Of a DNA stretch of 64,000 nt, positions 1 through 64,000 are shown one piece after another. The notes beneath the pieces were generated by a model. That model did no database searches. It was not told where the DNA came from and was given only the letters and a program-made list of their open reading frames with translations. The stretch comes from an uncultured Alistipes sp. Lineage in GTDB: Bacteria > Bacteroidota > Bacteroidia > Bacteroidales > Rikenellaceae. The translations under genes and the position numbers were made by a program. The stretch covers positions 40,112 through 104,111 of the forward strand of contig CANPHE010000001.1 in NCBI GenBank assembly GCA_947573795.1, read 5' to 3'. Numbering within the stretch: position 1 is the first letter of the stretch; every line of letters begins with the position of its first letter.

Positions 1-1460
1 CCGGTCTCGGAATAGAGATACCATTTCCCGATGCGGTTACCCGCTGCATCCTCCTCTCCTTTGGCTTTCACGGACGAATTGGGGTAACGGTAGACACAGT
101 TGTACCCCTCCTTCGACCGGCAGCCGATCCACCGTTCCTGCTCGTCGTACATGACGATATAGGATCTGTCTGCCGATGCATAGGCCTTGCGGTTTCCGTT
201 GGGATATATCCAGTATTCATCTCCGTTATCCGCCCGCTCGTAGACGGATCTGCCGTTTTCGTACTTCGTTACGGTAAGTTTATTGTCATCGCTGTCCATT
301 TTCCCCTTTTCGATTATGTTTCCCTCGCGGTCATAACATTCGTAGGGATAGTGCCCTTTGTAGTCGGCGGGTTTTATCCGTTGAGAGATGATCTCCGTGC
401 CGGGGAATACGTAAACCAGCGTGCCGTCATAGTCGTACAATGATTCCAACTCTCCTTTTTCGTCATAGGTGCAGGCGCGGTATCTCTTCGATCCGTTACG
501 CGTCCATGATTTGTGAAGTGTGCCGTCGGCGCGGTATACTTTCACTTCCGTACCTTCGTCGGAATTGGAGGAGACCTCATGCCAGTTCTGTACCAGTTCC
601 GCCGTTTTCGATGCCGTGATGCTGTCGTAGCGGATGGTCAGAAATTCGTTGTTCCCCGTGCGGGTGGTCTCCGAGCGCTTGTTGCCGTTGGCAAAATAGA
701 GTACGCAGGTTGCGACCTCTCCCGGTATCTCGAACGTGTATTTTTCGGCCAGCCTGCCGTCGGGGTGATAGCCGACCATTTCGCCTGTGAGTTTTCCATC
801 TGCGAAGTGCTGTATGGTGCGGAGTTGCCCGTTTTCATAGTATTTTTCCAGCTTGCCGTCCAACTCGCCGTTTTTGTAATAGCTTATCTCCGCAATGCTC
901 CCGTCGGGGTGATACTCGACGAATTTGCCGTTAGGCAATCCCTTTACGACCTGACATTCGCGATATGGCTTGCCATTCTCGTACCACGAACGATTGACGC
1001 CGTTCATGCAACTGTACTCCTCCTTTGCGCCGGTCGATTCGTGCCAAGTCGTCTCCTCGACGATGATGCCCTTGTCGTACGTCCGCTCGATGCGAGGCTT
1101 GCGCTGGCCGTTCCGTATCATGTACTCCATATAGTGCCCGTGCAACTTGTCGTTGAGGTAGTTGGCCTCGATGCGGGGCTTGCTTTGGTCGGCGGCTGAG
1201 CCGTCGGCAAAACCGTATTGACGGTAAGGGCCGTTGAGGGCTCCGTTCGCATAGGTCATGGTAATACCCAGTGTGCCGTCCTCCATGTAGAGGTTGTAGG
1301 TGCCGTGCTTCTGCCCCGTCCGGGAGTTTACGGTGTAGACCTCGTAAGGTCTGGTGCTGAACAGGTCGTAATACGTGCGTACGGTCTTGAGCGCCTGCGC
1401 GTAGCCCTGCGACAGTCCCAGCGAAAAGAGAACTGCCAGTAGGAATAAGATTTTCTTCAT
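1..1460 (-). CDS. MORN-repeat-variant (YwqK-like) secreted/lipoprotein; C-terminus cut by the window edge
   Basis: My own minus-strand translation from the ATG at 1458-1460 gives MKKILFLLAVLFSLGLSQGYAQ (signal peptide). Repeated Y.NG...G....Y..dG units follow, e.g. YENGKPYRECQVVKGLPNGKFVEYHPDGSIAEISYYKNGELDGKLEKYYENGQL. I spot-checked the frame in several segments and it stays open to position 3. It is absent from the ORF track because there is no stop codon in the window. Confidence 0.8.
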   Translation of the reverse strand, partial: MKKILFLLAVLFSLGLSQGYAQALKTVRTYYDLFSTRPYEVYTVNSRTGQKHGTYNLYMEDGTLGITMTYANGALNGPYRQYGFADGSAADQSKPRIEANYLNDKLHGHYMEYMIRNGQRKPRIERTYDKGIIVEETTWHESTGAKEEYSCMNGVNRSWYENGKPYRECQVVKGLPNGKFVEYHPDGSIAEISYYKNGELDGKLEKYYENGQLRTIQHFADGKLTGEMVGYHPDGRLAEKYTFEIPGEVATCVLYFANGNKRSETTRTGNNEFLTIRYDSITASKTAELVQNWHEVSSNSDEGTEVKVYRADGTLHKSWTRNGSKRYRACTYDEKGELESLYDYDGTLVYVFPGTEIISQRIKPADYKGHYPYECYDREGNIIEKGKMDSDDNKLTVTKYENGRSVYERADNGDEYWIYPNGNRKAYASADRSYIVMYDEQERWIGCRSKEGYNCVYRYPNSSVKAKGEEDAAGNRIGKWYLYSET

Positions 1461-1566
1461 GATATTTGTTTTAATGTTTCTGGTTTCTGCTGTTTTATCT
1501 GGTATCGCTCGCTAATAGTGAGCGCAAAATTAAGCAAAATCGGTTCTTTTGCAAAGAATAATAGGT

Positions 1567-1815
1567 ATGAAATCGGAGCTTGACAGATATGTGATCGCCC
1601 GTGTGCGCGAAAAGCGGTTGGAGCAAGGTGTTTCCCAGCGGGCAATCGCCTTTACCATCGGTCGCTCTGCCAGTTTTGTGGGGCAGGTCGAAAGCGACCG
1701 GTTCACTACCAAGTATACCGTTCATCAACTTTATCTGATCGCTAAGGACCTCGGATGTTCTCCTGCGGAGTTTTTCCCTCCGTTGGATGATCCCCGCTTC
1801 GAAAGCGAGGAATAA
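1567..1815 (+). CDS. XRE-family helix-turn-helix transcriptional regulator
   Basis: Track ORF 1549..1815, trimmed to the first ATG (1567) because 1549 is a TTG. The sequence RVREKRLEQGVSQRAIAFTIGRSASFVGQVES is a typical HTH_3/XRE motif. Confidence 0.8.
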   Translation: MKSELDRYVIARVREKRLEQGVSQRAIAFTIGRSASFVGQVESDRFTTKYTVHQLYLIAKDLGCSPAEFFPPLDDPRFESEE

Positions 1816-1947
1816 GCAGGGGACATTTCATAATTCCGGGTTGTTCAGATTTTACTCCTTGTTATTCGTTTGGATTCCCATTAACGGGAGGAAACTCTCC
1901 GGCACGTCCGGCATTTGTGGCATCGGGGTCGTCTGTTCGTTCTGTTC

Positions 1948-2730
1948 CTATAAATTACAAAAGGTATTCGGAGCCATTCCGGAGCCTTGGTCATACTCTA
2001 CAAAGGGATAAGAGGCGTAGAATTGTTCTTCCTCGATCTGTCGGAGCACGAAATCGGCAATGGTCAGCCGGGCGGCCAATGTCATATCGGTCGTCAGTTG
2101 TTCCGCCGCATTGCTTACCGTAGTGTCGATATCCTGTTCCTGCATGCGGTGGGCAATCGGCAGACTGGCGTCATAGAGACCGGAGGCAGGATACAGCGTT
2201 ACGGATCGTCCGCGTAGTGTCTCCATGATAGCAGGGTCGGTCAGGCTGTACCCGTTCCGATTGCTGTTTCCTGTTGCCAGCCAGAGCCGTTTGTTGTCGG
2301 CAAGGGTCATAATCAGGGCATCACGCGAATCACGCAGGATTCCGACGGGATCGTCGGGATATTCCTGCAACAGGTGCATCCCGAATAATGCCGGTGCGGG
2401 TTGCAGATCGTATCCTTTCATCAGTCGTTGGCCGATCGGTTGCTCGCCGGTCTGTTTGCCGGTTGCGGGGGCGTACTGCACCGAGAGCAGTTGCCGTGTC
2501 TTGCCGTCCTGAAAGGGGAAGGCAATGCCGTATAATCCGTCCTGTTCATACTCCAAGTCTACCAGCAGGCCGTAACGGGAAAATACGCGGCAGATGGCGT
2601 CCGTTGCGAAATAGCGGGACAGATAGGTAAACAGCGTCGTTCGTTCGTAATAATGTGTGTCGCCCAGCCGGGGGTTGCGAAGCCTGTCCCGGTGGATGAA
2701 GCGGGCGATGGGTTTATGGTTGTTTTTCAT
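1948..2730 (-). CDS. Hypothetical protein of the mobile-element replication module (possibly toprim/DUF6371-like; function not securely recognised)
   Basis: Track ORF 1948..2835, trimmed to the ATG at 2728-2730 (MKNNHKPIARF...). It is co-directional with and directly downstream of the DUF3987 gene, the usual position of a primase-like partner in Bacteroidales integrative elements. Confidence 0.55.
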   Translation of the reverse strand: MKNNHKPIARFIHRDRLRNPRLGDTHYYERTTLFTYLSRYFATDAICRVFSRYGLLVDLEYEQDGLYGIAFPFQDGKTRQLLSVQYAPATGKQTGEQPIGQRLMKGYDLQPAPALFGMHLLQEYPDDPVGILRDSRDALIMTLADNKRLWLATGNSNRNGYSLTDPAIMETLRGRSVTLYPASGLYDASLPIAHRMQEQDIDTTVSNAAEQLTTDMTLAARLTIADFVLRQIEEEQFYASYPFVEYDQGSGMAPNTFCNL

Positions 2731-2839
2731 GGTGTTGTGTTTTTTTGCACCGGCGGCTCCCGGCAGGCTCTCTTTCGGAGAGATAATTGCCATGTATTCA
2801 ACGGGAATTATCCGTAAGAGCCCGCCGTGCCGCAAGTGC

Positions 2840-4198
2840 TTATTCGAATATTTCTACATAATTTTTGCGGTACTCACCTTTGACGATGCGGGTAAAGTAG
2901 CGCTGCTTGCTTAAAAATTTCTTGACCTGATCCTTCGAGAATCCTACCTTTTTCTCTAACAGTTCGTAAACTGCGGCGATTCGGAACGAGGGCGGCAGTG
3001 CATCGTAGGCTTTGCGCTGCTGCTCTGTCATCGAGATACGGATATCCTTGCCGTAGACGAGCTTGTGAATCTTGATTGCCTCCTGCCGGAAATACTCCAC
3101 CAGTCGGATCGCCCCCTCGACCGAATCCATCCCGACCGCAACTGGCTCACGCTCTTCGAGGGCGGCCCGCATTACCTCCAAGATAAGAGCGAAACGCAGC
3201 GCATAGGTATCCAACTTACAACATGCGTCGGCGTAGGTGTCGCCCATCTCCTCCTGTGTCCGGGGCCGGTATTCGTCATTGTGCCACGATAGCATACGTT
3301 GCAGGGCTTCGGGAGTGAATTCGATCTCGGTAGGTTGCGGGATTCCATCGGCATCCTTTTCCATTTCACGGTCGAGCAGTCGTAGGATCGCTTTTTCATA
3401 CTGTTCGGTCAATGCGGGGTCGATCTCCGAGGCCGACCAGTTGGGCATGGTCAGGTTCTCCGGAGCGGTGAACAGAAAGCGCGAGGAGAATCCGCTACCG
3501 GCTTTGTCGCGCGTGAAGAATTTATGCATGATCGCCGTCTGCATCGTGCCGATGATAGACACGGCGACCCGATGGATGTAACGGGAATCGACCGAAGCCC
3601 GGTTGATCGACTGCGGAAGTCCCGACCAGATCGTATTGAACGCTTCGGCGTCGGAACCGGTGTTGTAGCGGTTCATGTTTTCCAGAAAACCGTTCATCTC
3701 GTCGGCTACGATCGCCACGCCGCGCGGGTTGGCTTCCATGCTCCGGTAGAGCGCTTCCAGCGTCAGTTCATTCAGGATCGGAGTACGCAGAACCGGTTTC
3801 GGGCCGGGGTTCCCTTCGGCTTTGCGACGTCGGTATTCGGCCATCTCCTTTTTGTAGGCAGCAAAACGCCGGGCGCGAATCAATTCGAACGGTGCGAATG
3901 CCCGTTGGATGGGATGGCTCTTGCAGGTTCCGGGATTGCCGACCAGCACACAGTTGAGCGAGGCGATTGCCGTAAAGAGGTTTTTCATTTTCAGTTGAAT
4001 CGTGCTTCCTATTGCCGCAGCAAAAGCCGTCAGTATTGCCGTGGCGCTGAAATCGACCGGAAATCCCAGATCGCGGTGCAGGGCAAGAATCAGTTCGGCC
4101 AGCGGGCGGGGAAAAACGTCCTCGAACGGAAATACATTTTGTTTCGCTCCGACAGCGGTAGTCTGAACCGCCGCCGGAGATTTTACAACCTGTTCCAT
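2840..4198 (-). CDS. DUF3987/VirE-like P-loop protein (mobile-element replication/helicase-like)
   Basis: Track ORF 2840..4513, trimmed to the ATG at 4196-4198 (MEQVVKSP...) because the extension overlaps the upstream HTH gene. The N-terminal FPFEDVFPRPLAELILALHRDLGFPVDFSATAILTAFAAAIG is a DUF3987-type signature. Walker-A-like GNPGTCKS and Walker-B-like VAIVADE are present. Confidence 0.8.
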   Translation of the reverse strand: MEQVVKSPAAVQTTAVGAKQNVFPFEDVFPRPLAELILALHRDLGFPVDFSATAILTAFAAAIGSTIQLKMKNLFTAIASLNCVLVGNPGTCKSHPIQRAFAPFELIRARRFAAYKKEMAEYRRRKAEGNPGPKPVLRTPILNELTLEALYRSMEANPRGVAIVADEMNGFLENMNRYNTGSDAEAFNTIWSGLPQSINRASVDSRYIHRVAVSIIGTMQTAIMHKFFTRDKAGSGFSSRFLFTAPENLTMPNWSASEIDPALTEQYEKAILRLLDREMEKDADGIPQPTEIEFTPEALQRMLSWHNDEYRPRTQEEMGDTYADACCKLDTYALRFALILEVMRAALEEREPVAVGMDSVEGAIRLVEYFRQEAIKIHKLVYGKDIRISMTEQQRKAYDALPPSFRIAAVYELLEKKVGFSKDQVKKFLSKQRYFTRIVKGEYRKNYVEIFE

Positions 4199-4203
4199 AG
4201 GGC

Positions 4204-4476
4204 CTATGCGTTTACGGGGATCATTGCCGCTTCGACATCGGACATCAGGAACAGGGTGCGTCTCCCGTTTTTCAGGCATCGGATCTCTCCCTGCCGTGTC
4301 ATTCGATGCAAAGTCGAATAACTGATGTGGAGCAGGTCGCAGACCTCCGAGCGGGAGAGGTAGCGATGTTCGGGCGGCTCCTTCATGCGGCGCAGTTCCG
4401 TAATCTCGGAGCGAAGCTCCTTCAGACAATCGTACAAGGCCGTGAGGTCGGCCTCCTGTAAAATCAAAGTTTTCAT
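4204..4476 (-). CDS. HTH_17 / excisionase-family DNA-binding protein
   Basis: Track ORF 4204..4551, trimmed to the ATG at 4474-4476 (MKTLILQ...). YLSRSEVCDLLHISYSTLHRMTRQGEIRCLKNGRRTLF is a MerR/excisionase-type HTH. Its stop is 5 nt upstream of the DUF3987 start. Confidence 0.8.
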   Translation of the reverse strand: MKTLILQEADLTALYDCLKELRSEITELRRMKEPPEHRYLSRSEVCDLLHISYSTLHRMTRQGEIRCLKNGRRTLFLMSDVEAAMIPVNA

Positions 4477-4587
4477 AATAAAAAAAATGTGGTTTACAGG
4501 TGCAAAGGAACAACCTGCCTCCGCCTCAGACACAATTTTGTGGTAGGACAAAAAAGAAGCGGGCGACCGTATGCCCGCTTCGTCTTG

Positions 4588-5571
4588 TCAGTTATCCGGC
4601 TGTATATCTTCTCGTTTGGCAATCATCGAAAGGCCTGCAATGTCCCATGCTCCGGTAAACTCCCGGCAGAAACGTTCGATCTTTTCCCGGCTGTCGGATC
4701 GTCCGTCCACCCGTCGCAGGAGGGATGCGACCATTTCCCGCGAATCGGTATAGTTGTCTATATCCGCATAACCGCACGTCGGGCCTCCCCGATGGCATTT
4801 GTCGATCAGTTTGCGGTAAACCTCCGGTGCGCCACCCCACAGCGAGGCCATAAGCGTTGCCGTGTGGGTGGCCCGCAGGTTGTTCAGGCCGAGCCGGTGC
4901 AACAGAAACAGTGTCAGAATTACCCGTTGCGTGTCGTTGATAGCGATTGTGCCCTTCCCGTATTTTCTGTCTGTGAACCGGGACAGGTGCGAGTTGATCT
5001 CCTCGCTTACACAATCGAAAACAGCGCTCGTATAGGCGTTCTTTATCCGGAGCTCCATATTCCGAAGCCGGGTTTGCAATTTTTCGACAGCGACGTGGAA
5101 TCCCTCCGTAAACCGGTCGTGTTGCCGGATGGTCGCATAAGCCCTTTTTCTCAGGGTGGCATAGAATACCGGATCGCAGAACAGGGCCGGTAGTGCCTGA
5201 CTGCATCGGATAAACACGTGATTCCGGTAAAATGTCCGGGCCTCGCCGTCTTCCGCCGGAATCAGTTTGTGCCGCCGGATTTCCTGTCCGGCAAGCAGAC
5301 GATAGCGTTGCAAGGCCGGAACGTCGGCGAAGAGATAGCCGCCGAAGATGGGATAGAGGTTGTTTGCTTCGGTAAAGCCCTGTTGCTGCCGATAGTCTGT
5401 TTCCCAATGCAGGAAGCAGGTGCAGAACAAGTCGGCAACAGACTGGGGCGTGGCTCGCTCCTCTTTGGCGATCAGGTCGAGGCCGAAGTCGAGCGCACAC
5501 AGATATTCGGCCATTTCAACGGCGTGTTCGAATGCGACGGGCCGTCCGTCGCGGGTCTCTATGGTGGTCAT
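4588..5571 (-). CDS. Hypothetical protein (327 aa) between integrase and excisionase-like gene; no domain recognised
   Basis: Track ORF 4588..5766, trimmed to the ATG at 5569-5571 (MTTIETRDGRP...), 8 nt downstream of the integrase stop. Amino-acid composition looks protein-like, unlike the overlapping R/P-rich alternative frames. Confidence 0.65.
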   Translation of the reverse strand: MTTIETRDGRPVAFEHAVEMAEYLCALDFGLDLIAKEERATPQSVADLFCTCFLHWETDYRQQQGFTEANNLYPIFGGYLFADVPALQRYRLLAGQEIRRHKLIPAEDGEARTFYRNHVFIRCSQALPALFCDPVFYATLRKRAYATIRQHDRFTEGFHVAVEKLQTRLRNMELRIKNAYTSAVFDCVSEEINSHLSRFTDRKYGKGTIAINDTQRVILTLFLLHRLGLNNLRATHTATLMASLWGGAPEVYRKLIDKCHRGGPTCGYADIDNYTDSREMVASLLRRVDGRSDSREKIERFCREFTGAWDIAGLSMIAKREDIQPDN

Positions 5572-5579
5572 GGGTTGTC

Positions 5580-7094
5580 TCAGTTGAAAAATTTGTATTG
5601 TTTGAGTGCGACCGCCTTTTCCTCGGCGGTGCAACGGATATAGCGTCGGAAATTGGCCTCGGTCGTGTTGCCGGTTGCCGACATGATAAGTGCTGCGGGA
5701 ATATCGTTCTTGAAAGCATTTGTGGCAAATGAACGGCGTGCCGTGTGGGTCGTTACGAGGTCGCATTTCTCGTAACAGCGTATCTGCCGTTCTCCGCCCA
5801 ATACCTCTGTCAGATAGACCTTGGAGGTAATGCCCGCCTTACGGCATAGCTGTTTAAGCATCCGGTTCGTTGCCTGATTGCTTTGTGTCGGCGGCGGACA
5901 GTTGTTGTAACGGGCGAAGATGCTGCGCAGTTTCGGGCAGATCGGCACAGCGATCGTCCGGTTCGTTTTCTGGGTCGTGATGACGATGATTCCTTCGTCG
6001 AAACGGATGTGGTGCGGTTGCAGCCGTCCGATGTCGCTGAACCGCAGTCCGGTGTAACAGCCGACCAGAAATGCGTCGCGCACCTCGGCCTGCGAGGGCG
6101 GCAATTCCAGATCATAAAGCAGTTGCAGTTCATCTTCATTCAGGTAGATGGTTTCGACCGTTTCCTGAAAAACCTTGAATTCGCGGCGCTTGAAATCGGA
6201 GTTGAGCGTATAGTTGTTGTCGAACGCGTAACGCAGGAACGTGCGGATATTCTTCACGAATTTGCCGATTACATTCGGACGGTAGCGGCCCCGGCTGTGG
6301 GTCGTCTCGTTCAGATATTTGACGAAGTCGTTGTAGAAATCCAACGTCAGCGATTCCAGCGTCAGCCGGATGTGCCGCGCTTCGGCATAACGGCGCAGGG
6401 CACTTTTGGTCGATAGGTAGCTGCGGATCGTGCCGGGCGTCAGGCGTGTGCCCGCGCCGTTGAGGATGGTCCCCTCCCGGCAGGCGTTGATGTAAAAGTC
6501 GATGTATTCGAATACGTCGCGGAATGTCCGGGCCTTGCTTGCCTCTTGTCCGAGCTCGCATTGCAGTTCGTTGCGTACCTGATCCGCCGAGGCACGGATG
6601 CCCTGTTGCTGGAAGCGGGCGAGAACAGCCAGTACGGCGTTGGTGATCTTGTCGATCTCGGTGTTGATGTTGTCGAGCCGGACACGCAGACGGGGATTGC
6701 CTTTCAGATCGGCATTCCGTTTCGAATCGACGATCGCACGGCCCTCCGTGCTATCCCAATGTTTCGGCTCAATTTTGAACGTCGGAGCAAGGGCATAGGA
6801 GATGCGGACGTGGTTGATGGTCATACGCATCCGGACCGAGGTAAGCGGCTGTGCCGGATTTTTCAGAGAGAAGCGGATCATCCGGCGGGTATAGAGGTCT
6901 TGTTTCTGACGCATGGTCATTCGATTGAATGGTTTCTGCGTACTTTTTTCAAGGGTCGTTCCTTGCAGTTGCCACGTCTTGTCGCAGTCCGGGTGATTTG
7001 TCCGCAGTAGCTCCTGCGGTATGACGTCGGCGTCAGATGCTGACGTCAGGCATGTCAGGTCGTTGATGTTGTAAATGATTTCCGGTTTCTTCAT
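5580..7094 (-). CDS. Tyrosine site-specific integrase (Bacteroidales integrative-element type)
   Basis: 504-aa ORF. It has an Arm-type N-terminal region (VRMRMTINHVRISYALAPTFKIEPKHWDSTEGRA), a SAM-like core-binding region and a catalytic domain with TGLRFSDI and the HTARRSFATN (H-x-x-R) motif. The true start may be an internal Met (MTMRQKQ or MIRFS). Confidence 0.9.
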   Translation of the reverse strand: MKKPEIIYNINDLTCLTSASDADVIPQELLRTNHPDCDKTWQLQGTTLEKSTQKPFNRMTMRQKQDLYTRRMIRFSLKNPAQPLTSVRMRMTINHVRISYALAPTFKIEPKHWDSTEGRAIVDSKRNADLKGNPRLRVRLDNINTEIDKITNAVLAVLARFQQQGIRASADQVRNELQCELGQEASKARTFRDVFEYIDFYINACREGTILNGAGTRLTPGTIRSYLSTKSALRRYAEARHIRLTLESLTLDFYNDFVKYLNETTHSRGRYRPNVIGKFVKNIRTFLRYAFDNNYTLNSDFKRREFKVFQETVETIYLNEDELQLLYDLELPPSQAEVRDAFLVGCYTGLRFSDIGRLQPHHIRFDEGIIVITTQKTNRTIAVPICPKLRSIFARYNNCPPPTQSNQATNRMLKQLCRKAGITSKVYLTEVLGGERQIRCYEKCDLVTTHTARRSFATNAFKNDIPAALIMSATGNTTEANFRRYIRCTAEEKAVALKQYKFFN

Positions 7095-7146
7095 AATGGC
7101 TTTCGTTTGGCACGCTGCTCCACAAAAGCCGCACCTTTGCGTCTGC

Positions 7147-7314
7147 CATTTGACATTTGTCAGTCATCGAATATCCCTGAAAAAGTTCTCCAGCCCCGGA
7201 CTGTCCGAAGCTGGAGAATCGTAAAATTTTTTCTGAAAAATTCCATGATATTTGACAAAACAAAATTTGTCAGGCATTTTGTCAGAAACCGGGTGCCGGA
7301 GTTTGACACAAAGA
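7147..7314. promoter_or_regulatory. Cluster of TTTGACA / TTTGTCAG motifs (three each) just upstream of the integrase 5' end; candidate recombinase/regulator binding sites
   Basis: The region reads catTTGACAtTTGTCAGtc (7147-7168), atatTTGACAaaacaaaatTTGTCAGgcatTTTGTCAGaaac (about 7249-7292) and gagTTTGACAcaaag (about 7300-7314). Two of these form TGACA-N-TGTCA inverted pairs. Confidence 0.4.
7186..7232. terminator. Hairpin (9-bp stem) flanked by A/T runs; candidate bidirectional terminator between the phosphoesterase gene and the integrase
   Basis: The arms are ttctccagc (7186-7194) and gctggagaa (7210-7218), with a 15-nt loop. The hairpin is preceded by gaaaaag and followed by aaaatttttt. 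Confidence 0.4.
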
Positions 7315-7334
7315 CGGTTTCTTCGGAGGTTTTA

Positions 7335-7937
7335 TTATATCGTAATAACGACAGGATGATTGACCAGTTCGTAATTCTCATTCACAACAGCACCGTTCAC
7401 AAAGGTTGTCCGGGATGTTTTATATACGCCGTATGCCTCGTGTGTATGGCCGAACAAATGGTAGCGAGGGTTGATAATTTCTACTTGCTTCCGTAAATCT
7501 TCATTCCCCATATTTGCGCCGAATGCTGATTTATCAAGAATTCCGAACGGCGGACAATGCGAAACCAGTATGTCGGTCTGTTGAGGAATCCGGACGATCT
7601 TTTCCGGATAGAGGTCTGCCCAGTGGATTTCGTCGGATAGAAAGAACGGGATTCCCCATATTTTCACACCTTCGATTTCTATACCGCTGTTGCATAGATA
7701 GTAGCAGTTATGCGGCATCCCTTCGATACCGGCTCCATCCAAACAATCGTCATGATTGCCTGCGATAAAGATTTTGTACCGGTAATTCAATTTCCCGAAC
7801 CATTCAATAAAATCGGTAATCTCCTCCTCCGTCCCGTTCCACGACAAGTCCCCTGCATGGATCAACATATCGGCCTGCGGCAGATTCTTCAACTCACAGT
7901 GTTTTCCATGCGTGTCGGATAGAAAGGCGATTGTCAT
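7335..7937 (-). CDS. Small calcineurin-like metallophosphoesterase (YfcE/MJ0936-like)
   Basis: 200-aa ORF with the full MPP motif set: LSDTHGKH, HAGDLS, AGNHDD, VSHCPP, GHTHE. Confidence 0.85.
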   Translation of the reverse strand: MTIAFLSDTHGKHCELKNLPQADMLIHAGDLSWNGTEEEITDFIEWFGKLNYRYKIFIAGNHDDCLDGAGIEGMPHNCYYLCNSGIEIEGVKIWGIPFFLSDEIHWADLYPEKIVRIPQQTDILVSHCPPFGILDKSAFGANMGNEDLRKQVEIINPRYHLFGHTHEAYGVYKTSRTTFVNGAVVNENYELVNHPVVITI

Positions 7938-8140
7938 TCTTGATAAGTGATTCGTTTTAGAGAATCGGTTTATAATGCGAACGATAATTTTGATGATTCG
8001 TTGCGAAAATCGGAACGGGTGTATTTTCTTATATCTTCATCTTACAGAGGGGTAATCATCGAAAGATGTAATCTTCTTTAATATTTTGAAAATTCATATT
8101 CTTTTCAAGGCTCATTTCTTCTTGACCTAACTTATTTTAG

Positions 8141-8181
8141 GATAAAAATAGGGTATGAAAATTTTTCAAAATTTCATACCC
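8141..8181 (-). terminator. Rho-independent terminator of the three-gene AT-rich operon
   Basis: The stem pairs gggtatgaaat (8151-8161) with atttcataccc (8171-8181). On the minus strand it is followed by tatttttatc. It lies about 75 nt downstream of the RES gene stop. Confidence 0.55.
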
Positions 8182-8257
8182 TAAGATTGGGCAAGAACGA
8201 CTATCAAAATGACATAATCCCTTTACGATCTGATATTTTAATTTATGGGCATTGTTA

Positions 8258-9313
8258 TCATCCTTTATTGGATTCTTTTATGCTGGCATATTCCATGTCG
8301 ATTTTGTTAATTTCTACTGTTTTCGCATTTTTAAATTGGAATTTTTGATCGTCGAAAAAAGCATAATTTATTCCCCCTGTATGCATTGCACTCGCGTATT
8401 CAACTCCATGCACTTTTAATGAGGATTTAATGTACTCACAAAGATATTGAGTTGGCAGGTACTCTAAATCAGAGTCAGTTTTACGCAATGGTTTGGATAG
8501 AGCCTCTCTAAAATGATTAAGAATAGTTTTATTTGTTACATACTCTTGCAAGTTGATGTCTTCAATAAACGGGCTGATATTGTGAATATCATTTAATGAT
8601 ACAATAATAATATCTTCTACAAGTTCAAATTCTCCAATGCAAACATAATCTAAAAAAGATGCTCTAACCTCAAATAATGTTGTTTTGGGATCACTCGCAA
8701 GATACAAGTATGATATACCTTGAGGATTAGCTCGTCCTGAAGTTGTCTTTTGATAAGGTGGTTTACCTAAGTCAGATGCAGGATTAGAGAACCCATTTAT
8801 ATTATCACATATTCGAGCCCGGAAAAAAGATGTCCCTGCCTTTAATGTTTTGGTGTGTTTTTGCAATAGCTTGCTAACGATGTCACGGACAATTGCGTTG
8901 TTGTTGATGAAAAATCTATTAGTGCATTTAATTTCATTAACAAAATCTTGCCATATTTTATCGGAGTCGCTAGTCCCATCAAATTTTTCCTTAACGTGTT
9001 CTCCTTTTAGACTCTTATCAAGATAGTCAATTAACAGGTAATTTGTAATCGATTTTGCTATATCATCATTTGCGAAAATATTCCATTCTTTTTGTATTGT
9101 CGTGCTTAGACAATCTGCCACTGGATTATCCGTTTCTTCATACAAATCAAATAGCGGAACAAAGTAATCTAACAAATCCTCAATATCGACAATCGGTACA
9201 TTTTTTTGGTAACAGCAATTGCACGTTCCTATATTGCCTCGTGATAGGTCTTTGATAATCGGTTGTATTTCTACATCAACAAAACAATTCGGACAACAAG
9301 TCATTCTTGGCAT
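8258..9313 (-). CDS. RES-domain protein with N-terminal Cys-cluster (zinc-ribbon-like) and a middle region of unknown function; predicted NAD+-targeting effector
   Basis: 351-aa ORF. The RES signature is in canonical order: TSFFRAR (R165/R167), GRANPQGISYLYLASDPKTTLFEVR (E215), YLPTQYLCEYIK, GVEYASAMHTGGINYAFF (S308). The N-terminus has C6, C7, C10 and C31, C33, C34 (CCPNC...CNCC). The start is 1 nt after the upstream gene stop. Confidence 0.9.
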   Translation of the reverse strand: MPRMTCCPNCFVDVEIQPIIKDLSRGNIGTCNCCYQKNVPIVDIEDLLDYFVPLFDLYEETDNPVADCLSTTIQKEWNIFANDDIAKSITNYLLIDYLDKSLKGEHVKEKFDGTSDSDKIWQDFVNEIKCTNRFFINNNAIVRDIVSKLLQKHTKTLKAGTSFFRARICDNINGFSNPASDLGKPPYQKTTSGRANPQGISYLYLASDPKTTLFEVRASFLDYVCIGEFELVEDIIIVSLNDIHNISPFIEDINLQEYVTNKTILNHFREALSKPLRKTDSDLEYLPTQYLCEYIKSSLKVHGVEYASAMHTGGINYAFFDDQKFQFKNAKTVEINKIDMEYASIKESNKG

Positions 9314-9314
9314 T

Positions 9315-10268
9315 TTATTTCGTTGAAAAATGATTGTAAACTAATTGTAGGTGATTTAAAATAGATAATTTTTTAATACTACCTAAACCGGGATAGGATT
9401 CATCATGGTATATTTGTCTCAATTGTTGACAGGCATCTGTATTCATTTTTCGTTCGTCAATAAATGGAACTAACTTTGATAATGCCTCTGCAACTTTACC
9501 TGGAACATCTGAGTTGTCATCATTGCTGTCTGAAACAAAATGGTGAATCCGAAAAACATTGTCTGGAGAATCCAGGTATGTCAAATGGACTGCAACCGCA
9601 TAGGGCAAAAATCCACCTTCGCTATAATTATTCCCTATCGTTACATAATCTCCATATCCAGAATAGCCTTCTGATTCAAAAAATAAATGATCGTCACTAA
9701 AGAACTCATCGGCTGGATTTGCATAATCTGCATTCTTTTCTTTTGAGTTAAATCGATCCGCCAATATAACTAACTCGGTCCCTAGTGGTCTAATATTTCG
9801 GGATAATCGTCTAATAGTACTATCGTCGTATAAAATTGCATATTTAATAGATGTAGAGTTTAACAACTCTTTAAAATCTAATTCGTTTCTTGGCTGATCG
9901 GTTATTACCAATGAAATATTTTCTAGATTATAGTCCTTGATAAAGGATATTATTCGCTTCAGATTAACCTGCTCGTTGATAATAAATGTCGGCTGGTAGT
10001 TGTCATACTCTTTTAATTTATCGATAATGTTGTTTATTAAATTATCATATTTTTCAGATGATATTTCTCCGCATTTAGGGTTCAAAATAATGTTGAAATT
10101 GACACCATTTTGTACTAAAGAATCTATTGTTTTTAGTAATGTAGAGTTAACTTGTTTGATCGGTTCAATGATGGGAGATATAATATCCTTTTGCTTATAG
10201 AAGGAACACATATCCCTTAATGCAATCAATTCAAATTGTTTCCCTCTCAAATACGGAAAATATTTCAT
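9315..10268 (-). CDS. sce7725-like / Beta-protein (PF14350-like) family protein
   Basis: 317-aa ORF starting MKYFPYLRGKQFELIALRD. From memory, this N-terminal motif is diagnostic of proteins annotated 'sce7725 family protein' and resembles Beta_protein family members. An HMM check is needed. Confidence 0.8.
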   Translation of the reverse strand: MKYFPYLRGKQFELIALRDMCSFYKQKDIISPIIEPIKQVNSTLLKTIDSLVQNGVNFNIILNPKCGEISSEKYDNLINNIIDKLKEYDNYQPTFIINEQVNLKRIISFIKDYNLENISLVITDQPRNELDFKELLNSTSIKYAILYDDSTIRRLSRNIRPLGTELVILADRFNSKEKNADYANPADEFFSDDHLFFESEGYSGYGDYVTIGNNYSEGGFLPYAVAVHLTYLDSPDNVFRIHHFVSDSNDDNSDVPGKVAEALSKLVPFIDERKMNTDACQQLRQIYHDESYPGLGSIKKLSILNHLQLVYNHFSTK

Positions 10269-10280
10269 GACGTTGTGGTT

Positions 10281-11150
10281 TTAGATGCTTTCCAATTGTA
10301 TATTCAATACGCTCTCAAATCGGTCATAATACTCTGCTTTAAAATCAAGATTCCAAAACAGGTACTTAAACTCAGGAGGGACAATGGTGTCTGATTTGAA
10401 TAAATCCTTTTCCTTAATCGAGCGTTTCTTTAATTCAATAACGACCAAATCATGCAATGCGCAAACAGGGATTTCATGGAATCTTTCCTTGCATATGGAA
10501 AAATATTTGACCGGCGTTGTCTGCGGAATTTCTCCAAAATAACTTTGAAGTACATTCGTATACTCCTGTTTACGCAAACTCCTAATTATTACAGAACTAT
10601 CTAAATGGGCTATATCTTTTTGAGCCTCTCGAATGGTATGTAAAGCTCCTTTATCAGTTAAAGTAATAATACCAACTTTGTCGTCTATTTCTTTTGAAAG
10701 TTTCTCTACTAAATCCGCGTGCGTTACAACATATATATGCTCAAATACTTTTTTGTAATCTGCAATTTGACTTTCTAAACGATAAAGATTATCCAATTCT
10801 GTCTTTATTTCAAATACTTTGCTCGTACCATTCAACAAAACTAAATCCGCTATCGAACGGCCTATCTTAAATTCGTTAAGAATCGTGGTGGTATTCAAAC
10901 TATATTTGGCCAATAGCAATTTGTTTATGATAGAATTTTTATAGACATATTCGTTACGATATTCTTTTAAAAGCTTTCTATAGGCATATCTGTAAAACTC
11001 TCCAAGGGTATGAATAGATGAATCTTCGACCCCGTATTTCCTATATTTGGCTAATACGTACGAGTAATCATTCTCCACCAATAATTGCAGGAACTTACTG
11101 GTGGAGAATAAATTTGCATAACAGCGAAATATGGTTTTTTCTATAGGCAT
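10281..11150 (-). CDS. sce7726-like protein with PD-(D/E)xK nuclease-fold motif
   Basis: 289-aa ORF. ILNEFKIGRSIADLVLLNGTSKVFEIKTELD supplies E93...D102...E114-x-K116, a classical restriction-endonuclease-like core. From memory, its position directly upstream of the sce7725-like gene matches the sce7726/sce7725 pairing. Confidence 0.8.
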   Translation of the reverse strand: MPIEKTIFRCYANLFSTSKFLQLLVENDYSYVLAKYRKYGVEDSSIHTLGEFYRYAYRKLLKEYRNEYVYKNSIINKLLLAKYSLNTTTILNEFKIGRSIADLVLLNGTSKVFEIKTELDNLYRLESQIADYKKVFEHIYVVTHADLVEKLSKEIDDKVGIITLTDKGALHTIREAQKDIAHLDSSVIIRSLRKQEYTNVLQSYFGEIPQTTPVKYFSICKERFHEIPVCALHDLVVIELKKRSIKEKDLFKSDTIVPPEFKYLFWNLDFKAEYYDRFESVLNIQLESI

Positions 11151-11161
11151 GCAAAAAATTC

Positions 11162-11180
11162 CAAATATACAACAAATATA
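11162..11180 (-). promoter_or_regulatory. Two candidate Bacteroidota -7 boxes (TAnnTTTG) upstream of the operon
   Basis: Minus-strand TATATTTG occurs at 11162-11169 and again at 11173-11180, that is 12-30 nt upstream of the ATG at 11150. No clear -33 TTTG was seen. Confidence 0.35.
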
Positions 11181-11429
11181 GTGAATAAATTCGAATCCCT
11201 ATCACATAGAGAAATATATGCCTTAATATCCTTCCACGATAGCCTGCAGCGCAAATTAACAAGAAAGGACAAAGGATCCACTATAGTGCCCGAATAACAG
11301 CCACAATATAACGCTTCAAAATTTCAAATGAAACATATTTCTGCAAATAGCTGAAAAGACAAGTGTTACGAGAGAGCAGGATAGACTATTAACGGTCTAA
11401 TTTAGTGGGCGCTTCAGACCTCCCAATTG

Positions 11430-11465
11430 AAAAAGCAGTCGACCGAGCGGTCGACTGCTTTTTCG
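11430..11465. terminator. Perfect 14-bp hairpin flanked by A-run and T-run (bidirectional terminator) at the right edge of the AT-rich island
   Basis: The sequence is aaaagcagtcgacc-gagc-ggtcgactgctttt (11431-11462). Confidence 0.6.
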
Positions 11466-11530
11466 TTTTTCTCAAATAGGTGTGTTCCGGGGTGCGAATC
11501 CTTCGGCTCGCGCGGCAATCGCGGATTTTT

Positions 11531-11558
11531 GAAAAAAACGGAGCGGAAATATTCCGCT
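11531..11558 (-). terminator. Terminator downstream of the esterase / ECF-sigma operon
   Basis: The stem pairs agcggaa (11542-11548) with ttccgct (11552-11558). On the minus strand it is followed by a T7 run (the complement of gaaaaaaac at 11531-11539). Confidence 0.5.
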
Positions 11559-11613
11559 GCCGTGATTTCGGGCCGTGCGAAATTGCGAAGGTCTTAGGCC
11601 GCTGCATGGCCGC

Positions 11614-12369
11614 TCAATGTCCGAATACCCAGTTCAGACGTGCGTCGGTATAGCTTTGGGTACAAGTTTGTTCATGCGTCCATCCCTCCTGCGTTTCGAG
11701 CACGGCCTCTCCGCCGGATTCGACGAGTTTCTCCACGAACTGGCTTACGAGGCCGATATCCATGATTCGATCGGAGCTTCCCATAACCGTGAGCACCGGC
11801 GTTCCGGAGACATTTTCGATCCGGCAGCCCGACGGGTTCCCGGCTACGGGCATCGCTGCGGCAAATAGGCCCGGGTAGGCGGACAGCATGCTCCAAGTTC
11901 CGGTTCCGCCCATAGACCCTCCCAAAATGTAGATGCGTTCGGCCTCGGCCTCGCCCTGGAGGATATGCCCGTCGATCAATGCTTTCAGCACGTCGTTCAT
12001 CGCCCCGCCCCACGATCGCTCTTTCGGACATTGGGGCACGATAACGACGGCGGCGATACGCTGTGCGGCCAGATAGCTGCTTATCGCGCGTACGCCCGGC
12101 TCCTGCACCGGGCGCTCGTTGTCCGCACCCTTGCTTGTGCCGCCGTGCAGATAGAGTACCAGGGCGGTTTTCCCCCGTTCGTTTCCCGCTGCGATGACGG
12201 CTTTGCGGTAGGGTATGACGAGGCCCGAATAATTCCCGGATTCCCGGGTGAATACGATCTGCTCGGTCGTCGGTCCGTCGGCTTCCGGCTTCGGAGTCGC
12301 CGCATCCTCTTTCGAGCACGATGCGGCGACCCACGATGTCAACGCCAACAGCAGCATTCCGCATTTCAT
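11614..12369 (-). CDS. Alpha/beta-hydrolase family esterase lipoprotein
   Basis: 251 aa. It has a lipoprotein signal (LLALTSWVAASC), a GGSMGG nucleophile elbow (GxSxG) and LYLHGG. Its start overlaps the upstream stop in ATGA (12366-12369). Confidence 0.85.
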   Translation of the reverse strand: MKCGMLLLALTSWVAASCSKEDAATPKPEADGPTTEQIVFTRESGNYSGLVIPYRKAVIAAGNERGKTALVLYLHGGTSKGADNERPVQEPGVRAISSYLAAQRIAAVVIVPQCPKERSWGGAMNDVLKALIDGHILQGEAEAERIYILGGSMGGTGTWSMLSAYPGLFAAAMPVAGNPSGCRIENVSGTPVLTVMGSSDRIMDIGLVSQFVEKLVESGGEAVLETQEGWTHEQTCTQSYTDARLNWVFGH

Positions 12370-12839
12370 TTCCCGGGGCGGCTTATTCCGTTTCGGTTCC
12401 CGTTATCGGGATGCTTCGACAAACGATGCATCATCTGCCGTTCCAGTTCGTATACCCGCTTGATTTGTTTGGGGCGGAGCTTCTCGCTGTATTCCTCGTA
12501 GTATTTTTGTCGGATGTCCAGGATTTTGCGGCTGCGTTCGAAGCGGGCTTTCAACTCCTGTTCCGTCTGAGCTTCCGTTTCGGTCGCGGCATTTCGAGGC
12601 GCGCCTTTGCCGGCTCGCGGTCCGAGGGCCCAAATCTCTTTTTGACACCGGCAGAAGGTCTCGATGAACCATTCGGTGACGGAGGTGTCCAGCGCCAGTG
12701 CTTCGGCGATATGCCGGGCCTGCTTCTCGGCCAGTTGTTCGCGCGTCAGGCGCTGTCGGTCGTTGTTTTGGGCGTTTGCCGCCCCGCAGCAAACCGTCAG
12801 GGCGACGGCAAGCATGCATACGCTAAAAAAACGTTTCAT
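12366..12839 (-). CDS. Secreted hypothetical protein (coiled, E/K/R-rich; periplasmic partner in the ECF operon)
   Basis: 157 aa with signal peptide MKRFFSVCMLAVALTVCCGAANAQ. It is translationally coupled to the esterase gene. Confidence 0.7.
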   Translation of the reverse strand: MKRFFSVCMLAVALTVCCGAANAQNNDRQRLTREQLAEKQARHIAEALALDTSVTEWFIETFCRCQKEIWALGPRAGKGAPRNAATETEAQTEQELKARFERSRKILDIRQKYYEEYSEKLRPKQIKRVYELERQMMHRLSKHPDNGNRNGISRPGK

Positions 12840-12851
12840 AATGGTTGGATT

Positions 12852-13184
12852 TTATGGATTGATGAATAGGTCGTCCCGATAGACCGAAAGCAGATAGGTG
12901 CGATCCTCCGTACTGAGGTCGTCGAAGGCCCGTTCCACCTCGGCAAATTCTGCCGAAGGGATGCTCTCGGGGGCTTTGTCGAGGAGAAAAACCACCGCTA
13001 TGGCTGCCGCGGCCGTCGTTACGGCGCCCAGTGCGAGGCGCAGGAATCTTCGGCTTTTTTGAACTGCGGTTTCCCGACGGTCCAGTTCCCGAAGGATGTC
13101 CTCCTCCATTTGTTCGAAGAATCCGTCGGGTACGGTGTAGGGCATCCGTTTCCCGGGCCGGTCGAAATCGAAATCGGTTTTCAT
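12852..13184 (-). CDS. Putative anti-sigma factor (single-pass membrane protein)
   Basis: 110 aa with one hydrophobic span (LRLALGAVTTAAAAIAVVFLL). It lies 12 nt downstream of the ECF sigma gene. Confidence 0.6.
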   Translation of the reverse strand: MKTDFDFDRPGKRMPYTVPDGFFEQMEEDILRELDRRETAVQKSRRFLRLALGAVTTAAAAIAVVFLLDKAPESIPSAEFAEVERAFDDLSTEDRTYLLSVYRDDLFINP

Positions 13185-13196
13185 AGCTGTTCCTTT

Positions 13197-13733
13197 TCAG
13201 TCGTGCGAGTTCATGTATCGTATGATCTTCTCTTTGGCCAGATGGTAATTGGCTTTTGCCGCGCAAACCGTGGAATTAGTCGCCTCGGCGATCTCTTCGT
13301 AAGTCAGCTCGTCGTAGTAGCGCAGGCTGAATACGATCCGCTGCTTGGTCGGAAGCGACAGCAGGGCGTTTTGCAGCCGGACCGCCTCCAAGTCGCCGTA
13401 ATCTACGTAGGTGTCGGCTCGCGCGCCTGCGGCAGCGGCGTCCGCCGTCAGCGAGAGCCGTTCTTCGCGGTGGCGGCTCAGAATGCGCAATGCCTCGCGG
13501 GTCGCGATCCGGTAGATCCATGCGGTGAGCGAGCCGCGTGCATCGAACCGTCCGAAAGCACGGAATATCCGTACGAAGGTCTCCTGCGCAGCGTCCTGGG
13601 CATCCGCATGGACCGCGACGAGCCGGCGGATGTGCCAATAGACCGGCTCCTTGTAAGCCGCCATCAGCAGTCGAAAGCCCCGGTCGGGATGTGTTTTCAT
13701 CGCAAGGATGATCTCCTGGTCTTTTCCGGACAT
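13197..13733 (-). CDS. ECF-type RNA polymerase sigma-70 family factor
   Basis: 178 aa with a region-2-like segment (DAQDAAQETFVRIFRAFGRF) and a region-4 HTH (SLRYYDELTYEEIAEATNSTVCAAKANYHLAKEKI). Confidence 0.9.
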   Translation of the reverse strand: MSGKDQEIILAMKTHPDRGFRLLMAAYKEPVYWHIRRLVAVHADAQDAAQETFVRIFRAFGRFDARGSLTAWIYRIATREALRILSRHREERLSLTADAAAAGARADTYVDYGDLEAVRLQNALLSLPTKQRIVFSLRYYDELTYEEIAEATNSTVCAAKANYHLAKEKIIRYMNSHD

Positions 13734-13749
13734 GGTGCGACGCGAATTT

Positions 13750-14139
13750 TTATTGCAGGGTATAGGTCTTCTTCTTTCGCTCCGTGACAGTCAGCGTGAT
13801 CGGGTTGTCCGGATCGAAGGCGAAAGCATCGAGTTCGGCTTCGGCCGCGTCTTTCGGCAGTCCGGCCATTTTCGCATATTTCCCGACGGCGAGAGACGGG
13901 TTTTGCCGAAGATACGCAAGTGCCATTTCGAGCCGACCTTTTCGGTCGAAGCGGTTGCTGATGCGCAGCGCGATCGCCGGTCTTACCGGCGTGACAAGAA
14001 TCCGGTGCGGATACGGGCCGTGGCAATGCGGATAGAAATCGCGGCTGCGGTAGCGGTCGTGCAGCCGGGCGTCGGCCGAGCCGCAGTGTAGCAGGCAGAT
14101 CGCCGCTATAGTTCCTGTTTTCCGGAATAATGCGTTCAT
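13750..14139 (-). CDS. Hypothetical protein upstream of the sigma gene; start uncertain (may be only the C-terminal ~58 aa from MALAYLRQ)
   Basis: Track ORF 13750..14175, trimmed to the ATG at 14137-14139. The N-terminal half is H/C/R-rich and less protein-like. Confidence 0.4.
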   Translation of the reverse strand: MNALFRKTGTIAAICLLHCGSADARLHDRYRSRDFYPHCHGPYPHRILVTPVRPAIALRISNRFDRKGRLEMALAYLRQNPSLAVGKYAKMAGLPKDAAEAELDAFAFDPDNPITLTVTERKKKTYTLQ

Positions 14140-14344
14140 GGTTCCAAAGTTAGGTGATACATCGTTGTCGAGCAAACCGTTTTCGGGGCCGCTTTCTGTA
14201 TCTAAAACCCCGTCGGAGGGTGAAAGTCAAATGCAGGCGTGCATTTTTTTTCTTGCGGCGGCTCTCTGCCGGCTTCCTGTGGAAGGGGTTTTGCAGGATA
14301 TGATTTTCTGTTATCGGAATAACAGGAAAACCGAAATATTTTCG

Positions 14345-14352
14345 TAAATTTG
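14345..14352 (+). promoter_or_regulatory. Candidate -7 box (TAAATTTG) for pgk
   Basis: It matches the Bacteroidota TAnnTTTG consensus and lies 58 nt upstream of the pgk ATG. Confidence 0.35.
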
Positions 14353-14409
14353 CCGCGTGCTGGTTTCAGAATGAGTTTGTTTCCTATAAATAATTAAAAA
14401 TCAAAAGCT

Positions 14410-15672
14410 ATGATTTCGATCGACAACTACGATTTCAAAGGCAAACGCGCGATCATCCGCGTGGATTTCAACGTGCCCGTGGATGAGCAGGGCAACGTGA
14501 CGGACGACACGCGCATCCGTGCCGCCATGCCCACGATCAAGAAGGTGCTCGCCGAAGGCGGTGCCGTGATTCTCATGTCGCACATGGGACGTCCCAAGAA
14601 GAATCCCGATCCCAAATATTCGCTCGAGCAGATCATTCCGGCTATCGAGAAGAATCTCGGCGTGAAGGTCGAGTTCGCCGGCGACTGCATGGGTGAGAAG
14701 GCTGCCGAGATGTGCAAGAACATCAAGCCCGGTGAGGTCGTGCTGCTCGAGAACCTGCGTTTCTACGCCGAGGAGGAGGGCAAGCCCCGCGGTCTGGCCG
14801 CCGATGCCACGAAGGAGGAGAAGGACGCCGCCAAGAAGGCCCTGAAAGAGGGCCCGCAGAAGGAATTCGTCGCCAAGCTGGCTTCGTATGCCGACTGCTA
14901 CATCAACGACGCGTTCGGTACGGCGCACCGCAAGCACGCTTCGACCTATCTGATCGCCAAGGCGTTCCCCAATGACAAGATGTTCGGTTACCTGATGGAG
15001 AAGGAGGTCAAGGCGATCTCGACCCTGATGGAGGCTCCGGCACATCCGTTCTGCGCCATCGTCGGCGGTTCGAAGGTTTCGTCGAAGATCGGCGTCATCA
15101 AGGCGCTGATCGAGAAGGTCGATTCGATCATCATCGGCGGCGGTATGACCTATACGTTCGCTGCCGCTCAGGGCGGTAAGGTCGGCAATTCGATCTGCGA
15201 GCCCGACATGTTCCCCGTGGCGCTGGAGATCTTGGAGCTCGCCAAGCAGAAGGGCGTGCAGTTAGTCATGTCGCCCGACGCACTGATCGCCGACGCCTTC
15301 TCGGCCGATGCCAACACCTCGACGGCTCCCGCCAACGACATTCCCGAGGGTTGGGAAGGCGTGGATATCGCCGACGAGGGCAAGAAAGCCTTCCGCGAGC
15401 ATATCCTCGGCTGCAAGACGATTCTGTGGAACGGCCCCGTGGGCGTGTTCGAGATCGACAAGTTCGCTACGGGTTCCAAGGAGGTGGCGCTGGCTATCGC
15501 CGAGGCTACGAAGAACGGCGCCTACTCGCTCATCGGCGGCGGCGACTCGGTGGCCTGCGTCAACAAATTCGGCCTGGCCGATCAGGTATCCTACATCTCG
15601 ACCGGCGGCGGTGCTCTGCTCGAATACATCGAGTTCGGTACGCTGCCCGGTGTGGAGGCGATCGCCAAATAA
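14410..15672 (+). CDS. pgk: Phosphoglycerate kinase
   Basis: 420 aa. Diagnostic motifs are [22 protein letters not shown] and GGGDSVA. Confidence 0.97.
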
Positions 15673-15696
15673 TTCGGTGCGAGCCGGTAATAGACG

Positions 15697-15729
15697 CGGG
15701 GTTCCGATTGCTCGGAACCCCGTTTTTTT
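15697..15729 (+). terminator. Rho-independent terminator after pgk
   Basis: The stem pairs cggggttccg (15697-15706) with cggaaccccg (15713-15722), followed by a T7 run. Confidence 0.7.
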
Positions 15730-15800
15730 CGGGGTTCGGACCCGGATGAACGAAGGCGCGCGAAAACCGGAGTCTTCGCGCGCCTGTGCTTCGCAGCGGA

Positions 15801-17816
15801 TTATTCGCTGTAGATGTTGAAGGTCTTCGGACGCTTCATCTCTTCGGTGTAGACCTCGCCGAAACGGTCGGTCACCGTGATGCGCAGCGTCGAGGTGGGG
15901 CTCGAAGCCCGTACCTGCCAGATGTGGGCCGTCGTCGTGGGATTGAACGTCGGCGTGCTGCCGCGGTTGAGCCGCTGGAACATGTAGGTGATGATGTGCA
16001 GCGGATCGGGCGAGCCGATGCGTTCGGGTTTCAGTTCGCCGACACCCTCCTCCTCGACGCGGATCGTCCACTTGGAGTCCCAGTTCCAGCAGTTGATCCA
16101 TACGCAGTTGTCGTTGCGTTTGTTGAGGAAATTGGGGCTGTACGGCGATCGGCGGAACCAGTCGCGGTTTGAGATCGGCTGTCCGTCGCTGCCCGTGACC
16201 TCCTGTCCGTCGAGCCAGGTTTCGGGATCGAGATGCACTTGGTTCATGTCGTAGGTCCGGAACTGCATGCGGCGATCCTCGCCGGTGCCCTTGTAGTACC
16301 ATTTCACCTCCTTGCCGTCGACCTCGTAGACGCCGTATCCGCCCGGTGCGCCGTCGCGGCAGATATGGCGGCCGGTATGGTAGCCCGACCACCACCAGCA
16401 GGCGCAGACGGCGCCCGTATTGCGGTCCATGACCGTTTCGGAGAGCTCGCAGTTCCGGTTGTCGTGGCTGTGGCCCGTGAGCAGGATCACTTGCGTGAAG
16501 CCTTCGAAACAGTCGAGCAGCCGTTTGGCGTTCTCCTTGCTGAACAGGTCGCCCAGCGTGCCGTCCGCCTTGGGATAGGCCACCGGAGCGTGCATCTGCA
16601 CGAAAAGCGGTGCGCTCTTGTCTTCGACGAGCGCCAGATCCTTTTTCAGCCACTCGATCTGGTCCTGCGTGACGTTGCTCTTGTAGGAGCGGTCGCCGGT
16701 AGTTCCTACGGAGGCTCCGTTGTTGATATACTCGATGTCGTCGAGGCAGACGAAGTGCGCCCGGCCGATGTTGTAGGAGTAGTAGGTCGGGACCTTCACC
16801 AGGTCGCGCCACTGCTGCGTGGCGGCCCAGTCGTTGCTGTAATAGGGATCGTGGTCGTGGTTGCCGATGCAGTGGAAGGCCACCGTGTTGACATCCTTCA
16901 TCTCCGTGACGAAACTGTCCAGCGTGAAGAAGTTCTTGTACCAGTAGATATCCCAGGCCAGGTCGCCCATCGAGACGACGTAGACCGGCCGCTGCTCGGC
17001 GAGTATCAGGCGGTTGATGTCGTTCACGAAGTCGCGGAACTGCACCCGGTCGTTGGTGCGCGCGGCCAGGTGGTAGTCCGTGGACGCTATGAAGACGAAG
17101 CGGTCGTTCTCCACGGCGCGGAGCGTGAAGTCGAACTGCTCGACCGTAAGGTCCGTAGCCTGGAACCGGTAGGCGATCTTCGGAATATTCATCTCCGTGG
17201 CGGGCATGTATCCCGACGGCACCGAGATGAAGACCAGTCCGCGCGACTTGTCCGAGTGCATGTAGTAACGGCCCTCGGCGTCGGTCGTGACGATCTCCGT
17301 ACCGTCCGATACGGCCACTCCGGCGAGCGGGTTGCCCAGGGCGTCGTGCACGTATCCTTTGACGTTCATGCCGGCGATGTCGGGCAGCTCCTCCCGGACG
17401 ACTGCTTCCCGGATGCGCAGGGTTATTTCGCCCAGGCGTTGCCGGGCTTCGGCACGCTGTACGATGGCCGTATAGGTGCCGTCGGGGAGCCCTTGCGGAA
17501 CGGTCAGCAGCGCCTTGTCCGCCGCCGCTTCCATCTCCAGGAAATAGATTTTGGCCGTGCCGCTCGCGGTTTCGAGCAGGAAGCGGTCTTTCGAGTCGAA
17601 TCCGCGTCCGCCGATTTCGAAGGTTTCGCCGACGGCTACGGCGATCTCATCGGCGGGCAGCACGACGTCGGTGATCCAGACGCTCTCTTCCCGCGTCGGG
17701 GCGAGCGTTCGGGTGTTGTCCCGCTCGCAGGAGCTTGCGAACGCGGTCGTGTACAGCAATATCGCGAAAAGCGCTGTTCTCAGCACGCGGGCGCGAATGT
17801 TTTTCAGAAATTCCAT
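15801..17816 (-). CDS. Calcineurin-like phosphoesterase with N-terminal Ig/carbohydrate-binding-like region and C-terminal extension (lipoprotein)
   Basis: 671 aa. It has signal plus Cys (AFASSC) and the MPP motifs VSMGDLAWD, IGNHDHD and LLTGHSHDN. It is a paralogue of 20585..22564. Confidence 0.85.
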   Translation of the reverse strand: MEFLKNIRARVLRTALFAILLYTTAFASSCERDNTRTLAPTREESVWITDVVLPADEIAVAVGETFEIGGRGFDSKDRFLLETASGTAKIYFLEMEAAADKALLTVPQGLPDGTYTAIVQRAEARQRLGEITLRIREAVVREELPDIAGMNVKGYVHDALGNPLAGVAVSDGTEIVTTDAEGRYYMHSDKSRGLVFISVPSGYMPATEMNIPKIAYRFQATDLTVEQFDFTLRAVENDRFVFIASTDYHLAARTNDRVQFRDFVNDINRLILAEQRPVYVVSMGDLAWDIYWYKNFFTLDSFVTEMKDVNTVAFHCIGNHDHDPYYSNDWAATQQWRDLVKVPTYYSYNIGRAHFVCLDDIEYINNGASVGTTGDRSYKSNVTQDQIEWLKKDLALVEDKSAPLFVQMHAPVAYPKADGTLGDLFSKENAKRLLDCFEGFTQVILLTGHSHDNRNCELSETVMDRNTGAVCACWWWSGYHTGRHICRDGAPGGYGVYEVDGKEVKWYYKGTGEDRRMQFRTYDMNQVHLDPETWLDGQEVTGSDGQPISNRDWFRRSPYSPNFLNKRNDNCVWINCWNWDSKWTIRVEEEGVGELKPERIGSPDPLHIITYMFQRLNRGSTPTFNPTTTAHIWQVRASSPTSTLRITVTDRFGEVYTEEMKRPKTFNIYSE

Positions 17817-17847
17817 AGGAGGATCAGGTATTTGCGTTTTGGTTGAA

Positions 17848-20298
17848 TTATTCTGCGAGCGAGATCGTCGGCTGGTGCTCGTTGCCCGTCGCGGCGTCGC
17901 GGTAGACCAGACTCATCGCCTTGCTGTCGGTCGTGGCCGACTCCTTGCCGTTGATGCGCAGCCGGCCCGTGACGCAGCGCAGGCGGATGCGCAGCACGGC
18001 GGTCGCCTCGCTCAGGGTCATTGTCTCCGAGATGTTGCAGAACGTCGCCTCCATGGCGTAGTTGTAGGCGATATCCGTACCGTCGCCCGTCGTCGTATGG
18101 CGGAGTTCGCCGGCGGGTTTCCAGACTCCGCCGTCCTCGTATTCGAGGACCCAGTATTTGGGGTTGGTGGCCTGAAGCACCAGCCAGAAATCGATATTCA
18201 CACGCTGTCCGGCCGGGAGCCAGGCACCCGGAACCTCGAACAGGAAATAGTCGTTGTCCCAGATGTAGTTCGCATTGAGGCCCTTCGCCGGTTCGCCGCC
18301 GCGGATGCCCAGCGTCGGATTCTTCGACCCGGGGCGCGAACCGTCGGACACCGTGCTGCCCAGCACGAAGGAGAGGCGTGCGGAGGATCTGCCTTGCTCG
18401 GCCTTCACGCCGTCGCCCTTCCAGTCGCTCGTGTAGTCGTAGACCTCCATATGCTCGGGGCCCAGGAGCCAGCGGATGGGGAACGAGGCGCTCACGGCGG
18501 CCTCCTGCGTCACGAAGACCTCCGAGGAGAGATTCGCCGCGGCGTTGGAGAAGCGTACGACCTCCGCGCGTGCGGTGCCCGTCGTGTTGTCTGCGGCTTG
18601 GAACAGGTAGGTCGTCTGGGTTCCGGAGCCCAGTTTCTCGGAGCTTTCGGAGAGCAGGGAGACCCATGCGGGCGTCGTCACCGTGACGTCGACCGTGTGG
18701 TTGACCGTAATGCGGAACGTACCGTCGGCTCCCGCGGATACCGCGTCGGTCGTTGCGGCGAGGCATACCGGAGGTTCGGACATCTTCACGCCCGAAACGG
18801 CGTCCTTGCGCAACGACGTGATGCGCACGTCGTCGAGGTACCACGTACATTTGCTTTCGTTGAGCGACCGGATGTTGAGCCGGCAGCCGCGGGTGGCGCC
18901 CGTGATGCGCAGCGTCACGTCGTACCAGTTCTGGAACGGATCGTCCTCCCATTTCTGGCCGGCGGATACCTGGCGGATATCCATGTCGTCGTAGGTGCCC
19001 GTCTCGCAGTAGATTTCCAGCTCGGCGCCGTTGTCCTTGAGCGTCAGCGTGCGGAAGGTGACCGTGAGGTCCATTTTGCCGTCGATATCGGAGAACGGAG
19101 GCGTCGTGAAACGCGCCCTTTTGGCCGGTTCGCCCATTTTCAGGGCGCCGGCACGCGTGTATCCGCGCACGATCTGGCAACCGCTGTTCTGCGGGTCGGT
19201 CGTCGCCGAGGCTACTTCGGGATAGAGCGTCGTCAGCTTTTCGCCGGCGCCCTGGTCCATGGCCGGGACGTTGAACGGTTTGTCGGTCGGGGTCGTGGCC
19301 CAGGAGAAGTCGTCGGCGAAGATCAGCCAGTCGAATCCTTCGGCCGGAGCCTGCACGACGGTGAGCGTCTCGGTCGAGGTGCCCAGGGCGCTCGTGGCCG
19401 AGATCGCGAAGACGCCGCGGCGCGATTCGCCCGTGTTGGCGGCGGCTTTCGCCGTCACGACGATCGTTTCGCCGGCCCGCCCCTTGTCGGGCGAGACCTC
19501 CAGCCAGGAGGGGCATTTTGTCGCGTCGACCGTCCAGTCGCAGTTGGATTTCACTTCGAAGGTCGCCGAACGGCCTGCGGCGCCCATGCGGATGTAGTTG
19601 TCGGAGACGTCGCCCGAGAGCGCAATCACGGGATATTGTGTCTTGGCCTCCTGTTTGACGGTGATGTGCCGTTCGAGTTTTTCGGCGACGAAGACGAGCG
19701 TTCCGGTGCGCATCTCGGAACCCGGATTTTCCGTGGCGGCGAGCGTCATGCGGACGCTCTTGCCGGCGATACCCCTGCCGGGGGTTACCGAGGCCCAGTC
19801 GAGTTCGGAGCTGTCGACCGTCCAGTCTACGTTGGCGTTGACGTTGAAGTAGACCGGCATGCCGTCGGCGCCGCAGACGATCTCCGCATTGTCGCCTCCT
19901 CCCTCGACGATGATCGAGGGAGTTTCTGCGGAGGGGTGCTGGTGCAGCGTCAGGACGCTCTTTTGCGTACCCGCTTGCACGACGATGCGCCCCGTGCGCA
20001 GGTTGCCTTTATTTACATAAGGAGTGACGGTCACTCGCGTGACGGAGCCGGCGGCTCCGGAGGCGGGACTTACCGAGGCCCAGTCGAGCTCCTCGGTGAC
20101 GATCTCCCAGGCGCGGTTGCTTTCGACCGTGAAGACGATCTGCGGAGCGTCTACGGCCGGAACGGTCGTCTCGGCTTCGATGCCGCCGACCGTCAGCGTA
20201 TCTTCCGCAGCTTGGACGGCCGGGTCGTCCGAGCAGGCGCCGAACACCGAACACAGCATGCAGAAAATCGCGAAAAAGTAGCTTTTGAAACGGTTCAT
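17848..20298 (-). CDS. BACON-repeat surface lipoprotein with C-terminal uncharacterised domain
   Basis: Track ORF 17848..20334, trimmed to the ATG at 20296-20298 (MNRFKSYFFAIFCMLCSVFGAC). It has at least four BACON-like repeats (F.V.SN..W.V....DWASV.P..G.AG...V.....N.....R.G.I.V.A). Confidence 0.85.
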   Translation of the reverse strand: MNRFKSYFFAIFCMLCSVFGACSDDPAVQAAEDTLTVGGIEAETTVPAVDAPQIVFTVESNRAWEIVTEELDWASVSPASGAAGSVTRVTVTPYVNKGNLRTGRIVVQAGTQKSVLTLHQHPSAETPSIIVEGGGDNAEIVCGADGMPVYFNVNANVDWTVDSSELDWASVTPGRGIAGKSVRMTLAATENPGSEMRTGTLVFVAEKLERHITVKQEAKTQYPVIALSGDVSDNYIRMGAAGRSATFEVKSNCDWTVDATKCPSWLEVSPDKGRAGETIVVTAKAAANTGESRRGVFAISATSALGTSTETLTVVQAPAEGFDWLIFADDFSWATTPTDKPFNVPAMDQGAGEKLTTLYPEVASATTDPQNSGCQIVRGYTRAGALKMGEPAKRARFTTPPFSDIDGKMDLTVTFRTLTLKDNGAELEIYCETGTYDDMDIRQVSAGQKWEDDPFQNWYDVTLRITGATRGCRLNIRSLNESKCTWYLDDVRITSLRKDAVSGVKMSEPPVCLAATTDAVSAGADGTFRITVNHTVDVTVTTPAWVSLLSESSEKLGSGTQTTYLFQAADNTTGTARAEVVRFSNAAANLSSEVFVTQEAAVSASFPIRWLLGPEHMEVYDYTSDWKGDGVKAEQGRSSARLSFVLGSTVSDGSRPGSKNPTLGIRGGEPAKGLNANYIWDNDYFLFEVPGAWLPAGQRVNIDFWLVLQATNPKYWVLEYEDGGVWKPAGELRHTTTGDGTDIAYNYAMEATFCNISETMTLSEATAVLRIRLRCVTGRLRINGKESATTDSKAMSLVYRDAATGNEHQPTISLAE

Positions 20299-20584
20299 AA
20301 GAAAAAGGTTACGGTAATTTCGTGATTGATTCAAGCAAATTTAATCATTAAATACGGTGCGGACAAGTCTGTCGGAAACGCGTCGAGAGGATGCCGAGGC
20401 GGCGCTTCGGCGCGTAAATCCCCGTCGTATCGCTTCTCAGGGCCGTTTTTGCGGCTTTAGGACCGGCGCAATGCGGAAATCGGCTGCCGGGCGATTGAAC
20501 GGACAGACAAAATCTTGATACGCCCGGACAAAATTAAAATCGGGGAAATCAGTTCCTTTGTGATGCAATCTAAAATGTTCGACC

Positions 20585-22564
20585 ATGACAAAAATTCTAC
20601 CCAAAACGACCTCCGTCCGCCGCCGTTTCGCCCTTCTGCTGTCGGCGTTGTTCCTGCTCGGAGCTCCGGCCTGTTCGGACGACGCTCCGGCGAGTGTCCC
20701 GACATTCCCGATCGGGGATGTTTCGGATATTACCTTTTACGATATCAGCGGCGTGCGCGAGCTGCAACTCCCCGGTACGGGATTCGAGCCGGGCGATGCC
20801 GTCTGCCTGACCGATACGGGGCTGTCGGGCCACACCTACACCCTCTCGCCGCGTGTCGAGACGGGGAGGCTGGTGATGCGTCTGCCGGATAACTTCATCG
20901 ACGGAGTTTACCGCATCACGATCGTGCGCGGTGCGGCCCGCTTCGTCTACGGCGAGGCCGAGTTCTGCTCGAAAACCCTCGTCGAAGACCGCGAGGGGAT
21001 GAATCTCAAAGGCAAGGTACGCGATACGAACGGACATCCGATCGCCGGAGCGGTCGTTTCGGACGGAATCTCCGTCACGCGCACCGACGAGGACGGCTGC
21101 TACTGGCTCGCCACCGAGCGGAAGAACCCCCACGTCTTCGTCTCGATTCCCCGAGGGTATATGCCCGTCGAGCGCGAGGGCGAATTCACGACCTTCTTCC
21201 GGAAGATTCCCGACGCTCCGGCGGACGGCACCGCCGCACAGGCCGATTTCACGTTCCATCCGGTCGATAACGACGATTTCGAACTGGTCGTCGTGACCGA
21301 TATCCACCTCACGGCTGCGGCTGCAGCCGAAGCGCCGCGGCTTTTCACCGAATACTGCATTCCCGACATCAACAGCTATATCCGTGGAATTCAGGCTTCG
21401 GGCCGTCCGGCCTATACGCTCAACCTGGGCGATCTGGTGGCCTCCGACAAGCGCGACCTCATAACGCTGGAAGATGGCGTCGAACTGCTCAAAAAGATCG
21501 ACGGTCCGATCTTCAACGTGCCGGGCAATCACGAACTCTACGACGGGAACGCCGTCGATGCTTCGGTCGAGATCGCCCGTTATTACGACGTCGTAGGTCC
21601 GCTCTACTATTCGGTCAACCTGGGCCGCATACACCTGGTGGCGCTCAATCCCTGCGTCCGCAATATCGGTATCCATATGGGTACGAGTTATGCCCTCTCC
21701 GAGGAGCAGCTCGAATGGCTGCGGCGCGACCTGGCGCAGGTCGAGGACAAGAGCGCGACGCTGGTCGTCGCGATCCATACGCCGCTGTTCCAGTCGGTCG
21801 CCAGCACCGAGGCGGCTTACGGACGGTATTGGCTGCCCAACGGCGCCGATCTGGCCGCCTGCCTGGAGGGTTTCACCGACGTGCATGTCGTCTCGGGCCA
21901 TTGCCACCGCATGTACAATACCGTCGTGGGAAATATCGTCGAGCACAATTACAGCTGTCTGGGCGGCACCAGCGGCCATTGGACCACCTGGCGGCTTTCG
22001 TCGGTCGTCTCCGACCGGCACCAGGGCATGAATACCGACGGTTCGCCCGCGAGCTACGGCACGATGACCTTCCGGGGCAAGGCGCTGACGGATTATTGCG
22101 TGAAAGGCGTCAACCTGCCGCGCGAGAAGCGTTTCCGGACCTACGACCGCAATAAGATACACCTCGTGGCGTCGGATCATCTCTCGCCGACGCTGGCCGG
22201 CGGATCGCGCGGTGCGGCTTTCAATGCGGCGATGGGAACCTATCATACGGCATCGTCCGACAACGAGATTCTGGTTAAGATCTGGGAGTACGACACGCGT
22301 TGGAAGGTCGAGATCCTCGAAGACGGGAAACCGCTCGACTGGAGCATCAAGCTCGACAAAGACCCGCTATATCTCTTCTGCTACGACATTCCGAGCTACG
22401 CGACGTTGGATAATCCGAATTACGGGGGGTCCGCCCGGGCGCTCTTCTCGGCCAAAGCCGCGTCGGCGACCTCGACCGTGACGATCCGCGTCACCGACAG
22501 TTTCGGGCGCGTCACCGAGGAGACCATGACCCGCCCCAAGGCATTCGTCTCGTCTTATGATTGA
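20585..22564 (+). CDS. Calcineurin-like phosphoesterase, paralogue of 15801..17816 (lipoprotein)
   Basis: 659 aa with signal plus Cys (LLGAPAC) and the motifs LNLGDLVAS, PGNHELYD and VVSGHCHRM. Its C-terminal end (RVTDSFGRVTEETMTRPKAF) parallels TVTDRFGEVYTEEMKRPKTF in the paralogue. Confidence 0.85.
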   Translation: MTKILPKTTSVRRRFALLLSALFLLGAPACSDDAPASVPTFPIGDVSDITFYDISGVRELQLPGTGFEPGDAVCLTDTGLSGHTYTLSPRVETGRLVMRLPDNFIDGVYRITIVRGAARFVYGEAEFCSKTLVEDREGMNLKGKVRDTNGHPIAGAVVSDGISVTRTDEDGCYWLATERKNPHVFVSIPRGYMPVEREGEFTTFFRKIPDAPADGTAAQADFTFHPVDNDDFELVVVTDIHLTAAAAAEAPRLFTEYCIPDINSYIRGIQASGRPAYTLNLGDLVASDKRDLITLEDGVELLKKIDGPIFNVPGNHELYDGNAVDASVEIARYYDVVGPLYYSVNLGRIHLVALNPCVRNIGIHMGTSYALSEEQLEWLRRDLAQVEDKSATLVVAIHTPLFQSVASTEAAYGRYWLPNGADLAACLEGFTDVHVVSGHCHRMYNTVVGNIVEHNYSCLGGTSGHWTTWRLSSVVSDRHQGMNTDGSPASYGTMTFRGKALTDYCVKGVNLPREKRFRTYDRNKIHLVASDHLSPTLAGGSRGAAFNAAMGTYHTASSDNEILVKIWEYDTRWKVEILEDGKPLDWSIKLDKDPLYLFCYDIPSYATLDNPNYGGSARALFSAKAASATSTVTIRVTDSFGRVTEETMTRPKAFVSSYD

Positions 22565-22770
22565 TTTTCGGATCGTAGCGTCGTCCGGCGGACTCGGGCT
22601 TGCCCGGGAATCCGTCGGACGACGGACGTGCGATTGCGAAATGCCCCGTACGCTCCGCAGAAAAAAAGAACTTTCGGCGTGCTTTTCGACGGAAGAATCT
22701 TATTTTTGTTGTCGGGAACTCATCTCCGAAACCGTTTCGGAGCGTAACGTGAACTCAGACCGCTCACTTC

Positions 22771-25700
22771 ATGGATAAACGTTCTTCCGTTTCGACCGCA
22801 TTGCGTCTGGTGGCGGCGGCGATCGGCCTCTGTCTCTGTATCGAGGCCTTTCCTGCCGTACAAGTCCTTCCGCATCTGCCCAATCTTACGATCCGCGGCT
22901 TCGCGCAGGATCGTGCCGGTTACGTCTGGATCGCGACCGACAACGGTCTGTGCCGTTACAGCGGACAAACCTACTATTATTATCAGAGCGATCCCGACGA
23001 TGCCGCGTCGCTGCCTTCCAACCGCATATCCGATATCTGCACGGATGCCGACGGCTCGCTTTGGGTCGCGACACCGGCCGGAATTTGCGTCTACGATCCG
23101 CTTTTCGACTGCTTCGAGCGCCTCGACGGCACGGCGGGCTACCGTTGCATCGTCGGCTGCGGCGATCGGGTCGTCGCATCGGGAGCTGCCGGGATGATCG
23201 CTTTCGACGCCTCGACGCGCCGGATCGTCTCCCGGGAGAATTCGCCGCAGCATCGCCCGGGTGCGTTGGCGGTCGATGCCGGCGGAAATCTGTGGGGGGG
23301 GGTGAACGAGGCGGTCTATGCCTACGGCGACGATCTGCGCGTCGCCGATACGGTGTCGATCGAGGCCCCGGTCGCCGGGTTCGATTGCAGCTGTTGCGAT
23401 TGCGAAGGGCGGCTGTGGTTCGGCACCGCGAAAGGAATCGTCGTCCTGGACCCCGAAACGAAGGCGCCGATTACCGACGGGGCCCTCGTCGAGTGCCTCG
23501 ATGCCGTGGCCGATTACCGCATCACGATGCTGGTGCCGGCTCAGGACGGCTCCGTCTACGTCGGTACGCGGGGCGATAAGCTGCACATGATCCGGGTGCC
23601 CGAATGCCGGTTCGAATACGATGTCGTGAAACAGTTCCCGCGGCTCAACTATACGAGCGACTTCACGTGCGGATTCTGCGACATCGAGGGCAACGTATAC
23701 ATCGGTACGGCCGACCGCGGCTATTCGGTGCATTACATGCACTTGAAGAATTTTACGCACCGCACTTCGCTGGCGCGTCTTACGCTGAACAAATACATCA
23801 ATGCCATCGCATCCGGCAAGCACGGAACGCTCTGGGTCGGCAGCCGTTACAAAGGATTGCTGGAGTACAACAGCCGGGAGAAGCGCACGATGTGGTACAC
23901 GATCGAGAACAGCCCTTTCATGCGCGAAATGGGCAGCAACGGCGTGCAGGCGATCCAGCACGACGCCTCCGACCGGCTGTGGGTCAATATCGACGGACGG
24001 ATCGCCCTGTGTTCCACCCGGAAGGTCGGATTGACCGACTACCGCATCCTCCCGGGCAGCTACGACGTCAACCGTTTCTGCGAGGATCGCAGCCGCCGGA
24101 TGTGGGCTGCGACGACCGCGGGGCTCACGGTCTGGAACGGGGCACAGCCGCAAAAGAGCTGTTTCGCCGGATGCAACGTGCAGGATATCGTCCTGATGAA
24201 CGACTCGACGATGCTGGCCGCCGTGACCGGAAAAGGCGTTTTCGCCGTCGATACGCGGCGTCTCGAACCGCAACCCCTGTTCGCCGATGCCGACAGCCTG
24301 TACCGCAGTGCGTTGAAACGGGCGTCGTGCCTCTATTACGATCGGGAAGGAACGATCTGGGTCGGCACCCATTCGTACGGGCTGTTCGGTTACCATCCCG
24401 AGCGGGGAATGCGCTCCTATACGTCGCAGGACGGGCTGTCGAGCGACGACGTCGCCTCGCTCGCCCGGGATGCCGACGGAAATACCTGGGTGGCTACGGC
24501 GTACGGACTTTCGGTCATTTGGGCCGGCACGGACCGGATCGTCTCCTACTTCTGTTCCGACGGCCTCCAGACGCAGCAGTTCTGTCCCCAGTGCATGCTG
24601 GTCTCGCCGTCGATGATCTATTTCGGCGGCAACCTGGGACTGGCGCAGTTCGTGCCGCAGCGGATTCTTTCGAAAATCACGAAAGAACCCGTTTCGCTCG
24701 TACTGAAGGAGTTGCGCATCAACAGCATCGTCCAGAAACCCCAGCCCGACGGAACGGGGATTCTGAGCGATCTGCTCAACGACACGCCGCGGATCGTGCT
24801 CGACCATACGCAGAACAACATCGATATCGGCTACGAGGCGGTGACGTTCCTCTCGCCGGAGAAGATCCGGTATGCCTACCGCCTTCGCGGCGGCGATATC
24901 GACGAGGAGTGGAACTACGTCGAGAGTCGCCGCAGTGCCAACTACGCCCACCTTTCGCCGGGCCATTACGTCTTCGAACTGATGGCTCAGAACCCCGACG
25001 GTTACTGGAACGAGGAGCCGCGCCGGCTCGAAATCGACATCGAACCGTCGCCGTGGCTCACCTGGTACGCTTTCCTGTGCTACATCGTCATGGCCGTCAC
25101 GCTGGTTTGGTTCGCCAACCGGCTCTACCTGTTGCGGCGTCTCCAGAAGATCGACCTGGAGCTGGCGCACAAGGCTCTGGAGCACGAGAAAGAGCTCTCC
25201 AACATGAAGATCGACTTCTTCTCCAACATCTCCCACGAGTTGCGTACGCCCCTTTCGCTGATCTACGGTCCGGTCAACATGTTGCCGGGAATCACCGATC
25301 CGGAGCGTTCGCGCGAACTCGTCGGGCTCATCAATTACAACGTCCGCCAGCTGTTGAGGCTGGTCGATCAGATGCTCGTGCTGAGCCGCATCGAGAACGG
25401 TACGCTGCCGCTCTCGGTATGCCGGCAGGATATCGTCCCGATCGTCCGCCGTCTGGCGGATAATTTCGGATATCTCGCCCAAGGAAAGGGCATCGAGCTG
25501 CATGCGGCGGATATCCCGGCGCAGGAGACCGTCGTGGCGATCGATGCGGACAAGTTCCGGAAAATCCTCTCCAATCTGCTCTCCAACGCCTTGAAATACA
25601 CCCCCGAGGGCGGACACGTCGACGTCTCGGTGTCGCTCGTCGACCGCCTTCCCGAGGCGCTGGGCGAGGTGGCGGCCTCGTCGCGCTACCTCCTGGTGAG

Positions 25701-26874
25701 CGTCTCGGACGACGGCATCGGCATGGACCGCGAGGAGGTGAACACGATTTTCGACCGTTACAAACGGCTCTCTCGCAGCGAGCGCAGCGCGACCGGAAAC
25801 GGCATCGGTCTCCACTATGTCAAGCAGTTGTTGGCCGTGCACAAGGGCTCCATCGTTGCGGAGGTCCGCGACGAGGGCGGCATGCGCTTTACCTTCGCCA
25901 TTCCGGTGGACGAGGCGCTCTACGATTCGGTCGGGGAACCGGGCGTCGCGCCGGAGTTCATCGACGGCGATGCGGCTTCCGCCGAGCCGTTTTTCCCCGA
26001 TTCGGCGGATTCGGGTATCCCCGGCATGGCTGGTGCCGAGGCGGATGGCGTGCCGGAGCCGGATTCCCCGTCTCCGCGGCCCAAACTCGTGCTGGTTGAG
26101 GACAATCTCCAGTTGCAGCACTATTGCCGGTCGCTTTTCGCCGCGCAGTACGACGTCTTCACGGCGGAAAACGGGGCCGAGGGCTTCGACCTCGTAAACG
26201 CCGAGATGCCCGACCTGGTGATTACCGACGTGATGATGGCCCGCTCGGACGGATACGAACTGTGCCGCAAGATCAAGCAGGACCCGATGCTGTGCCACAT
26301 TCCGGTGATTATCCTCACGGCGCTGGTCACCGACCGCGACAAGATGACCGGTTATTCGGAGGGTGCCGACGCCTACATGACCAAGCCGTTCAACCCGGAG
26401 CTCCTGCAAACCGTCGCGCGCAACCTGCTCACCTCGCGCCGCAAGCTGCGCGAACGGATTCTCGCCCAGCCAGGAAAGAGCGAGGATGCCAAACCCGAGG
26501 AGGAGTTGCAGCTTTCGGCGGCCGACCGGGCCTTCATCGAGAAGCTGCGCAAGCTCATCGACGACAATATCTCGGACAGTTCGCTCAATATCAATCTGCT
26601 CAGCACGGAGCTGTGCATGAGCCGCGCGAGCTTCTTCCGCAAGATCAAGTCGCTGACGGGCGTGACGCCCAACAACTTCATCCTGATCTACCGGCTGAAC
26701 CGCGCCGCGGAGATGATCCGCAGCCGCGAATACCGGTTGAACGAGATCGCCGATCTGCTCGGGTTCAGCTCCCAGTCGCACTTCTCGCGCTGTTTCAAAC
26801 AGCACTTCGGAACGGCTCCCAAGGACTATGCCTCCCGCAGCGACGCCATACCCCCCCCCATGACCCGAGAATGA
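22771..26874 (+). CDS. Hybrid two-component system sensor kinase/response regulator with AraC-type output (PUL regulator)
   Basis: 1367 aa. It has a periplasmic propeller/Y_Y_Y-like region, a TM segment (YAFLCYIVMAVTLVWF), an H-box (SNISHELRTPL), ATPase boxes (DDGIGM, GNGIGL), a REC domain (LVLVEDN...DLVITDVMM) and an AraC HTH (HFSRCFKQHFGTAPKDY). Confidence 0.95.
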   Translation: MDKRSSVSTALRLVAAAIGLCLCIEAFPAVQVLPHLPNLTIRGFAQDRAGYVWIATDNGLCRYSGQTYYYYQSDPDDAASLPSNRISDICTDADGSLWVATPAGICVYDPLFDCFERLDGTAGYRCIVGCGDRVVASGAAGMIAFDASTRRIVSRENSPQHRPGALAVDAGGNLWGGVNEAVYAYGDDLRVADTVSIEAPVAGFDCSCCDCEGRLWFGTAKGIVVLDPETKAPITDGALVECLDAVADYRITMLVPAQDGSVYVGTRGDKLHMIRVPECRFEYDVVKQFPRLNYTSDFTCGFCDIEGNVYIGTADRGYSVHYMHLKNFTHRTSLARLTLNKYINAIASGKHGTLWVGSRYKGLLEYNSREKRTMWYTIENSPFMREMGSNGVQAIQHDASDRLWVNIDGRIALCSTRKVGLTDYRILPGSYDVNRFCEDRSRRMWAATTAGLTVWNGAQPQKSCFAGCNVQDIVLMNDSTMLAAVTGKGVFAVDTRRLEPQPLFADADSLYRSALKRASCLYYDREGTIWVGTHSYGLFGYHPERGMRSYTSQDGLSSDDVASLARDADGNTWVATAYGLSVIWAGTDRIVSYFCSDGLQTQQFCPQCMLVSPSMIYFGGNLGLAQFVPQRILSKITKEPVSLVLKELRINSIVQKPQPDGTGILSDLLNDTPRIVLDHTQNNIDIGYEAVTFLSPEKIRYAYRLRGGDIDEEWNYVESRRSANYAHLSPGHYVFELMAQNPDGYWNEEPRRLEIDIEPSPWLTWYAFLCYIVMAVTLVWFANRLYLLRRLQKIDLELAHKALEHEKELSNMKIDFFSNISHELRTPLSLIYGPVNMLPGITDPERSRELVGLINYNVRQLLRLVDQMLVLSRIENGTLPLSVCRQDIVPIVRRLADNFGYLAQGKGIELHAADIPAQETVVAIDADKFRKILSNLLSNALKYTPEGGHVDVSVSLVDRLPEALGEVAASSRYLLVSVSDDGIGMDREEVNTIFDRYKRLSRSERSATGNGIGLHYVKQLLAVHKGSIVAEVRDEGGMRFTFAIPVDEALYDSVGEPGVAPEFIDGDAASAEPFFPDSADSGIPGMAGAEADGVPEPDSPSPRPKLVLVEDNLQLQHYCRSLFAAQYDVFTAENGAEGFDLVNAEMPDLVITDVMMARSDGYELCRKIKQDPMLCHIPVIILTALVTDRDKMTGYSEGADAYMTKPFNPELLQTVARNLLTSRRKLRERILAQPGKSEDAKPEEELQLSAADRAFIEKLRKLIDDNISDSSLNINLLSTELCMSRASFFRKIKSLTGVTPNNFILIYRLNRAAEMIRSREYRLNEIADLLGFSSQSHFSRCFKQHFGTAPKDYASRSDAIPPPMTRE

Positions 26875-26901
26875 GATTTTCGGACATATTTTTAAGACCA
26901 T

Positions 26902-26936
26902 GACACCAGCCCGACGGCTGGTGTCTGTCTAATTTT
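26902..26936 (+). terminator. Hairpin after the hybrid regulator gene
   Basis: The stem pairs gacaccagcc (26902-26911) with ggctggtgtc (26916-26925), followed by tgtctaatttt. Confidence 0.5.
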
Positions 26937-27080
26937 GTATCACCGGAAACCGACCGAAACATGAACCCGATGATTCGAAACCGCTATTTCGCCTCCGTGC
27001 GTATCCGCCGTGCCGTCGTACGTCGCCTCTCCGGTTATTGTCCCGCCCCTCTGGGAAAACTACAAAACACAACGATAACG

Positions 27081-28493
27081 ATGAAAAAAATTCTGACGAT
27101 CCTGGCCCTCGCTTTCGCCCTCTCCTCCGTGCAGGCCCAGGAAAAAAGTTCGATGGACAATCAGACCGTCGACGGTTACCGCGGCATCTGGTTCGCGCTC
27201 GGACAGGCCCGCTCGGGGTTCGGAGACAAGTATTCGGGCGGTCTGGGAACCTACACCATGAAACACATTCCGATGGCGGTCTATTCGCCCGAGGCGGACA
27301 AAACCTTCTTCGTCTACGGAGGCACCCCCTCGGAGGATCGCAAATACCTGCTCTGCATGGCCGGCTGCTACGACCACAAGACCGGTATGCTGCGCCGTCC
27401 GGTGGTGGTCTTCGACAAGGGTGTCGACGGCGTGATCGACCCCCACGACGACCCGACGATCCAGCTCGACAAGGAGGGCTACGTCTGGGTGTTCGTCGCC
27501 GGACGTGCGAACAAGCGTCCCGGTATCCGCTATCGGAGCAAGCAGCCCTACGACATCTCCGAATTCGAATACGTCAACGAGAGCGTGATGGCCTATCCCC
27601 AGGTGCACTACCACCCCGAGAAGGGTTTCTTCCTCTTCTTCACCCGCTACGACGGCGTGCGCCAGCTTTTCTACCGCACGAGCCCCGACGGCGTGGAGTG
27701 GTCGGACTACAAGCAGATCGCCTCGATCATCGACGAGGGCGAGCGCAAGTCGGGACACTATCAGTTCACCAACCTCTGCGGCGAGAAGCTGATGTGCTGC
27801 TTCAACCGCCATATCAACGGCAACGTCGATACGCGCACCAATATCTATTACATCCAGTCGACCGACTGGGGAAAGAGCTGGACCACGATCGACGGCACGC
27901 CCGTCGAGCTGCCGATCACCCGTTCGCAGAATAGCGCGCTCGTGCACGACTACCAGTCCGAGGGCCGCAACTGCTATATCAAGGATATCAATTTCGGCAG
28001 CGACGGCAATCCCGTGATCCTCTACCTGACGAGCGACAATCACCTGACCGGTCCCGACGGCGGTGTGCGCGCGTGGAAGACCGTGCACTGGAACGGCAAG
28101 GAGTGGGTTTACAGCGACATCACCACCTCGACGCACTGCTACGACAGCGGCAGCCTGTGGATCGACGACAAGGACGTGTGGACGGTCATCGCACCGACCG
28201 CTATCGGCCCTCAGTATTGGGGTGCGGGCGGCGAGATGGTCCTGTGGCGCAGCCGCGACAAGGGCGCGACGTGGAAGCAGGTCAAGCAGCTCACGCACGA
28301 CAGCCCCCGCAACCACGGTTATGCCCGTCGTCCGCTCCACGCCGACAAGGATTTCTACGCCTTCTGGGCCGACGGACATTCCGACAAGATGAGCATCTCG
28401 TATCTCTACTTCTGCAATTCGAAGGGCGACGTCTTCCGCATGCCCTACACCATGACCGAGGAGTGGCAGAAGCCCGAACCCGTAAAACGTTAA
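27081..28493 (+). CDS. Secreted protein, BNR_4-like (putative beta-propeller) PUL component
   Basis: Track ORF 26961..28493, trimmed to the ATG at 27081 (MKKILTILALAFALSSVQAQ signal peptide). The family call comes from remembered similarity to 'BNR repeat-containing family member' proteins and is not verified. Confidence 0.7.
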   Translation: MKKILTILALAFALSSVQAQEKSSMDNQTVDGYRGIWFALGQARSGFGDKYSGGLGTYTMKHIPMAVYSPEADKTFFVYGGTPSEDRKYLLCMAGCYDHKTGMLRRPVVVFDKGVDGVIDPHDDPTIQLDKEGYVWVFVAGRANKRPGIRYRSKQPYDISEFEYVNESVMAYPQVHYHPEKGFFLFFTRYDGVRQLFYRTSPDGVEWSDYKQIASIIDEGERKSGHYQFTNLCGEKLMCCFNRHINGNVDTRTNIYYIQSTDWGKSWTTIDGTPVELPITRSQNSALVHDYQSEGRNCYIKDINFGSDGNPVILYLTSDNHLTGPDGGVRAWKTVHWNGKEWVYSDITTSTHCYDSGSLWIDDKDVWTVIAPTAIGPQYWGAGGEMVLWRSRDKGATWKQVKQLTHDSPRNHGYARRPLHADKDFYAFWADGHSDKMSISYLYFCNSKGDVFRMPYTMTEEWQKPEPVKR

Positions 28494-28506
28494 ACGACCT
28501 ACGTAC

Positions 28507-29613
28507 ATGAAACGAACGATCTTTTCGCTGCTGGCTGCGGCCGCAGCGGCCCTTTTGCTCCCGACGGCGGCCCGCGCCGGACGGCACGACGGCGACGTCG
28601 AAATCGCCAACCGCGTCGCGCAGTGGCAAATCGATAATTTCGGGAAATATATCTCGGCCAGCTCCAAGAAGCGCAGCGATCTGCACTGGGCCAACGGCGC
28701 GCTCTATCGCGGCATGATGGTCTGGGGCGAGAAGTCGGGCTACAAACCCTGCGAAGAGTTCCTGCTCGGAATCGGCCGCCGCAACGGGTGGAAACTCGCT
28801 CCGCGGCAGTACCATGCCGACGACATTTGCGTGGGACAGGCCTACCTGATGCTCTACGCGAAATACGGCGACGAAGCGATGCTGAAGGCCGTGCGCCAGC
28901 GCGTCGATTCGATCCTGGCCGCTCCCGCGTGCACCTCGCTCAATTATCGGACGAAGGATGCCAACCGCCGCTGGTCGTGGTGCGACGCGCTGTTCATGGC
29001 GCCGCCGGTCTACGCACAACTCTCCCTCATTACGGGCAACCCCGAGTACATGCGCTTCATGCACAGCGAATTCTATGCCTCGACCTCGCAGCTCTACGAC
29101 CCCGAGGAGCGGCTCTATTACCGCGATTCGCGCTTCTTCAAGCGTCGCGAGAAGAACGGCGAGAAGGTCTTCTGGGGCCGCGGCAACGGCTGGTGCTACG
29201 CCGCGCTGGCCATCCTGCTCGACCTGGTGCCGCAGGACGATCCCATGTATGCGTACTATCGCCAGCTTTTCGTCGAGATGTCCGATTCCGTCGTCGCCTG
29301 CCAGGATCGCAAAGGTTCTTGGCACCCCAGCATGCTCGATCACGCGACCTATCCGGAGCCGGAGAACAGTTCTTCGGGATTCTTCACCTACGGCTTGGCC
29401 TGGGGACTCAACCGCGGAATCCTCAAGGGTGGCGCCTATCGCAAGGCGGCGCAGCGCGGATGGCGGGCCCTCTGCTCGTATGTTCGCGAAGACGGACGGC
29501 TGGAGTACGTGCAGCCGGTCGGTGCGGCGCCCGGTGCGTCGGCTGCCGATATGACCGAAGCCTACGGCGTCGGGGCGTTTCTGCTGGCGGCGTCCGAGAT
29601 CGTCGACTTGTAA
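28507..29613 (+). CDS. Glycoside hydrolase family 105/88-like (unsaturated rhamnogalacturonyl/glucuronyl hydrolase type)
   Basis: 368 aa. The motifs WCDALFMAPP, FWGRGNGW and ENSSSGFFTYGL are typical of YteR/GH105 (alpha/alpha)6 hydrolases. Confidence 0.8.
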   Translation: MKRTIFSLLAAAAAALLLPTAARAGRHDGDVEIANRVAQWQIDNFGKYISASSKKRSDLHWANGALYRGMMVWGEKSGYKPCEEFLLGIGRRNGWKLAPRQYHADDICVGQAYLMLYAKYGDEAMLKAVRQRVDSILAAPACTSLNYRTKDANRRWSWCDALFMAPPVYAQLSLITGNPEYMRFMHSEFYASTSQLYDPEERLYYRDSRFFKRREKNGEKVFWGRGNGWCYAALAILLDLVPQDDPMYAYYRQLFVEMSDSVVACQDRKGSWHPSMLDHATYPEPENSSSGFFTYGLAWGLNRGILKGGAYRKAAQRGWRALCSYVREDGRLEYVQPVGAAPGASAADMTEAYGVGAFLLAASEIVDL

Positions 29614-29717
29614 GAGGTCCGGCTGCGATCGTCGGGCAAAAAACGAATACGCTCGTGAAAATCGAAACGAGCGTATCGGAATAATTTTGAATTATCAACC
29701 AAAACGACCTAAATGAA

Positions 29718-31319
29718 ATGATTTTTCTCAGAAAAATGTGTATTCTGGGGCTTCTGCTCGCCGGATGGCTCGCGGTCGGTTGCTCGTCCTCCCCGGAGCG
29801 GGAATCCGAGGACAGCGTGCTGATCGAGGGGCTCGACGCCGAGACGATCGATTTCCCCAGTACGCCTCAGGAGGGCTTCTCGTTCCGGATCGCGTCGAAC
29901 AAAACGTGGTCCATCGCCAAGAGCAATCTCGAATGGCTCGCGGTATCGCCTATGAACGGCGGTTCGAAGCTCCCGGCTACGGTGACGCTGACCGCCGAAC
30001 CGAACGACGATTTGGCCCGCGAAGGGGTGCTGACCCTCTATGCCGGGGCCTATTCGCGGAGCGTGATCGTCCGTCAGGAGGCGTTTCCCATCGTTCCCGA
30101 GATCACGCTCTCGGGGCTCGACGGCAACACCGTCGAATTCGCATTCACGGCGACCGATCCCGTCGCATTTTCACTCTATTCCAACGTCGCATGGCACGCC
30201 GAGCTGCGGAACCTCGACTGGGTGAGCGTCGAGCCGCTCGCCGGGGAGCGCAAGCAGTCGGCGACCGTTACCGTGACGCCGACCCCCAACGAAGGTCCGG
30301 AGCGCGAGGGCTCGATCGTATTCTCGGGCGAAGGATTGGCCGAACCGGTGACGGTGACGGTCCGTCAGGCGGCCTATGTCGACGACCCGATCTTCAACGT
30401 CCTGGGTGCCGAGTCCGCGATCGCTTTCGCGAATGTCCCCGATGCTCCCGTCACGTTGCAGATCCAGAGCAACCGCGCCTGGACCGTCGAAAAGACGGAC
30501 CTCGACTGGCTCGACGTGACCCCCGCATCCGGAACTCCCGCGGCGCTGCCGGTCGACGTACGGCTGACGGCCGAAAACAATGCTTCGGCAGCCCGTTCGG
30601 GACGCCTGACCTTCGTTCCCGAAGACCCGGCGCTGCAACCCGTCGCGATAGAAGTTACCCAAGCGGCGGCGGGCGACGTGCTGCTGGCCTGGTGGACCCT
30701 CGCGGACGATGTGCTGAGGAGCAAGGACCAGAATTCGCCCAACTGGACCACCGACGGATATATCGCCGCCGACCGTCCCGCTGCGACGACGGCGTTCGGC
30801 CAGTGGCACAAGGGCGACAACGGGGTTTCGTATACGAGCACTTATGTGATCAGCAGCGACGGCAACGGCCATTACGCGATCAAGACGATGTGGACCGGCG
30901 ATAACCTCGAATTCTCCGTTCCGGTGAAGCATTTCGCCGCCGGAACCACCGTGCGTATCCGCTTCGCTTCGAGCGGTACGGGTACGGCTCCGAAGTATTG
31001 GTTCGTCGAGTATTACGATCAGGGTGTCTGGAAACCTACGAGCGTATACAGCTTTACCTATCCGCAGGACAAATCCTCGGTCGAGGCTACCTATGAACTG
31101 ACCGGCACCAACAAGGTGACCGATGTCGACGAGTACGCGACCTTTACCGAGGGTGTCGACGACGGTGTGATCCGTTGGCGTATCCGTTGTACGGAAGCTC
31201 CGTGCAAGGTGGACGGCAAAGCCCGTCTGACGGCTCCGGCAACTGCGGGAACCATCCGTCTGCGCCAGCAGACTTCGGGGGAACACAACGGAATAGGCTG
31301 CTATATCGCGGTTCCCTGA
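29718..31319 (+). CDS. BACON-repeat surface lipoprotein with the same C-terminal module as 17848..20298
   Basis: 533 aa with a lipoprotein signal (LAVGCSSS) and three BACON-like repeats. The C-terminal PKYWFVEYYDQGVWKP parallels PKYWVLEYEDGGVWKP in the other protein. Confidence 0.85.
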   Translation: MIFLRKMCILGLLLAGWLAVGCSSSPERESEDSVLIEGLDAETIDFPSTPQEGFSFRIASNKTWSIAKSNLEWLAVSPMNGGSKLPATVTLTAEPNDDLAREGVLTLYAGAYSRSVIVRQEAFPIVPEITLSGLDGNTVEFAFTATDPVAFSLYSNVAWHAELRNLDWVSVEPLAGERKQSATVTVTPTPNEGPEREGSIVFSGEGLAEPVTVTVRQAAYVDDPIFNVLGAESAIAFANVPDAPVTLQIQSNRAWTVEKTDLDWLDVTPASGTPAALPVDVRLTAENNASAARSGRLTFVPEDPALQPVAIEVTQAAAGDVLLAWWTLADDVLRSKDQNSPNWTTDGYIAADRPAATTAFGQWHKGDNGVSYTSTYVISSDGNGHYAIKTMWTGDNLEFSVPVKHFAAGTTVRIRFASSGTGTAPKYWFVEYYDQGVWKPTSVYSFTYPQDKSSVEATYELTGTNKVTDVDEYATFTEGVDDGVIRWRIRCTEAPCKVDGKARLTAPATAGTIRLRQQTSGEHNGIGCYIAVP

Positions 31320-31338
31320 TATTCGGAAAATTAAAAAC

Positions 31339-34300
31339 ATGCAGATTATGAAAAATACTCATCCCAAACGGTTCGCGGCAACGTGCGGCAGGCTTCGCAG
31401 CCTGACCGCAGCGCTGCTGACGCTGTTGTGCGCGTTCGCTGCGGAGCGGACGCTCGCCGCGACGACGCTCGCCGCGGAGCAGCGGCAACCCGTGCAGGCC
31501 AACGGCCGCGTCGTCGATACGGGCGGTCTTCCCGTGGCGGGTGCCGCCGTCACCGTCCAGGGCCAGACCGGAGGTACGATTACCGACGCGCAGGGCCAGT
31601 TCTCGATCCGGGCTTCGCGCGGCGACGTACTGAACGTTTCGTTCCTGGGCTACCGACCGGCACAGATCGCCGTGGTCGACGAAAAGCCGGTGACGATCCG
31701 GCTCGCCGAAGAGAGCCACGCCGTGGAGGACGTCGTGATCGTCGGATACGGCGTACAGAAGAAGGAGAGCGTCCTGGGTGCCATCACGCAGGTGAGCAAC
31801 GAGGAGCTCGTCAATTCGGGTACGACCAACATCACCAGCGCCATCACGGGTAAACTCTCGGGCGTGACCACCATTTCGACCGGCGGACAGCCGGGTAACA
31901 ACGACGCGACGATCTTCATCCGCGGCGTGTCGAGTTGGAACGGTTCGAGTCCGCTGGTGCTGGTCGACGGCGTGGAACGCAGCTTCGCGGACCTCGATCC
32001 CAACGAAGTGGCCACGATCTCGGTGCTGAAAGACGCTTCGGCGACCGCCGTTTTCGGTGCCAAGGGTGCCAACGGCGTCATCATCGTGACCTCGCGCACG
32101 GGTAGCACCGGCAAGCCGAAGATGAATCTTTCGCTCTCGTACGGTATCGATATCCCGACGAACCTGCCCGATCATATCTCCTCCGCCCGTACCGCCGAGC
32201 TGCTCAACGTGGCGCTGAGGAACGGGCAGATGTACGGCTCGATGATTCCCCGAAGCGAGATCGACGAGTTCGCGCATCCCTCCACGCGGATCAATTCGAT
32301 CCGTTACCCCGACAACGACTGGTTCGGCATCGCCCTGCGTCCCGTGGCGCAGAATATCAACGCCAACTACAACATCTCGGGCGGTTCGGACAAGGTGAAG
32401 TACTTCCTGTCGCTGGGCTATATGCACGAGGGCTCCATTTTCAAGGATTTTTCGGAGACCGACAAGGCGAATTTCCGCTACGACCGCATCAACTACCGTT
32501 CGAACCTCGATTTCAACCTTACGCGGAGCACGAAACTCGCCGTCAAGGTGGGCGGAACGCTCGGCGTGCGGCACAAACCCACCTACGTGTCGGTGTCGAA
32601 TCTGTTCGACCAGCTCTATTCCGCTTCGCCGATGATGTATCCGGCCTATTTCCCGGCCTGGGTGCTGGAGGAGATTCCCGACTGGGACTATCCCGAGGCT
32701 ACGGGCGAGCGTCTGGCGAGCCCCCGTACGGCCTATTGGAAAAATGCCTATACTTCGTTGTCGATGGGCGATTTCGAGCAGATCACCAGCAATAAGCTCT
32801 ATACCGACGTGCAGCTCGACCAGAAGCTCGATTTCATCACCAAGGGCCTCTCCGTGAAAGCCAACGTTTCGCTCAGCACCTACTACTCCCGCATTTCGCA
32901 GACGGCCGACAATTCGAAACAGGCCTTCTACATCGATTGGGACCGCTACGATTCGGGCGAGGACAACCCGTGGATCCGCGGTGCGGCCAGCGATCTGGTG
33001 TACGAACCGGACCTTTATGCCATCAAGCGCGGGTCGATGGAGAACACCTATTACGCGACCTTCTACTGGGAGGCCGCCCTGAACTACAACCGCACCTTCG
33101 GCGACCATACGGTCACGGCGCTGGCGCTTTTCAACCAGCGCGAGAACGTCAAGACCGTCGATTTCCCCTACCGTACGCAAGGCCTCGTAGGGCGTGTGAC
33201 GTACGATTACAAACACAAATACCTCTTCGAGTGCAACCTCGGATATACGGGTTCGGAGCAGTTCTCGCCCAAGAACCGCTACGGATTCTTCCCCTCGGTG
33301 GCCGTGGGATGGGTTCCCTCCCAGGAGCGGTGGTGGAAGCAGGCCATGCCGTGGTGGTCGAAACTTAAGTTCCGCTACTCGGACGGTCTGGTCGGTAGCG
33401 ACAGCGCCGATGCACGCTGGCTCTATTTCAGCAGCTTCGTCAGCGGCAGCGACGGCTACATCTACGAGGGTACGGCCGCGAACCTCGCGGCGCAGTGGGA
33501 GGAGGCCCGCAAGCGCGACCTCGGTATCGAGATGAGCTGGCTGGACAACCGCCTGTCGCTCAACGTGGACCTTTTCGATGAGAAACGAACCAAGATGCTC
33601 GTCGCGCCGAATGTCTCGATGCTCGTCGGTACGAACTACAAGGACGTCAACCGAGGCTCCATGAAGAAGCACGGCATCGATATCGAGCTGGGGTGGTCCG
33701 ACAAGAGCGCTTCGGGATTCGGATACAACCTCACGGCGATGGTTTCGCTCAACGAGAACCGCATCACCAACTACGAAGATGCGCCCTATGCTCCCGATTA
33801 CCAGAAGGTGGCGGGCAAGCCCTACAAGGGACAGACCGACGGCGTGAATGTCGTCGACGGAGGGTATTACGAGTCGATCGACGATATCCACAACTACCCG
33901 GCCTATACCACCGACTGGAATTCGGTCAACGTCGGCGCCTATAAGTTCCTCGACTATTCGGCCGACGGTAAGATCTCGGTCGAGGACCTGCACGCCATCG
34001 CCGGCAGCCAGTATCCGCCGCTTACGGCTTCGCTGCGTGCCGGATTCGAGTACAAGGGATTCGAATTCAGCATGCTGTGGTATGCCAACTGCGGCAAGTG
34101 GGTGGAATACAACAAGAGCTTCGAGATGGAGTTCAACAAGGGCGACTACCGCATCACCAAATCCCAGCTCGACTATTGGCGGCCCGACAACCGGGATGCC
34201 GGTCACGCCACGCTGGTCTACGGCGGTACGTCGGGCCACCCGATGTACATGTGGGCCGGAGGTTCCGGTACGGCGGGTGCCAAGATGATGCTCGAAGGGC

Positions 34301-34536
34301 GGACCTGGCGCAAGGCGGACTACCTCGCGCTGAAGGAGGTCTACTGCGCCTACACGTTCAATGCCAAGAAACTCAAACAGAAGGTCGGCTTCCGCAGCCT
34401 GAGCATCTACGCTTCGGCGACGAACCTGCTGACGATCTCCAACCTCATCGAGGGCGATCCGGCCAGCACCACCTTCACGTCGGGTTTCTATCCGCAGATG
34501 ACCAGTGTGAAACTGGGTCTTAAATTAGGATTCTAA
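31339..34536 (+). CDS. SusC/RagA-family TonB-dependent outer-membrane transporter (pair 1)
   Basis: 1065 aa. It has a carboxypeptidase-regulatory-like N-domain (GRVVDTGGLPVAGAAVTVQG), a VVIVGYGVQKK segment, a plug and barrel, and a C-terminal ...KLGLKLGF. Confidence 0.95.
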   Translation: MQIMKNTHPKRFAATCGRLRSLTAALLTLLCAFAAERTLAATTLAAEQRQPVQANGRVVDTGGLPVAGAAVTVQGQTGGTITDAQGQFSIRASRGDVLNVSFLGYRPAQIAVVDEKPVTIRLAEESHAVEDVVIVGYGVQKKESVLGAITQVSNEELVNSGTTNITSAITGKLSGVTTISTGGQPGNNDATIFIRGVSSWNGSSPLVLVDGVERSFADLDPNEVATISVLKDASATAVFGAKGANGVIIVTSRTGSTGKPKMNLSLSYGIDIPTNLPDHISSARTAELLNVALRNGQMYGSMIPRSEIDEFAHPSTRINSIRYPDNDWFGIALRPVAQNINANYNISGGSDKVKYFLSLGYMHEGSIFKDFSETDKANFRYDRINYRSNLDFNLTRSTKLAVKVGGTLGVRHKPTYVSVSNLFDQLYSASPMMYPAYFPAWVLEEIPDWDYPEATGERLASPRTAYWKNAYTSLSMGDFEQITSNKLYTDVQLDQKLDFITKGLSVKANVSLSTYYSRISQTADNSKQAFYIDWDRYDSGEDNPWIRGAASDLVYEPDLYAIKRGSMENTYYATFYWEAALNYNRTFGDHTVTALALFNQRENVKTVDFPYRTQGLVGRVTYDYKHKYLFECNLGYTGSEQFSPKNRYGFFPSVAVGWVPSQERWWKQAMPWWSKLKFRYSDGLVGSDSADARWLYFSSFVSGSDGYIYEGTAANLAAQWEEARKRDLGIEMSWLDNRLSLNVDLFDEKRTKMLVAPNVSMLVGTNYKDVNRGSMKKHGIDIELGWSDKSASGFGYNLTAMVSLNENRITNYEDAPYAPDYQKVAGKPYKGQTDGVNVVDGGYYESIDDIHNYPAYTTDWNSVNVGAYKFLDYSADGKISVEDLHAIAGSQYPPLTASLRAGFEYKGFEFSMLWYANCGKWVEYNKSFEMEFNKGDYRITKSQLDYWRPDNRDAGHATLVYGGTSGHPMYMWAGGSGTAGAKMMLEGRTWRKADYLALKEVYCAYTFNAKKLKQKVGFRSLSIYASATNLLTISNLIEGDPASTTFTSGFYPQMTSVKLGLKLGF

Positions 34537-34549
34537 AATTCCGGACAAC

Positions 34550-36418
34550 ATGAAAAAAACGTTACTATACGTGCTGTCGCTCGCCTCGGTCGTATTCGCG
34601 GGTTGCAACTACCTCGACGTGGACCCTGAAACGGGTCTCGACGAGAATCAGGTGTTTACCACCTGGAACAACTTCAAGGCCTATTTCAACAATGCTTACG
34701 AAGGTCGTGTGGGACAGAAGAGCAGCGGCGAGAATATCAATATCAAATTGGGATATTCCATGTATATCGATCTGAACTCCAGGCGTTTCACGTGGTATAC
34801 CCTGACCGATATGGCCGATGCGGGGCGTTGGCTGCGCGCCCAGCAGATCAAGGCCGGGGCGCTGGGTGCCAACGTCTCCGAGTGGACGACCAATACCAGC
34901 CTGCGACCGATCTCCTACTCGATGTTCCGCATCATCCGCGTCTGCAACAAGTGCATCGCCAATATCGATATGGTGCAGAACGCTAAGCAGGAGGACAAGG
35001 ACGATATCATCGGCCAGGCCTATTTCGTGCGGGCCTTCGCCCATTTCACGCTCTGCCGCATCTTCGGCGGCATGCCCTATCTGGACAAGGCGCTCGAAGC
35101 CGACGATAACTGGGACATGACGCGCCTCTCGTCGTGGGAGACCTACGTGCGCTGCGCCGAGGACCTCGAAACGGCGTACGATTATTTCGAGAAGGCGGGA
35201 AAGATCCGCCGCGATCCGGGTCCCGGATCGGCCGGACACCTGTCGAGCAGCGATATGGCCTATCCCAACGGTGTGGCGGCCAAGGCGCTGCGGGCGCGCT
35301 GCCTCTTGTATGCGGCCAGCGAGCTGAACAACCGCAACGGCAAAGCCGACTGGGAGGATGCCGCCGCGGCTTGCGGCGAGGCGTTGCTCATCGCCCAGGC
35401 GAACGGTTACGAGATGCTGCCCTTCGCACAGTGGAGCAGTAACTTCTGGGGTGCCAAGTATACCAACGAACATATTTGGGCGTGGGATTACGGCAGCAAT
35501 ACGATCAACTCTACGAACTGGTCGGCGACCTTCGCCTATCCCATTTCGAACTATACGAACGCCAGCGGCGACTGCCCGACGCAGAATTTCGTCGACCGCT
35601 TCGAGACCCTCGCGGGCGATCCGCTGCGGACCGAGGCCGAACGGCGCGAAGCCGCCGCTGCGGGGAACTACAACGAACAGGACCCCTATTCGAACCGCGA
35701 CCCGCGCCTGGACAAGACGATCATCCACGACGGCAGTATCGTGACGGGCTGCACCACCGGAATCAACATCTACTACGATCCGGATAGCGGTACTTATCCC
35801 ACCACGAGACTCAACTCCAACTCCCGCTCGTTCGGCATCGCCTGGAGTTCGAACGACGCGAAGGGATATTCCAACACGGGATATTACTGCAACAAGTGGT
35901 GGAACGGCATTCTGGGCAGCGGTTCGAACAAATACCAGCGTACGGACCCGCTGATCCGCATGGCGGAGCTCTACCTCAACTATGCCGAGGCGGTCAACGA
36001 AGCCTACGGTCCGCAGGGTGCGGCCGGAGGATGCTCCCTGACGGCGCTCGCCGCCGTGAACGAGGTGCGCAACCGTGCCGGCATGCCCGACGTGCAGAGC
36101 CGTTTCACGGGCAACGCCGATCTGCTGCGCGAGCGCATCCGCAACGAACGCTGCGTCGAGCTGGCCTTCGAGGGACACCACTATTACCACGACATCCGCC
36201 GTTGGAAGATCGCGCCGCAGACCATGACCGAGACGCTCATGGGCATGTATATCGAGAAGACGCCCGTGTCGGCCGAGTATCCGCGCGGACGCCGCTACAT
36301 ACGCCGCGCCATTCCGGCCAACCGCCAGGCCAACTGGAAGGATGCCATGTACTATCTGCCTTTCCCGCCCGAAGAGGCCAACAAGATGAAAAACTTCGTC
36401 AACAACGAGATTTGGTAG
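34550..36418 (+). CDS. SusD/RagB-family nutrient-binding lipoprotein (pair 1)
   Basis: 622 aa with lipobox VVFAGC and the motifs RAFAHFTLCRIFGGMPY and ELAFEGHHYYHDIRRW. Confidence 0.95.
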   Translation: MKKTLLYVLSLASVVFAGCNYLDVDPETGLDENQVFTTWNNFKAYFNNAYEGRVGQKSSGENINIKLGYSMYIDLNSRRFTWYTLTDMADAGRWLRAQQIKAGALGANVSEWTTNTSLRPISYSMFRIIRVCNKCIANIDMVQNAKQEDKDDIIGQAYFVRAFAHFTLCRIFGGMPYLDKALEADDNWDMTRLSSWETYVRCAEDLETAYDYFEKAGKIRRDPGPGSAGHLSSSDMAYPNGVAAKALRARCLLYAASELNNRNGKADWEDAAAACGEALLIAQANGYEMLPFAQWSSNFWGAKYTNEHIWAWDYGSNTINSTNWSATFAYPISNYTNASGDCPTQNFVDRFETLAGDPLRTEAERREAAAAGNYNEQDPYSNRDPRLDKTIIHDGSIVTGCTTGINIYYDPDSGTYPTTRLNSNSRSFGIAWSSNDAKGYSNTGYYCNKWWNGILGSGSNKYQRTDPLIRMAELYLNYAEAVNEAYGPQGAAGGCSLTALAAVNEVRNRAGMPDVQSRFTGNADLLRERIRNERCVELAFEGHHYYHDIRRWKIAPQTMTETLMGMYIEKTPVSAEYPRGRRYIRRAIPANRQANWKDAMYYLPFPPEEANKMKNFVNNEIW

Positions 36419-36439
36419 AAACCTTCACTGTGAACGATC

Positions 36440-39313
36440 ATGAAAAGCTATCATAAATTATTGATACACGCGACGTCGTTGTGCTCCCTGCTCGCTGCGG
36501 GGGCCGCGGGCGTCTCCGAGCGGACGACCCGGCCGGACGAAGCACCGGCCGACTCGACGATCCGTGCCGAACGTCCTCTGCGGCTGCTCCAGCAGCTCGA
36601 CATGCCCTATGCGACTTCGCTTGCCCGGCCGCTTTCGACGGGTAGCGCGGCGACCTATTACGAACAGGATGCGGAGAAGTATCCGACCAACGATTTCCGC
36701 AATTCGCTTACGGGCGTCATCGCCGGACTGGCCGTGAAGGAGAAGAACGGTTCGCCGGGCATCAGCTACGCCGCTTCGACGGTGCGTGCCGAACTCTCCG
36801 TGCGCGGACTGGCCCCCACGTGGGTCGTCGACGGCATGCCGGCCGATATCAGCCAGCTGCAACTCGACCCCGAGGAGATCGAGAGCATGACGCTCGTGCG
36901 CGACATCGCCGATAAGGCGCTGTTCGGCTCGCGGGCGGCCAACGGCGTGCTGAACGTCACGACCCGGCGCGGCTCGACCCAGGGGCGCCGCATCCGCGTG
37001 GGATTCGAAGGCGGCGTCAGCGTCGTGGACCGCTTCCCGGAGTGGGTGGGCGGCGTGGAGTATGCGCGGTTGCAGAACCAGGCGCGCATCAACAGCGGCT
37101 ATATGCCTCTCTACACCAACGAGGCGCTCGCTGCCTACGCCCGCAAGGACCCCAACGACCTGCAATACCCCAATGTCGACTATCGGTCGATGATGTTGCA
37201 GGATACGAAGCCTTACTACAAGGCCAATATCTCGCTCGACGGCGGCAACCGAAAGTTGCAATACAGCTCCTATTTCGGTTATGCGGGCGAGGGTGACATC
37301 TACAAGGTCGGCGAGAAGGCCGATTTCAACCGCCTGACCGTGCGCACCTACCTCAAGGCGGCCGTGACGCGCGACCTGTCGATCGACTTCGGATTCGCCG
37401 GAGGGCTGACTTTCCGCCGTTCGCCCCGCTACGGTTACGGCAGCTCGGCGACCTCGGAGTTCGACAACGTGCTCTCCGACCTGCGTACCGTTCCGGCGAT
37501 CGCCTTCCCGCTGGTCGTCTCGCACGACGAGGAGACCGGCAACCGCATCTACGGCGTGAGCTCGACCTACAAGGACAACCCCTATGCGTCGCTCACCGAG
37601 AACGGATTCTACACCGACCGCGGCCGTTCGGGCCGGGTCAACGCCTCGGTCGTCTACGACCTGGGGGCGGTGGTCAAGGGGCTGAAGTTCCAGTCCTACG
37701 TCGGTCTGGACCTCTTCAACATGACCCGCATCGGCAAGAACCCCGACTATATGGCCGAGATTTACGATCCGCTGACCGATACGCGGATCAAGAGTTCGCA
37801 CGAGGGTGCGCAGGTCTCGGGTAAGTCGAACATGGGCAAATGGACCGGGCAGGGGCTCTACCTGCACGAGCGTCTGAGCTACGAATACCGCGACGAGAAC
37901 CACCGTGTGGGGGCTTCGGCCACCTGGTGGCTGGAGTCGGCCGACCGTTCGAGCCAGAGCTTCCGCGAGCGTCAGCAGACCCTCGTCGGGACGGTCGATT
38001 ACGCCTTCCGCGACAAATACCTGTTCCAGGCCGTGGTCAACTACTCCGGTTCGGCGATGTTCCGCCGCGGCAAGCGCTTCGGCACCTTCCCTTCGTTCGG
38101 CGTAGCGTGGGTGCTCTCCAAGGAGGGATTCATGCGGGATGTCCGATGGATCGATCTGCTCAAAATCCGCGCCCAGGCCGGTGTGATGGGCCACGATACG
38201 TTCGGTTCGCAGGAGTACTACGAGAGCTACTACACCAAGAGCAAAGGCATTCTTTTCGGTCCCTATACCACGGGTTATCAGTGGCTCGGTTCGACGAATA
38301 CCTACCAGTCCTACGTCAACACCATCTCCCGGCTGGGCAATGCCGATCTGACGTGGGAGAAACGGCGCGAGACGACCGTGGGTATCGACGCGTTGCTGTT
38401 CGGAGGCCGTCTCTCGCTCGAAGCCAGCTACTACAACGCCCTGCGCGACGGCATCATCACCGAGGTGAACTCCTCGCTGCCGGGCATCTACGGCATGGAC
38501 GGGGTGAGCACCTACGAAAACTACAACAAGATTCGCTACCGCGGTGCCGAAGTGGCGCTCTACTGGTCGGATCGTGTGGGAGAGTTGCGCTACTCGGTCG
38601 GCGGTTGGGTCGCCTTCAACCGGGGCAAATATCTCCGTTACAACGAGAACGTGAATTACGACTATCAGCGTGTGACGGGTACGGCGGTCGGTTCGTATAG
38701 AGGGTATGTTTGTTTGGGAAAATTTGCCTCGCAGGAAGAGATCGACACGTCGCCCCGTCAACTTTTCGATGACCGGACGCAGATCGGCGACCTCAAATAC
38801 GCCGACCTGAACGACGACGGCCTGATCGACAGCAACGATCAGCGGGTCGTCGGGAATACGTCACCCAAGGCCGATTATGCCGTGAGCATCGACCTGCACT
38901 ACCGCAATTTCGACCTTTCGGTCGTAGGTACGGGCCGTGCGGGATTCGACACGGCCCTGACGAACGCCTATTTCTGGAACGGCTGGGGCACGGACGGCAT
39001 CTCGACTTTCGTGCGCGACAACATCGGCGGCGACTATCCGCGTCTCTCCTATGTCAAGGCGACCAACAATTTCCAGGCCTCGGATTTCTGGCTCCGCAAG
39101 GGCGGATTCTTCAAGATTCAGAACATCGAGCTGGGTTACAACCTGCGTTTCGGCAAGCGATCGGCCGTCAAAGGCATGCGTGTCTTCGTGCGCGGCGCCA
39201 ACCTCTGGACGATCAGCGGAATCGAGGAGGTCGATCCCGAGAACATCGATGCCGGCGTGACGACCTATCCGCTCTATCGGACCTTCACGGCCGGATTCAA
39301 ACTCACCTTCTAA
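36440..39313 (+). CDS. SusC-like TonB-dependent transporter (pair 2), lacking the carboxypeptidase-regulatory-like N-domain
   Basis: 957 aa. The plug begins soon after the signal region (SLTGVIAGLAVKEKNGSPG...VRGLAPTWVVDGMP). The barrel ends ...TAGFKLTF. Confidence 0.9.
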   Translation: MKSYHKLLIHATSLCSLLAAGAAGVSERTTRPDEAPADSTIRAERPLRLLQQLDMPYATSLARPLSTGSAATYYEQDAEKYPTNDFRNSLTGVIAGLAVKEKNGSPGISYAASTVRAELSVRGLAPTWVVDGMPADISQLQLDPEEIESMTLVRDIADKALFGSRAANGVLNVTTRRGSTQGRRIRVGFEGGVSVVDRFPEWVGGVEYARLQNQARINSGYMPLYTNEALAAYARKDPNDLQYPNVDYRSMMLQDTKPYYKANISLDGGNRKLQYSSYFGYAGEGDIYKVGEKADFNRLTVRTYLKAAVTRDLSIDFGFAGGLTFRRSPRYGYGSSATSEFDNVLSDLRTVPAIAFPLVVSHDEETGNRIYGVSSTYKDNPYASLTENGFYTDRGRSGRVNASVVYDLGAVVKGLKFQSYVGLDLFNMTRIGKNPDYMAEIYDPLTDTRIKSSHEGAQVSGKSNMGKWTGQGLYLHERLSYEYRDENHRVGASATWWLESADRSSQSFRERQQTLVGTVDYAFRDKYLFQAVVNYSGSAMFRRGKRFGTFPSFGVAWVLSKEGFMRDVRWIDLLKIRAQAGVMGHDTFGSQEYYESYYTKSKGILFGPYTTGYQWLGSTNTYQSYVNTISRLGNADLTWEKRRETTVGIDALLFGGRLSLEASYYNALRDGIITEVNSSLPGIYGMDGVSTYENYNKIRYRGAEVALYWSDRVGELRYSVGGWVAFNRGKYLRYNENVNYDYQRVTGTAVGSYRGYVCLGKFASQEEIDTSPRQLFDDRTQIGDLKYADLNDDGLIDSNDQRVVGNTSPKADYAVSIDLHYRNFDLSVVGTGRAGFDTALTNAYFWNGWGTDGISTFVRDNIGGDYPRLSYVKATNNFQASDFWLRKGGFFKIQNIELGYNLRFGKRSAVKGMRVFVRGANLWTISGIEEVDPENIDAGVTTYPLYRTFTAGFKLTF

Positions 39314-39326
39314 TCGAAAGCGAACT

Positions 39327-41081
39327 ATGAAAAGATTATACCTGCTGCTGCTCGCATTGCCGCTCGCAAGTTGTTCCGATTTTCTCGATCCGCTGCCCAA
39401 CGGACACTATACGGACGAAAATCTGACGGATTTCCCGTCGATGATCCGCGGCTATGTGGAGAAAAGCTACGATTTGCTGCCTACGGGCTATTCGGCCGTC
39501 GAATACATCTATCTCGACGGGGCGACGGACGATGCCGTCATCACCTCGCAGACGCACAACATGCGCCGCTTCGCCGTAGGTTCGGGAACCCCGGCCAGCG
39601 ACCCTTTCCGAACCTACTGGATTCGCGACTATAAGGGTATCATGTATGTCAACCGGTTTCTGAAGGACGACCTGGGACTCAACACCCGCTACATGATCAA
39701 CAACGAACAGAACAAGCGTCTGCAACGCGCGCTTCAGGGCGATGCGCTGGCGCTGAGGGCCTGGTACCAGTTCGATCTGCTGCGCAAGTGGGGCGGCAAA
39801 GGCACCGACGGGCGTCTGTTGGGATTCCCGATCGTCACCGAACCCGTCGACATTTTCAACGCCGACGCCGCGACGTTCGAGCGTGCGACTTACGACGAAT
39901 GCGTCGCGCAGATTCTCGAAGATTGCGATGCGGCGCTGGAGTATCTCCCCGAGGCCAACCGCGACGATCTTGCAGAGGATATCACCATCGAGGGCGCCGT
40001 GCGCTGGCACCGCTTCGACGGCGTGGCCGTGAAGGCGCTCAAAGCGCTGGTTTATCTCCAGTGGGCATCGCCCGCCTTCAACCCGCAGAACGACGAGACC
40101 CGTTGGCGCGAGGCGGCTCGCTATGCCGCCGAGGTGATGGATTTCAAACTCGGGCACGATGCGGCCCGCGGGTTCGATCCCACGGCTGCCGTCGACTGGA
40201 CCGATCCCAACAGCCCCGAGATCATCTGGTCGTCGGACTACGTGAAAGGCAGTACGATGGAGAATCTGCTCTATCCCAACGGATTCCTCGGAACGGGCGG
40301 TGTCGGTCCCACGCAGAATCTCGTCGATGCCTTCCCTGCGGCTAACGGTTATCCGATCGACCGAGCCGAGGCTTCCTACGATGCGAAGAACCCCTACGAA
40401 AACCGCGATCCGCGTTTCTACGGGACGATTTTCCACCACGGTGCCACGGTACGCCGCATTACCAACAACGAGGTGATGTATACGTTCGATACGTCGGTCG
40501 GCGGGCGCGACGAGGCTGGCGGCGTGAACAACTCGATGACGAACTATTACCTGCGCAAGTATATCTATTTGGGTTGGAACAAGTCCGACGACAAGCTCCA
40601 GACGATGCCCAAGTCGATCTTCTACCTGCGCTGGACGCAGATGTGCCTGGCCTTCGCCGAGGCGGCGAACCGCGTGTCGGGCCCCACGCAGGAGCTTTTC
40701 GGCCATACGCCCAAGGAGGCGATCGCCTATCTGCGCAACCGCACGGCGCCGGACGGCCGTCCGGGAGTCGGAGTCGGGGGCGATCCCTACCTCGACGAGT
40801 GCGCGGCCGCCGGAGCCGAGGCGTTCGAGAAGCTGGTGCGCAACGAGCGGCGTATCGAACTCTGCTTCGAGGGGCAGCGTTTCTACGACCTGCGCCGCTG
40901 GGCGACGAGCGTCGGGGACCTCAACGAGGCGGTTCGCAAACCCGTGATCTCCACCGCCGGAATCTCTTACGACGAGGTCGAATCGCGTAATTTCGAATCG
41001 CTCTATGTCCCCATTCCCTATACGGAAATGGTCCGCATGAAGAAGATGGTTCAGAACGAGGGTTGGTCCAACTGGGAATAG
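39327..41081 (+). CDS. SusD/RagB-family nutrient-binding lipoprotein (pair 2)
   Basis: 584 aa with lipobox LPLASC and the motifs ALRAWYQFDLLRKWGG and ELCFEGQRFYDLRRW. Confidence 0.95.
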   Translation: MKRLYLLLLALPLASCSDFLDPLPNGHYTDENLTDFPSMIRGYVEKSYDLLPTGYSAVEYIYLDGATDDAVITSQTHNMRRFAVGSGTPASDPFRTYWIRDYKGIMYVNRFLKDDLGLNTRYMINNEQNKRLQRALQGDALALRAWYQFDLLRKWGGKGTDGRLLGFPIVTEPVDIFNADAATFERATYDECVAQILEDCDAALEYLPEANRDDLAEDITIEGAVRWHRFDGVAVKALKALVYLQWASPAFNPQNDETRWREAARYAAEVMDFKLGHDAARGFDPTAAVDWTDPNSPEIIWSSDYVKGSTMENLLYPNGFLGTGGVGPTQNLVDAFPAANGYPIDRAEASYDAKNPYENRDPRFYGTIFHHGATVRRITNNEVMYTFDTSVGGRDEAGGVNNSMTNYYLRKYIYLGWNKSDDKLQTMPKSIFYLRWTQMCLAFAEAANRVSGPTQELFGHTPKEAIAYLRNRTAPDGRPGVGVGGDPYLDECAAAGAEAFEKLVRNERRIELCFEGQRFYDLRRWATSVGDLNEAVRKPVISTAGISYDEVESRNFESLYVPIPYTEMVRMKKMVQNEGWSNWE

Positions 41082-41117
41082 GTTTCGACGATTATACACG
41101 ATATTAAACGGAAGAAT

Positions 41118-42167
41118 ATGAAAAAGATCATAGCAACCCTGCTGCTTTCGGCGTCGCTCGTTTCCTGCTACGACGAGTATGTCAAGGATTACGAATACAG
41201 CGGAGTATACATCGCCTATCAGTACGATCTGCGTACGTTCGTGGTGGGCGAGGGAATGAAATTCGAGATCGGCACCGTGCTGTCGGGCGTGCTGTCGAAC
41301 GATCGCGACCGTTCGGTCTACTACACGTTCGACGACGAGTTGGTGACCGGCAATCTGGCCCCCTACAACGGGCTCGACGAACTGGGCCAGGCCTCGGCGC
41401 CTTTCACGGCCTTCGAGGTCATGAGCGGAGCCTCGACCTCGGGTACCGTGAGCCAGAGTTATGTTACCGAAGCCGTGAAGGCGAGCAAGATCGCGAATCT
41501 CACGCCGCTGCCCCGCGAGTATTTCACGGTGGACCGGGAACAGAAATTCACCCTCGCGCGGGGGCGTCACTCCGCGACGGTCGAGATCAAGGCCGATTCC
41601 CTCGCGCTGCTCTCCGACGAACACGTCGGTCCGCTGCCTTACTATGCGCTCGGGTATCGCATCACGAGCGCCGATGCGGATACGGTGCTCTTTTCGAAGT
41701 CGTTCGAGGTGATCGCCGTGCGTTATGAAAACATGCTGTTCGGAAACTGGTACCACGGCGGCGAGACCTCCGTGGTCGATGCTACGGGACGGGTGCTCTC
41801 GTCGGAGGTCTATCCGACGGCGGTTCCCTCCGACGAGGGTACGCACGGCGTCTATACGCTGACGACCGTGGCGCCGAACGCCCTGACGGCCGACTGGATC
41901 GGCACGCGGGAGGGGAAAATCCGCCTGACGCTCGACGGCGACAACATCCGTGTCGAGAACGCCGCGGCGAACGGTCAGCCGATCGAGGACCTCGGCAGCA
42001 GCTTCAACCGCGCCCGTCTGTTGCAGAACCGCAAATTGTTCCTCCACTACCGCTATTCCAACGGCGACGATACCTTCACGGTGGTGCGCGACACGCTTAC
42101 GTTCCGCAACCGCATTCGCGACGGCATCAACGAGTGGCAGGACGAAAATCCGGAGCACTACGAATAA
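41118..42167 (+). CDS. PUL-associated surface lipoprotein (DUF1735/DUF4361-like; family not verified)
   Basis: 349 aa with lipobox SASLVSC. It lies immediately downstream of the SusD gene, as is typical for accessory glycan-binding lipoproteins. Confidence 0.7.
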   Translation: MKKIIATLLLSASLVSCYDEYVKDYEYSGVYIAYQYDLRTFVVGEGMKFEIGTVLSGVLSNDRDRSVYYTFDDELVTGNLAPYNGLDELGQASAPFTAFEVMSGASTSGTVSQSYVTEAVKASKIANLTPLPREYFTVDREQKFTLARGRHSATVEIKADSLALLSDEHVGPLPYYALGYRITSADADTVLFSKSFEVIAVRYENMLFGNWYHGGETSVVDATGRVLSSEVYPTAVPSDEGTHGVYTLTTVAPNALTADWIGTREGKIRLTLDGDNIRVENAAANGQPIEDLGSSFNRARLLQNRKLFLHYRYSNGDDTFTVVRDTLTFRNRIRDGINEWQDENPEHYE

Positions 42168-42197
42168 CACTCGCTTCTCCGCCGGATAATATCCGAG

Positions 42198-42240
42198 GAA
42201 CGCCCGCAAACATTCGGTTTGCGGGCGTTCGTCCGTTTTC
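42198..42240. terminator. 14-bp-stem hairpin between convergent genes
   Basis: The stem pairs gaacgcccgcaaac (42198-42211) with gtttgcgggcgttc (42217-42230), followed by gtccgtttt. Confidence 0.6.
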
Positions 42241-42417
42241 GGGGTGCTTCCCCAGTTCCGGCCTTGCGGCGTTTATTTAGCCGGTTTTCGGCCGAGGCTT
42301 CGCGGTCCACTGAAAAAGGGACCCGCCACGGGACCGTATTAGGTATCACTGTCTCTCGCGGCGGGTCCGCAGCCGGAAGAGGCGCTTCCGGGCGAAGGGT
42401 GAATTATTGCATCGTTT

Positions 42418-45078
42418 CTATATCTCTTGCAGATCGGTGAATACGCTCCAGCCGCTTTGTGTATCCTCCACAGCACCGAAAACAACCCAATCGTAAGAAC
42501 TCCGGTATGCCGAGGGGACTTTCAATACAGCTTCGCCCGCAATGCCTTGGAATGCATTTACTGCACAGGTCGGGACAGCAGGCGCAAGACAGGTAACAGC
42601 CTCCAGGTTCCAGCAACTATTGAAAGCAAGCTCCTCGATTGTCTTTATCGTTCGAGGTATCGTTATCTCGGTCAGCGCATAGCAACCTTCGAATGCTCCT
42701 GAGCCGATCGTGCCGATTCTTGACGGCAGCGTAATCGATTTCAATCCGGTACATCCTTGGAAGGTGTATGACTGAATGGATGGGATATCCGGTAATTCGA
42801 TCGATTCGAGCTTGCTGCAACCTTGGAATGCACCTGCTCCTATCTCCCGAACGGTTTTGGGAATCGAAATCGATGCGAGATTGTGACAGTATTCAAATGT
42901 GTAAGATTGTATGGCCTTTATTCCGTCGGGAATTGTAATAGATATCATGTTGGAACACCCCTGGAATGCGCCCATTCCGATATCTGTAACTCCTTCTAGA
43001 AGGTCGATTCTCGTGAGGTTTGAACACCCGCCGAATGCGTATTGCCCGATTTTCGTAAGGCCTTGCGGAAGGTCGATTTTCTCGAGGCTTGAACACCTGG
43101 AGAATGCGGAATCTCCGATCCGAGTTATCCCTTGCGGAATCGTTACGGAACGAAGGTTTTCGCATCCCCTGAAGATTGAAGCGCCAATTGCGGTAATACC
43201 CTCGGGAATCGTATACTCCGAACGCTCTTTGATTTGTGCCACAGCTGTCAGGCAGCCGTCGACAATCAAGCAGCTATGATCCTCCGATGCAAACTTCCCG
43301 TAAAATGCTTGCAATTCGTCGCAATCCGAAAATGCCCCTTCGCCCAATGATTCGAGACTCTGCGGCAACGTGATTGCCATAAGTGCAGAACCTTCAAACG
43401 CAGATGCTCCGATTGAGGTCACACCCTCCGGAATATCGATCGAGGTAAGACTTTTGCAACCATAGAATGTGCTGCCCCCGATTTCTGTAAGAGTTCCGGG
43501 CAGGGTGACGGATGCCAATTTTTCACAACCGAAGAATGTGCTGCTTCCGATTGTGGTAACTCCTTCCGGAATCGCGATCGAAGCAAGACTTTTGCAGGAG
43601 GAGAATGCGCTGCTCCCGATTGTGGTCACACCTTCCGGAATCGTGATCGCAACAAGACTTTCGCAGGAGGAGAATGTGCTGCTTCCGATTTCCGTAAGAG
43701 TTCCGGGCAGGGTGACGGATGTCAATTTTTTACAACCGGAGAATGTGCCGTTTTCCAATTTGGTAATTCCTTCCGGAATCGCGATCGAAGCAAGACTTTC
43801 GCAGTATTCGAATGCGCACCGGCCGATCGTTTTTACGCTTTGTGGAATTTCGATGTTTTTCAAACTCGAGCACTGGTAAAACGCATAGGATCCGATTTCG
43901 GTGATATTGGGAGGTAAAACGATGGACTCAAGTATCTTACAAAAAGAAAAAAGACCGCCATCACCATACCATCGGCCATCCGGGATTTTCGTTACGGAGG
44001 TGAAATACTGTAATTCGTCGAACGAAAGAATGTTTTTGTCGAGGTAGGGTTCCAACCGTGACAAATCGGTGACGGCGGCTGCTTCGGCATAGCTCAGATA
44101 GCCGTCCTTGTTGGAGTCGAAGGCTTTTACGCAGGCTTGCTCTACCCATAAATCGGCGAATTCGATCGGTTCGTCGGATGCTGCCTCGATGCGCTCTACT
44201 TGTGCGATGTCGGCGTTCATCACCTTCACGGTGGCACGCCGGAATGTCAGTGCGGAGGCGAATGAAAAATCGTAGTGGGCTTTGTCTGTCGAGACGGTGA
44301 TCGTGCCGCTGTACTCGCCAGGGGCGATAACCACGTAGACGGACGCCGCATCTGCTTTCGTCGCAGGAACTTCGGCCGGCTGGGTCAGCTGCGTGACGGC
44401 CGATTTCGAGGTATAGCCCGATATGTCGGGTAACTCTGCGTAGCCAGCATTGCGCAAATTGAAGGTGAAACCTCCGGCTAACGCTTTCTCGGATGCAAAG
44501 GTGACCGAGCGGATTCGCTCCTTGCATAATGCTTCTTCCGATGAGTAGATTCGCAGTTCGACGATAGCGCCCAACTGACGGAACATCACGTTTCCCAAGT
44601 TATAGCCGAAAGTCGCATCTCCGTCGAAAGTCATCGGTTGGGCGACCATCGGATTGGCCGAACCGTTGAACTCTCCGGCTGCAACTTGGGTCTGTTGTGT
44701 GGGAATCGTCAGCCGCACGGAGGTCGAAGTCGTATTTTGCGTACTTGAATAGGGATAATAGGCATAAAACCTGTCTCCGGGGTTGACTCCGTTTTTGATA
44801 TATCCGGAAAACTCAACGGGTGATCGATCGAGAAGCGGTTGCGCTGAACCGCCGTTGATTTGCGAACCGACGGCAAACATCCCGACCTCGTCGCCCTTGA
44901 CCCAACGGAGCGAATAATCTTGCAAGGTGGTGCGCGTCTGTTCCTCGGCCGTAGCGGTAAAGGATATCTTGCAGTCGGAATTGTCGAAGACTGCATTTTC
45001 ATCGGTGAAATTGTCGTGACAGGCTGTGGTACCTAAAACTGCCAAGGCGGCAAAAATTCGGTAAAGTTTCTTTTTCAT
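42418..45078 (-). CDS. BspA-type leucine-rich-repeat surface protein with fimbrillin-like N-terminal region
   Basis: Track ORF 42418..45093, trimmed to the ATG at 45076-45078 (MKKKLYRIFAALAVLGTTAC). About 20 consecutive 23-aa units follow the pattern IPEGVT.IG..AF..C..L.S. G+C is visibly lower than in the neighbours. Confidence 0.9.
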   Translation of the reverse strand: MKKKLYRIFAALAVLGTTACHDNFTDENAVFDNSDCKISFTATAEEQTRTTLQDYSLRWVKGDEVGMFAVGSQINGGSAQPLLDRSPVEFSGYIKNGVNPGDRFYAYYPYSSTQNTTSTSVRLTIPTQQTQVAAGEFNGSANPMVAQPMTFDGDATFGYNLGNVMFRQLGAIVELRIYSSEEALCKERIRSVTFASEKALAGGFTFNLRNAGYAELPDISGYTSKSAVTQLTQPAEVPATKADAASVYVVIAPGEYSGTITVSTDKAHYDFSFASALTFRRATVKVMNADIAQVERIEAASDEPIEFADLWVEQACVKAFDSNKDGYLSYAEAAAVTDLSRLEPYLDKNILSFDELQYFTSVTKIPDGRWYGDGGLFSFCKILESIVLPPNITEIGSYAFYQCSSLKNIEIPQSVKTIGRCAFEYCESLASIAIPEGITKLENGTFSGCKKLTSVTLPGTLTEIGSSTFSSCESLVAITIPEGVTTIGSSAFSSCKSLASIAIPEGVTTIGSSTFFGCEKLASVTLPGTLTEIGGSTFYGCKSLTSIDIPEGVTSIGASAFEGSALMAITLPQSLESLGEGAFSDCDELQAFYGKFASEDHSCLIVDGCLTAVAQIKERSEYTIPEGITAIGASIFRGCENLRSVTIPQGITRIGDSAFSRCSSLEKIDLPQGLTKIGQYAFGGCSNLTRIDLLEGVTDIGMGAFQGCSNMISITIPDGIKAIQSYTFEYCHNLASISIPKTVREIGAGAFQGCSKLESIELPDIPSIQSYTFQGCTGLKSITLPSRIGTIGSGAFEGCYALTEITIPRTIKTIEELAFNSCWNLEAVTCLAPAVPTCAVNAFQGIAGEAVLKVPSAYRSSYDWVVFGAVEDTQSGWSVFTDLQEI
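43480..43750. repeat. Near-identical intragenic DNA repeats with a 207-bp (3 LRR units) period
   Basis: gatttctgtaagagttccgggcagggtgacggatgccaatttttcacaaccgaagaatgtgc starts at 43480. It recurs at 43687 as gatttccgtaagagttccgggcagggtgacggatgtcaattttttacaaccggagaatgtgc. The intervening units are also closely related. Confidence 0.75.
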
Positions 45079-45089
45079 GGTTAGCACGA

Positions 45090-45257
45090 TCAATTTTTGT
45101 TATACCAATCGTCATCCGTGTAATCGGGATCGGTCGTCTCGATGCCGTCCTTATTGAAGGATTGTGCGAAACCTCGTTCGACGGCGATTTCGAACAGTTC
45201 CACGCGCGGCGCGACATAAGGCAGGCGTTGCGGCAGGGCAAAAGCGGTTTTTTCCAT
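45090..45257 (-). CDS. Small ORF (55 aa) 11 nt upstream of the LRR gene; below the ORF-track size cutoff
   Basis: I translated it codon by codon: MEKTAFALPQRLPYVAPRVELFEIAVERGFAQSFNKDGIETTDPDYTDDDWYNKN*. It has an ATG start, G/C-rich third positions and is co-directional with the LRR gene. I recognise no homology. Confidence 0.35.
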   Translation of the reverse strand: MEKTAFALPQRLPYVAPRVELFEIAVERGFAQSFNKDGIETTDPDYTDDDWYNKN

Positions 45258-45788
45258 AAGCTATGGATATTCAGGCCGTATCGACCCCTGTTGCGGCGGA
45301 TTAGTATAAAAAGAAAGTGTGGGATCGAAATCGTTTATCTGGTAATAGGCATTTGGCGTAGCCCGAGAACAAATAAACAATACCCCACACCGAATAAGTA
45401 TATATCGAAATGATATATGCCTATACACGGTGATGAGTGTTCGTATTGCTCTCCTTGTTCTCTTAAAATCGCCAAATTTTATTACCAAGGATCAGCGAAA
45501 CACTTTCACTAATTATAATATGTCGCGGCTCGAGAGGAACCGCACGACAAAATTAGGAAAATGTTTTCCGATACGCAACACTCAAAGGGGTATTGTCGTA
45601 GAAATATGTTGCACAAAGGTCTAAAAAACAAATTTATCGTGCAACAGGAGGCCCGCTGGAAATCCGATTTTGTTCTTTCGATCTTGGAAAACTCCGCTTC
45701 GACCGGCCGGGTCCGGCTTCCGGGAGCCGGCACCCCGATTTCGGGCTGCAAAGCGTCGGAACCTTTTTGATTGTTGGCGGCTTTTGCG

Positions 45789-45796
45789 TATCTTTG
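45789..45796 (+). promoter_or_regulatory. Candidate -7 box (TATCTTTG) for prfA
   Basis: It matches TAnnTTTG, lies 31 nt upstream of the prfA ATG, and sits inside an 11-bp inverted repeat (45784-45794 / 45810-45820). Confidence 0.35.
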
Positions 45797-45826
45797 TCCC
45801 ACAATAGTTAAGATACGCAAAACGCT

Positions 45827-46912
45827 ATGGCAGACAATACCATTCTGAACCGGCTCGACGGTCTGAAGCTCAAATACGAGGAGACGGGGCAGAAACTCAC
45901 CGACCCCGAAGTGATCGCCGACGTGAAGCAGTTCATCCAGCTCACCAAGGAGTACAAGGAGCTTGAACCGATCATCGAGACCTCGGAGCGTTACCGTACG
46001 GCCATGGCCAACCTGGCCGAGGCCAAGGATACGCTCGTCAACGACAAGGACGAGGAGATGCGCGAAATGGCCCGCGAAATGGTCGCGGAGCTCGAACCGC
46101 AGCTCGTCGCGATGGAGGAGGAGATCAAACTGCTGCTCATCCCCAAGGACCCGCAGGACTCGAAGAACGCCATCGTCGAGATTCGCGGCGGCACGGGCGG
46201 CGACGAGGCGGCGATTTTCGCGGGCGACCTGCTGCGCATGTATACCAAATACATCGAGACGAAGGGGTGGCGCTACGAAATCACCTCGGCGTCGGACGGC
46301 GCTGCGGGCGGTTACAAGGAGGTTGTGATGAAGGTCACGGGACAGAACGTCTACGGAACGCTCAAATACGAGTCGGGGGTGCACCGCGTGCAGCGTGTGC
46401 CGCAGACCGAGACGCAGGGCCGCGTCCATACGTCGGCCGCGTCGGTGGCCGTGCTGCCCGAAGCCGAGGAGTTCGACGTCGAAATCTCGATGAACGACAT
46501 CCGCAAGGATATCTTCTGCGCCAGCGGTCCGGGCGGGCAGTCGGTCAACACGACCTATTCGGCCATCCGTCTGACCCACATCCCGACGGGTATCGTCGTG
46601 CAGTGCCAGGATCAGAAATCGCAGTTGAAGAACTTCGACAAGGCTTTCGAGGAGTTGCGTACGCGCGTCTTCAACCTCGAATACTCGAAGTACCTCGACG
46701 AAATCGCCTCGAAACGCAAGACGATGGTTTCGACGGGCGACCGCTCGGCCAAAATCCGCACCTATAATTATCCGCAGGGCCGGATCACCGACCACCGGAT
46801 CAACTATACGATCTACAACCTCGCGGCCTTCATGGACGGCGACATCCAGGACTGCATCGACCACCTGATCGTTGCCGAGAATGCCGAGCGTCTGAAGGAG
46901 AGCGAATTGTAA
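45827..46912 (+). CDS. prfA: Peptide chain release factor 1
   Basis: 361 aa. It has the GGQ motif (GPGGQSVNTT) and RVQRVPQTETQGRVHTSAA, with a P-x-T tripeptide at the RF1 position. Confidence 0.95.
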   Translation: MADNTILNRLDGLKLKYEETGQKLTDPEVIADVKQFIQLTKEYKELEPIIETSERYRTAMANLAEAKDTLVNDKDEEMREMAREMVAELEPQLVAMEEEIKLLLIPKDPQDSKNAIVEIRGGTGGDEAAIFAGDLLRMYTKYIETKGWRYEITSASDGAAGGYKEVVMKVTGQNVYGTLKYESGVHRVQRVPQTETQGRVHTSAASVAVLPEAEEFDVEISMNDIRKDIFCASGPGGQSVNTTYSAIRLTHIPTGIVVQCQDQKSQLKNFDKAFEELRTRVFNLEYSKYLDEIASKRKTMVSTGDRSAKIRTYNYPQGRITDHRINYTIYNLAAFMDGDIQDCIDHLIVAENAERLKESEL

Positions 46913-46923
46913 GCCGCGGTGCC

Positions 46924-47238
46924 ATGTCGCTCCCGGAGGGATTCGACGAGGAGGTCTGGGCCGTCGTCGCGCAGATTCCCGCGGGACGGGTCACGACTTA
47001 CGGGTGGATAGCCCGGCTCGTGGGGGCTCCCGGTCAGGCCCGCCGCGTAGGGCGTGCGCTGGCGAAGGCGCCCGATGGGCTTCCCTGCCATCGTGTGGTG
47101 AATGCCGCAGGGCGCACAGTTCCCGGATGGGTGGCGCAGCGGGAGCGGCTCGAAGCGGAGAGGGTCCGGTTCCGGGCGAACGGTTGCGTCGATCTCGCCG
47201 CCCACGGTTGGCCGCAAATCCCCGACGACGAGCGGTAG
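46924..47238 (+). CDS. MGMT-family (methylated-DNA-protein-cysteine methyltransferase DNA-binding domain) protein
   Basis: 104 aa. The sequence IPAGRVTTYGWIA...PCHRVVNAAG retains the PCHRV active-site motif. Confidence 0.85.
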   Translation: MSLPEGFDEEVWAVVAQIPAGRVTTYGWIARLVGAPGQARRVGRALAKAPDGLPCHRVVNAAGRTVPGWVAQRERLEAERVRFRANGCVDLAAHGWPQIPDDER

Positions 47239-47332
47239 CAGGGGGCGGAATGCTGCGAGCCTCGAAAGATGCGGCTCTGGCCCGGAGTTTGCCCGAAACG
47301 GGAACGAACCGATCTTGAAATCAAACGATTGT

Positions 47333-47890
47333 ATGACTGCTCTGGTGAAAAAAATATCGATCGCCCTGCTGTGCTGCGCGGCCGTTTCGGTCGCCGTGGC
47401 CCAGCAACCCGTCTATATCGTCAACGGACAGCCGTTGGACGAGGCGCGTGTCGCCGCGATTCCGCCGGCCGATATCGAGTGCGTCGAAAACCTTCCGGCC
47501 GACGAGGAGACGATCGCCCGCTATGGCGAAGGGGCTTCGAACGGCGTGATAATCATTTCGTTGAAATACGATACTCCGGCTCGCTTCAGCGTCGATTCGC
47601 TCTCGTTGGGCGACTATGTCGCCCGGCACGTGCGCTGGGATGCCGACGAACCCGCAGCGCGGGTCGTTTTGCGCTATGTGGTCGGAACCGACGGGCGTGC
47701 GGTCGTCGAAACCGAGCTCGAATCGACCGATAACCGGCTCAAACGGCGCGTGTTGAAAGCGCTCGCCGAGGCGCCGGGCTGGTCTCCGGCCATGAAAAAC
47801 GGCGTGCCTGTCGAAAGCCGGGGCGTGCTGCGCATCCAGCTGCCCGAGGGCAAACCCATGCCGCGCATGCGCGAGCTGGTGATCCGTTGA
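47333..47890 (+). CDS. Secreted protein with plug-like N-region and TonB-C-terminal-like domain
   Basis: Track ORF 47102..47890, trimmed to the ATG at 47333 (MTALVKKISIALLCCAAVSVAVAQ). YIVNGQPLD...GASNGVIIISLK resembles a plug motif, and the C-terminal part resembles the TonB_C fold. Not verified. Confidence 0.55.
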   Translation: MTALVKKISIALLCCAAVSVAVAQQPVYIVNGQPLDEARVAAIPPADIECVENLPADEETIARYGEGASNGVIIISLKYDTPARFSVDSLSLGDYVARHVRWDADEPAARVVLRYVVGTDGRAVVETELESTDNRLKRRVLKALAEAPGWSPAMKNGVPVESRGVLRIQLPEGKPMPRMRELVIR

Positions 47891-47940
47891 CGGATCGGAC
47901 GCATGGGCGCGAAACGTAAAATGCATAACATAACCCGAAT

Positions 47941-48846
47941 ATGAAACAAAACTCGTTGGCCGCATGGATCCTGGCCGTCAGACCGTATAGTCTGGGCAAC
48001 TCGGTGATCCTCGTGCTGATCGGTTCGGCGTTGGCCTATGCCGACGGCGGATTCCGGGCCGTGCCGGCCGTGCTGTGCCTGCTTTTCGCCTTGTCGATGC
48101 AGTGCACGGCCAACCTCGTGAACGATCTGTGGGATTTCCTCAAAGGCGCCGACCGACCCGACCGGCTGGGGCCCGACCGCGCTTTCGCCAAAGGGTATAT
48201 TACGCTCGGCGTCATGAAGGCGGGTATCGCCGCTTTTACGGTCGCGGGGTGCGCCGTCGGGCTGGGCATTCTGGCCTACGCGCACGATTACCTCGCCTGG
48301 GGCGGTTGGGAACTCGTCGCCGTCGGGGCGCTCTGCGTGATGTTCGCCTACCTCTATACTGCGGGGCCTTATCCGTTGGCCTACCACGGTTTGGGCGATG
48401 TCGCGGTGGTGATTTTTTTCGGTCTCGTTCCCGTGGGATTCACCTATTACGTCCAGACCGGGACCTGGAACGGTGCCGTGACCGTCGCTGCGCTGGCTTG
48501 CGGATTGGTGATCGACACGATGTTGATGATTAACAATTTCCGCGACCGGGAGGAGGATGCGCGCGCCGGAAAGCGCACGATCGTCGTCGCGACGTCGGCT
48601 GCGGTGGGGCGCTGGGGCTACCTGGCGCTGGGCGTCGGGGCACTCGCGCTGTGCCTCTCGATGCTCGGCTACGGATATCGCTGGGCGGCGCTTTTGCCCC
48701 TGGCCTACGGGGTGTTGCACACGGCTACCTGGCGCAAGGTCGTGCGCATCGACCACGGCGACGAACTGAACGTCTGCCTCGGAGAGACGGCCCGCAACAT
48801 CCTGCTGTTCGGGGCGCTGCTCGCTGCGGGTATCCTGATCGGATAA
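47941..48846 (+). CDS. menA: 1,4-dihydroxy-2-naphthoate polyprenyltransferase (UbiA family)
   Basis: 301 aa, polytopic, with the motifs NDLWDFLKGADRPDRLGP and NNFRDREEDARAGKRT. Confidence 0.85.
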   Translation: MKQNSLAAWILAVRPYSLGNSVILVLIGSALAYADGGFRAVPAVLCLLFALSMQCTANLVNDLWDFLKGADRPDRLGPDRAFAKGYITLGVMKAGIAAFTVAGCAVGLGILAYAHDYLAWGGWELVAVGALCVMFAYLYTAGPYPLAYHGLGDVAVVIFFGLVPVGFTYYVQTGTWNGAVTVAALACGLVIDTMLMINNFRDREEDARAGKRTIVVATSAAVGRWGYLALGVGALALCLSMLGYGYRWAALLPLAYGVLHTATWRKVVRIDHGDELNVCLGETARNILLFGALLAAGILIG

Positions 48847-48849
48847 GTC

Positions 48850-50109
48850 ATGGCACAACCCCGGCCCATTACCCTGAGCGAGTTGCAGCGACTCGTCAAG
48901 CGGACCCTCGACGAGCGGTTCGCATTGCCCGTATGGGTCGGAGCGGAGATTTCCGAACTGAAAGTCAACTACTCGGGCCACTGTTACCTCGAACTCGTGG
49001 AGAAGGGCGGCGACAACGGCGTGCCGACGGCCCAGGCGCGGGCCGTCATCTGGCGTTCGCACTATCCGCGCATCGCGGCCGGTTTCGAAGCCGAGACCGG
49101 GCAGCCTCTCGCGGCGGGTATCCGTATCCTGGCCAAGGTGCTGGTGAATTATCACGCACTCTACGGCTTTTCGCTCCAGATCACCGATATCGATCCTTCC
49201 TATACGTTGGGCGACATGGAGCGCCAGCGGCAGCAGACCATCCGCCGCTTGCAGGAGGAGGGCGTTTGGGAGATGAACCGCCAGCACCGCCTCCTCGACG
49301 GCGTGCAGCGCATCGCCGTGGTGTCGAGCGTCCATGCCGCCGGGTACCGCGACTTCTGCAAGGAGCTGGAACGGAGCCCCTGGCGGTTCCGAACGGAGCT
49401 TTTCGACGCCTTCATGCAGGGCAATGCGGCCGAGGAGTCGATCGTCGCGGCGTTGTGCGCCGTGGCCGAACGCTCCGAGGAGTTCGATGCCGTGGCGTTG
49501 ATTCGCGGCGGTGGTTCGGTGAGCGACCTCAACTGTTTCAATGCCTACCGCCTCTGCACCCATATCGCGCAGTTCCCGCTGCCCGTCGTCACGGGCATCG
49601 GCCACGACAAGGACGTGAGCGTCGCCGACATGGTGGCGTTCCGGGCGCTGAAGACCCCTACGGCCGTGGCGGGTTGGTTCGTCGGGGAGACGGACGAGCT
49701 CTACGGCGCTTTCGAGGGGTTGGCGCTGCAATTGCGCGATGCGACGCAGGCGCGTACGCGGGCTGCCGAGGTGGAGCTCGAACGCGCTGCGGGCGAACTG
49801 CGGCGCCGGACGGGCGAACGCGGGACCCGCGAGAACCTCCGGTTGGAGCAGTGCTCCGCACGGCTGCGCGACGCCGCGCGCGAATATTTCCTCCGTCAGG
49901 GGATGTTCCTCGCTTCGGCCGAGGAGATCGTCGCGGCGCACGATCCCGCGCGGCTGCTGGAGCTCGGCCTGGCCGTGCTGCGCAGCGGCGGAAAGGCGGT
50001 GACGTCGGCCGCCGGTGTCCGTGCGGGCGACCGGCTGGAGATCGAGGTGGCGGACGGAACGATCACGACAACGGTAAACGATACGAAGATATGGCCAAAA
50101 AAACGATAA
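48850..50109 (+). CDS. xseA: Exodeoxyribonuclease VII large subunit
   Basis: 419 aa. It has the N-terminal OB fold (VWVGAEISELKVNYSGHCYLELVEK) and IGHDKDVSVADMVA. Confidence 0.9.
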   Translation: MAQPRPITLSELQRLVKRTLDERFALPVWVGAEISELKVNYSGHCYLELVEKGGDNGVPTAQARAVIWRSHYPRIAAGFEAETGQPLAAGIRILAKVLVNYHALYGFSLQITDIDPSYTLGDMERQRQQTIRRLQEEGVWEMNRQHRLLDGVQRIAVVSSVHAAGYRDFCKELERSPWRFRTELFDAFMQGNAAEESIVAALCAVAERSEEFDAVALIRGGGSVSDLNCFNAYRLCTHIAQFPLPVVTGIGHDKDVSVADMVAFRALKTPTAVAGWFVGETDELYGAFEGLALQLRDATQARTRAAEVELERAAGELRRRTGERGTRENLRLEQCSARLRDAAREYFLRQGMFLASAEEIVAAHDPARLLELGLAVLRSGGKAVTSAAGVRAGDRLEIEVADGTITTTVNDTKIWPKKR

Positions 50110-50279
50110 CGTACACCGAGGCGCTGGCCGAGGTGGAGCGGATTTTGGAACGGATTCAGCGCGAGGAGATCACGGTGGACGACCTCGCCTCCGAGGTCAA
50201 GCGTGCGGCGACGCTCATCGCCGAGTGCCGCACGCGGCTGCGCAAGGCCGAGGAGGAGGTTGGCAAACTGCTGGAGTAG
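50091..50279 (+). CDS. xseB: Exodeoxyribonuclease VII small subunit
   Basis: A 62-aa ORF read from the tail of track ORF 48651..50279: MAKKTITYTEALAEVERILERIQREEITVDDLASEVKRAATLIAECRTRLRKAEEEVGKLLE. It overlaps the xseA end by 19 nt. Confidence 0.85.
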   Translation: MAKKTITYTEALAEVERILERIQREEITVDDLASEVKRAATLIAECRTRLRKAEEEVGKLLE

Positions 50280-50286
50280 AACGCGT

Positions 50287-51060
50287 ATGAAACGTTTGAT
50301 CCGATTTTTTCTGAATCATATTCCGCGCCCGGTGCTGCAACGCATCGCGGGGTGGGCCGTGCCTTTGGCGGGGCTGCTCTACAAGGGTCGCGGGGTCGAA
50401 TGCCCTGTGTGCGGACGTCGTTACCGCAAATTCATGCCCTACGGCTACGTCGTCGCGCGGGCCAATGCGCTCTGTCCCCATTGCCTCTCGCTCGAACGCC
50501 ACCGGCTGCTGTGGCTCTACCTGACGCGCGAAACCGATCTGCTGGCGTCGTTCCCGCAGACGTTGCATATCGCTCCCGAGGTCTGCATCATGCGCCATTT
50601 GAAACCCCATTTCGCCGCGCATCCCGACCGCTACGTCACGGCCGACCTGGAGAGTCCGTTGGCGGACCTGCATTTCGACGTGCAGCGCATTCCGCTCGCC
50701 GACGCTTCGGTGGATGTCGTGCTGTGCAACCACCTGCTGGAGCATGTCGCCGACGACCGGCAGGCGTTGCGCGAACTCCACCGTATCCTGCGCCCCGGAG
50801 GCTGGGGGATTCTGCTCTCGCCCGTCGATCCGGGCTATGCCCATACCTACGAGGACGATACGATCACCGATCCCGACGAGCGTACGCGTATCTTCGGACA
50901 GTACGACCATCGCCGCATCTATGGCCGCGACTACGCCGACCGGTTGCGCGAGGCGGGTTTCGAGGCCGAGGATATCGACTATGCCGCTTCGCTGCCGGCG
51001 GAGGAGCGGGCACGCTATGCCCTTCCTGCGGATCATATCTATCTGGTGCGGAAGCGGTAA
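50287..51060 (+). CDS. Class I SAM-dependent methyltransferase with N-terminal CxxC...CxxC cluster
   Basis: Track ORF 50203..51060, trimmed to the ATG at 50287 (MKRLIRFF...). Motifs are CPVCGRR...CPHC and VDVVLCNHLLEHV...LRPGGWGILL. Confidence 0.85.
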   Translation: MKRLIRFFLNHIPRPVLQRIAGWAVPLAGLLYKGRGVECPVCGRRYRKFMPYGYVVARANALCPHCLSLERHRLLWLYLTRETDLLASFPQTLHIAPEVCIMRHLKPHFAAHPDRYVTADLESPLADLHFDVQRIPLADASVDVVLCNHLLEHVADDRQALRELHRILRPGGWGILLSPVDPGYAHTYEDDTITDPDERTRIFGQYDHRRIYGRDYADRLREAGFEAEDIDYAASLPAEERARYALPADHIYLVRKR

Positions 51061-51083
51061 AGATGAGGGGGCGGTTTTTGCGG

Positions 51084-51142
51084 GCCGTAGCCTGCGGGGC
51101 GAGCATAGCGAGCCTCCGCCCGGGGAGGCTACGGCTCGCGCG
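51084..51142. repeat. GC-rich palindromic intergenic element, family R1, copy A
   Basis: gccgtagcctgcggggcgagcatagcgagcctccgcccggggaggctacggctcgcgcg. Outer arms are ccgtagcct/aggctacgg and inner arms agcctcc/ggaggct. It lies between convergent genes. An inverted near-copy is at 61611-61675. Confidence 0.75.
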
Positions 51143-51173
51143 GCTCGAGGAGCCGCATTTTCTTAGCCCGGAA

Positions 51174-51830
51174 TCAATAGAGATAAAACACGATCCCCGC
51201 GAAATGGCAGACGACGGCAAGGTTTATGAGCAGATGCCACACCATGTGGTGGTAGCGAAATCCCTTGCGGGCGTAGAACCACGCGCCGAGGGTGTAGAAG
51301 ATACCGCCCGCGGCGATGAGCGCGAGCAGCGGCGTCGAGGCGTGGCGGACGAACAACGGCATGAAGAAGACGATCGTCCAGCCCATTACCAGATAAATCG
51401 TCAGGCTGACGGCCGGTAACGAGCGCCGCGAGAGCGATTTGTAGAAGATTCCGAAGATCACCATGACCCATTGCAGCACGGTGATGAAGACCCCCTGCCA
51501 GCCGCCGATGACCGACAGCGCGATGGGGGTGTAGCTGCCCGCGATGGCGACGTAGATGAAGATGTGGTCGAGGATGTGAAACACGGCCTTGTGCCGCGAG
51601 GCGGGATTCATCGAGTGGTAGAGCGTCGAGGCCAGAAACATCAGAAAGATCGACACGACGAAAATGCTCACCGAGACCGACGCCGTAAGGGGATCGGCGG
51701 CATGGGTATAGGCCCATACGGCGGCGAACGGAAGCGCCAGCAGGGTCAGCATCGACATGACGCCGTGCGTCACGCTGTTGGCGATCTCCTCGCCTACGGT
51801 GGGGACGTATATCTCCTTTTTTTTCTTCAT
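51174..51830 (-). CDS. Hemolysin-III / PAQR-family membrane protein
   Basis: 218 aa with seven hydrophobic spans. EEIANSVTHGVG-type N-terminal motif (EEIANSVTHGVMS) and HLLINLAVVCHF are present. Confidence 0.9.
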   Translation of the reverse strand: MKKKKEIYVPTVGEEIANSVTHGVMSMLTLLALPFAAVWAYTHAADPLTASVSVSIFVVSIFLMFLASTLYHSMNPASRHKAVFHILDHIFIYVAIAGSYTPIALSVIGGWQGVFITVLQWVMVIFGIFYKSLSRRSLPAVSLTIYLVMGWTIVFFMPLFVRHASTPLLALIAAGGIFYTLGAWFYARKGFRYHHMVWHLLINLAVVCHFAGIVFYLY

Positions 51831-51912
51831 GATGCAGAGTGTCGTTCGGATATGCCAAATGTAGGGATTTTTTTTCTATCTTTGCAAGCAAGGTTGATCG
51901 GTTAGGAGCAAA

Positions 51913-54114
51913 ATGGACTTTTCGCGTTATGAAAAACTCCGCACGACGGTGCGGGAGAGTTTCTCGGAGCAGACCCGGGTACTCGTCGACGAGGCTTTGG
52001 CCTACGCCGGGGAGCGGCTCGCGTCGCTGACCCGCTACGACGGTACGCCGCTCCTCGACCACAGCGTCGCCGTGGCGCTCATCGTCGTTTCGGAGATCGG
52101 ACTGGGGCGCAACTCCGCCGTTTCGTCCATCCTGCACGACGTCGTGCGCCTGGCCCACAAACAACTTCCGGCCGAGGAGTTCCTCGCCCTGACGGCCGAT
52201 ATCCGCGAACGCTTCGGCGAACAGGTCGTCGGCATCACCATGGGGCTGGCCGATATCTCCGAACTGCGGCTCAAGGTCGCCAAGGAGCAGGCCGGGAATT
52301 TCCGCGATCTGATCGTCAGCTACTCCCGGGACCCGCGCGTGATCCTCATCAAGCTGGCCGACCGGCTCGAAGTGATGCGCTCGCTCGATATCTTCCCCCG
52401 CGAGAAGTGGCGCAAAAAGAGCTGGGAATCGATGAACCTCTATGCCCAGATCGCCCATAAGCTGGGCCTCTACGAGCTCAAGAGCGAACTGGAGGATATC
52501 GCCCTGAAATACCTCGAACCGAAGGAGTACGAACATATCGTCGCCAAGCTGGAGGAGAGCGCCGAGGCGCGCCGGGCCTTCATCGCCCGCTTCCTGGTGC
52601 CCATCACCGAGCGGCTGGACAAGCTCGGCGTGAAATACCATATCAAGAGCCGTACGAAGTCGGTTTTCTCGATCTTCACGAAGATGCACAAACAGCACGT
52701 GCCCTTCGAGGGGGTCTACGACATCTTTGCCATCCGCATCATCATCGACTGCCCCGCAGACGAGGAGAAACGCCAGTGCTGGACGGCCTATTCGGTCGTC
52801 ACGGACTTCTATACGCCCAACCCCAACCGCATGCGCGACTGGATTTCGATTCCGAAATCCAACGGCTACGAGTCGCTGCACACGACCGTCTCGGCCGAGG
52901 GCCGCTGGGTCGAGGTGCAGATCCGCACCGAGCGCATGGACGCCGTGGCCGAGCGCGGTATCGCCGCGCACTGGCGCTACAAGGGCGTCAACCAGGGTGC
53001 GCAGACGAGCGAAATGTGGCTCGGGCGGCTGCGCGAACTGATGGAGGACACGACCCACTCGTTGGCGCAGCGTTTCGATGCCAAACCCGCTTCGGGCGAG
53101 ATTTTCGTTTTCACGCCCAACGGCGACCTGCGCAAACTGCCCGAAGGCGCTACGTTGCTCGACTTCGCGTTCGATATCCACACCAATCTGGGGTCGTCGT
53201 GCGTCGGCGGCAAGGTCAACAACCGCGCTGCGGCGATCCGCGAGACGCTGCACAACGGCGATATCGTCGAAATTCTGACCCAGAAGAACCAGACGCCCAA
53301 GGCCGACTGGCTCTCGTTCGTCGTCACGTCGAAGGCCCGCAACAAGATCAAATCGTTCCTGCGCGAGGAGCAGGCCAAGCATACCCGCATGGGGCGCGAG
53401 GAGCTCGAACGCAAGCTCAAGAACTGGAAACTGGCTATTACGATCGACGAGGCGGTGGCCTACCTGGCCAAGCACTTCAAGCTGCGCACCGGCACGGAGG
53501 TCTATGCGCTGGTCGCCACGCAGAAACTCGACTTCGCGACGATCAAGGAGCTCATCGCGCGCCACCTTTCGGGCGAAGCCGAGGAGGAGCGCCGTGCCGC
53601 GGCCGCCGAGGTCGAGCGGCAGAAAGCCGCCGCGCAGTCGTCCAAGGAGCACGCCGCGCCGCAGGACGCCCTGATTATCGACGACGACATTTCGAAAATC
53701 CAATACAAACTGGCCAAGTGCTGCAACCCGATCAAGGGCGACGAAGTTTTCGGCTTCGTGACGATCAACGCGGGGATCACGATCCACCGCTGCGACTGCC
53801 CCAATGCCAAGCGCATGCGTGAGAATTACCCCTACCGGGTGCTCGATGCGCGGTGGCGCCAGTCGGCCGAGGGGGCGTTCCGCGTCACGATCCGCATCGT
53901 CGCGGCCGATACGACGGGCATGGCCAACCACATCACGGAGGTCATCAGCCGCGATCTGAAGCTCAACATCCGCTCGATCAACTTCGGGGCGGCCGTCAAC
54001 GGGTGCGTCTCGGGCACGGTGGCCGTCGAGGTGCCCGGTGCGGGTGTCGCCGATACGCTGATCCACCGCATCCTGCGCATCAAGGGCGTGCAGCGCGCCT
54101 ACCGCATCAACTGA
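51913..54114 (+). CDS. RelA/SpoT-family bifunctional (p)ppGpp synthetase/hydrolase
   Basis: 733 aa. It has an HD region (ILHDVV), a synthetase region (RTKSVFSIFTKMHKQ...YESLHTTV), a TGS domain (VFTPNGDLRKLPEGATLLDFAF) and a C-terminal ACT-like domain. Confidence 0.95.
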   Translation: MDFSRYEKLRTTVRESFSEQTRVLVDEALAYAGERLASLTRYDGTPLLDHSVAVALIVVSEIGLGRNSAVSSILHDVVRLAHKQLPAEEFLALTADIRERFGEQVVGITMGLADISELRLKVAKEQAGNFRDLIVSYSRDPRVILIKLADRLEVMRSLDIFPREKWRKKSWESMNLYAQIAHKLGLYELKSELEDIALKYLEPKEYEHIVAKLEESAEARRAFIARFLVPITERLDKLGVKYHIKSRTKSVFSIFTKMHKQHVPFEGVYDIFAIRIIIDCPADEEKRQCWTAYSVVTDFYTPNPNRMRDWISIPKSNGYESLHTTVSAEGRWVEVQIRTERMDAVAERGIAAHWRYKGVNQGAQTSEMWLGRLRELMEDTTHSLAQRFDAKPASGEIFVFTPNGDLRKLPEGATLLDFAFDIHTNLGSSCVGGKVNNRAAAIRETLHNGDIVEILTQKNQTPKADWLSFVVTSKARNKIKSFLREEQAKHTRMGREELERKLKNWKLAITIDEAVAYLAKHFKLRTGTEVYALVATQKLDFATIKELIARHLSGEAEEERRAAAAEVERQKAAAQSSKEHAAPQDALIIDDDISKIQYKLAKCCNPIKGDEVFGFVTINAGITIHRCDCPNAKRMRENYPYRVLDARWRQSAEGAFRVTIRIVAADTTGMANHITEVISRDLKLNIRSINFGAAVNGCVSGTVAVEVPGAGVADTLIHRILRIKGVQRAYRIN

Positions 54115-54150
54115 TTCGACAACTCATTATTACCCACTTTGATACAGTAA

Positions 54151-54768
54151 ATGAATAACAACTCAATCAGCGTCGTTTTTGCCGATTCGTCGCACGCGAA
54201 GTACGCACAGCGTATTTGCGATTTGATCTACGAGTCGGCATTGCAGCGTGGCACGGGCATCGCCAAGCGTTCGCCCGAGTACATCGCCGCGAAAATGACC
54301 GGTGGCAAGGCCGTCGTGGCGCTGGACGGTGAGAAACTGGTCGGGTTCAGCTACATCGAGTGCTGGGGTCACGGCGATTTCGTCGCGACTTCGGGACTGA
54401 TCGTCGATCCGGAGTACCGGCATATGGGACTCGCGGAGCAGATCAAACGACGAACCTTCGAGCTGGCCCGACGACGATTTCCGTATGCCAAGTTGTTCAG
54501 TATCACCACGTCGTTGCCGGTCATGAAGCTCAATTCCCGCATGGGTTACGTTCCGGTGACCTTCTCCGAACTGACCGAAGACGAAGAGTTCTGGCAGGGC
54601 TGCCAGGGGTGTTGCAATTACGACATCCTCCAGCGCAACAAACGCCGCATGTGCCTCTGCACGGGTATGTTGTACGACCCGGCCAAGGAGCAGCCCCGGC
54701 AGTCGCGCATGTCGCCCTATGTGATGTACCTGAAGAACAAGTTCCGCAAACTGTTCCACCTGAAATAA
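54151..54768 (+). CDS. GNAT-family N-acyltransferase at the head of the arg cluster (candidate glutamate N-acyl(succinyl)transferase)
   Basis: 205 aa with a GNAT core (LIVDPEYRHMGLAEQIKRRTFELAR). The specific function is inferred from position only. Confidence 0.75.
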   Translation: MNNNSISVVFADSSHAKYAQRICDLIYESALQRGTGIAKRSPEYIAAKMTGGKAVVALDGEKLVGFSYIECWGHGDFVATSGLIVDPEYRHMGLAEQIKRRTFELARRRFPYAKLFSITTSLPVMKLNSRMGYVPVTFSELTEDEEFWQGCQGCCNYDILQRNKRRMCLCTGMLYDPAKEQPRQSRMSPYVMYLKNKFRKLFHLK

Positions 54769-54846
54769 GTTCGTCGGTCCCCGGGGGGGGAAGATATCCG
54801 GACCCGGGGCCGATTCCAGTCAAACGATTCAAGAAAAATAGATACC

Positions 54847-56055
54847 ATGGAAAGCAATAAAAAGAAAGTAGTGCTGGCGTTCAGCGGCGGTCTGGACACC
54901 TCGTTCTGTGTGAAATACCTCTCCGAGGAGAAGGGTTACGACGTCTATACGGCCATCGCCAATACGGGCGGTTTCTCGGCCGAGGAGCTGAAGCGTATCG
55001 AGGAGCGTGCCATGCAGTTGGGCGCCGTGGCGCACGCCACGCTCGATATCGAGCAGGAGTACTACGAAAAGAGCATCCGCTACATGGTCTACGGCAACGT
55101 GCTGCGCAACGGCACCTATCCCATTTCGGTGAGCTCGGAGCGTATTTTCCAGGCAATGGCCATCATCGAATACGCCAAGAAGATCGGTGCCGACTACGTG
55201 GCCCACGGCTCGACGGGCGCCGGTAACGACCAGGTGCGTTTCGACCTGACGTTCCAGATTCTCGCCCCCGAAATCGGCATCATCACCCCGACGCGCGATA
55301 TGACCCTCACGCGCGAATACGAGATCGACTACCTGCGCAAGCACGGTTTCGTCGCCGACTTCACCAAACTGGAATACTCGATCAACAAGGGGCTGTGGGG
55401 CACCTCGATCGGCGGTAAGGAGACCCTCCGTTCGGAGCAGACCCTTCCCGAAGAGGCCTACCCGAGCCAGATCGAGGCCGACGGCGAGGAGCGTCTGAAG
55501 CTGACCTTCACCGAGGGCGAGATCGCCGCCGTGAACGGCGTGGAGTATGCGGACAAGGTGGCTGCGATCCGTGCCGTGGAGGCTATCGGCGCCCGCTACG
55601 GCATCGGCCGCGACATGCACATCGGCGACACGATCATCGGCATCAAGGGCCGTGTGGGCTTCGAGGCCGCCGCCCCGATGCTCATCATCGCCGCACATAA
55701 GATGCTCGAAAAACATACGCTGACCAAATGGCAGCTCTACTGGAAGGAGCAGGTCGCCACGTGGTACGGCATGTTCCTCCACGAGGCGCAGTACCTCGAA
55801 CCCGTCATGCGCGATATCGAGGCGATGCTCTCCTCGTCGCAGCGCAACGTCACGGGTACGGTCGAGCTGATCCTGCGTCCGCGCAACTATACGCTGGTGG
55901 GCGTCGAGTCGTCGTTCGACCTGATGAAGACCGATTTCGGCGAGTACGGCGAGGTGAACAAGGCCTGGACGGCCGACGACGTGAAGGGCTTCACGAAGAT
56001 CCTCGGCAACCAGATCAAGATTTTCTACAACGTTCAAAAACGCAACGGGAAATGA
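54847..56055 (+). CDS. argG: Argininosuccinate synthase
   Basis: 402 aa with the motifs VVLAFSGGLDTS and HGSTGAGNDQVRF. Confidence 0.95.
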   Translation: MESNKKKVVLAFSGGLDTSFCVKYLSEEKGYDVYTAIANTGGFSAEELKRIEERAMQLGAVAHATLDIEQEYYEKSIRYMVYGNVLRNGTYPISVSSERIFQAMAIIEYAKKIGADYVAHGSTGAGNDQVRFDLTFQILAPEIGIITPTRDMTLTREYEIDYLRKHGFVADFTKLEYSINKGLWGTSIGGKETLRSEQTLPEEAYPSQIEADGEERLKLTFTEGEIAAVNGVEYADKVAAIRAVEAIGARYGIGRDMHIGDTIIGIKGRVGFEAAAPMLIIAAHKMLEKHTLTKWQLYWKEQVATWYGMFLHEAQYLEPVMRDIEAMLSSSQRNVTGTVELILRPRNYTLVGVESSFDLMKTDFGEYGEVNKAWTADDVKGFTKILGNQIKIFYNVQKRNGK

Positions 56056-57014
56056 TCCGCGCCGGAGTTATCGGAGGCGCCGGATATACGGCCGGGGAGC
56101 TGCTGCGCCTGCTGGTGAACCATCCGCAGGTCGAGGTGGCGTTTGTCCATAGCACCTCGAACGCCGGCAACCGCATCGCCGACATCCACGGCGGCCTGGA
56201 GGGCGACACGGAACTGCGGTTCGCCTCGGAGTACGATTTGACGCAGGTCGACGTGCTGTTCCTCTGCTCGGCGCACGGGCAGAGCCGCGTGTGGCTCTCG
56301 GAGAACGACGTGCCGGCCGGGGTGCGGATCATCGACCTGGCGCAGGATTTCCGCGACGAGAGCGAAGGATTCGTCTACGGACTTCCCGAGATGCAGCGCG
56401 ACCGCATCTGCGCGGCGCAGCGTATCGCCAATCCGGGATGTTTCGCCACGGCGATCCAGCTGTCGCTGCTGCCGTTGGCCGCTGCCGGGCTGTTGGAGGA
56501 CGAAGTGCACGTCACGGCCGTCACGGGTTCGACGGGGGCGGGTGTGAAACCCTCGGCGACGACCCACTTCAGCTGGCGGACCGACAACATTTCGGTCTAC
56601 AAGGCCTTCACGCACCAACATCTGCTCGAAATCGGCCGCAACCTGCGCACGTTGCAGCCTTCGTTCGAGCAGGAGGTGAACTTCGTGCCGATGCGCGGCG
56701 ACTTCGCGCGCGGTATCCTGGCGAGCGTCTACACCGCGTGCCGCCTTACGGAGGAGGAGGCCCGGAAGCTCTATGCCGACTACTACGGCACGGCGGCTTT
56801 CACCCATGCCGTCGCGCGCGAGGTGGACCTCAAACAGGTCGTCAACACGAACAAGGCGTTGGTGCACGTCGCCCGTCACGGCGACAAGTTGCACATCGTC
56901 ACGGCGATCGACAACCTGCTGAAGGGCGCTTCGGGCCAGGCCGTGCAGAACATGAACTTGGCGTTCGGACTCGACGAGACCGCGGGACTGAGGCTCAAGG
57001 CGTCGGCGTTTTAA
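56052..57014 (+). CDS. argC: N-acyl-gamma-glutamyl-phosphate reductase
   Basis: Track ORF 55728..57014, trimmed to the ATG at 56052 (MIRAGVIGGAGYTAGELLRLL). It has the ANPGCFAT active-site Cys motif and an ATGA overlap with the argG stop. Confidence 0.95.
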   Translation: MIRAGVIGGAGYTAGELLRLLVNHPQVEVAFVHSTSNAGNRIADIHGGLEGDTELRFASEYDLTQVDVLFLCSAHGQSRVWLSENDVPAGVRIIDLAQDFRDESEGFVYGLPEMQRDRICAAQRIANPGCFATAIQLSLLPLAAAGLLEDEVHVTAVTGSTGAGVKPSATTHFSWRTDNISVYKAFTHQHLLEIGRNLRTLQPSFEQEVNFVPMRGDFARGILASVYTACRLTEEEARKLYADYYGTAAFTHAVAREVDLKQVVNTNKALVHVARHGDKLHIVTAIDNLLKGASGQAVQNMNLAFGLDETAGLRLKASAF

Positions 57015-57058
57015 ACCGGAAACTATATACTATTTCACACCTCGTAGGTTCTTCGCAT

Positions 57059-57283
57059 GTTGACACACTCAGGGCGGTCGAATCGACAGGCGAGAAAAAA
57101 GTATAGGTAACTACATACCTTTACACTAAACAGTCTTTAAACCATTAAGACCTTGCGGGTTGCATCAGAAGCCCCTCCCGAGGGAGGGGTTTGGGGTGGG
57201 GTCGGATCTATAAACGCGGCCAAAGGCCGCGAGACAACGACAATCTTAAGGGTGTCAACGGGCAAAGAACCAGTGAGGGGTAA
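57059..57283 (+). repeat. Structured intergenic element, family R2, copy A, with inverted-repeat ends (MITE-like) inside the arg operon
   Basis: The left end gttgacacactcagggcggtcg (57059-) pairs with the right end cttaagggtgtcaac (-57259). Internal hairpins are cccctccc-gag-gggagggg and cgcggcc-aaa-ggccgcg. About 160-180 nt align at roughly 75-80 % identity (by eye) to the reverse complement of 61688-61867. Confidence 0.75.
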
Positions 57284-57320
57284 AGTCGTATATAGTTACC
57301 TAAAACGAATTATTCAAATC

Positions 57321-58445
57321 ATGGAACTTTTCAACGTATATTCCCTATATCCGGTGGAGCCCGTGCGGGGCGAAGGGTGCTTCGTCTACGACGCTGCCGG
57401 GACGCAATACCTCGACCTCTACGGCGGACATGCCGTGATCTCGATCGGCCATGCCCATCCGCGCTACGTCGAAGCCGTCGCGGGGCAGGTCGCACGGCTG
57501 GGTTTCTACTCCAACTCGGTCGAAAACTCGTTGCAGGGCCGCCTGGCGGAGCTGTTAGGCCGCGTCTCGGGATACGACGACTACCGGTTGTTCCTCTGCA
57601 ACTCGGGGGCCGAAGCGAATGAAAACGCGCTGAAGCTCGCTTCGTTCCAGACGGGGCGCGCCAAGGTCCTGGCCTTCGCGAAGGCCTTCCACGGCCGTAC
57701 GTCGGGCGCCGTCGCGGCGACGGACAACCCGGCGATCTCGGCGCCCTTCAATCGCACCGGAAACGTCGAGTTCGTGCCGCTGAACGATATCGAAGCTGTG
57801 CGCGAGCGGCTCGCGACGCGCGAGTTTGCCGCTGTGCTCGTCGAAGGCATCCAGGGCGTGGCGGGCATCCGCTGTCCGTCGGACGAATTCCTGCGCCAGC
57901 TGCGTGACGTCGCCACGGAGACGGGTACGCAACTGATTCTCGACGAAATACAGTCGGGCTACGGCCGTACGGGGCGCTTCTTCGCCCACCAGTATGCGGG
58001 CATCCGTCCCGATTTGATTACGATGGCCAAGGGCATGGGCAACGGATTTCCGATCGGCGGCGTGTTGATCGCTCCCCACTTCGAGGCGCGCCCGGGCATG
58101 CTGGGCACCACCTTCGGGGGCAACCACCTGGCCTGTGCCGCGGCGATCGCCGTGCTGGAGACCATCGAGCGCGAAGGGTTGGTCGAAAATGCCGCCTCGG
58201 TGGGCGAATACCTCCTCGGCGAGCTGCGGACCATGCCGATGCTTCGCGAGGTGCGGGGTCGCGGACTGATGATCGGCATCGAGATCGAGGACTCGGGTGC
58301 GGAGCTGCGCCGTCGGCTGCTCTTCGAGAAACACATTTTCACGGGCGGCGCGGGGGCCTCGACCGTGCGGCTGCTGCCGGCGCTGTGTCTCACGTGCGAA
58401 CTGGCCGATCGTTTCCTCGCCGCATTCCGCGAGGTGCTCGCATAG
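57321..58445 (+). CDS. argD: Class-III aminotransferase, N-acyl(succinyl/acetyl)ornithine aminotransferase
   Basis: Track ORF 57153..58445, trimmed to the ATG at 57321 (MELFNVYSLYP...). Motifs are NSGAEANE, LILDEIQSGYGRTGRFFA and MAKGMGNG (PLP lysine). Confidence 0.9.
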   Translation: MELFNVYSLYPVEPVRGEGCFVYDAAGTQYLDLYGGHAVISIGHAHPRYVEAVAGQVARLGFYSNSVENSLQGRLAELLGRVSGYDDYRLFLCNSGAEANENALKLASFQTGRAKVLAFAKAFHGRTSGAVAATDNPAISAPFNRTGNVEFVPLNDIEAVRERLATREFAAVLVEGIQGVAGIRCPSDEFLRQLRDVATETGTQLILDEIQSGYGRTGRFFAHQYAGIRPDLITMAKGMGNGFPIGGVLIAPHFEARPGMLGTTFGGNHLACAAAIAVLETIEREGLVENAASVGEYLLGELRTMPMLREVRGRGLMIGIEIEDSGAELRRRLLFEKHIFTGGAGASTVRLLPALCLTCELADRFLAAFREVLA

Positions 58446-58464
58446 AACAAAAACGACGAATAGA

Positions 58465-59421
58465 ATGAAAAAATTTACGTGTGTACAAGATATCGGCGAC
58501 CTTCGTGCAGCTGTCGCCGAAGCGCTGGAGATCAAGCGCAACCGTTTCCGTTTCACGGGATTGGGCCGCAACCGCACGCTGCTGATGCTCTTTTTCAATT
58601 CGAGTCTCCGCACGCGCCTCTCGACCCAGAAGGCGGCGATGAACCTGGGGATGAACGTCATGGTGCTCGACGTGGCGCAGGGCGCCTGGAAACTCGAAAC
58701 CGAGCGCGGCGTGGTGATGGACGGCGACAAGGCCGAGCACCTGCTCGAAGCGATTCCCGTGATGGGCAGCTATTGCGACGTGATCGGCGTGCGTTCGTTC
58801 GCCCGCTTCGAGAATAAGGCCGAGGATTACGAGGAACGCATTCTCGAACAGTTCATCCGCTACTCGGGCCGCCCCGTATTTTCGATGGAGGCCGCGACGC
58901 GCCACCCTTTGCAGAGCTTCGCCGATTTGATTACCATCGAGGAGCATAAGACCAAAGCGCGTCCCAAGGTGGTCATGACCTGGGCGCCGCATCCGCGGGC
59001 GCTGCCGCAGGCCGTGCCCAACTCCTTCGCCGAGTGGATGAACGCTGCGGATTACGATTTCGTCATCACCCATCCCGAGGGTTACGAGCTCGACCCGCGT
59101 TTCGTAGGCGGGGCCCGCGTCGAATACGACCAGCGCAAGGCGCTCGAAGGCGCCGACTTCGTATATGCTAAGAATTGGGCGGCCTATGCCGACCCTAATT
59201 ACGGCAAAGTCCTCTCGACGGATCGTTCGTGGATGGTCGATGCCGAGAAGATGGCGCTGACGGACAATGCTTTCTTCATGCACTGCCTGCCCGTGCGGCG
59301 CAATATGATCGTCACGGACGACGTGATCGAGTCGCCCCGCTCGCTGGTGATCCCCGAGGCGGCGAACCGCGAAATCTCGGCCCAGGTAGTACTCAAACGG
59401 CTTTTGGAGGATTTGCAATGA
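58465..59421 (+). CDS. argF': N-succinyl-L-ornithine carbamoyltransferase (Bacteroides argF' type)
   Basis: Track ORF 58297..59421, trimmed to the ATG at 58465 (318 aa). MKKFTCVQDIGDL...FFNSSLRTRLSTQKAA...SMEAATRHPLQSFADL...HCLPVRRN closely matches the Bacteroides fragilis SOTCase sequence as I remember it. Confidence 0.88.
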   Translation: MKKFTCVQDIGDLRAAVAEALEIKRNRFRFTGLGRNRTLLMLFFNSSLRTRLSTQKAAMNLGMNVMVLDVAQGAWKLETERGVVMDGDKAEHLLEAIPVMGSYCDVIGVRSFARFENKAEDYEERILEQFIRYSGRPVFSMEAATRHPLQSFADLITIEEHKTKARPKVVMTWAPHPRALPQAVPNSFAEWMNAADYDFVITHPEGYELDPRFVGGARVEYDQRKALEGADFVYAKNWAAYADPNYGKVLSTDRSWMVDAEKMALTDNAFFMHCLPVRRNMIVTDDVIESPRSLVIPEAANREISAQVVLKRLLEDLQ

Positions 59422-60191
59422 CGGATCGGATTACGGTGGTGAAGATCGGCGGCAACGTCATCGACGACCCTGCGGCCCTGAAACGCTTCGTCGCGGAGTT
59501 CGCGGCGCTGCCCGGTGCCAAAATCCTCGTGCACGGCGGCGGTAAGGTCGCCACGCGCCTGGCCGGGAAACTCGAACTGGAGGTGCGGATGGTCGAAGGT
59601 CGCCGCATCACGGACAAGGGGATGCTCGACGTGGTGACGATGGTTTACGCCGGGCTGCTCAACAAACAGATCGTCGCGGCGTTGCAGGCCGCGGGGTGCA
59701 ATGCGATGGGACTCTCGGGTGCCGACGGAAACGCCGTCACGGCACGGCGCCGGTCGCCCGAACCGATCGACTACGGATTCGTGGGCGACATCGAGCGGGT
59801 CGATGCCGGGTTGCTGCGGCGCCTGTTCGAAGGGGGCATCACGCCCGTATTCTCGGCCATCATGCACGACGGACGCGGCACGCTGCTCAACTGCAACGCC
59901 GACAGCGTGGCTTCGGCCGTGGCGCTGGGGGCTGCCGAGGTGGCTCCTACGGAGCTGGTATTCTGCTTCGAGAAGGCGGGAGTGCTGCGTAATGCCGACG
60001 ACGAAACGTCGCTGATCCCGCGGATCACGGCCGAGAGCTATGCCGAGCTGAAGGCCTCGGGCGTAGTCAGCCGCGGGATGATCCCCAAGATCGAAAATGC
60101 CCTGAAAGCCGTGGATAACGGTGTGCGGCGCGTGGTTATCAAACACGCTGCGAACCTTTCGAACGACCTCGGAACCGCGATCGAACGATGA
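59418..60191 (+). CDS. argB: N-acyl-glutamate kinase
   Basis: Track ORF 59229..60191, trimmed to the ATG at 59418 (MTDRITVVKIGGNVID...LVHGGG). It has an ATGA overlap with the argF' stop. Confidence 0.9.
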   Translation: MTDRITVVKIGGNVIDDPAALKRFVAEFAALPGAKILVHGGGKVATRLAGKLELEVRMVEGRRITDKGMLDVVTMVYAGLLNKQIVAALQAAGCNAMGLSGADGNAVTARRRSPEPIDYGFVGDIERVDAGLLRRLFEGGITPVFSAIMHDGRGTLLNCNADSVASAVALGAAEVAPTELVFCFEKAGVLRNADDETSLIPRITAESYAELKASGVVSRGMIPKIENALKAVDNGVRRVVIKHAANLSNDLGTAIER

Positions 60192-61249
60192 ATGCCACGA
60201 CCCGGGAAGCCGTCGAGCTGTTGCGACGCATGATCGCGATCCCCTCGCCCTCGCGCGACGAGGCGGGGACGGCCGATCTGCTCTACGACTTCCTCGCACG
60301 ACACGGTGCGGCGCCCGAACGGCTCCACAACAACGTCTATGCCCGCTCTGCGGAGTTCGATCCTGCGCGGCCGACGCTGCTGCTCAACTCCCACCACGAT
60401 ACGGTGCGCCCGGCGGCGACCTATACGCGCGACCCTTACGCCCCGACGATCGAGGGCGACCGCCTTTACGGCCTGGGGAGCAACGATGCCGGAGCTTCGG
60501 CCGTGTCGCTGATCGAGACGTTCTTGACTTTCCGGGATAGACCGCTGCCGTTCAATCTGTTGCTGGCGATTACGGCCGAGGAGGAGTGTTCGGGCGAACA
60601 CGGTATCCGGGCGTTGCTGCCTGCGGCGGGGCGGATCGATATGGCGCTCGTGGGCGAGCCGACCTCGATGCAGGCGGCCGTCGGAGAGCGGGGTTTAGTC
60701 GTGCTGGACTGCACGGCCCGCGGACGCAGCGGCCATGCCGCACGCGGCGAGGGGGTTAATGCGCTCTATATCGCGATGGACGATATCGCGCGGTTGCGCG
60801 AATTCCGTTTCGACCGTACCTCCGAACTGCTGGGGCCGATCGGTATCGCCGTGACGCAGATTGCGGCCGGAACGCAGCACAACGTGGTGCCGGACGAGTG
60901 CCGTTTCGTCGTGGATGTCCGCACGACGGATGCCTACACCAATGAAGAGACGGTCGAATTGCTGCGCGGCGCGTTGCGATCGGAGGCCGTGCCGCGCTCG
61001 ACGCGCATTCACGCCATGGCAGTGGCCGACAGCCATCCGCTCGTGCGGGCGGCCCGTGCCGTCGGACGTACGACGTTCGTATCGCCGACCGCCTCCGACC
61101 GGACGTTGATGCCTTTTCCGGCACTCAAGATGGGGCCCGGAGCGTCGGCCCGCTCGCATACAGCCGACGAATATGTCCTGATTTCGGAAATAGACGAGGC
61201 GATCGCGCTCTATGGACGTTGGATCGAGGCCTTGGCGAAGGAGATCTAA
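60188..61249 (+). CDS. argE: M20-family metallohydrolase (acyl-ornithine deacylase)
   Basis: 353 aa with the motifs LLLNSHHDTV, GSNDAGAS and ITAEEE. It has an ATGA overlap with the argB stop. Confidence 0.85.
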   Translation: MNATTREAVELLRRMIAIPSPSRDEAGTADLLYDFLARHGAAPERLHNNVYARSAEFDPARPTLLLNSHHDTVRPAATYTRDPYAPTIEGDRLYGLGSNDAGASAVSLIETFLTFRDRPLPFNLLLAITAEEECSGEHGIRALLPAAGRIDMALVGEPTSMQAAVGERGLVVLDCTARGRSGHAARGEGVNALYIAMDDIARLREFRFDRTSELLGPIGIAVTQIAAGTQHNVVPDECRFVVDVRTTDAYTNEETVELLRGALRSEAVPRSTRIHAMAVADSHPLVRAARAVGRTTFVSPTASDRTLMPFPALKMGPGASARSHTADEYVLISEIDEAIALYGRWIEALAKEI

Positions 61250-61250
61250 A

Positions 61251-61279
61251 AAAAAGCGACCTGACGGGTCGCTTTTTTG
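61251..61279 (+). terminator. Rho-independent terminator of the arg operon
   Basis: The stem pairs agcgacc (61255-61261) with ggtcgct (61267-61273), with an A-run before and ttttt after. Confidence 0.7.
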
Positions 61280-61370
61280 ATCGGGATGTTGAGCCGGCTA
61301 AGAGCCGTTTGCATGGGGCTATGATTCGCAAAACAGCGTTCGCCTGCAACCCCAACGCCTTGGGCGTTGC

Positions 61371-61427
61371 ATCTTCGGCGGCTCGCGCTTTCAGCGCGAC
61401 CGGCCCAGCCGCCGAAGATGATTTTTA
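61371..61427 (+). terminator. Second, stronger terminator-like nested hairpin about 140 nt downstream of the arg terminator (possible 3' end of a small RNA)
   Basis: A 12-bp perfect stem pairs atcttcggcggc (61371-61382) with gccgccgaagat (61408-61419). It encloses cgcgct-ttc-agcgcg (61384-61398) and is followed by gatttttat. Confidence 0.4.
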
Positions 61428-61610
61428 TCCGCAGATTCAATGCATAATACTCGGTTCTTAGCCGGGCTTTACAGGCTGCGTCCGCAAAATAGTTCATGTT
61501 TAAACGATCGCCTTCATAAATTCCGGCATTTAGTCGGGTATTTCGAACGAGCATGCGGAACCCTGGTGCCGCAGAGGGGTATTTTTTTTGCAAACTGCGA
61601 TCCTTTGGAT

Positions 61611-61675
61611 CGCGCGAGCCGTAGCCTCCCCCGGCGGAGGCTCGCTATGCTCACTCCGCAGGCTACGCCTCGCCC
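61611..61675. repeat. GC-rich palindromic intergenic element, family R1, copy B (inverted relative to copy A)
   Basis: cgcgcgagccgtagcctcccccggcggaggctcgctatgctcactccgcaggctacgcc. Its reverse complement aligns to 51084-51142 with only a few mismatches or indels. Confidence 0.75.
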
Positions 61676-61687
61676 TTAACGAGACAT

Positions 61688-61867
61688 CAACTCACCGTTT
61701 TTTTTGCACGTTGACACACTTAGGTCGGTCGTTATCTCGCGGCCCTTGGCCGCGTTTACAAATCTGACCCACCCCCAAACCCCCGCCTCAGGCAGGGGCT
61801 TCGGGTGCAACCCGTAAAGTGATAATGTTTTAAGGCTGGTTTAGAGTAAAATTGTATGTAGTTGCCA
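61688..61867 (-). repeat. Structured intergenic element, family R2, copy B (inverted; apparently lacking the second terminal repeat)
   Basis: It starts gttgacacacttaggtcggtcg at 61710 and contains the hairpins cgcggcc-ctt-ggccgcg and cccccgcc-tca-ggcagggg. See copy A. Confidence 0.75.
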
Positions 61868-61920
61868 TTCTTAATTGATGAACTGCTTCAGCTTTGGCCG
61901 GCCGTCGAAGATGATTTTTC

Positions 61921-63117
61921 CTACGAAACCCGGTCCAGACACCTGCGGATAATCGCCGCGCTGTCGCGAATCTCCTCCTCGGAGATCGTCAATGGCGGTG
62001 AAATGCGGAATGCCGTGTCGCAATAGAGGAACCAGTCGCTCAGAATGCCCTCCTCCTTGAAGAGCTCCATGATCCGGTAGAGTTTCGCCGATTCGCCCAG
62101 CTCGACCGCCAGAAGCAGTCCCGACCGGCGGATCTCGCGTACGGCCGGATGGTCGGCCAGCAGTCGTTCGTAAAGTGCGCCTTTGGCCTCGACCTGTTCG
62201 ACGACCTGGTTGTCGAGCAGATAGTTCAGAGCCGCAAGACCTGCCGCGCAACAGACGGGATGGCCGCCGAAGGTGGTGATATGGCCCAGTGTGGGATTGT
62301 TCTGCAAGGTATCCATCACCTCGTGCCGCGCGACGAACGCTCCCAGGGGCATGCCGCCGCCGAAGGCTTTGGCCAGGCAGACGATATCGGGCGTAACGCC
62401 GTATTTCAGCGAAGCGAACATGGCGCCCGTGCGGCCCAGTCCGGTCTGTATCTCGTCGAAGATCAGCAGCGCCCCCACCTCGTCGCAGCGGCGGCGCAGC
62501 GCTTCGAGGTAACCCGGCTGCGGAGGCCGTACGCCCGCCTCGCCCTGCACGGGCTCGGCCAGCACGCAGGCCGTGCGGCGGGTGATGCGGCGCAGCGCGT
62601 CGAAATCGTTGAACTCGATGGCTGCGGTGTCGGGCAGCAGCGGGCGGAAGGCTCCCTTCCACTCCTCGCCCTCGGGTGCGCCCATCATGCTCATCGCACC
62701 GTGCGTGGAACCGTGGTAGGCGCGCCGCATGGAGATCATCTCGGTGCGGCCGGTGAAGCGTTTGGCCAGTTTGAGCGCCCCCTCGACCGCCTCGGCTCCC
62801 GAGTTGACGAAATAGACGCTCTCCAACTCGCCCGGTAACAGCTGCGCGATGCGTGTGGCGTACTCCACCTGCGGGGCCTCGACCATTTCGCCGTAGACCA
62901 TGATGTGCATGTAGCGCGCCGCCTGCTCCTGGACGGCCCGTACGACAGCTTCGTTGGCGTGTCCTACGTTGCTCACCGAGACGCCCGCCACCAGGTCGTA
63001 GTAGCGTTTGCCCTCGGGGGTATAGAAAAACGAACCTTCGGCCCGGGCGACCTCGACCATCATCGGCGAGGGCGAAGTTTGGGCCACGTGTGCGAGAAAT
63101 TGTTTGCGTAGAATCAT
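61921..63117 (-). CDS. Class-III (aspartate aminotransferase family) pyridoxal-phosphate aminotransferase
   Basis: Track ORF 61921..63777, trimmed to the ATG at 63115-63117 (MILRKQFLAH..., 398 aa). Motifs are NSGAEAVEGALKLA, LIFDEIQTGLGRTG and LAKAFGGG. Confidence 0.9.
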   Translation of the reverse strand: MILRKQFLAHVAQTSPSPMMVEVARAEGSFFYTPEGKRYYDLVAGVSVSNVGHANEAVVRAVQEQAARYMHIMVYGEMVEAPQVEYATRIAQLLPGELESVYFVNSGAEAVEGALKLAKRFTGRTEMISMRRAYHGSTHGAMSMMGAPEGEEWKGAFRPLLPDTAAIEFNDFDALRRITRRTACVLAEPVQGEAGVRPPQPGYLEALRRRCDEVGALLIFDEIQTGLGRTGAMFASLKYGVTPDIVCLAKAFGGGMPLGAFVARHEVMDTLQNNPTLGHITTFGGHPVCCAAGLAALNYLLDNQVVEQVEAKGALYERLLADHPAVREIRRSGLLLAVELGESAKLYRIMELFKEEGILSDWFLYCDTAFRISPPLTISEEEIRDSAAIIRRCLDRVS

Positions 63118-63122
63118 AACGT

Positions 63123-63830
63123 TCAGAGTTCTGCGGGCGAGATGCCGAGTTTCATTTCGAGAATACGCTGCGAATCCTTGACGCTCAGCAGCATCCAGCG
63201 GTAGAGAATGTCGAGGCGTTCGGATTCCGGGAGCTGCCACGCATGCGGGTCGACGTCGCGGCGGATGCGCTGCGTGAGCTGGTAGACGATGATGGCGGCC
63301 GATGCCGAGACGTTGAGACTCTCGACCATGCCGCACATCGGGATGCGCAGGAAGGCGTCGGCCCCGGCGATCACCTCGTCGGAGATGCCCGAATGCTCCG
63401 TTCCGAAGACCAGGGCGAAAGGTCCGGCCGCGACGTCGAACGTCTCGGGTGTCGAGTCCTCGCGGTGGGGCGTCGTGGCGACGATCCGGTAGCCTGCGCC
63501 GCGCAGCGCCGCGAGGGCTTCGTCGGTCGAGGCGTGACGCTCGACGTCGATCCACCGTTCGGTGCCCCGGGCGATGGCCGTGTTGGGCTCGAACGGGCAG
63601 AGGGTTTCGACCGTGTGCATGCGCTGCACGCCGAACGCCTCGCAGTGGCGGATCAGCGCCGCGGCATTCTGCCCGTGGTAGGTGTTTTCGGCCAGTAGCG
63701 TGGCGTAGCGCGTGCGCATCGAGAGCGTCCGGACGAACAGGTCGAAGCGTTCCTCGGTCATGAACTCGCGCAGGCACGCGATCCGCTCGGCGAGCAGGGC
63801 ATCCCTATTTGCGGTATTTTTCATCTTCAT
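63123..63830 (-). CDS. trmH: SpoU/TrmH-family tRNA/rRNA 2'-O-methyltransferase
   Basis: 235 aa with the motifs ALVFGTEHSGIS and IPMCGMVESLNVSASAAI (SPOUT knot). The symbol follows the family and the substrate is not proven. Confidence 0.8.
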   Translation of the reverse strand: MKMKNTANRDALLAERIACLREFMTEERFDLFVRTLSMRTRYATLLAENTYHGQNAAALIRHCEAFGVQRMHTVETLCPFEPNTAIARGTERWIDVERHASTDEALAALRGAGYRIVATTPHREDSTPETFDVAAGPFALVFGTEHSGISDEVIAGADAFLRIPMCGMVESLNVSASAAIIVYQLTQRIRRDVDPHAWQLPESERLDILYRWMLLSVKDSQRILEMKLGISPAEL

Positions 63831-64000
63831 CGAGCATTTTCAGGTAACTTTCGTAGCGCTCCGGGGCGATCTCCCCGCGGCGGATCGCTTCGACGACGGC
63901 GCAGCCCGGCTCGTGGGTGTGGGTGCAGTTGTAGAAACGGCAGTCGGCCGACGCCCGCATCATCTCGGGGAAGTAGTGGGCCAGCTCCGCATCGTCGATG
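63805..64000 (-). CDS. rsgA: Ribosome small-subunit-dependent GTPase A, C-terminal fragment (N-terminus outside the window)
   Basis: My own minus-strand translation gives ...IDDAELAHYFPEMMRASADCRFYNCTHTHEPGCAVVEAIRRGEIAPERYESYLKMLDEDEKYRK*. The C-x2-C-x-H-x5-C zinc knuckle is typical of RsgA. The stop overlaps the trmH start region. Confidence 0.8.
   Translation of the reverse strand, partial: IDDAELAHYFPEMMRASADCRFYNCTHTHEPGCAVVEAIRRGEIAPERYESYLKMLDEDEKYRK

Follow-up and report, generated by a model that had tools for sequence, protein, structure and literature searches.

Three tightly packed open reading frames occupy positions 8258-11150 on the minus strand of a 64,000-nt stretch of DNA from an uncultured Alistipes sp. 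(GCA_947573795.1, contig CANPHE010000001.1, 40,112-104,111), which we refer to as the window (Table 1). A preliminary description of this DNA had reported spacers of 12 nt (gene 1/gene 2) and 1 nt (gene 2/gene 3), a pair of TAnnTTTG motifs upstream and a terminator downstream, and each of these is borne out by the reading frames and by our signal scans. Because relatives of gene 3 begin MNCC or MTCC, translation of gene 3 probably starts at M4 (9304), and the second spacer would then measure 10 nt. The two TATATTTG motifs (TAnnTTTG), found by regex scan and by direct reading, lie on the minus strand with 5' ends at positions 11180 and 11169, and going by the known Bacteroides -7 consensus they would be the operon promoter. 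The terminator folds at -15.9 kcal/mol (z = -4.8 versus shuffles), and 0 of 200 shuffled sequences fold as well. One putative promoter and one terminator are thereby common to all three genes. An Rfam scan of 6900-11800 found no RNA family.

Table 1. Coordinates of the operon and its signals in the window.
Feature	Position	Strand	Description
Gene 1	10281-11150	-	289 aa; sce7726 / Phage_P4_cII family, predicted PD-(D/E)xK fold
Gene 2	9315-10268	-	317 aa; sce7725 family, divergent (beta/alpha)8 TIM-barrel-like
Gene 3	8258-9313	-	351 aa (probably 348 aa); Zn-ribbon, HEPN/RES-NTD1 and RES
Putative Bacteroidetes-type promoter	11161-11180	-	tandem TAnnTTTG (-7-like), TATATTTG twice, 10-30 nt before the ATG of gene 1
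Intrinsic terminator of the operon	8140-8183	-	12-bp stem GGGUAUGAAAUU / AAUUUUCAUACCC, then U-run UAUUUUUAU
Bidirectional terminator-like hairpin	11428-11465	.	strong, 17 bp, from the terminator scan; closes the neighbouring host gene (11614-12369)

The operon sits in a small integrative element

The three genes have a G+C content of 0.337, 0.322 and 0.340, respectively, versus 0.581 in the window overall and 0.605 in positions 11600-64000. The G+C step falls between 11001-11500 and 11501-12000, and the bidirectional hairpin marks the border between the low-GC insert and its high-GC surroundings. The contrast noted earlier, of about 30% in a 60-65% G+C genome, is thus real, with the genome figure set slightly high. 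A tyrosine integrase had been placed next door; it is present (5580-7094; Pfam Phage_integrase, 1.9e-11) but not directly adjacent, a metallophosphoesterase gene (200 aa, 7335-7937) lying between it and the triad. The triad adjoins the PADLOC candidate PDC-S10 and an integrase/HTH_17/DUF3987 element. For the ends of the island, no tRNA was found in 1-20000, and a search for direct repeats of the att type returned only short, chance-level repeats. The triad is horizontally acquired, probably as cargo of a small integrative element, and sits at its integrase end.

Two other readings of the locus were considered and rejected. The neighbouring PDC-S10 phosphoesterase might have been part of the system, but it lies beyond the operon terminator, and Metallophos is outside the top 25 Pfam families among the 144 immediate neighbours of other triads. 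A metabolic or repair operon would be a poor fit to a 33% G+C insert, to a location in a mobile element and to a patchy spread across phyla.

Genes 1 and 2 are an sce7726/sce7725 pair

Gene 1 matches the NCBIfam family sce7726_fam (NF033832; 1.1e-54, 185.1 bits versus a cut-off of 70), and its relatives carry PF26915, named Phage_P4_cII. It also matches the PADLOC 'cll' model of gop-beta-cII (7.7e-21) and is 29% identical to P4 cII by BLASTP (E 5e-14). In the AF2 model (pLDDT 95), strands span 89-96, 99-106 and 110-116 and are followed by a helix (122-133) and a further strand (138-143), within a core of about aa 89-175 that is preceded by a helical extension of about 60 aa and followed by a helical C-terminal region. 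Foldseek matches this model to 3dnx (7e-5), AF1548 (1y88), SfsA, NucS/EndoMS and Can2. As modelled, gene 1 is a member of the PD-(D/E)xK superfamily, with an alpha-beta-beta-beta-alpha-beta core and an intact E/D...D...(D/E)xK motif, and hence a predicted nuclease. The residues E93, D102, E114 and K116, proposed earlier as the core of a restriction-endonuclease fold, are invariant in 37 family members.

Gene 2 matches sce7725_fam (NF033831; 2.3e-88, 296.9 bits versus a cut-off of 60). With both scores above the curated cut-offs, the adjacent genes 1 and 2 make up an sce7725/sce7726 pair. The N-terminus of gene 2, MKYFPYLRGKQFELIAL, had been singled out as a hallmark of the sce7725 / Beta_protein families; in it Y3, P5, R8, K10, Q11, E13 and L14 are invariant, and the protein has many invariant polar residues. 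The AF2 model (pLDDT 90.5) shows alternating beta and alpha elements. Foldseek against the PDB gave only weak, generic TIM-barrel matches (TM about 0.4; TrpA, GH84, aldolases, SmbA), so we make no specific enzyme assignment. In BFVD the best match is an uncharacterised protein of Gordonia phage Powerball (E 3.5e-9, TM 0.67).

How gene 2 relates to the beta protein of satellite P4 is a matter of remote similarity. Searches against Pfam Beta_protein (PF14350) and PADLOC 'beta' gave no match at E <= 1 for gene 2 itself. Among family members, no Pfam family is matched more often than Beta_protein, which 5 of 37 hit below threshold (best E 0.028), and hhalign against Beta-family alignments gives probabilities of 66-81% (E about 1e-5). 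Pairwise BLASTP aligns the N-terminal motif only (E 0.007); gene 2 and beta share this motif, YxPxLR...E..AL, and a YGD motif. Distant homology between gene 2 and P4 beta is probable, at a level below curated thresholds. The Beta-family alignment itself proved too divergent for a pattern search of viral contigs, and the sole addition from the phage collection was Pasteurella phage Pmp11. The preliminary description had drawn a link to the P4 gop-beta-cII locus through gene 2 as beta; the link holds, but it is best supported by gene 1 as cII.

Gene 3 resembles stand-alone aRES defence proteins

Gene 3 matches Pfam RES (PF08808; 1.2e-13, 51.8 bits versus a cut-off of 23.2), so that the family assignments first made for all three proteins are upheld, at E-values (1e-54, 2e-88 and 1e-13) that exclude chance. 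The protein comprises a CxxC...CxxC Zn-ribbon (aa 7-34), a HEPN/RES-NTD1 region (about aa 28-138) and the RES domain (about aa 160-330). In hmmscan of gene 3 alone HEPN_RES_NTD1 (PF18870) is sub-threshold (E 0.27); it is found in about 40% of the listed gene 3 relatives, many of which carry PF08808 too, and scores 9.8e-5 in the RES protein of a Moraxella triad. The RES signature read earlier in the sequence (R165/R167, E215, S308) is invariant in 41 family members, as is R194, which the preliminary description lacked and which falls in a GRANPxGI motif. The cysteines C6, C7, C10, C31 and C34 are kept in at least 90% of family members.

RES domains can also be ADP-ribosyltransferases of the ParT type, so the chemistry of gene 3 is not certain. 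Its closest counterparts with a known function are the aRES proteins, which defend E. coli by NAD+ phosphorolysis, converting NAD+ to nicotinamide and ADPR-1''-phosphate (Osterman et al., bioRxiv 10.64898/2026.01.28.702374, January 2026). The validated aRES proteins act alone, are 'not operonically associated', are non-toxic by themselves and respond to phage, and the family was delimited by a length of 300-600 aa, a RES domain (PF08808, printed as 'PF00808' in the methods) and PF18870 at an HHsearch probability above 80% (10.64898/2026.01.28.702374). Searches of gene 3 against the PDB, solved RES structures included, as a single sequence and as a family profile, gave no meaningful match, and we therefore compared its residues by alignment to the aRES sequences in Table S4 of that preprint and not to MbcT/NatT. 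With 351 aa and a RES domain, gene 3 lies within the size range and domain content of aRES. It has the same architecture from the N-terminal CxxC...CxxC through HEPN/RES-NTD1 to RES, and conserves the R, E and S positions along with GRxN. The homology is full-length: BLASTP aligns gene 3 with the validated E. coli UC5 aRES over aa 7-308 (E 8e-13), identity to the validated proteins being only about 23%, and hhalign aligns its family profile with validated K. pneumoniae aRES from residue 2 through RES (99.6%, E 2.3e-24, 316 columns). Gene 3 differs from the validated proteins in being shorter (351 aa versus more than 399 aa) and in being the third gene of a triad, whereas the aRES genes studied so far stand alone. 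Judged by these alignments, gene 3 is a predicted NAD+ phosphorylase of the aRES family and the presumed effector, which strengthens the earlier suggestion that the operon encodes an NAD+-depleting effector (10.64898/2026.01.28.702374).

Type II toxin-antitoxin systems of the RES-Xre, MbcTA and NatRT kind also have a RES catalytic domain, presumably with the same phosphorolytic chemistry, but they consist of two genes and not three. RES toxins of these systems are about 150-200 aa long and are without the large N-terminal Zn-ribbon and NTD1 of gene 3. Neither gene 1 nor gene 2 has a match to an Xre/MbcA/ParS (DUF2384) antitoxin in Pfam or NCBIfam.

The triad recurs as a unit across phyla

Gene 2 has relatives in 333 species-level genomes, and the best 80 of these 333 genomes were examined for genomic context. 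A gene 1 homologue lies upstream in 80/80 loci and a gene 3 homologue downstream in 78/80; the other two loci end at contig ends, so that all 78 complete loci carry the triad and the expected linkage of the pair to a toxic effector is found throughout. Gene order is fixed, and in 77 of the 78 the gap from gene 2 to gene 3 falls between -4 and +14 nt. The triads span Bacteroidota, gut Alistipes among them, and Alpha-, Beta- and Gammaproteobacteria, where they occur at about 30% identity on plasmids and an ICE, and stop/start overlaps or 1-2 nt spacers are kept across phyla down to about 27-30% identity. Distant RES relatives also sit in triads, and NCBI names the triad RES relatives 'RES family NAD+ phosphorylase'. 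One triad belongs to Winogradskyella jejuensis DSM 25330, listed among the preprint's aRES genomes. Genes of the triad can also be found apart: at least one locus, beside a P4-type integrase, has the pair without RES, and an E. faecium plasmid has sce7725 with a GNAT gene in place of RES and with no recognisable cII-like gene.

Elsewhere the genes near the triads include RteC, integrases, AbiH, AbiEi, DpdF and RT systems, and their immediate neighbours are often housekeeping genes. Enrichment near defence or mobile genes, put forward earlier as a mark of a defence role, appears only modest when the 144 immediate neighbours are counted by Pfam family. We found no publication on the triad as a unit, and the PADLOC HMM library (v2.0.0, 2023), whose scan picked out gene 1 ('cll') and left genes 2 and 3 unmatched, has no model for these two. 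The combination is widespread, and it seems that neither a description nor a test of the whole has yet appeared. Its novelty is nonetheless weaker than was first claimed, as validated systems contain homologues of the cII and RES components and the remaining part is probably a distant homologue of beta.

Discussion

We think that the operon probably, if by no wide margin of confidence, encodes a horizontally acquired, three-component abortive-infection system against phages. From sequence, the triad is best read as a variant of the Gop-beta-cII abortive-infection system in which Gop has been replaced by an aRES-type NADase; it can equally be described as an aRES with two obligate partners. The gop-beta-cII locus of satellite P4 protects against lambda and P1 and is toxin-antitoxin-like; Gop, not cII, is its toxic component (PMC9122126, Rousset et al. 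2022). A phage gene sets this system off to kill (10.1101/2023.04.06.535777). Our link to P4 defence is based on the membership of gene 1 in the cII family and on the probable distant homology of gene 2 to beta. For gene 1 the homology to cII is clear, with a common NCBIfam and Pfam family and the E...D...ExK motif, gene 2 is, like beta, always paired with a gene of the sce7726/cII family, and both systems are three-gene modules that adjoin the integrase of a small integrative element. The differences are also clear. In place of Gop, a small membrane toxin of about 130 aa, the triad has a RES protein of 351 aa; gene 3 has no similarity to Gop, and no small Gop-type ORF was found within the operon. 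All three genes of the triad run in one direction, starting with the cII-like gene; P4-type loci instead have gop followed by beta, with cII convergent. Gene 1 has its extra N-terminal extension, and gene 2 scores below the Beta_protein and PADLOC 'beta' models.

How might such a system work? We propose defence by NAD+ depletion because gene 3 is homologous over its full length to validated aRES, with its catalytic residues invariant. Gene 3 would be the effector which, once activated, destroys NAD+ by phosphorolysis to nicotinamide and ADPR-1''-phosphate, and the loss of NAD+ would arrest the infected cell and starve the phage. Genes 1 and 2, as counterparts of cII and beta, would jointly form a sensing and gating module that keeps RES off in uninfected cells, with infection leading to its release or activation, much as beta neutralises Gop in P4. 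We infer the defence function, the NAD+ depletion and the division between sensing and gating alike; as for individual roles, we would suggest only weakly that gene 2 restrains gene 3 and that gene 1 senses nucleic acid. The evolutionary counterpart of this scheme would be a Gop-beta-cII-type system in which the membrane toxin was exchanged for an NADase.

Since validated aRES act alone and outside operons, RES activation may not require genes 1 and 2, or the two genes may be an independent system altogether. In the latter case a self-sufficient aRES would merely travel with a nuclease-based defence or DNA-processing pair, as the locus with the pair but without RES and the E. faecium plasmid with GNAT might lead one to expect. 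We consider this unlikely: independent neighbours would have been shuffled, and instead the genes co-occur in 78/78 loci, in fixed order and with overlaps or minimal spacers across phyla, and here have a single putative promoter and one terminator. An addiction module is, in our estimate, just as improbable. It would consist of a RES toxin with one or two neutralising partners that acts by post-segregational killing, phage defence being at most a side effect, and it would suit the carriage of triads on plasmids, an ICE and integrative elements, the classical place of RES domains among toxin-antitoxin toxins, the NCBI name of the relatives and the toxin-antitoxin-like description of P4 gop/beta. 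Yet neither partner has an Xre/MbcA/ParS-type antitoxin domain, three genes over about 2.9 kb with an intact nuclease motif would be atypical, and the architecture of gene 3 places it with the aRES proteins, which are not toxic by themselves and respond to phage; moreover, toxin-antitoxin and abortive-infection roles can coexist.

Less probable still is that the gene 1 nuclease is the primary effector, acting on phage or host DNA, with RES serving as an ADP-ribosyltransferase or regulator and not as a bulk NADase. The invariant E...D...ExK motif does point to catalysis, real nucleases, SfsA, NucS and Can2 among them, match the fold, and some RES toxins (ParT) ADP-ribosylate proteins. Against this, the nearest relatives of gene 3 with a characterised function break NAD+ down to ADPR-1''-P, and in P4 it is Gop that is toxic and not cII.

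Returning to the reading of the triad as an abortive-infection system, we speculate, quite tentatively and with more doubt than conviction, that the cII-like and beta/sce7725-like pair is an ancient, portable sensor and gating cassette with interchangeable killing modules. Candidates for such modules are Gop (P4, Pasteurella phage Pmp11), an M78 peptidase or uncharacterised proteins of about 340-350 aa (plasmid loci of the P4 type), GNAT in the Enterococcus locus and the aRES-type NADase in the triad.

The operon would couple a cII/beta-type pair to a readily measured output, NAD+ loss and ADPR-1''-P, and could thereby offer a tractable read-out of sensing and gating. The conserved operon further suggests that a number of the genes now tallied as lone aRES belong to three-gene systems; this would bear both on estimates of prevalence and on efforts to find triggers and phage inhibitors. 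The triad probably escapes the defence-finding tools in current use, given that the PADLOC library recognises gene 1 only. If the cassette reading is true, the triad would be an unrecognised defence family that spans phyla, and it would show how aRES-type NADases can come under external control, possibly via a small-molecule step that the TIM-barrel protein catalyses or senses.

A conserved three-gene operon

The three minus-strand genes of the triad (gene 1, sce7726/cII-like; gene 2, sce7725/beta-like; gene 3, RES) lie exactly where the preliminary description had placed them, and its observation of a three-gene operon is confirmed by the ORFs, G+C content, motifs and terminator. With the ORFs as called, the spacers are 12 nt between genes 1 and 2 and 1 nt between genes 2 and 3; because relatives of gene 3 begin with MNCC or MTCC, its translation probably starts at M4 (9304), in which case the second spacer would become 10 nt. 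Genes 1, 2 and 3 have a G+C content of 0.34, 0.32 and 0.34, the whole window 0.58 and the stretch from 11600 onward 0.605. An Rfam scan found no families in or around the operon.

Features of the operon and its surroundings in the window
Feature	Position	Strand	Remarks
Gene 1	10281-11150	-	289 aa ORF
Gene 2	9315-10268	-	317 aa ORF
Gene 3	8258-9313	-	351 aa ORF
Two TATATTTG motifs	10-30 nt upstream of gene 1 ATG	-	fit Bacteroidetes TAnnTTTG -7 element
Operon terminator	3' of gene 3	-	12-bp hairpin, then U-run; -15.9 kcal/mol, z = -4.8
Strong bidirectional hairpin	11428-11465		closes neighbouring host gene; coincides with G+C step
Calcineurin-like metallophosphoesterase	7335-7937	-	200 aa; PADLOC PDC-S10 match 1.2e-76; G+C 0.46, intermediate
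Small integrative element	~1-7094	-	mapped from comparison locus L096; G+C ~0.54
Tyrosine integrase	5580-7094	-	
331-aa gene	~4576-5571	-	mapped from L096
HTH_17 excisionase-like gene	~4192-4464	-	mapped from L096
DUF3987 primase-like gene	~2828-4186	-	mapped from L096
DUF6371 gene	~1936-2781	-	mapped from L096
HTH_3 repressor and MORN-repeat protein	within ~1-7094	-	mapped from L096

A pattern scan that covered each GTDB species by one genome detected a relative of gene 2 in 333 species-level genomes. Among the best 80 of these 333 (39-89% identity), a gene 1 homologue lies directly upstream in all 80 and a gene 3 homologue directly downstream in 78, the contig ending about 0.5 kb past gene 2 in the remaining two; order and strand are constant throughout these 80. 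Bacteroidota predominate among the hosts, and other phyla contribute a few. In all but one of the 78 loci (77/78) the spacer between genes 2 and 3 falls between -4 and +14 nt, with ATGA-type overlaps and 1-2 nt spacers dominating. At about 30% identity, the triad also occurs on Shinella, Moraxella and Rhizobium plasmids (where the NCBI names are sce7726, sce7725 and 'RES family NAD+ phosphorylase'), on a Ralstonia megaplasmid, on a Salmonella houtenae ICE, adjoining an integrase and a caspase-like protease, and on a human-gut contig. Approached from the RES side, distant relatives (34-39% identity) likewise sit in triads, one of them adjoining AbiH. The triad is rare on viral contigs (18 loci among 2.9 million), and most of these loci are copies of one contig of ~73-82 kb.

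The three protein families

Gene 3 scores 51.8 bits against Pfam RES (cut-off 23.2), and R165, R167, R194, E215 and S308 are invariant among 41 family members, R194 sitting inside a GRANPxGI motif; the earlier RES assignment, made from R165/R167, E215 and S308, thus stands. HEPN_RES_NTD1 is sub-threshold in gene 3 itself, many relatives carry HEPN_RES_NTD1 together with RES, and the Cys cluster C6, C7, C10, C31 and C34 is kept in at least 90% of the 41 members. These domains and conserved residues fit the Zn-ribbon, HEPN/RES-NTD1 and RES architecture recorded by Anantharaman et al. 2013 (PMC3710099). A preprint from the Sorek laboratory of January 2026 gave the name aRES to antiphage RES-domain proteins, 300-600 aa long, that carry PF18870 as well as RES. 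It reported that three enterobacterial aRES defend E. coli by turning NAD+ into nicotinamide and ADPR-1''-phosphate; defence is lost on active-site mutation (10.64898/2026.01.28.702374). When the validated sequences of its Table S4 are compared, the E. coli UC5 aRES aligns with residues 7-308 of gene 3 (23% identity, E 8e-13), with matching FxRAR, GRxNxxGI, EVR and final S positions, and the K. pneumoniae aRES aligns with the gene 3 family profile over 316 columns (99.6% probability, E 2.3e-24). From these alignments gene 3 is, by predicted architecture and homology, a distant member of the aRES family. Winogradskyella jejuensis DSM 25330 carries the triad and is also in the preprint's list of aRES genomes, so that, judging by this strain-level overlap, triad RES genes appear to have been counted there as stand-alone aRES.

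Gene 1 scores 185 bits against NCBIfam sce7726_fam (cut-off 70), matches the PADLOC 'cll' model of gop-beta-cII, the anti-phage locus of the phage satellite P4, at 7.7e-21, and finds P4 cII directly by BLASTP (E 5e-14, 29% identity); the RefSeq label of P4 cII itself is 'sce7726 family protein'. The Pfam scan of gene 1 returned no match because the copy used lacks PF26915 (Phage_P4_cII), the family carried by gene 1 relatives. A PD-(D/E)xK core had been proposed for this protein, and the proposal holds: E93, D102, E114 and K116 are invariant among 37 family members, the confident AlphaFold model (pLDDT 95) has a strand-strand-strand-helix-strand core, and its best PDB matches are PD-(D/E)xK proteins, led by 3dnx (7e-5) and including AF1548, SfsA, NucS/EndoMS and Can2/Card1 nuclease domains. 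It follows that gene 1 encodes a PD-(D/E)xK fold protein, a predicted nuclease. Gene 1 proteins of the triad's co-directional type also have an N-terminal helical extension of ~60 aa (gene 1 aa 1-64), absent from P4-type cII proteins; in the former the NCBIfam match begins at aa 61-73, versus aa 4 in the cII of Pasteurella phage Pmp11. This extension could be an interface to the RES or TIM-barrel partner.

Gene 2 matches NCBIfam sce7725_fam with 297 bits and reaches neither the Pfam Beta_protein nor the PADLOC 'beta' model, and pairwise comparison with P4 beta finds the N-terminal motif only (E 0.007). When sce7725 and Beta profiles were compared, small alignments gave a probability of 66%, and alignments of 93 sce7725 and 7 Beta sequences gave 81% (E 1.3e-5, 234 columns), with both YxPxLR...E..AL and YGD falling at matching positions. 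Beta_protein is, moreover, the Pfam family most often touched, sub-threshold, among gene 2 family members (5/37), and both families are paired with an sce7726/cII gene, the exception being an sce7725 locus of the E. faecium type. For these three reasons we consider the gene 2/sce7725 family and P4 beta to be probable remote homologues. The AlphaFold model of gene 2 (pLDDT 90.5) has a (beta/alpha)8 TIM-barrel-like fold with generic PDB neighbours only (TM ~0.4; TrpA, GH84, aldolases and SmbA, a nucleotide-binding barrel). The many invariant polar residues of the family (R8, K10, Q11, E13, E35, N63, H194, D207, H228, H243, K258, K299, K300 and H306) suggest an enzyme or ligand-binding protein. 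The best viral neighbour of the model in BFVD is an uncharacterised protein of Gordonia phage Powerball (E 3.5e-9, TM 0.67), a match far exceeding any in the PDB and, at 379 aa, of Beta-like size. The sce7725 family is of modest size (1,537 clusters at 50% identity among 1.84 billion representatives), and its top 150 clusters are 249-333 aa long with one matched stretch each.

Related loci and the variable third component

True Beta_protein genes occur on Azospirillum, Neorhizobium, Sinorhizobium, P. putida and Persicobacter plasmids and in Pmp11; as in P4, a cII-type gene in convergent orientation comes next in every case. Of these cII-type genes, five are named or scored as sce7726 family, and phmmer identified those of Neorhizobium and Persicobacter by their similarity to gene 1 (5e-14 and 1.1e-07). 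What lies upstream of beta differs from locus to locus: a Gop-like gene in Pmp11 (Gop being the small membrane toxin of P4), a gene for an unknown 341-aa or 352-aa protein on two plasmids, and genes for an M78 peptidase and a 229-aa protein in Persicobacter. The cII/beta-type pair is therefore what stays constant, and the third component changes; the triad of the window represents a second, co-directional layout whose third component is a predicted aRES-type NADase.

The Pmp11 locus (2601-4893) is a complete P4-type gop-like/beta/convergent cII-like module directly after the CI repressor of the temperate phage, a typical moron position, and all three genes are annotated merely as hypothetical proteins. 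E. faecium plasmid p114-2 carries at 3303-5510 an sce7725 gene that has a 170-aa GNAT acetyltransferase after it in place of RES, and the upstream gene is not recognisable as sce7726; a 'Listeria phage' contig has the same arrangement, and sce7725 with GNAT may be an alternative partner set in Firmicutes. The IMG/VR contig IMGVR_UViG_3300028954_000021 carries at 260-3560 an integrase (P4-type, PRK09692-like, 4.6e-81), sce7726, sce7725 and a terminator, with neither a RES gene nor a remnant of one, and represents either a two-gene form of the module or loss of the effector.

A low-G+C cargo beside an integrase

Many gut-metagenome contigs carry identical copies of the RES protein in the same context as the window, in the order host genes (PGK, a sigma-70 factor and a peptidase-like gene), triad, metallophosphoesterase, integrase, 331-aa gene, HTH_17 excisionase-like gene, DUF3987, DUF6371 and HTH_3 repressor. 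From this shared order, the triad and PDC-S10, a PADLOC single-gene defence candidate, are low-G+C cargo of a small integrative element, located at its integrase end. Their position may be likened to a satellite-style defence hotspot, and recalls that of gop-beta-cII beside int in P4. A search for att repeats, a tRNA and the ends of the element found none of them. The longest ORF of the gene downstream of the integrase (4588-5766, minus strand) overlaps the integrase 3' end by 186 nt, which is a longest-ORF artefact, since gene calls in other assemblies start this gene later (331 aa). The metallophosphoesterase gene is its own transcription unit between the triad terminator and the integrase, and may be a second, independent defence cargo gene. 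In the Metis defence system the NADase (MisA) is a calcineurin-like domain; no HAD-phosphatase partner was seen beside the metallophosphoesterase of the window. Among the genes directly beside the triad at 76 other loci are RteC (6), integrases (4), scattered defence genes (DpdF, AbiEi, PsyrT, RT systems and PDC candidates) and many housekeeping genes; taken together, these neighbours lend modest support to a mobile or defence context.

Discussion

The triad is not a member of Gop-beta-cII, because Gop is absent, the layout differs and the beta match is sub-threshold; nor is it aRES as described, since those proteins are stand-alone and its RES gene is not. It is instead a hybrid variant: its cII and RES parts are homologous to components of validated defence systems, and its remaining part, gene 2, is a probable remote beta homologue. 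The PADLOC HMM library matched gene 1 only, and full-text literature searches (sce7725/sce7726, gop-beta-cII, PF18870/PF14350, RES with defence) found no paper describing the triad.

We propose an abortive-infection model in which the RES protein would be the effector, depleting NAD+ by phosphorolysis like its characterised relatives, and the cII-like and beta-like proteins would form a sensing and gating module. The three P4 genes confer protection against lambda and P1, and Gop is toxic if beta is missing (PMC9122126); phage orf184 triggers killing by gop-beta-cII (10.1101/2023.04.06.535777). By analogy, gene 2 might restrain or control gene 3, and gene 1, with its nuclease motif intact, might recognise or process a nucleic-acid cue. 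Since stand-alone aRES proteins control themselves, genes 1 and 2 may equally well act as activators of an auto-inhibited gene 3 instead of neutralising it. Rival explanations of the same three genes are that they form an addiction module, that two independent systems are travelling together, or that the nuclease, rather than the RES protein, is the main effector. Overall, the earlier interpretation of the triad as an uncharacterised anti-phage or abortive-infection system is supported.

The individual parts of the triad will not surprise a specialist; it is their conserved coupling that is useful, as a measurable read-out for what the cII/beta-type pair does and for how aRES is controlled.

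Follow-up and report, generated by a model that had tools for sequence, protein, structure and literature searches.

The gop-beta-cII system of satellite P4 protects against lambda and P1, and its Gop component is toxic when beta is lacking; Gop and beta were first described as a toxin-antitoxin-like pair (PMC9122126). The system is triggered by the phage orf184 (bioRxiv 10.1101/2023.04.06.535777). A second group of relevant proteins carries the RES domain, a member of the ART superfamily (PMC9503650). The HEPN/RES-NTD1 domain was defined in 2013, and the same study published the whole architecture in which it precedes RES, including "a further N-terminal Zn ribbon" (Anantharaman et al., PMC3710099). 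Proteins of 300-600 aa combining this domain (PF18870, accepted at an HHsearch probability above 80%) with RES have since been named aRES (Osterman et al., bioRxiv 10.64898/2026.01.28.702374). In E. coli, three enterobacterial aRES confer phage protection accompanied by growth arrest; during infection aRES convert NAD+ to nicotinamide and ADPR-1''-phosphate, and active-site mutants lose defense (bioRxiv 10.64898/2026.01.28.702374). According to the same preprint, the stand-alone aRES proteins are self-controlled until infection, and aRES homologues occur in ~4% of genomes (bioRxiv 10.64898/2026.01.28.702374).

In the window, that is, the whole 64-kb stretch of DNA that was analyzed, we found an operon that joins a homologue of the gop-beta-cII core to an aRES effector, an arrangement that recurs in at least 80 species from several phyla. 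Its three genes, sce7726, sce7725, and RES, lie on one strand in this order (Table 1). The operon with its P4 cII-like and beta-like genes is the new element, not the fusion of Zn ribbon (ZnR), NTD1, and RES, since that architecture was published in 2013 and the protein fits the aRES family. The 2013 survey makes no mention of sce7725 or sce7726 (cII/beta-like) neighbors (PMC3710099), and the literature searched, in which few subscription journals were covered, held no description of the operon or of sce7725/sce7726 together with RES.

Each of the described systems resembles the operon in part. The RES protein has the same PF18870 and RES domains as the aRES proteins, and its N-terminal CxxC...CxxC and set of R, Y, E, S, and N residues recur in stand-alone homologues; on these sequence features, and with PF18870 recognized at the level of the family, it falls within the bioinformatic definition of aRES, and its 351 aa lie within the length range of that definition. 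However, aRES are described as stand-alone genes, whereas here RES is the third cistron of an operon, as in 79 of 80 loci compared. The operon shares with gop-beta-cII a homologous cII component, a partner of ~310-360 aa, and the organization of three genes beside an integrase on a mobile element. It differs in the effector, since P4 Gop is a protein of 133 aa with two predicted N-terminal TM helices, recognized as hydrophobic segments by eye, whereas the effector here is a predicted cytoplasmic RES enzyme of 351 aa. It also differs in gene order (gop-beta -> <- cII in P4; cII-like -> beta-like -> RES here) and in the beta-like gene, which falls below the Pfam Beta_protein threshold and belongs to another PHROG than P4 beta. 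The RES protein was considered as a homologue of Gop and rejected, as the two do not align, and the ORF list holds no small Gop-like ORF inside the operon. Finally, with the type II pairs RES-Xre, MbcT-MbcA, NatT-NatR, and ParT-ParS the operon has in common the catalytic fold of RES with its conserved residues, but it has no Xre/DUF2384 (COG5642) antitoxin. Moreover, its RES protein carries a ZnR-NTD1 extension of ~150 aa, and the partners are PD-(D/E)xK-like and TIM-barrel-like.

Table 1. Features of the operon and its surroundings, in coordinates of the window
Feature	Position	Strand	Remarks
Gene 1 of operon: sce7726-family protein, 289 aa, P4 cII homologue	10281..11150	(-)	PD-(D/E)xK-like motif
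Gene 2 of operon: sce7725-family protein, 317 aa, predicted TIM-barrel-like	9315..10268	(-)	Probable counterpart of P4 beta
Gene 3 of operon: ZnR + HEPN/RES-NTD1 + RES protein, 351 aa	8258..9313	(-)	Putative NAD+ phosphorylase effector
Zinc-ribbon-like CxxC-x20-CxxC, residues 6-34 of gene 3 product	9212..9298	(-)	Conservation of C7, C10, C31, C34
HEPN/RES-NTD1 (PF18870), residues 28-138, mostly helical	8900..9232	(-)	Profile match and AlphaFold2 helices
RES domain, Pfam match to residues 186-330, fold from ~154	8324..8758	(-)	R194, Y204, E215, S308, N316
AT-rich leader 5' of gene 1	11151..11400	(-)	Probable operon promoter region
TAnnTTTG motifs, Bacteroidetes-type -7	11162-11169 and 11173-11180	(-)	12-30 nt upstream of gene 1
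Calcineurin-like phosphoesterase, 200 aa	7335-7937		Downstream of the operon as read on (-); PADLOC PDC-S10, 1e-76
Tyrosine integrase	5580-7094		After the phosphoesterase gene, as the operon is read on (-)

We suggest, with a probability of roughly 0.55, that the operon is an abortive-infection antiphage system of the gop-beta-cII type, with an aRES-type NAD+ phosphorylase as the effector. The sce7726 and sce7725 proteins would represent a conserved core that derives from the P4 cII/beta family, and sce7725, possibly together with sce7726, would restrain or gate the RES effector and couple it to an infection cue. We propose such gating by analogy with P4, in which Gop without beta is toxic and a phage protein sets off the system; on the other hand, the homology between sce7725 and P4 beta is weak, and thus the analogy with Gop and beta may not transfer. 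The ZnR-NTD1 module could be the part by which the RES effector is held inactive or contacted. Once released, the effector would phosphorolyse NAD+ to nicotinamide and ADPR-1''-phosphate, and this phosphorolysis would arrest the infected cell. The first-pass annotation of this DNA had proposed a control logic different from that of the known RES toxins, which agrees both with the self-control of aRES until infection and with the two strictly conserved partners. The operon offers a handle on the roles of the cII-like and beta-like proteins and on the part that ZnR-NTD1 plays in silencing a RES NADase.

The product of the first gene is clearly homologous to P4 cII, judging from profile and pairwise comparisons. 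It matches the NCBIfam family sce7726_fam at 1.1e-54 and the PADLOC model "cll" of the gop_beta_cll system at 7.7e-21, aligns with cII of satellite P4 at 29% identity over 130 aa (BLASTP, E 5e-14), and shares phrog_984 with it; further, Pfam PF26915 (Phage_P4_cII) is precomputed for this gene product. The invariant residues E67, D102, E114-x-K116, D120, and Q128 read as a PD-(D/E)xK-like signature, and from this motif we infer a nuclease activity. The profile PDDEXK_3 produced one weak match to the family, in one homologue (E 0.09), and a search against PDB sequences returned nothing significant for the sce7726 protein. The cII-like gene is the only one of the trio called by the PADLOC 2023 models, which match neither the sce7725 nor the RES protein, and annotation of defense systems is affected accordingly.

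The second gene belongs to the NCBIfam family sce7725_fam (2.3e-88). Its AlphaFold2 model (pLDDT 92.2) consists of alternating beta/alpha units, and in PDB the model is matched best by TIM barrels, at modest scores (E 3.5e-4 to 1e-2, TM 0.3-0.5); a TIM-barrel-like alpha/beta fold is predicted. Comparison with PDB sequences gave nothing significant for this protein. A cryptic Xre/DUF2384 domain, considered earlier as a possible sign of a divergent classical toxin-antitoxin pair, was ruled out, since the model contains no HTH, and the predicted fold therefore speaks against such a pair. About 20 polar residues are invariant in the family, including R8, E13, E35, N63, N179, D207, H228, H243, K299, K300, and H306, which suggests an enzyme or a ligand-binding protein, and an enzyme more than an antitoxin acting by simple binding. 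The closest named sce7725 protein, with 89% identity, is from an uncultured Alistipes.

The description of this neighbor as Beta-protein-like, given in the first-pass annotation, has weak support from sequence. BLASTP against P4 beta aligns 32 residues (E 0.007) around the N-terminal motif YFPYLRGKQFE / YYPALRTRSAE, so that Y-x-P-x-L-R-x-[KR]-x-x-E is common to both proteins. Alignment of the sce7725 and Beta_protein profiles (hhalign) covers the N-terminal 107 columns with a probability of 14% (E 0.002), and when a profile is set against a single sequence the probability is 3%. The window protein does not reach the threshold of Pfam Beta_protein (PF14350), which is touched weakly by 6 of 50 members of the sce7725 family (best E 0.028) but is matched by P4 beta itself at 4e-56; the two proteins are also assigned to different PHROGs. 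What keeps the description alive is the genomic context. In Pseudomonas, Acinetobacter, and P4, genes of the Beta family adjoin a cII gene of PF26915 as well as a small ORF upstream, and the equivalence of sce7725 and beta is supported because both are conservedly paired with cII homologues. We therefore consider sce7725 a probable counterpart of P4 beta. A fold search of BFVD with P4 beta returned as its best match an uncharacterized protein of Gordonia phage Powerball (E 6e-10, TM 0.68), for which no connection to the Beta family could be made.

The trio is strongly conserved. When the alignment of the RES protein was scanned against GTDB, with one genome per species, at least 596 encoding loci were found, and among the best 80 of these the order sce7726, sce7725, RES on one strand was observed in 79, the lone exception being a contig of 1.5 kb. 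The first-pass reading of the RES gene as part of a single operon with the 317-aa and 289-aa genes holds. Median intergenic gaps in the same best 80 loci are 3 nt and 1 nt. Most host titles among them are Bacteroidota/Bacteroidetes, with others from Bacillota and with MAGs titled Pyrinomonadales, Sphaerochaeta, Deferribacteres, and Gastranaerophilales. The trio was also found in a Salmonella houtenae ICE and on proteobacterial plasmids, from Rhizobium, Moraxella, Shinella, and Ralstonia; for the first three of these hosts, RefSeq names all three genes individually. The three proteins co-diverge, with correlations of r = 0.88-0.91 between their pairwise distance matrices. In a neighbor-joining tree of 112 distinct sce7725 proteins, 88 of them linked to RES, 73 of the 88 form one pure clade and the linkage requires six inferred gains or losses. 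With so few changes of state and so large a clade, it follows that the RES gene joined the pair a few times and was inherited with it thereafter. Table S2 of the aRES preprint includes among its aRES carriers two genomes in which the trio was found, Mangrovimonas yunxiaonensis LY01 (L072) and Aequorivita viscosa (L052); thus this clade has already been counted as aRES without the operon being noted, and a part of the currently counted "stand-alone aRES" is a three-gene system.

The main rival to a coupled system is that two autonomous defense modules, the sce7726/sce7725 pair (as a nuclease-like protein and a regulator) and a self-sufficient aRES gene, are co-transcribed but do not depend on each other. 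Each module does exist alone. There are 24 distinct sce7726-sce7725 loci without RES, and ZnR-NTD1-RES homologues occur as stand-alone genes on an E. coli IncFII plasmid (457 aa), a Bacillus tropicus plasmid (385 aa), and a Comamonas plasmid (374 aa). The latter proteins are 20-32% identical to the window RES protein and share with it the CxxC...CxxC, NTD1, RES, and the invariant residues; one stand-alone Bacillus protein is as similar to the operonic proteins (32-33%) as these are among themselves. In addition, single aRES genes suffice for defense (bioRxiv 10.64898/2026.01.28.702374). Since pairs without RES are common, either module can live alone, and the coupling remains a proposal. Against independence, however, stand the synteny in 79 of the best 80 of at least 596 loci, across phyla and with spacings of 1-3 nt or overlaps, the co-divergence at r ~0.9, and the tree, in which one large clade is linked to RES and gains or losses are few. 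Neighbors in defense islands usually reshuffle fast, far faster than the genes of this trio do. We consider two mutually independent modules unlikely.

The surroundings of the operon bear on another possibility. Downstream of the RES gene follow a phosphoesterase gene matching the PADLOC candidate defense gene PDC-S10, a tyrosine integrase gene, an HTH_17 excisionase-like gene, and a DUF3987 primase/helicase-like gene. The operon lies in a low-GC island of ~3.4 kb, with 32-34% G+C against ~55-65% in the genome, and is cargo of an integrase-bearing mobile element. In several contigs from gut metagenomes, the same integrase element lies between a hydrolase gene and the dprA side; no tRNA was found at an element border within the 64-kb window. 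The operon could be a toxin-antitoxin or addiction module that stabilizes the mobile element, in which RES is the toxin, sce7725 (alone or with sce7726) serves as an unconventional antitoxin, and a dedicated antiphage role is absent. Its RES fold is that of classical type II toxins, judging from the matches in PDB, and it is always found on mobile DNA (the integrase element here; an ICE, plasmids, and prophage-like contigs elsewhere). Further, P4 Gop and beta were themselves first described as toxin-antitoxin-like (PMC9122126). We nevertheless regard an addiction role alone as quite improbable, as the same architecture is antiphage without any partners (bioRxiv 10.64898/2026.01.28.702374), the homologous P4 system is antiphage, and the immediate neighbor of the RES gene is the PDC-S10 candidate; moreover, toxin-antitoxin and abortive-infection roles are mutually compatible.

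In the RES protein, the catalytic half supports the assignment made from the first reading of the sequence. Pfam RES (PF08808) matches at E 1.2e-13, with 51.8 bits against a cut-off of 23.2. Conservation was read from alignments of 20, 50, and 81 sequences, in which R165, R167, the motif G193-R194-A-N196-P197 (GRANP), Y204, E215, Y285, Q289, S308, and N316 are invariant; R194, Y204, E215, S308, and N316 are so in the 81 orthologues and in the stand-alone homologues as well. The catalytic-type R, E, and S residues are thus retained, as far as can be judged from a proper alignment, and their loss, a possible objection to a RES toxin, is not an issue here. Prediction of the full-length protein alone, a check proposed in the first-pass annotation, recovered the fold of RES toxins. 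The AlphaFold2 model, built from the 50-sequence alignment (pLDDT 89.7, pTM 0.83), is helical in its N-terminal half and alpha/beta in its C-terminal half, and its best PDB matches in Foldseek are MbcT, NatT, P. putida Res, ParT, and VPA0770, with E-values of 1e-5 to 5e-3 for the top matches MbcT, NatT, Res, and ParT. These are followed by diphtheria toxin and the ART domains of tankyrases. The family profile gave nothing significant against PDB sequences. MbcT and NatT are NAD+-degrading RES toxins, and the chemistry of the MbcT type is NAD+ phosphorolysis, while ParT is an ADP-ribosyltransferase that modifies Prs. It is very improbable that the RES domain acts like ParT, as a protein or nucleic-acid ADP-ribosyltransferase and not as an NAD+ phosphorylase: although ParT is among the structural matches and RES is placed in the ART superfamily (PMC9503650), the model resembles the NAD+-degrading MbcT and NatT most closely in fold, the sole tested ZnR-NTD1-RES proteins make ADPR-1P (bioRxiv 10.64898/2026.01.28.702374), and the invariant residues are common to the stand-alone homologues.

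The absence of a canonical Xre antitoxin, pointed out previously, is confirmed, the genes upstream of RES being sce7725 and sce7726 and Pfam giving no match to Xre. The N-terminal half of the RES protein had been taken for a cysteine cluster followed by an unassigned region of ~150 aa. Among the cysteines, C7, C10, C31, and C34 are kept in 78-81 of the 81 orthologues and also in the stand-alone homologues, and Cys6 reaches at least 90% conservation in the alignments of 20 and 50 sequences, whereas Cys33 is confined to the protein encoded here in all three alignments; the zinc-ribbon-like cluster noted in the first-pass annotation is confirmed. The region that follows is a known domain, HEPN/RES-NTD1 (PF18870), at residues ~28-138, an assignment made at the family level. 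The window protein itself has a sub-threshold match (hmmscan E 0.27, profile positions 5-127 of 131), but all 20 aligned homologues match PF18870, the best at 2.8e-7. Nor did the region recur with other effectors, as had been thought possible: at phmmer sensitivity, no fusion of the N-terminal 150 aa to a non-RES effector was found; all 79 matches of at least 300 aa carry RES and none carries HEPN. The odd shorter matches look truncated or chimeric.

The loci without RES also allow a more tentative proposal. In IMG/VR, 79 contig loci contain a relative of sce7726; 40 have sce7725 without RES, eight have both sce7725 and RES, 29 have no detectable sce7725 or beta, one is P4-like with beta, and one is degraded. 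No conserved third gene was found after sce7725 in the non-RES loci of these contigs. On an Enterococcus faecium plasmid, and on a near-identical wastewater contig, a small D...ExK protein, sce7725, and a GNAT acetyltransferase are encoded consecutively, and the GNAT may be another effector. Possibly, then, the cII-like and beta-like proteins are a widespread, self-contained core for sensing and regulation that is used with interchangeable effectors, namely Gop, a small membrane protein, in P4, the otherwise self-sufficient aRES here, and perhaps a GNAT in Enterococcus, with no effector at all in many prophages. In such a system, the TIM-barrel-like protein, as an enzyme or ligand sensor, might gate the effector via ZnR-NTD1. 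Such a control logic, if true, would be undescribed so far for RES toxins and gop-beta-cII alike, and the operon gives a handle on whether the pair is a portable trigger module with swappable effectors.

At the gene level, 12 nt separate the end of the 289-aa gene from the start of the 317-aa gene, and no terminator-like site with a strong stem was found inside the three-gene block. TAnnTTTG is the -7 consensus of Bacteroides promoters. The pair of such motifs in the leader is suggestive of the operon promoter, and only suggestive, because the motif arises easily by chance in AT-rich DNA; a sigma-70 promoter scan is uninformative in a host of the Bacteroidota type. The RES reading frame is uninterrupted over its 351 codons (ORF list). 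A search among 5.8 billion proteins identified 238 relatives of its product, almost all of 330-360 aa and many with the precomputed pair PF18870 and PF08808; so many detectable homologues place this ORF far beyond chance. Of two ATG codons near the start of the RES frame, the one at 9313 lies 1 nt and the one at 9304 lies 10 nt from the stop codon of the 317-aa gene (9315-9317). The latter ATG, M4, is likely the true start of the RES protein, giving 348 aa, because the initiator methionine aligns at M4 in 76 of the 81 orthologues and the public gene call is also of 348 aa.

The operon of sce7726, sce7725 and the RES gene is low-GC cargo (33% versus ~60%) of a mobile element at window positions of roughly 2840-11400, and several gut-metagenome contigs (L003-L006) carry the same element. 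Its layout recalls that of P4-like satellites, with an integrase, a primase-like gene and cII/beta-type cargo adjoining the integrase; there is no tRNA within the window. The hairpin at 11428-11465 probably serves the neighboring hydrolase gene (11614-12369) as a bidirectional terminator and also marks the island edge.

Features of the mobile element and of the AT-rich island's edge in the window, and small ORFs of two compared loci
Feature	Locus	Positions	Strand	Remark
DUF3987 primase/helicase-like gene	window	2840-4513		mobile-element gene
HTH_17 excisionase-like gene	window	4204-4551		mobile-element gene
ORF without assigned function	window	4588-5766		392 aa; mobile-element gene
Tyrosine integrase	window	5580-7094		mobile-element gene
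Calcineurin-like metallophosphoesterase	window	7335-7937	-	200 aa; directly downstream of the RES gene
Strong hairpin	window	11428-11465	+	17-bp stem, T-runs flanking both sides; where host-like GC gives way to the AT-rich island
Small ORF	L188	3563-3994		143 or 109 aa in L188 and L191 (Beta-family loci, Pseudomonas and Acinetobacter)
Small ORF	L191	3679-4008		as for L188

The phosphoesterase beside the RES gene matches PDC-S10 (1.2e-76), a candidate family of single-gene defence in PADLOC. Since Metis MisA has a calcineurin-like domain that cleaves NAD+, yielding AMP and NMN (2025 preprint, 10.1101/2025.11.05.686725), two NAD+-directed defence genes may, by analogy, adjoin at this locus, although MisA has an additional PUA-like sensor domain that the window protein lacks.

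Other neighbors accompany the core proteins elsewhere. For instance, on the E. faecium plasmid p114-2 (L093, 2803-5010) and in a second locus (L087, 5105-7510), an sce7725-family gene lies between an upstream gene for a small protein with the motif D...E-x-K-T-x-x-D, which is not matched by the sce7726 HMM, and a downstream gene encoding a 170-aa GNAT acetyltransferase; this set is possibly another effector variant of the sce7726/sce7725 core. In two IMG/VR contigs (L102/L123, 5006-7319), two further genes follow sce7726-sce7725; their products, an AAA_21/AAA_15 ATPase (492 aa) and a 280-aa protein without a Pfam match, probably form a separate, adjoining ATPase-based defence pair. At the Beta-family loci, the small ORFs, also without Pfam matches, overlap or abut the beta start with their 3' ends, that is, they occupy the position of gop in P4, which suggests that small Gop-like effectors are diverse.

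The gene order is reversed, with sce7725 upstream of sce7726, in some prophage-like IMG/VR contigs (L110-L113, L117, L139, L140). Further, no sce7725/beta neighbor was detected at E 1e-4 in 29 of the 79 sce7726-like loci (IMG/VR), and thus the partner repertoire of cII-like proteins exceeds our sample.

Among the matches listed in a BFVD search with the sce7725 model, from which P4 beta was absent, the sole strong viral structural match was A0A5J6TRS2, an uncharacterized 379-aa protein of Gordonia phage Powerball (E 6e-10, TM 0.68).
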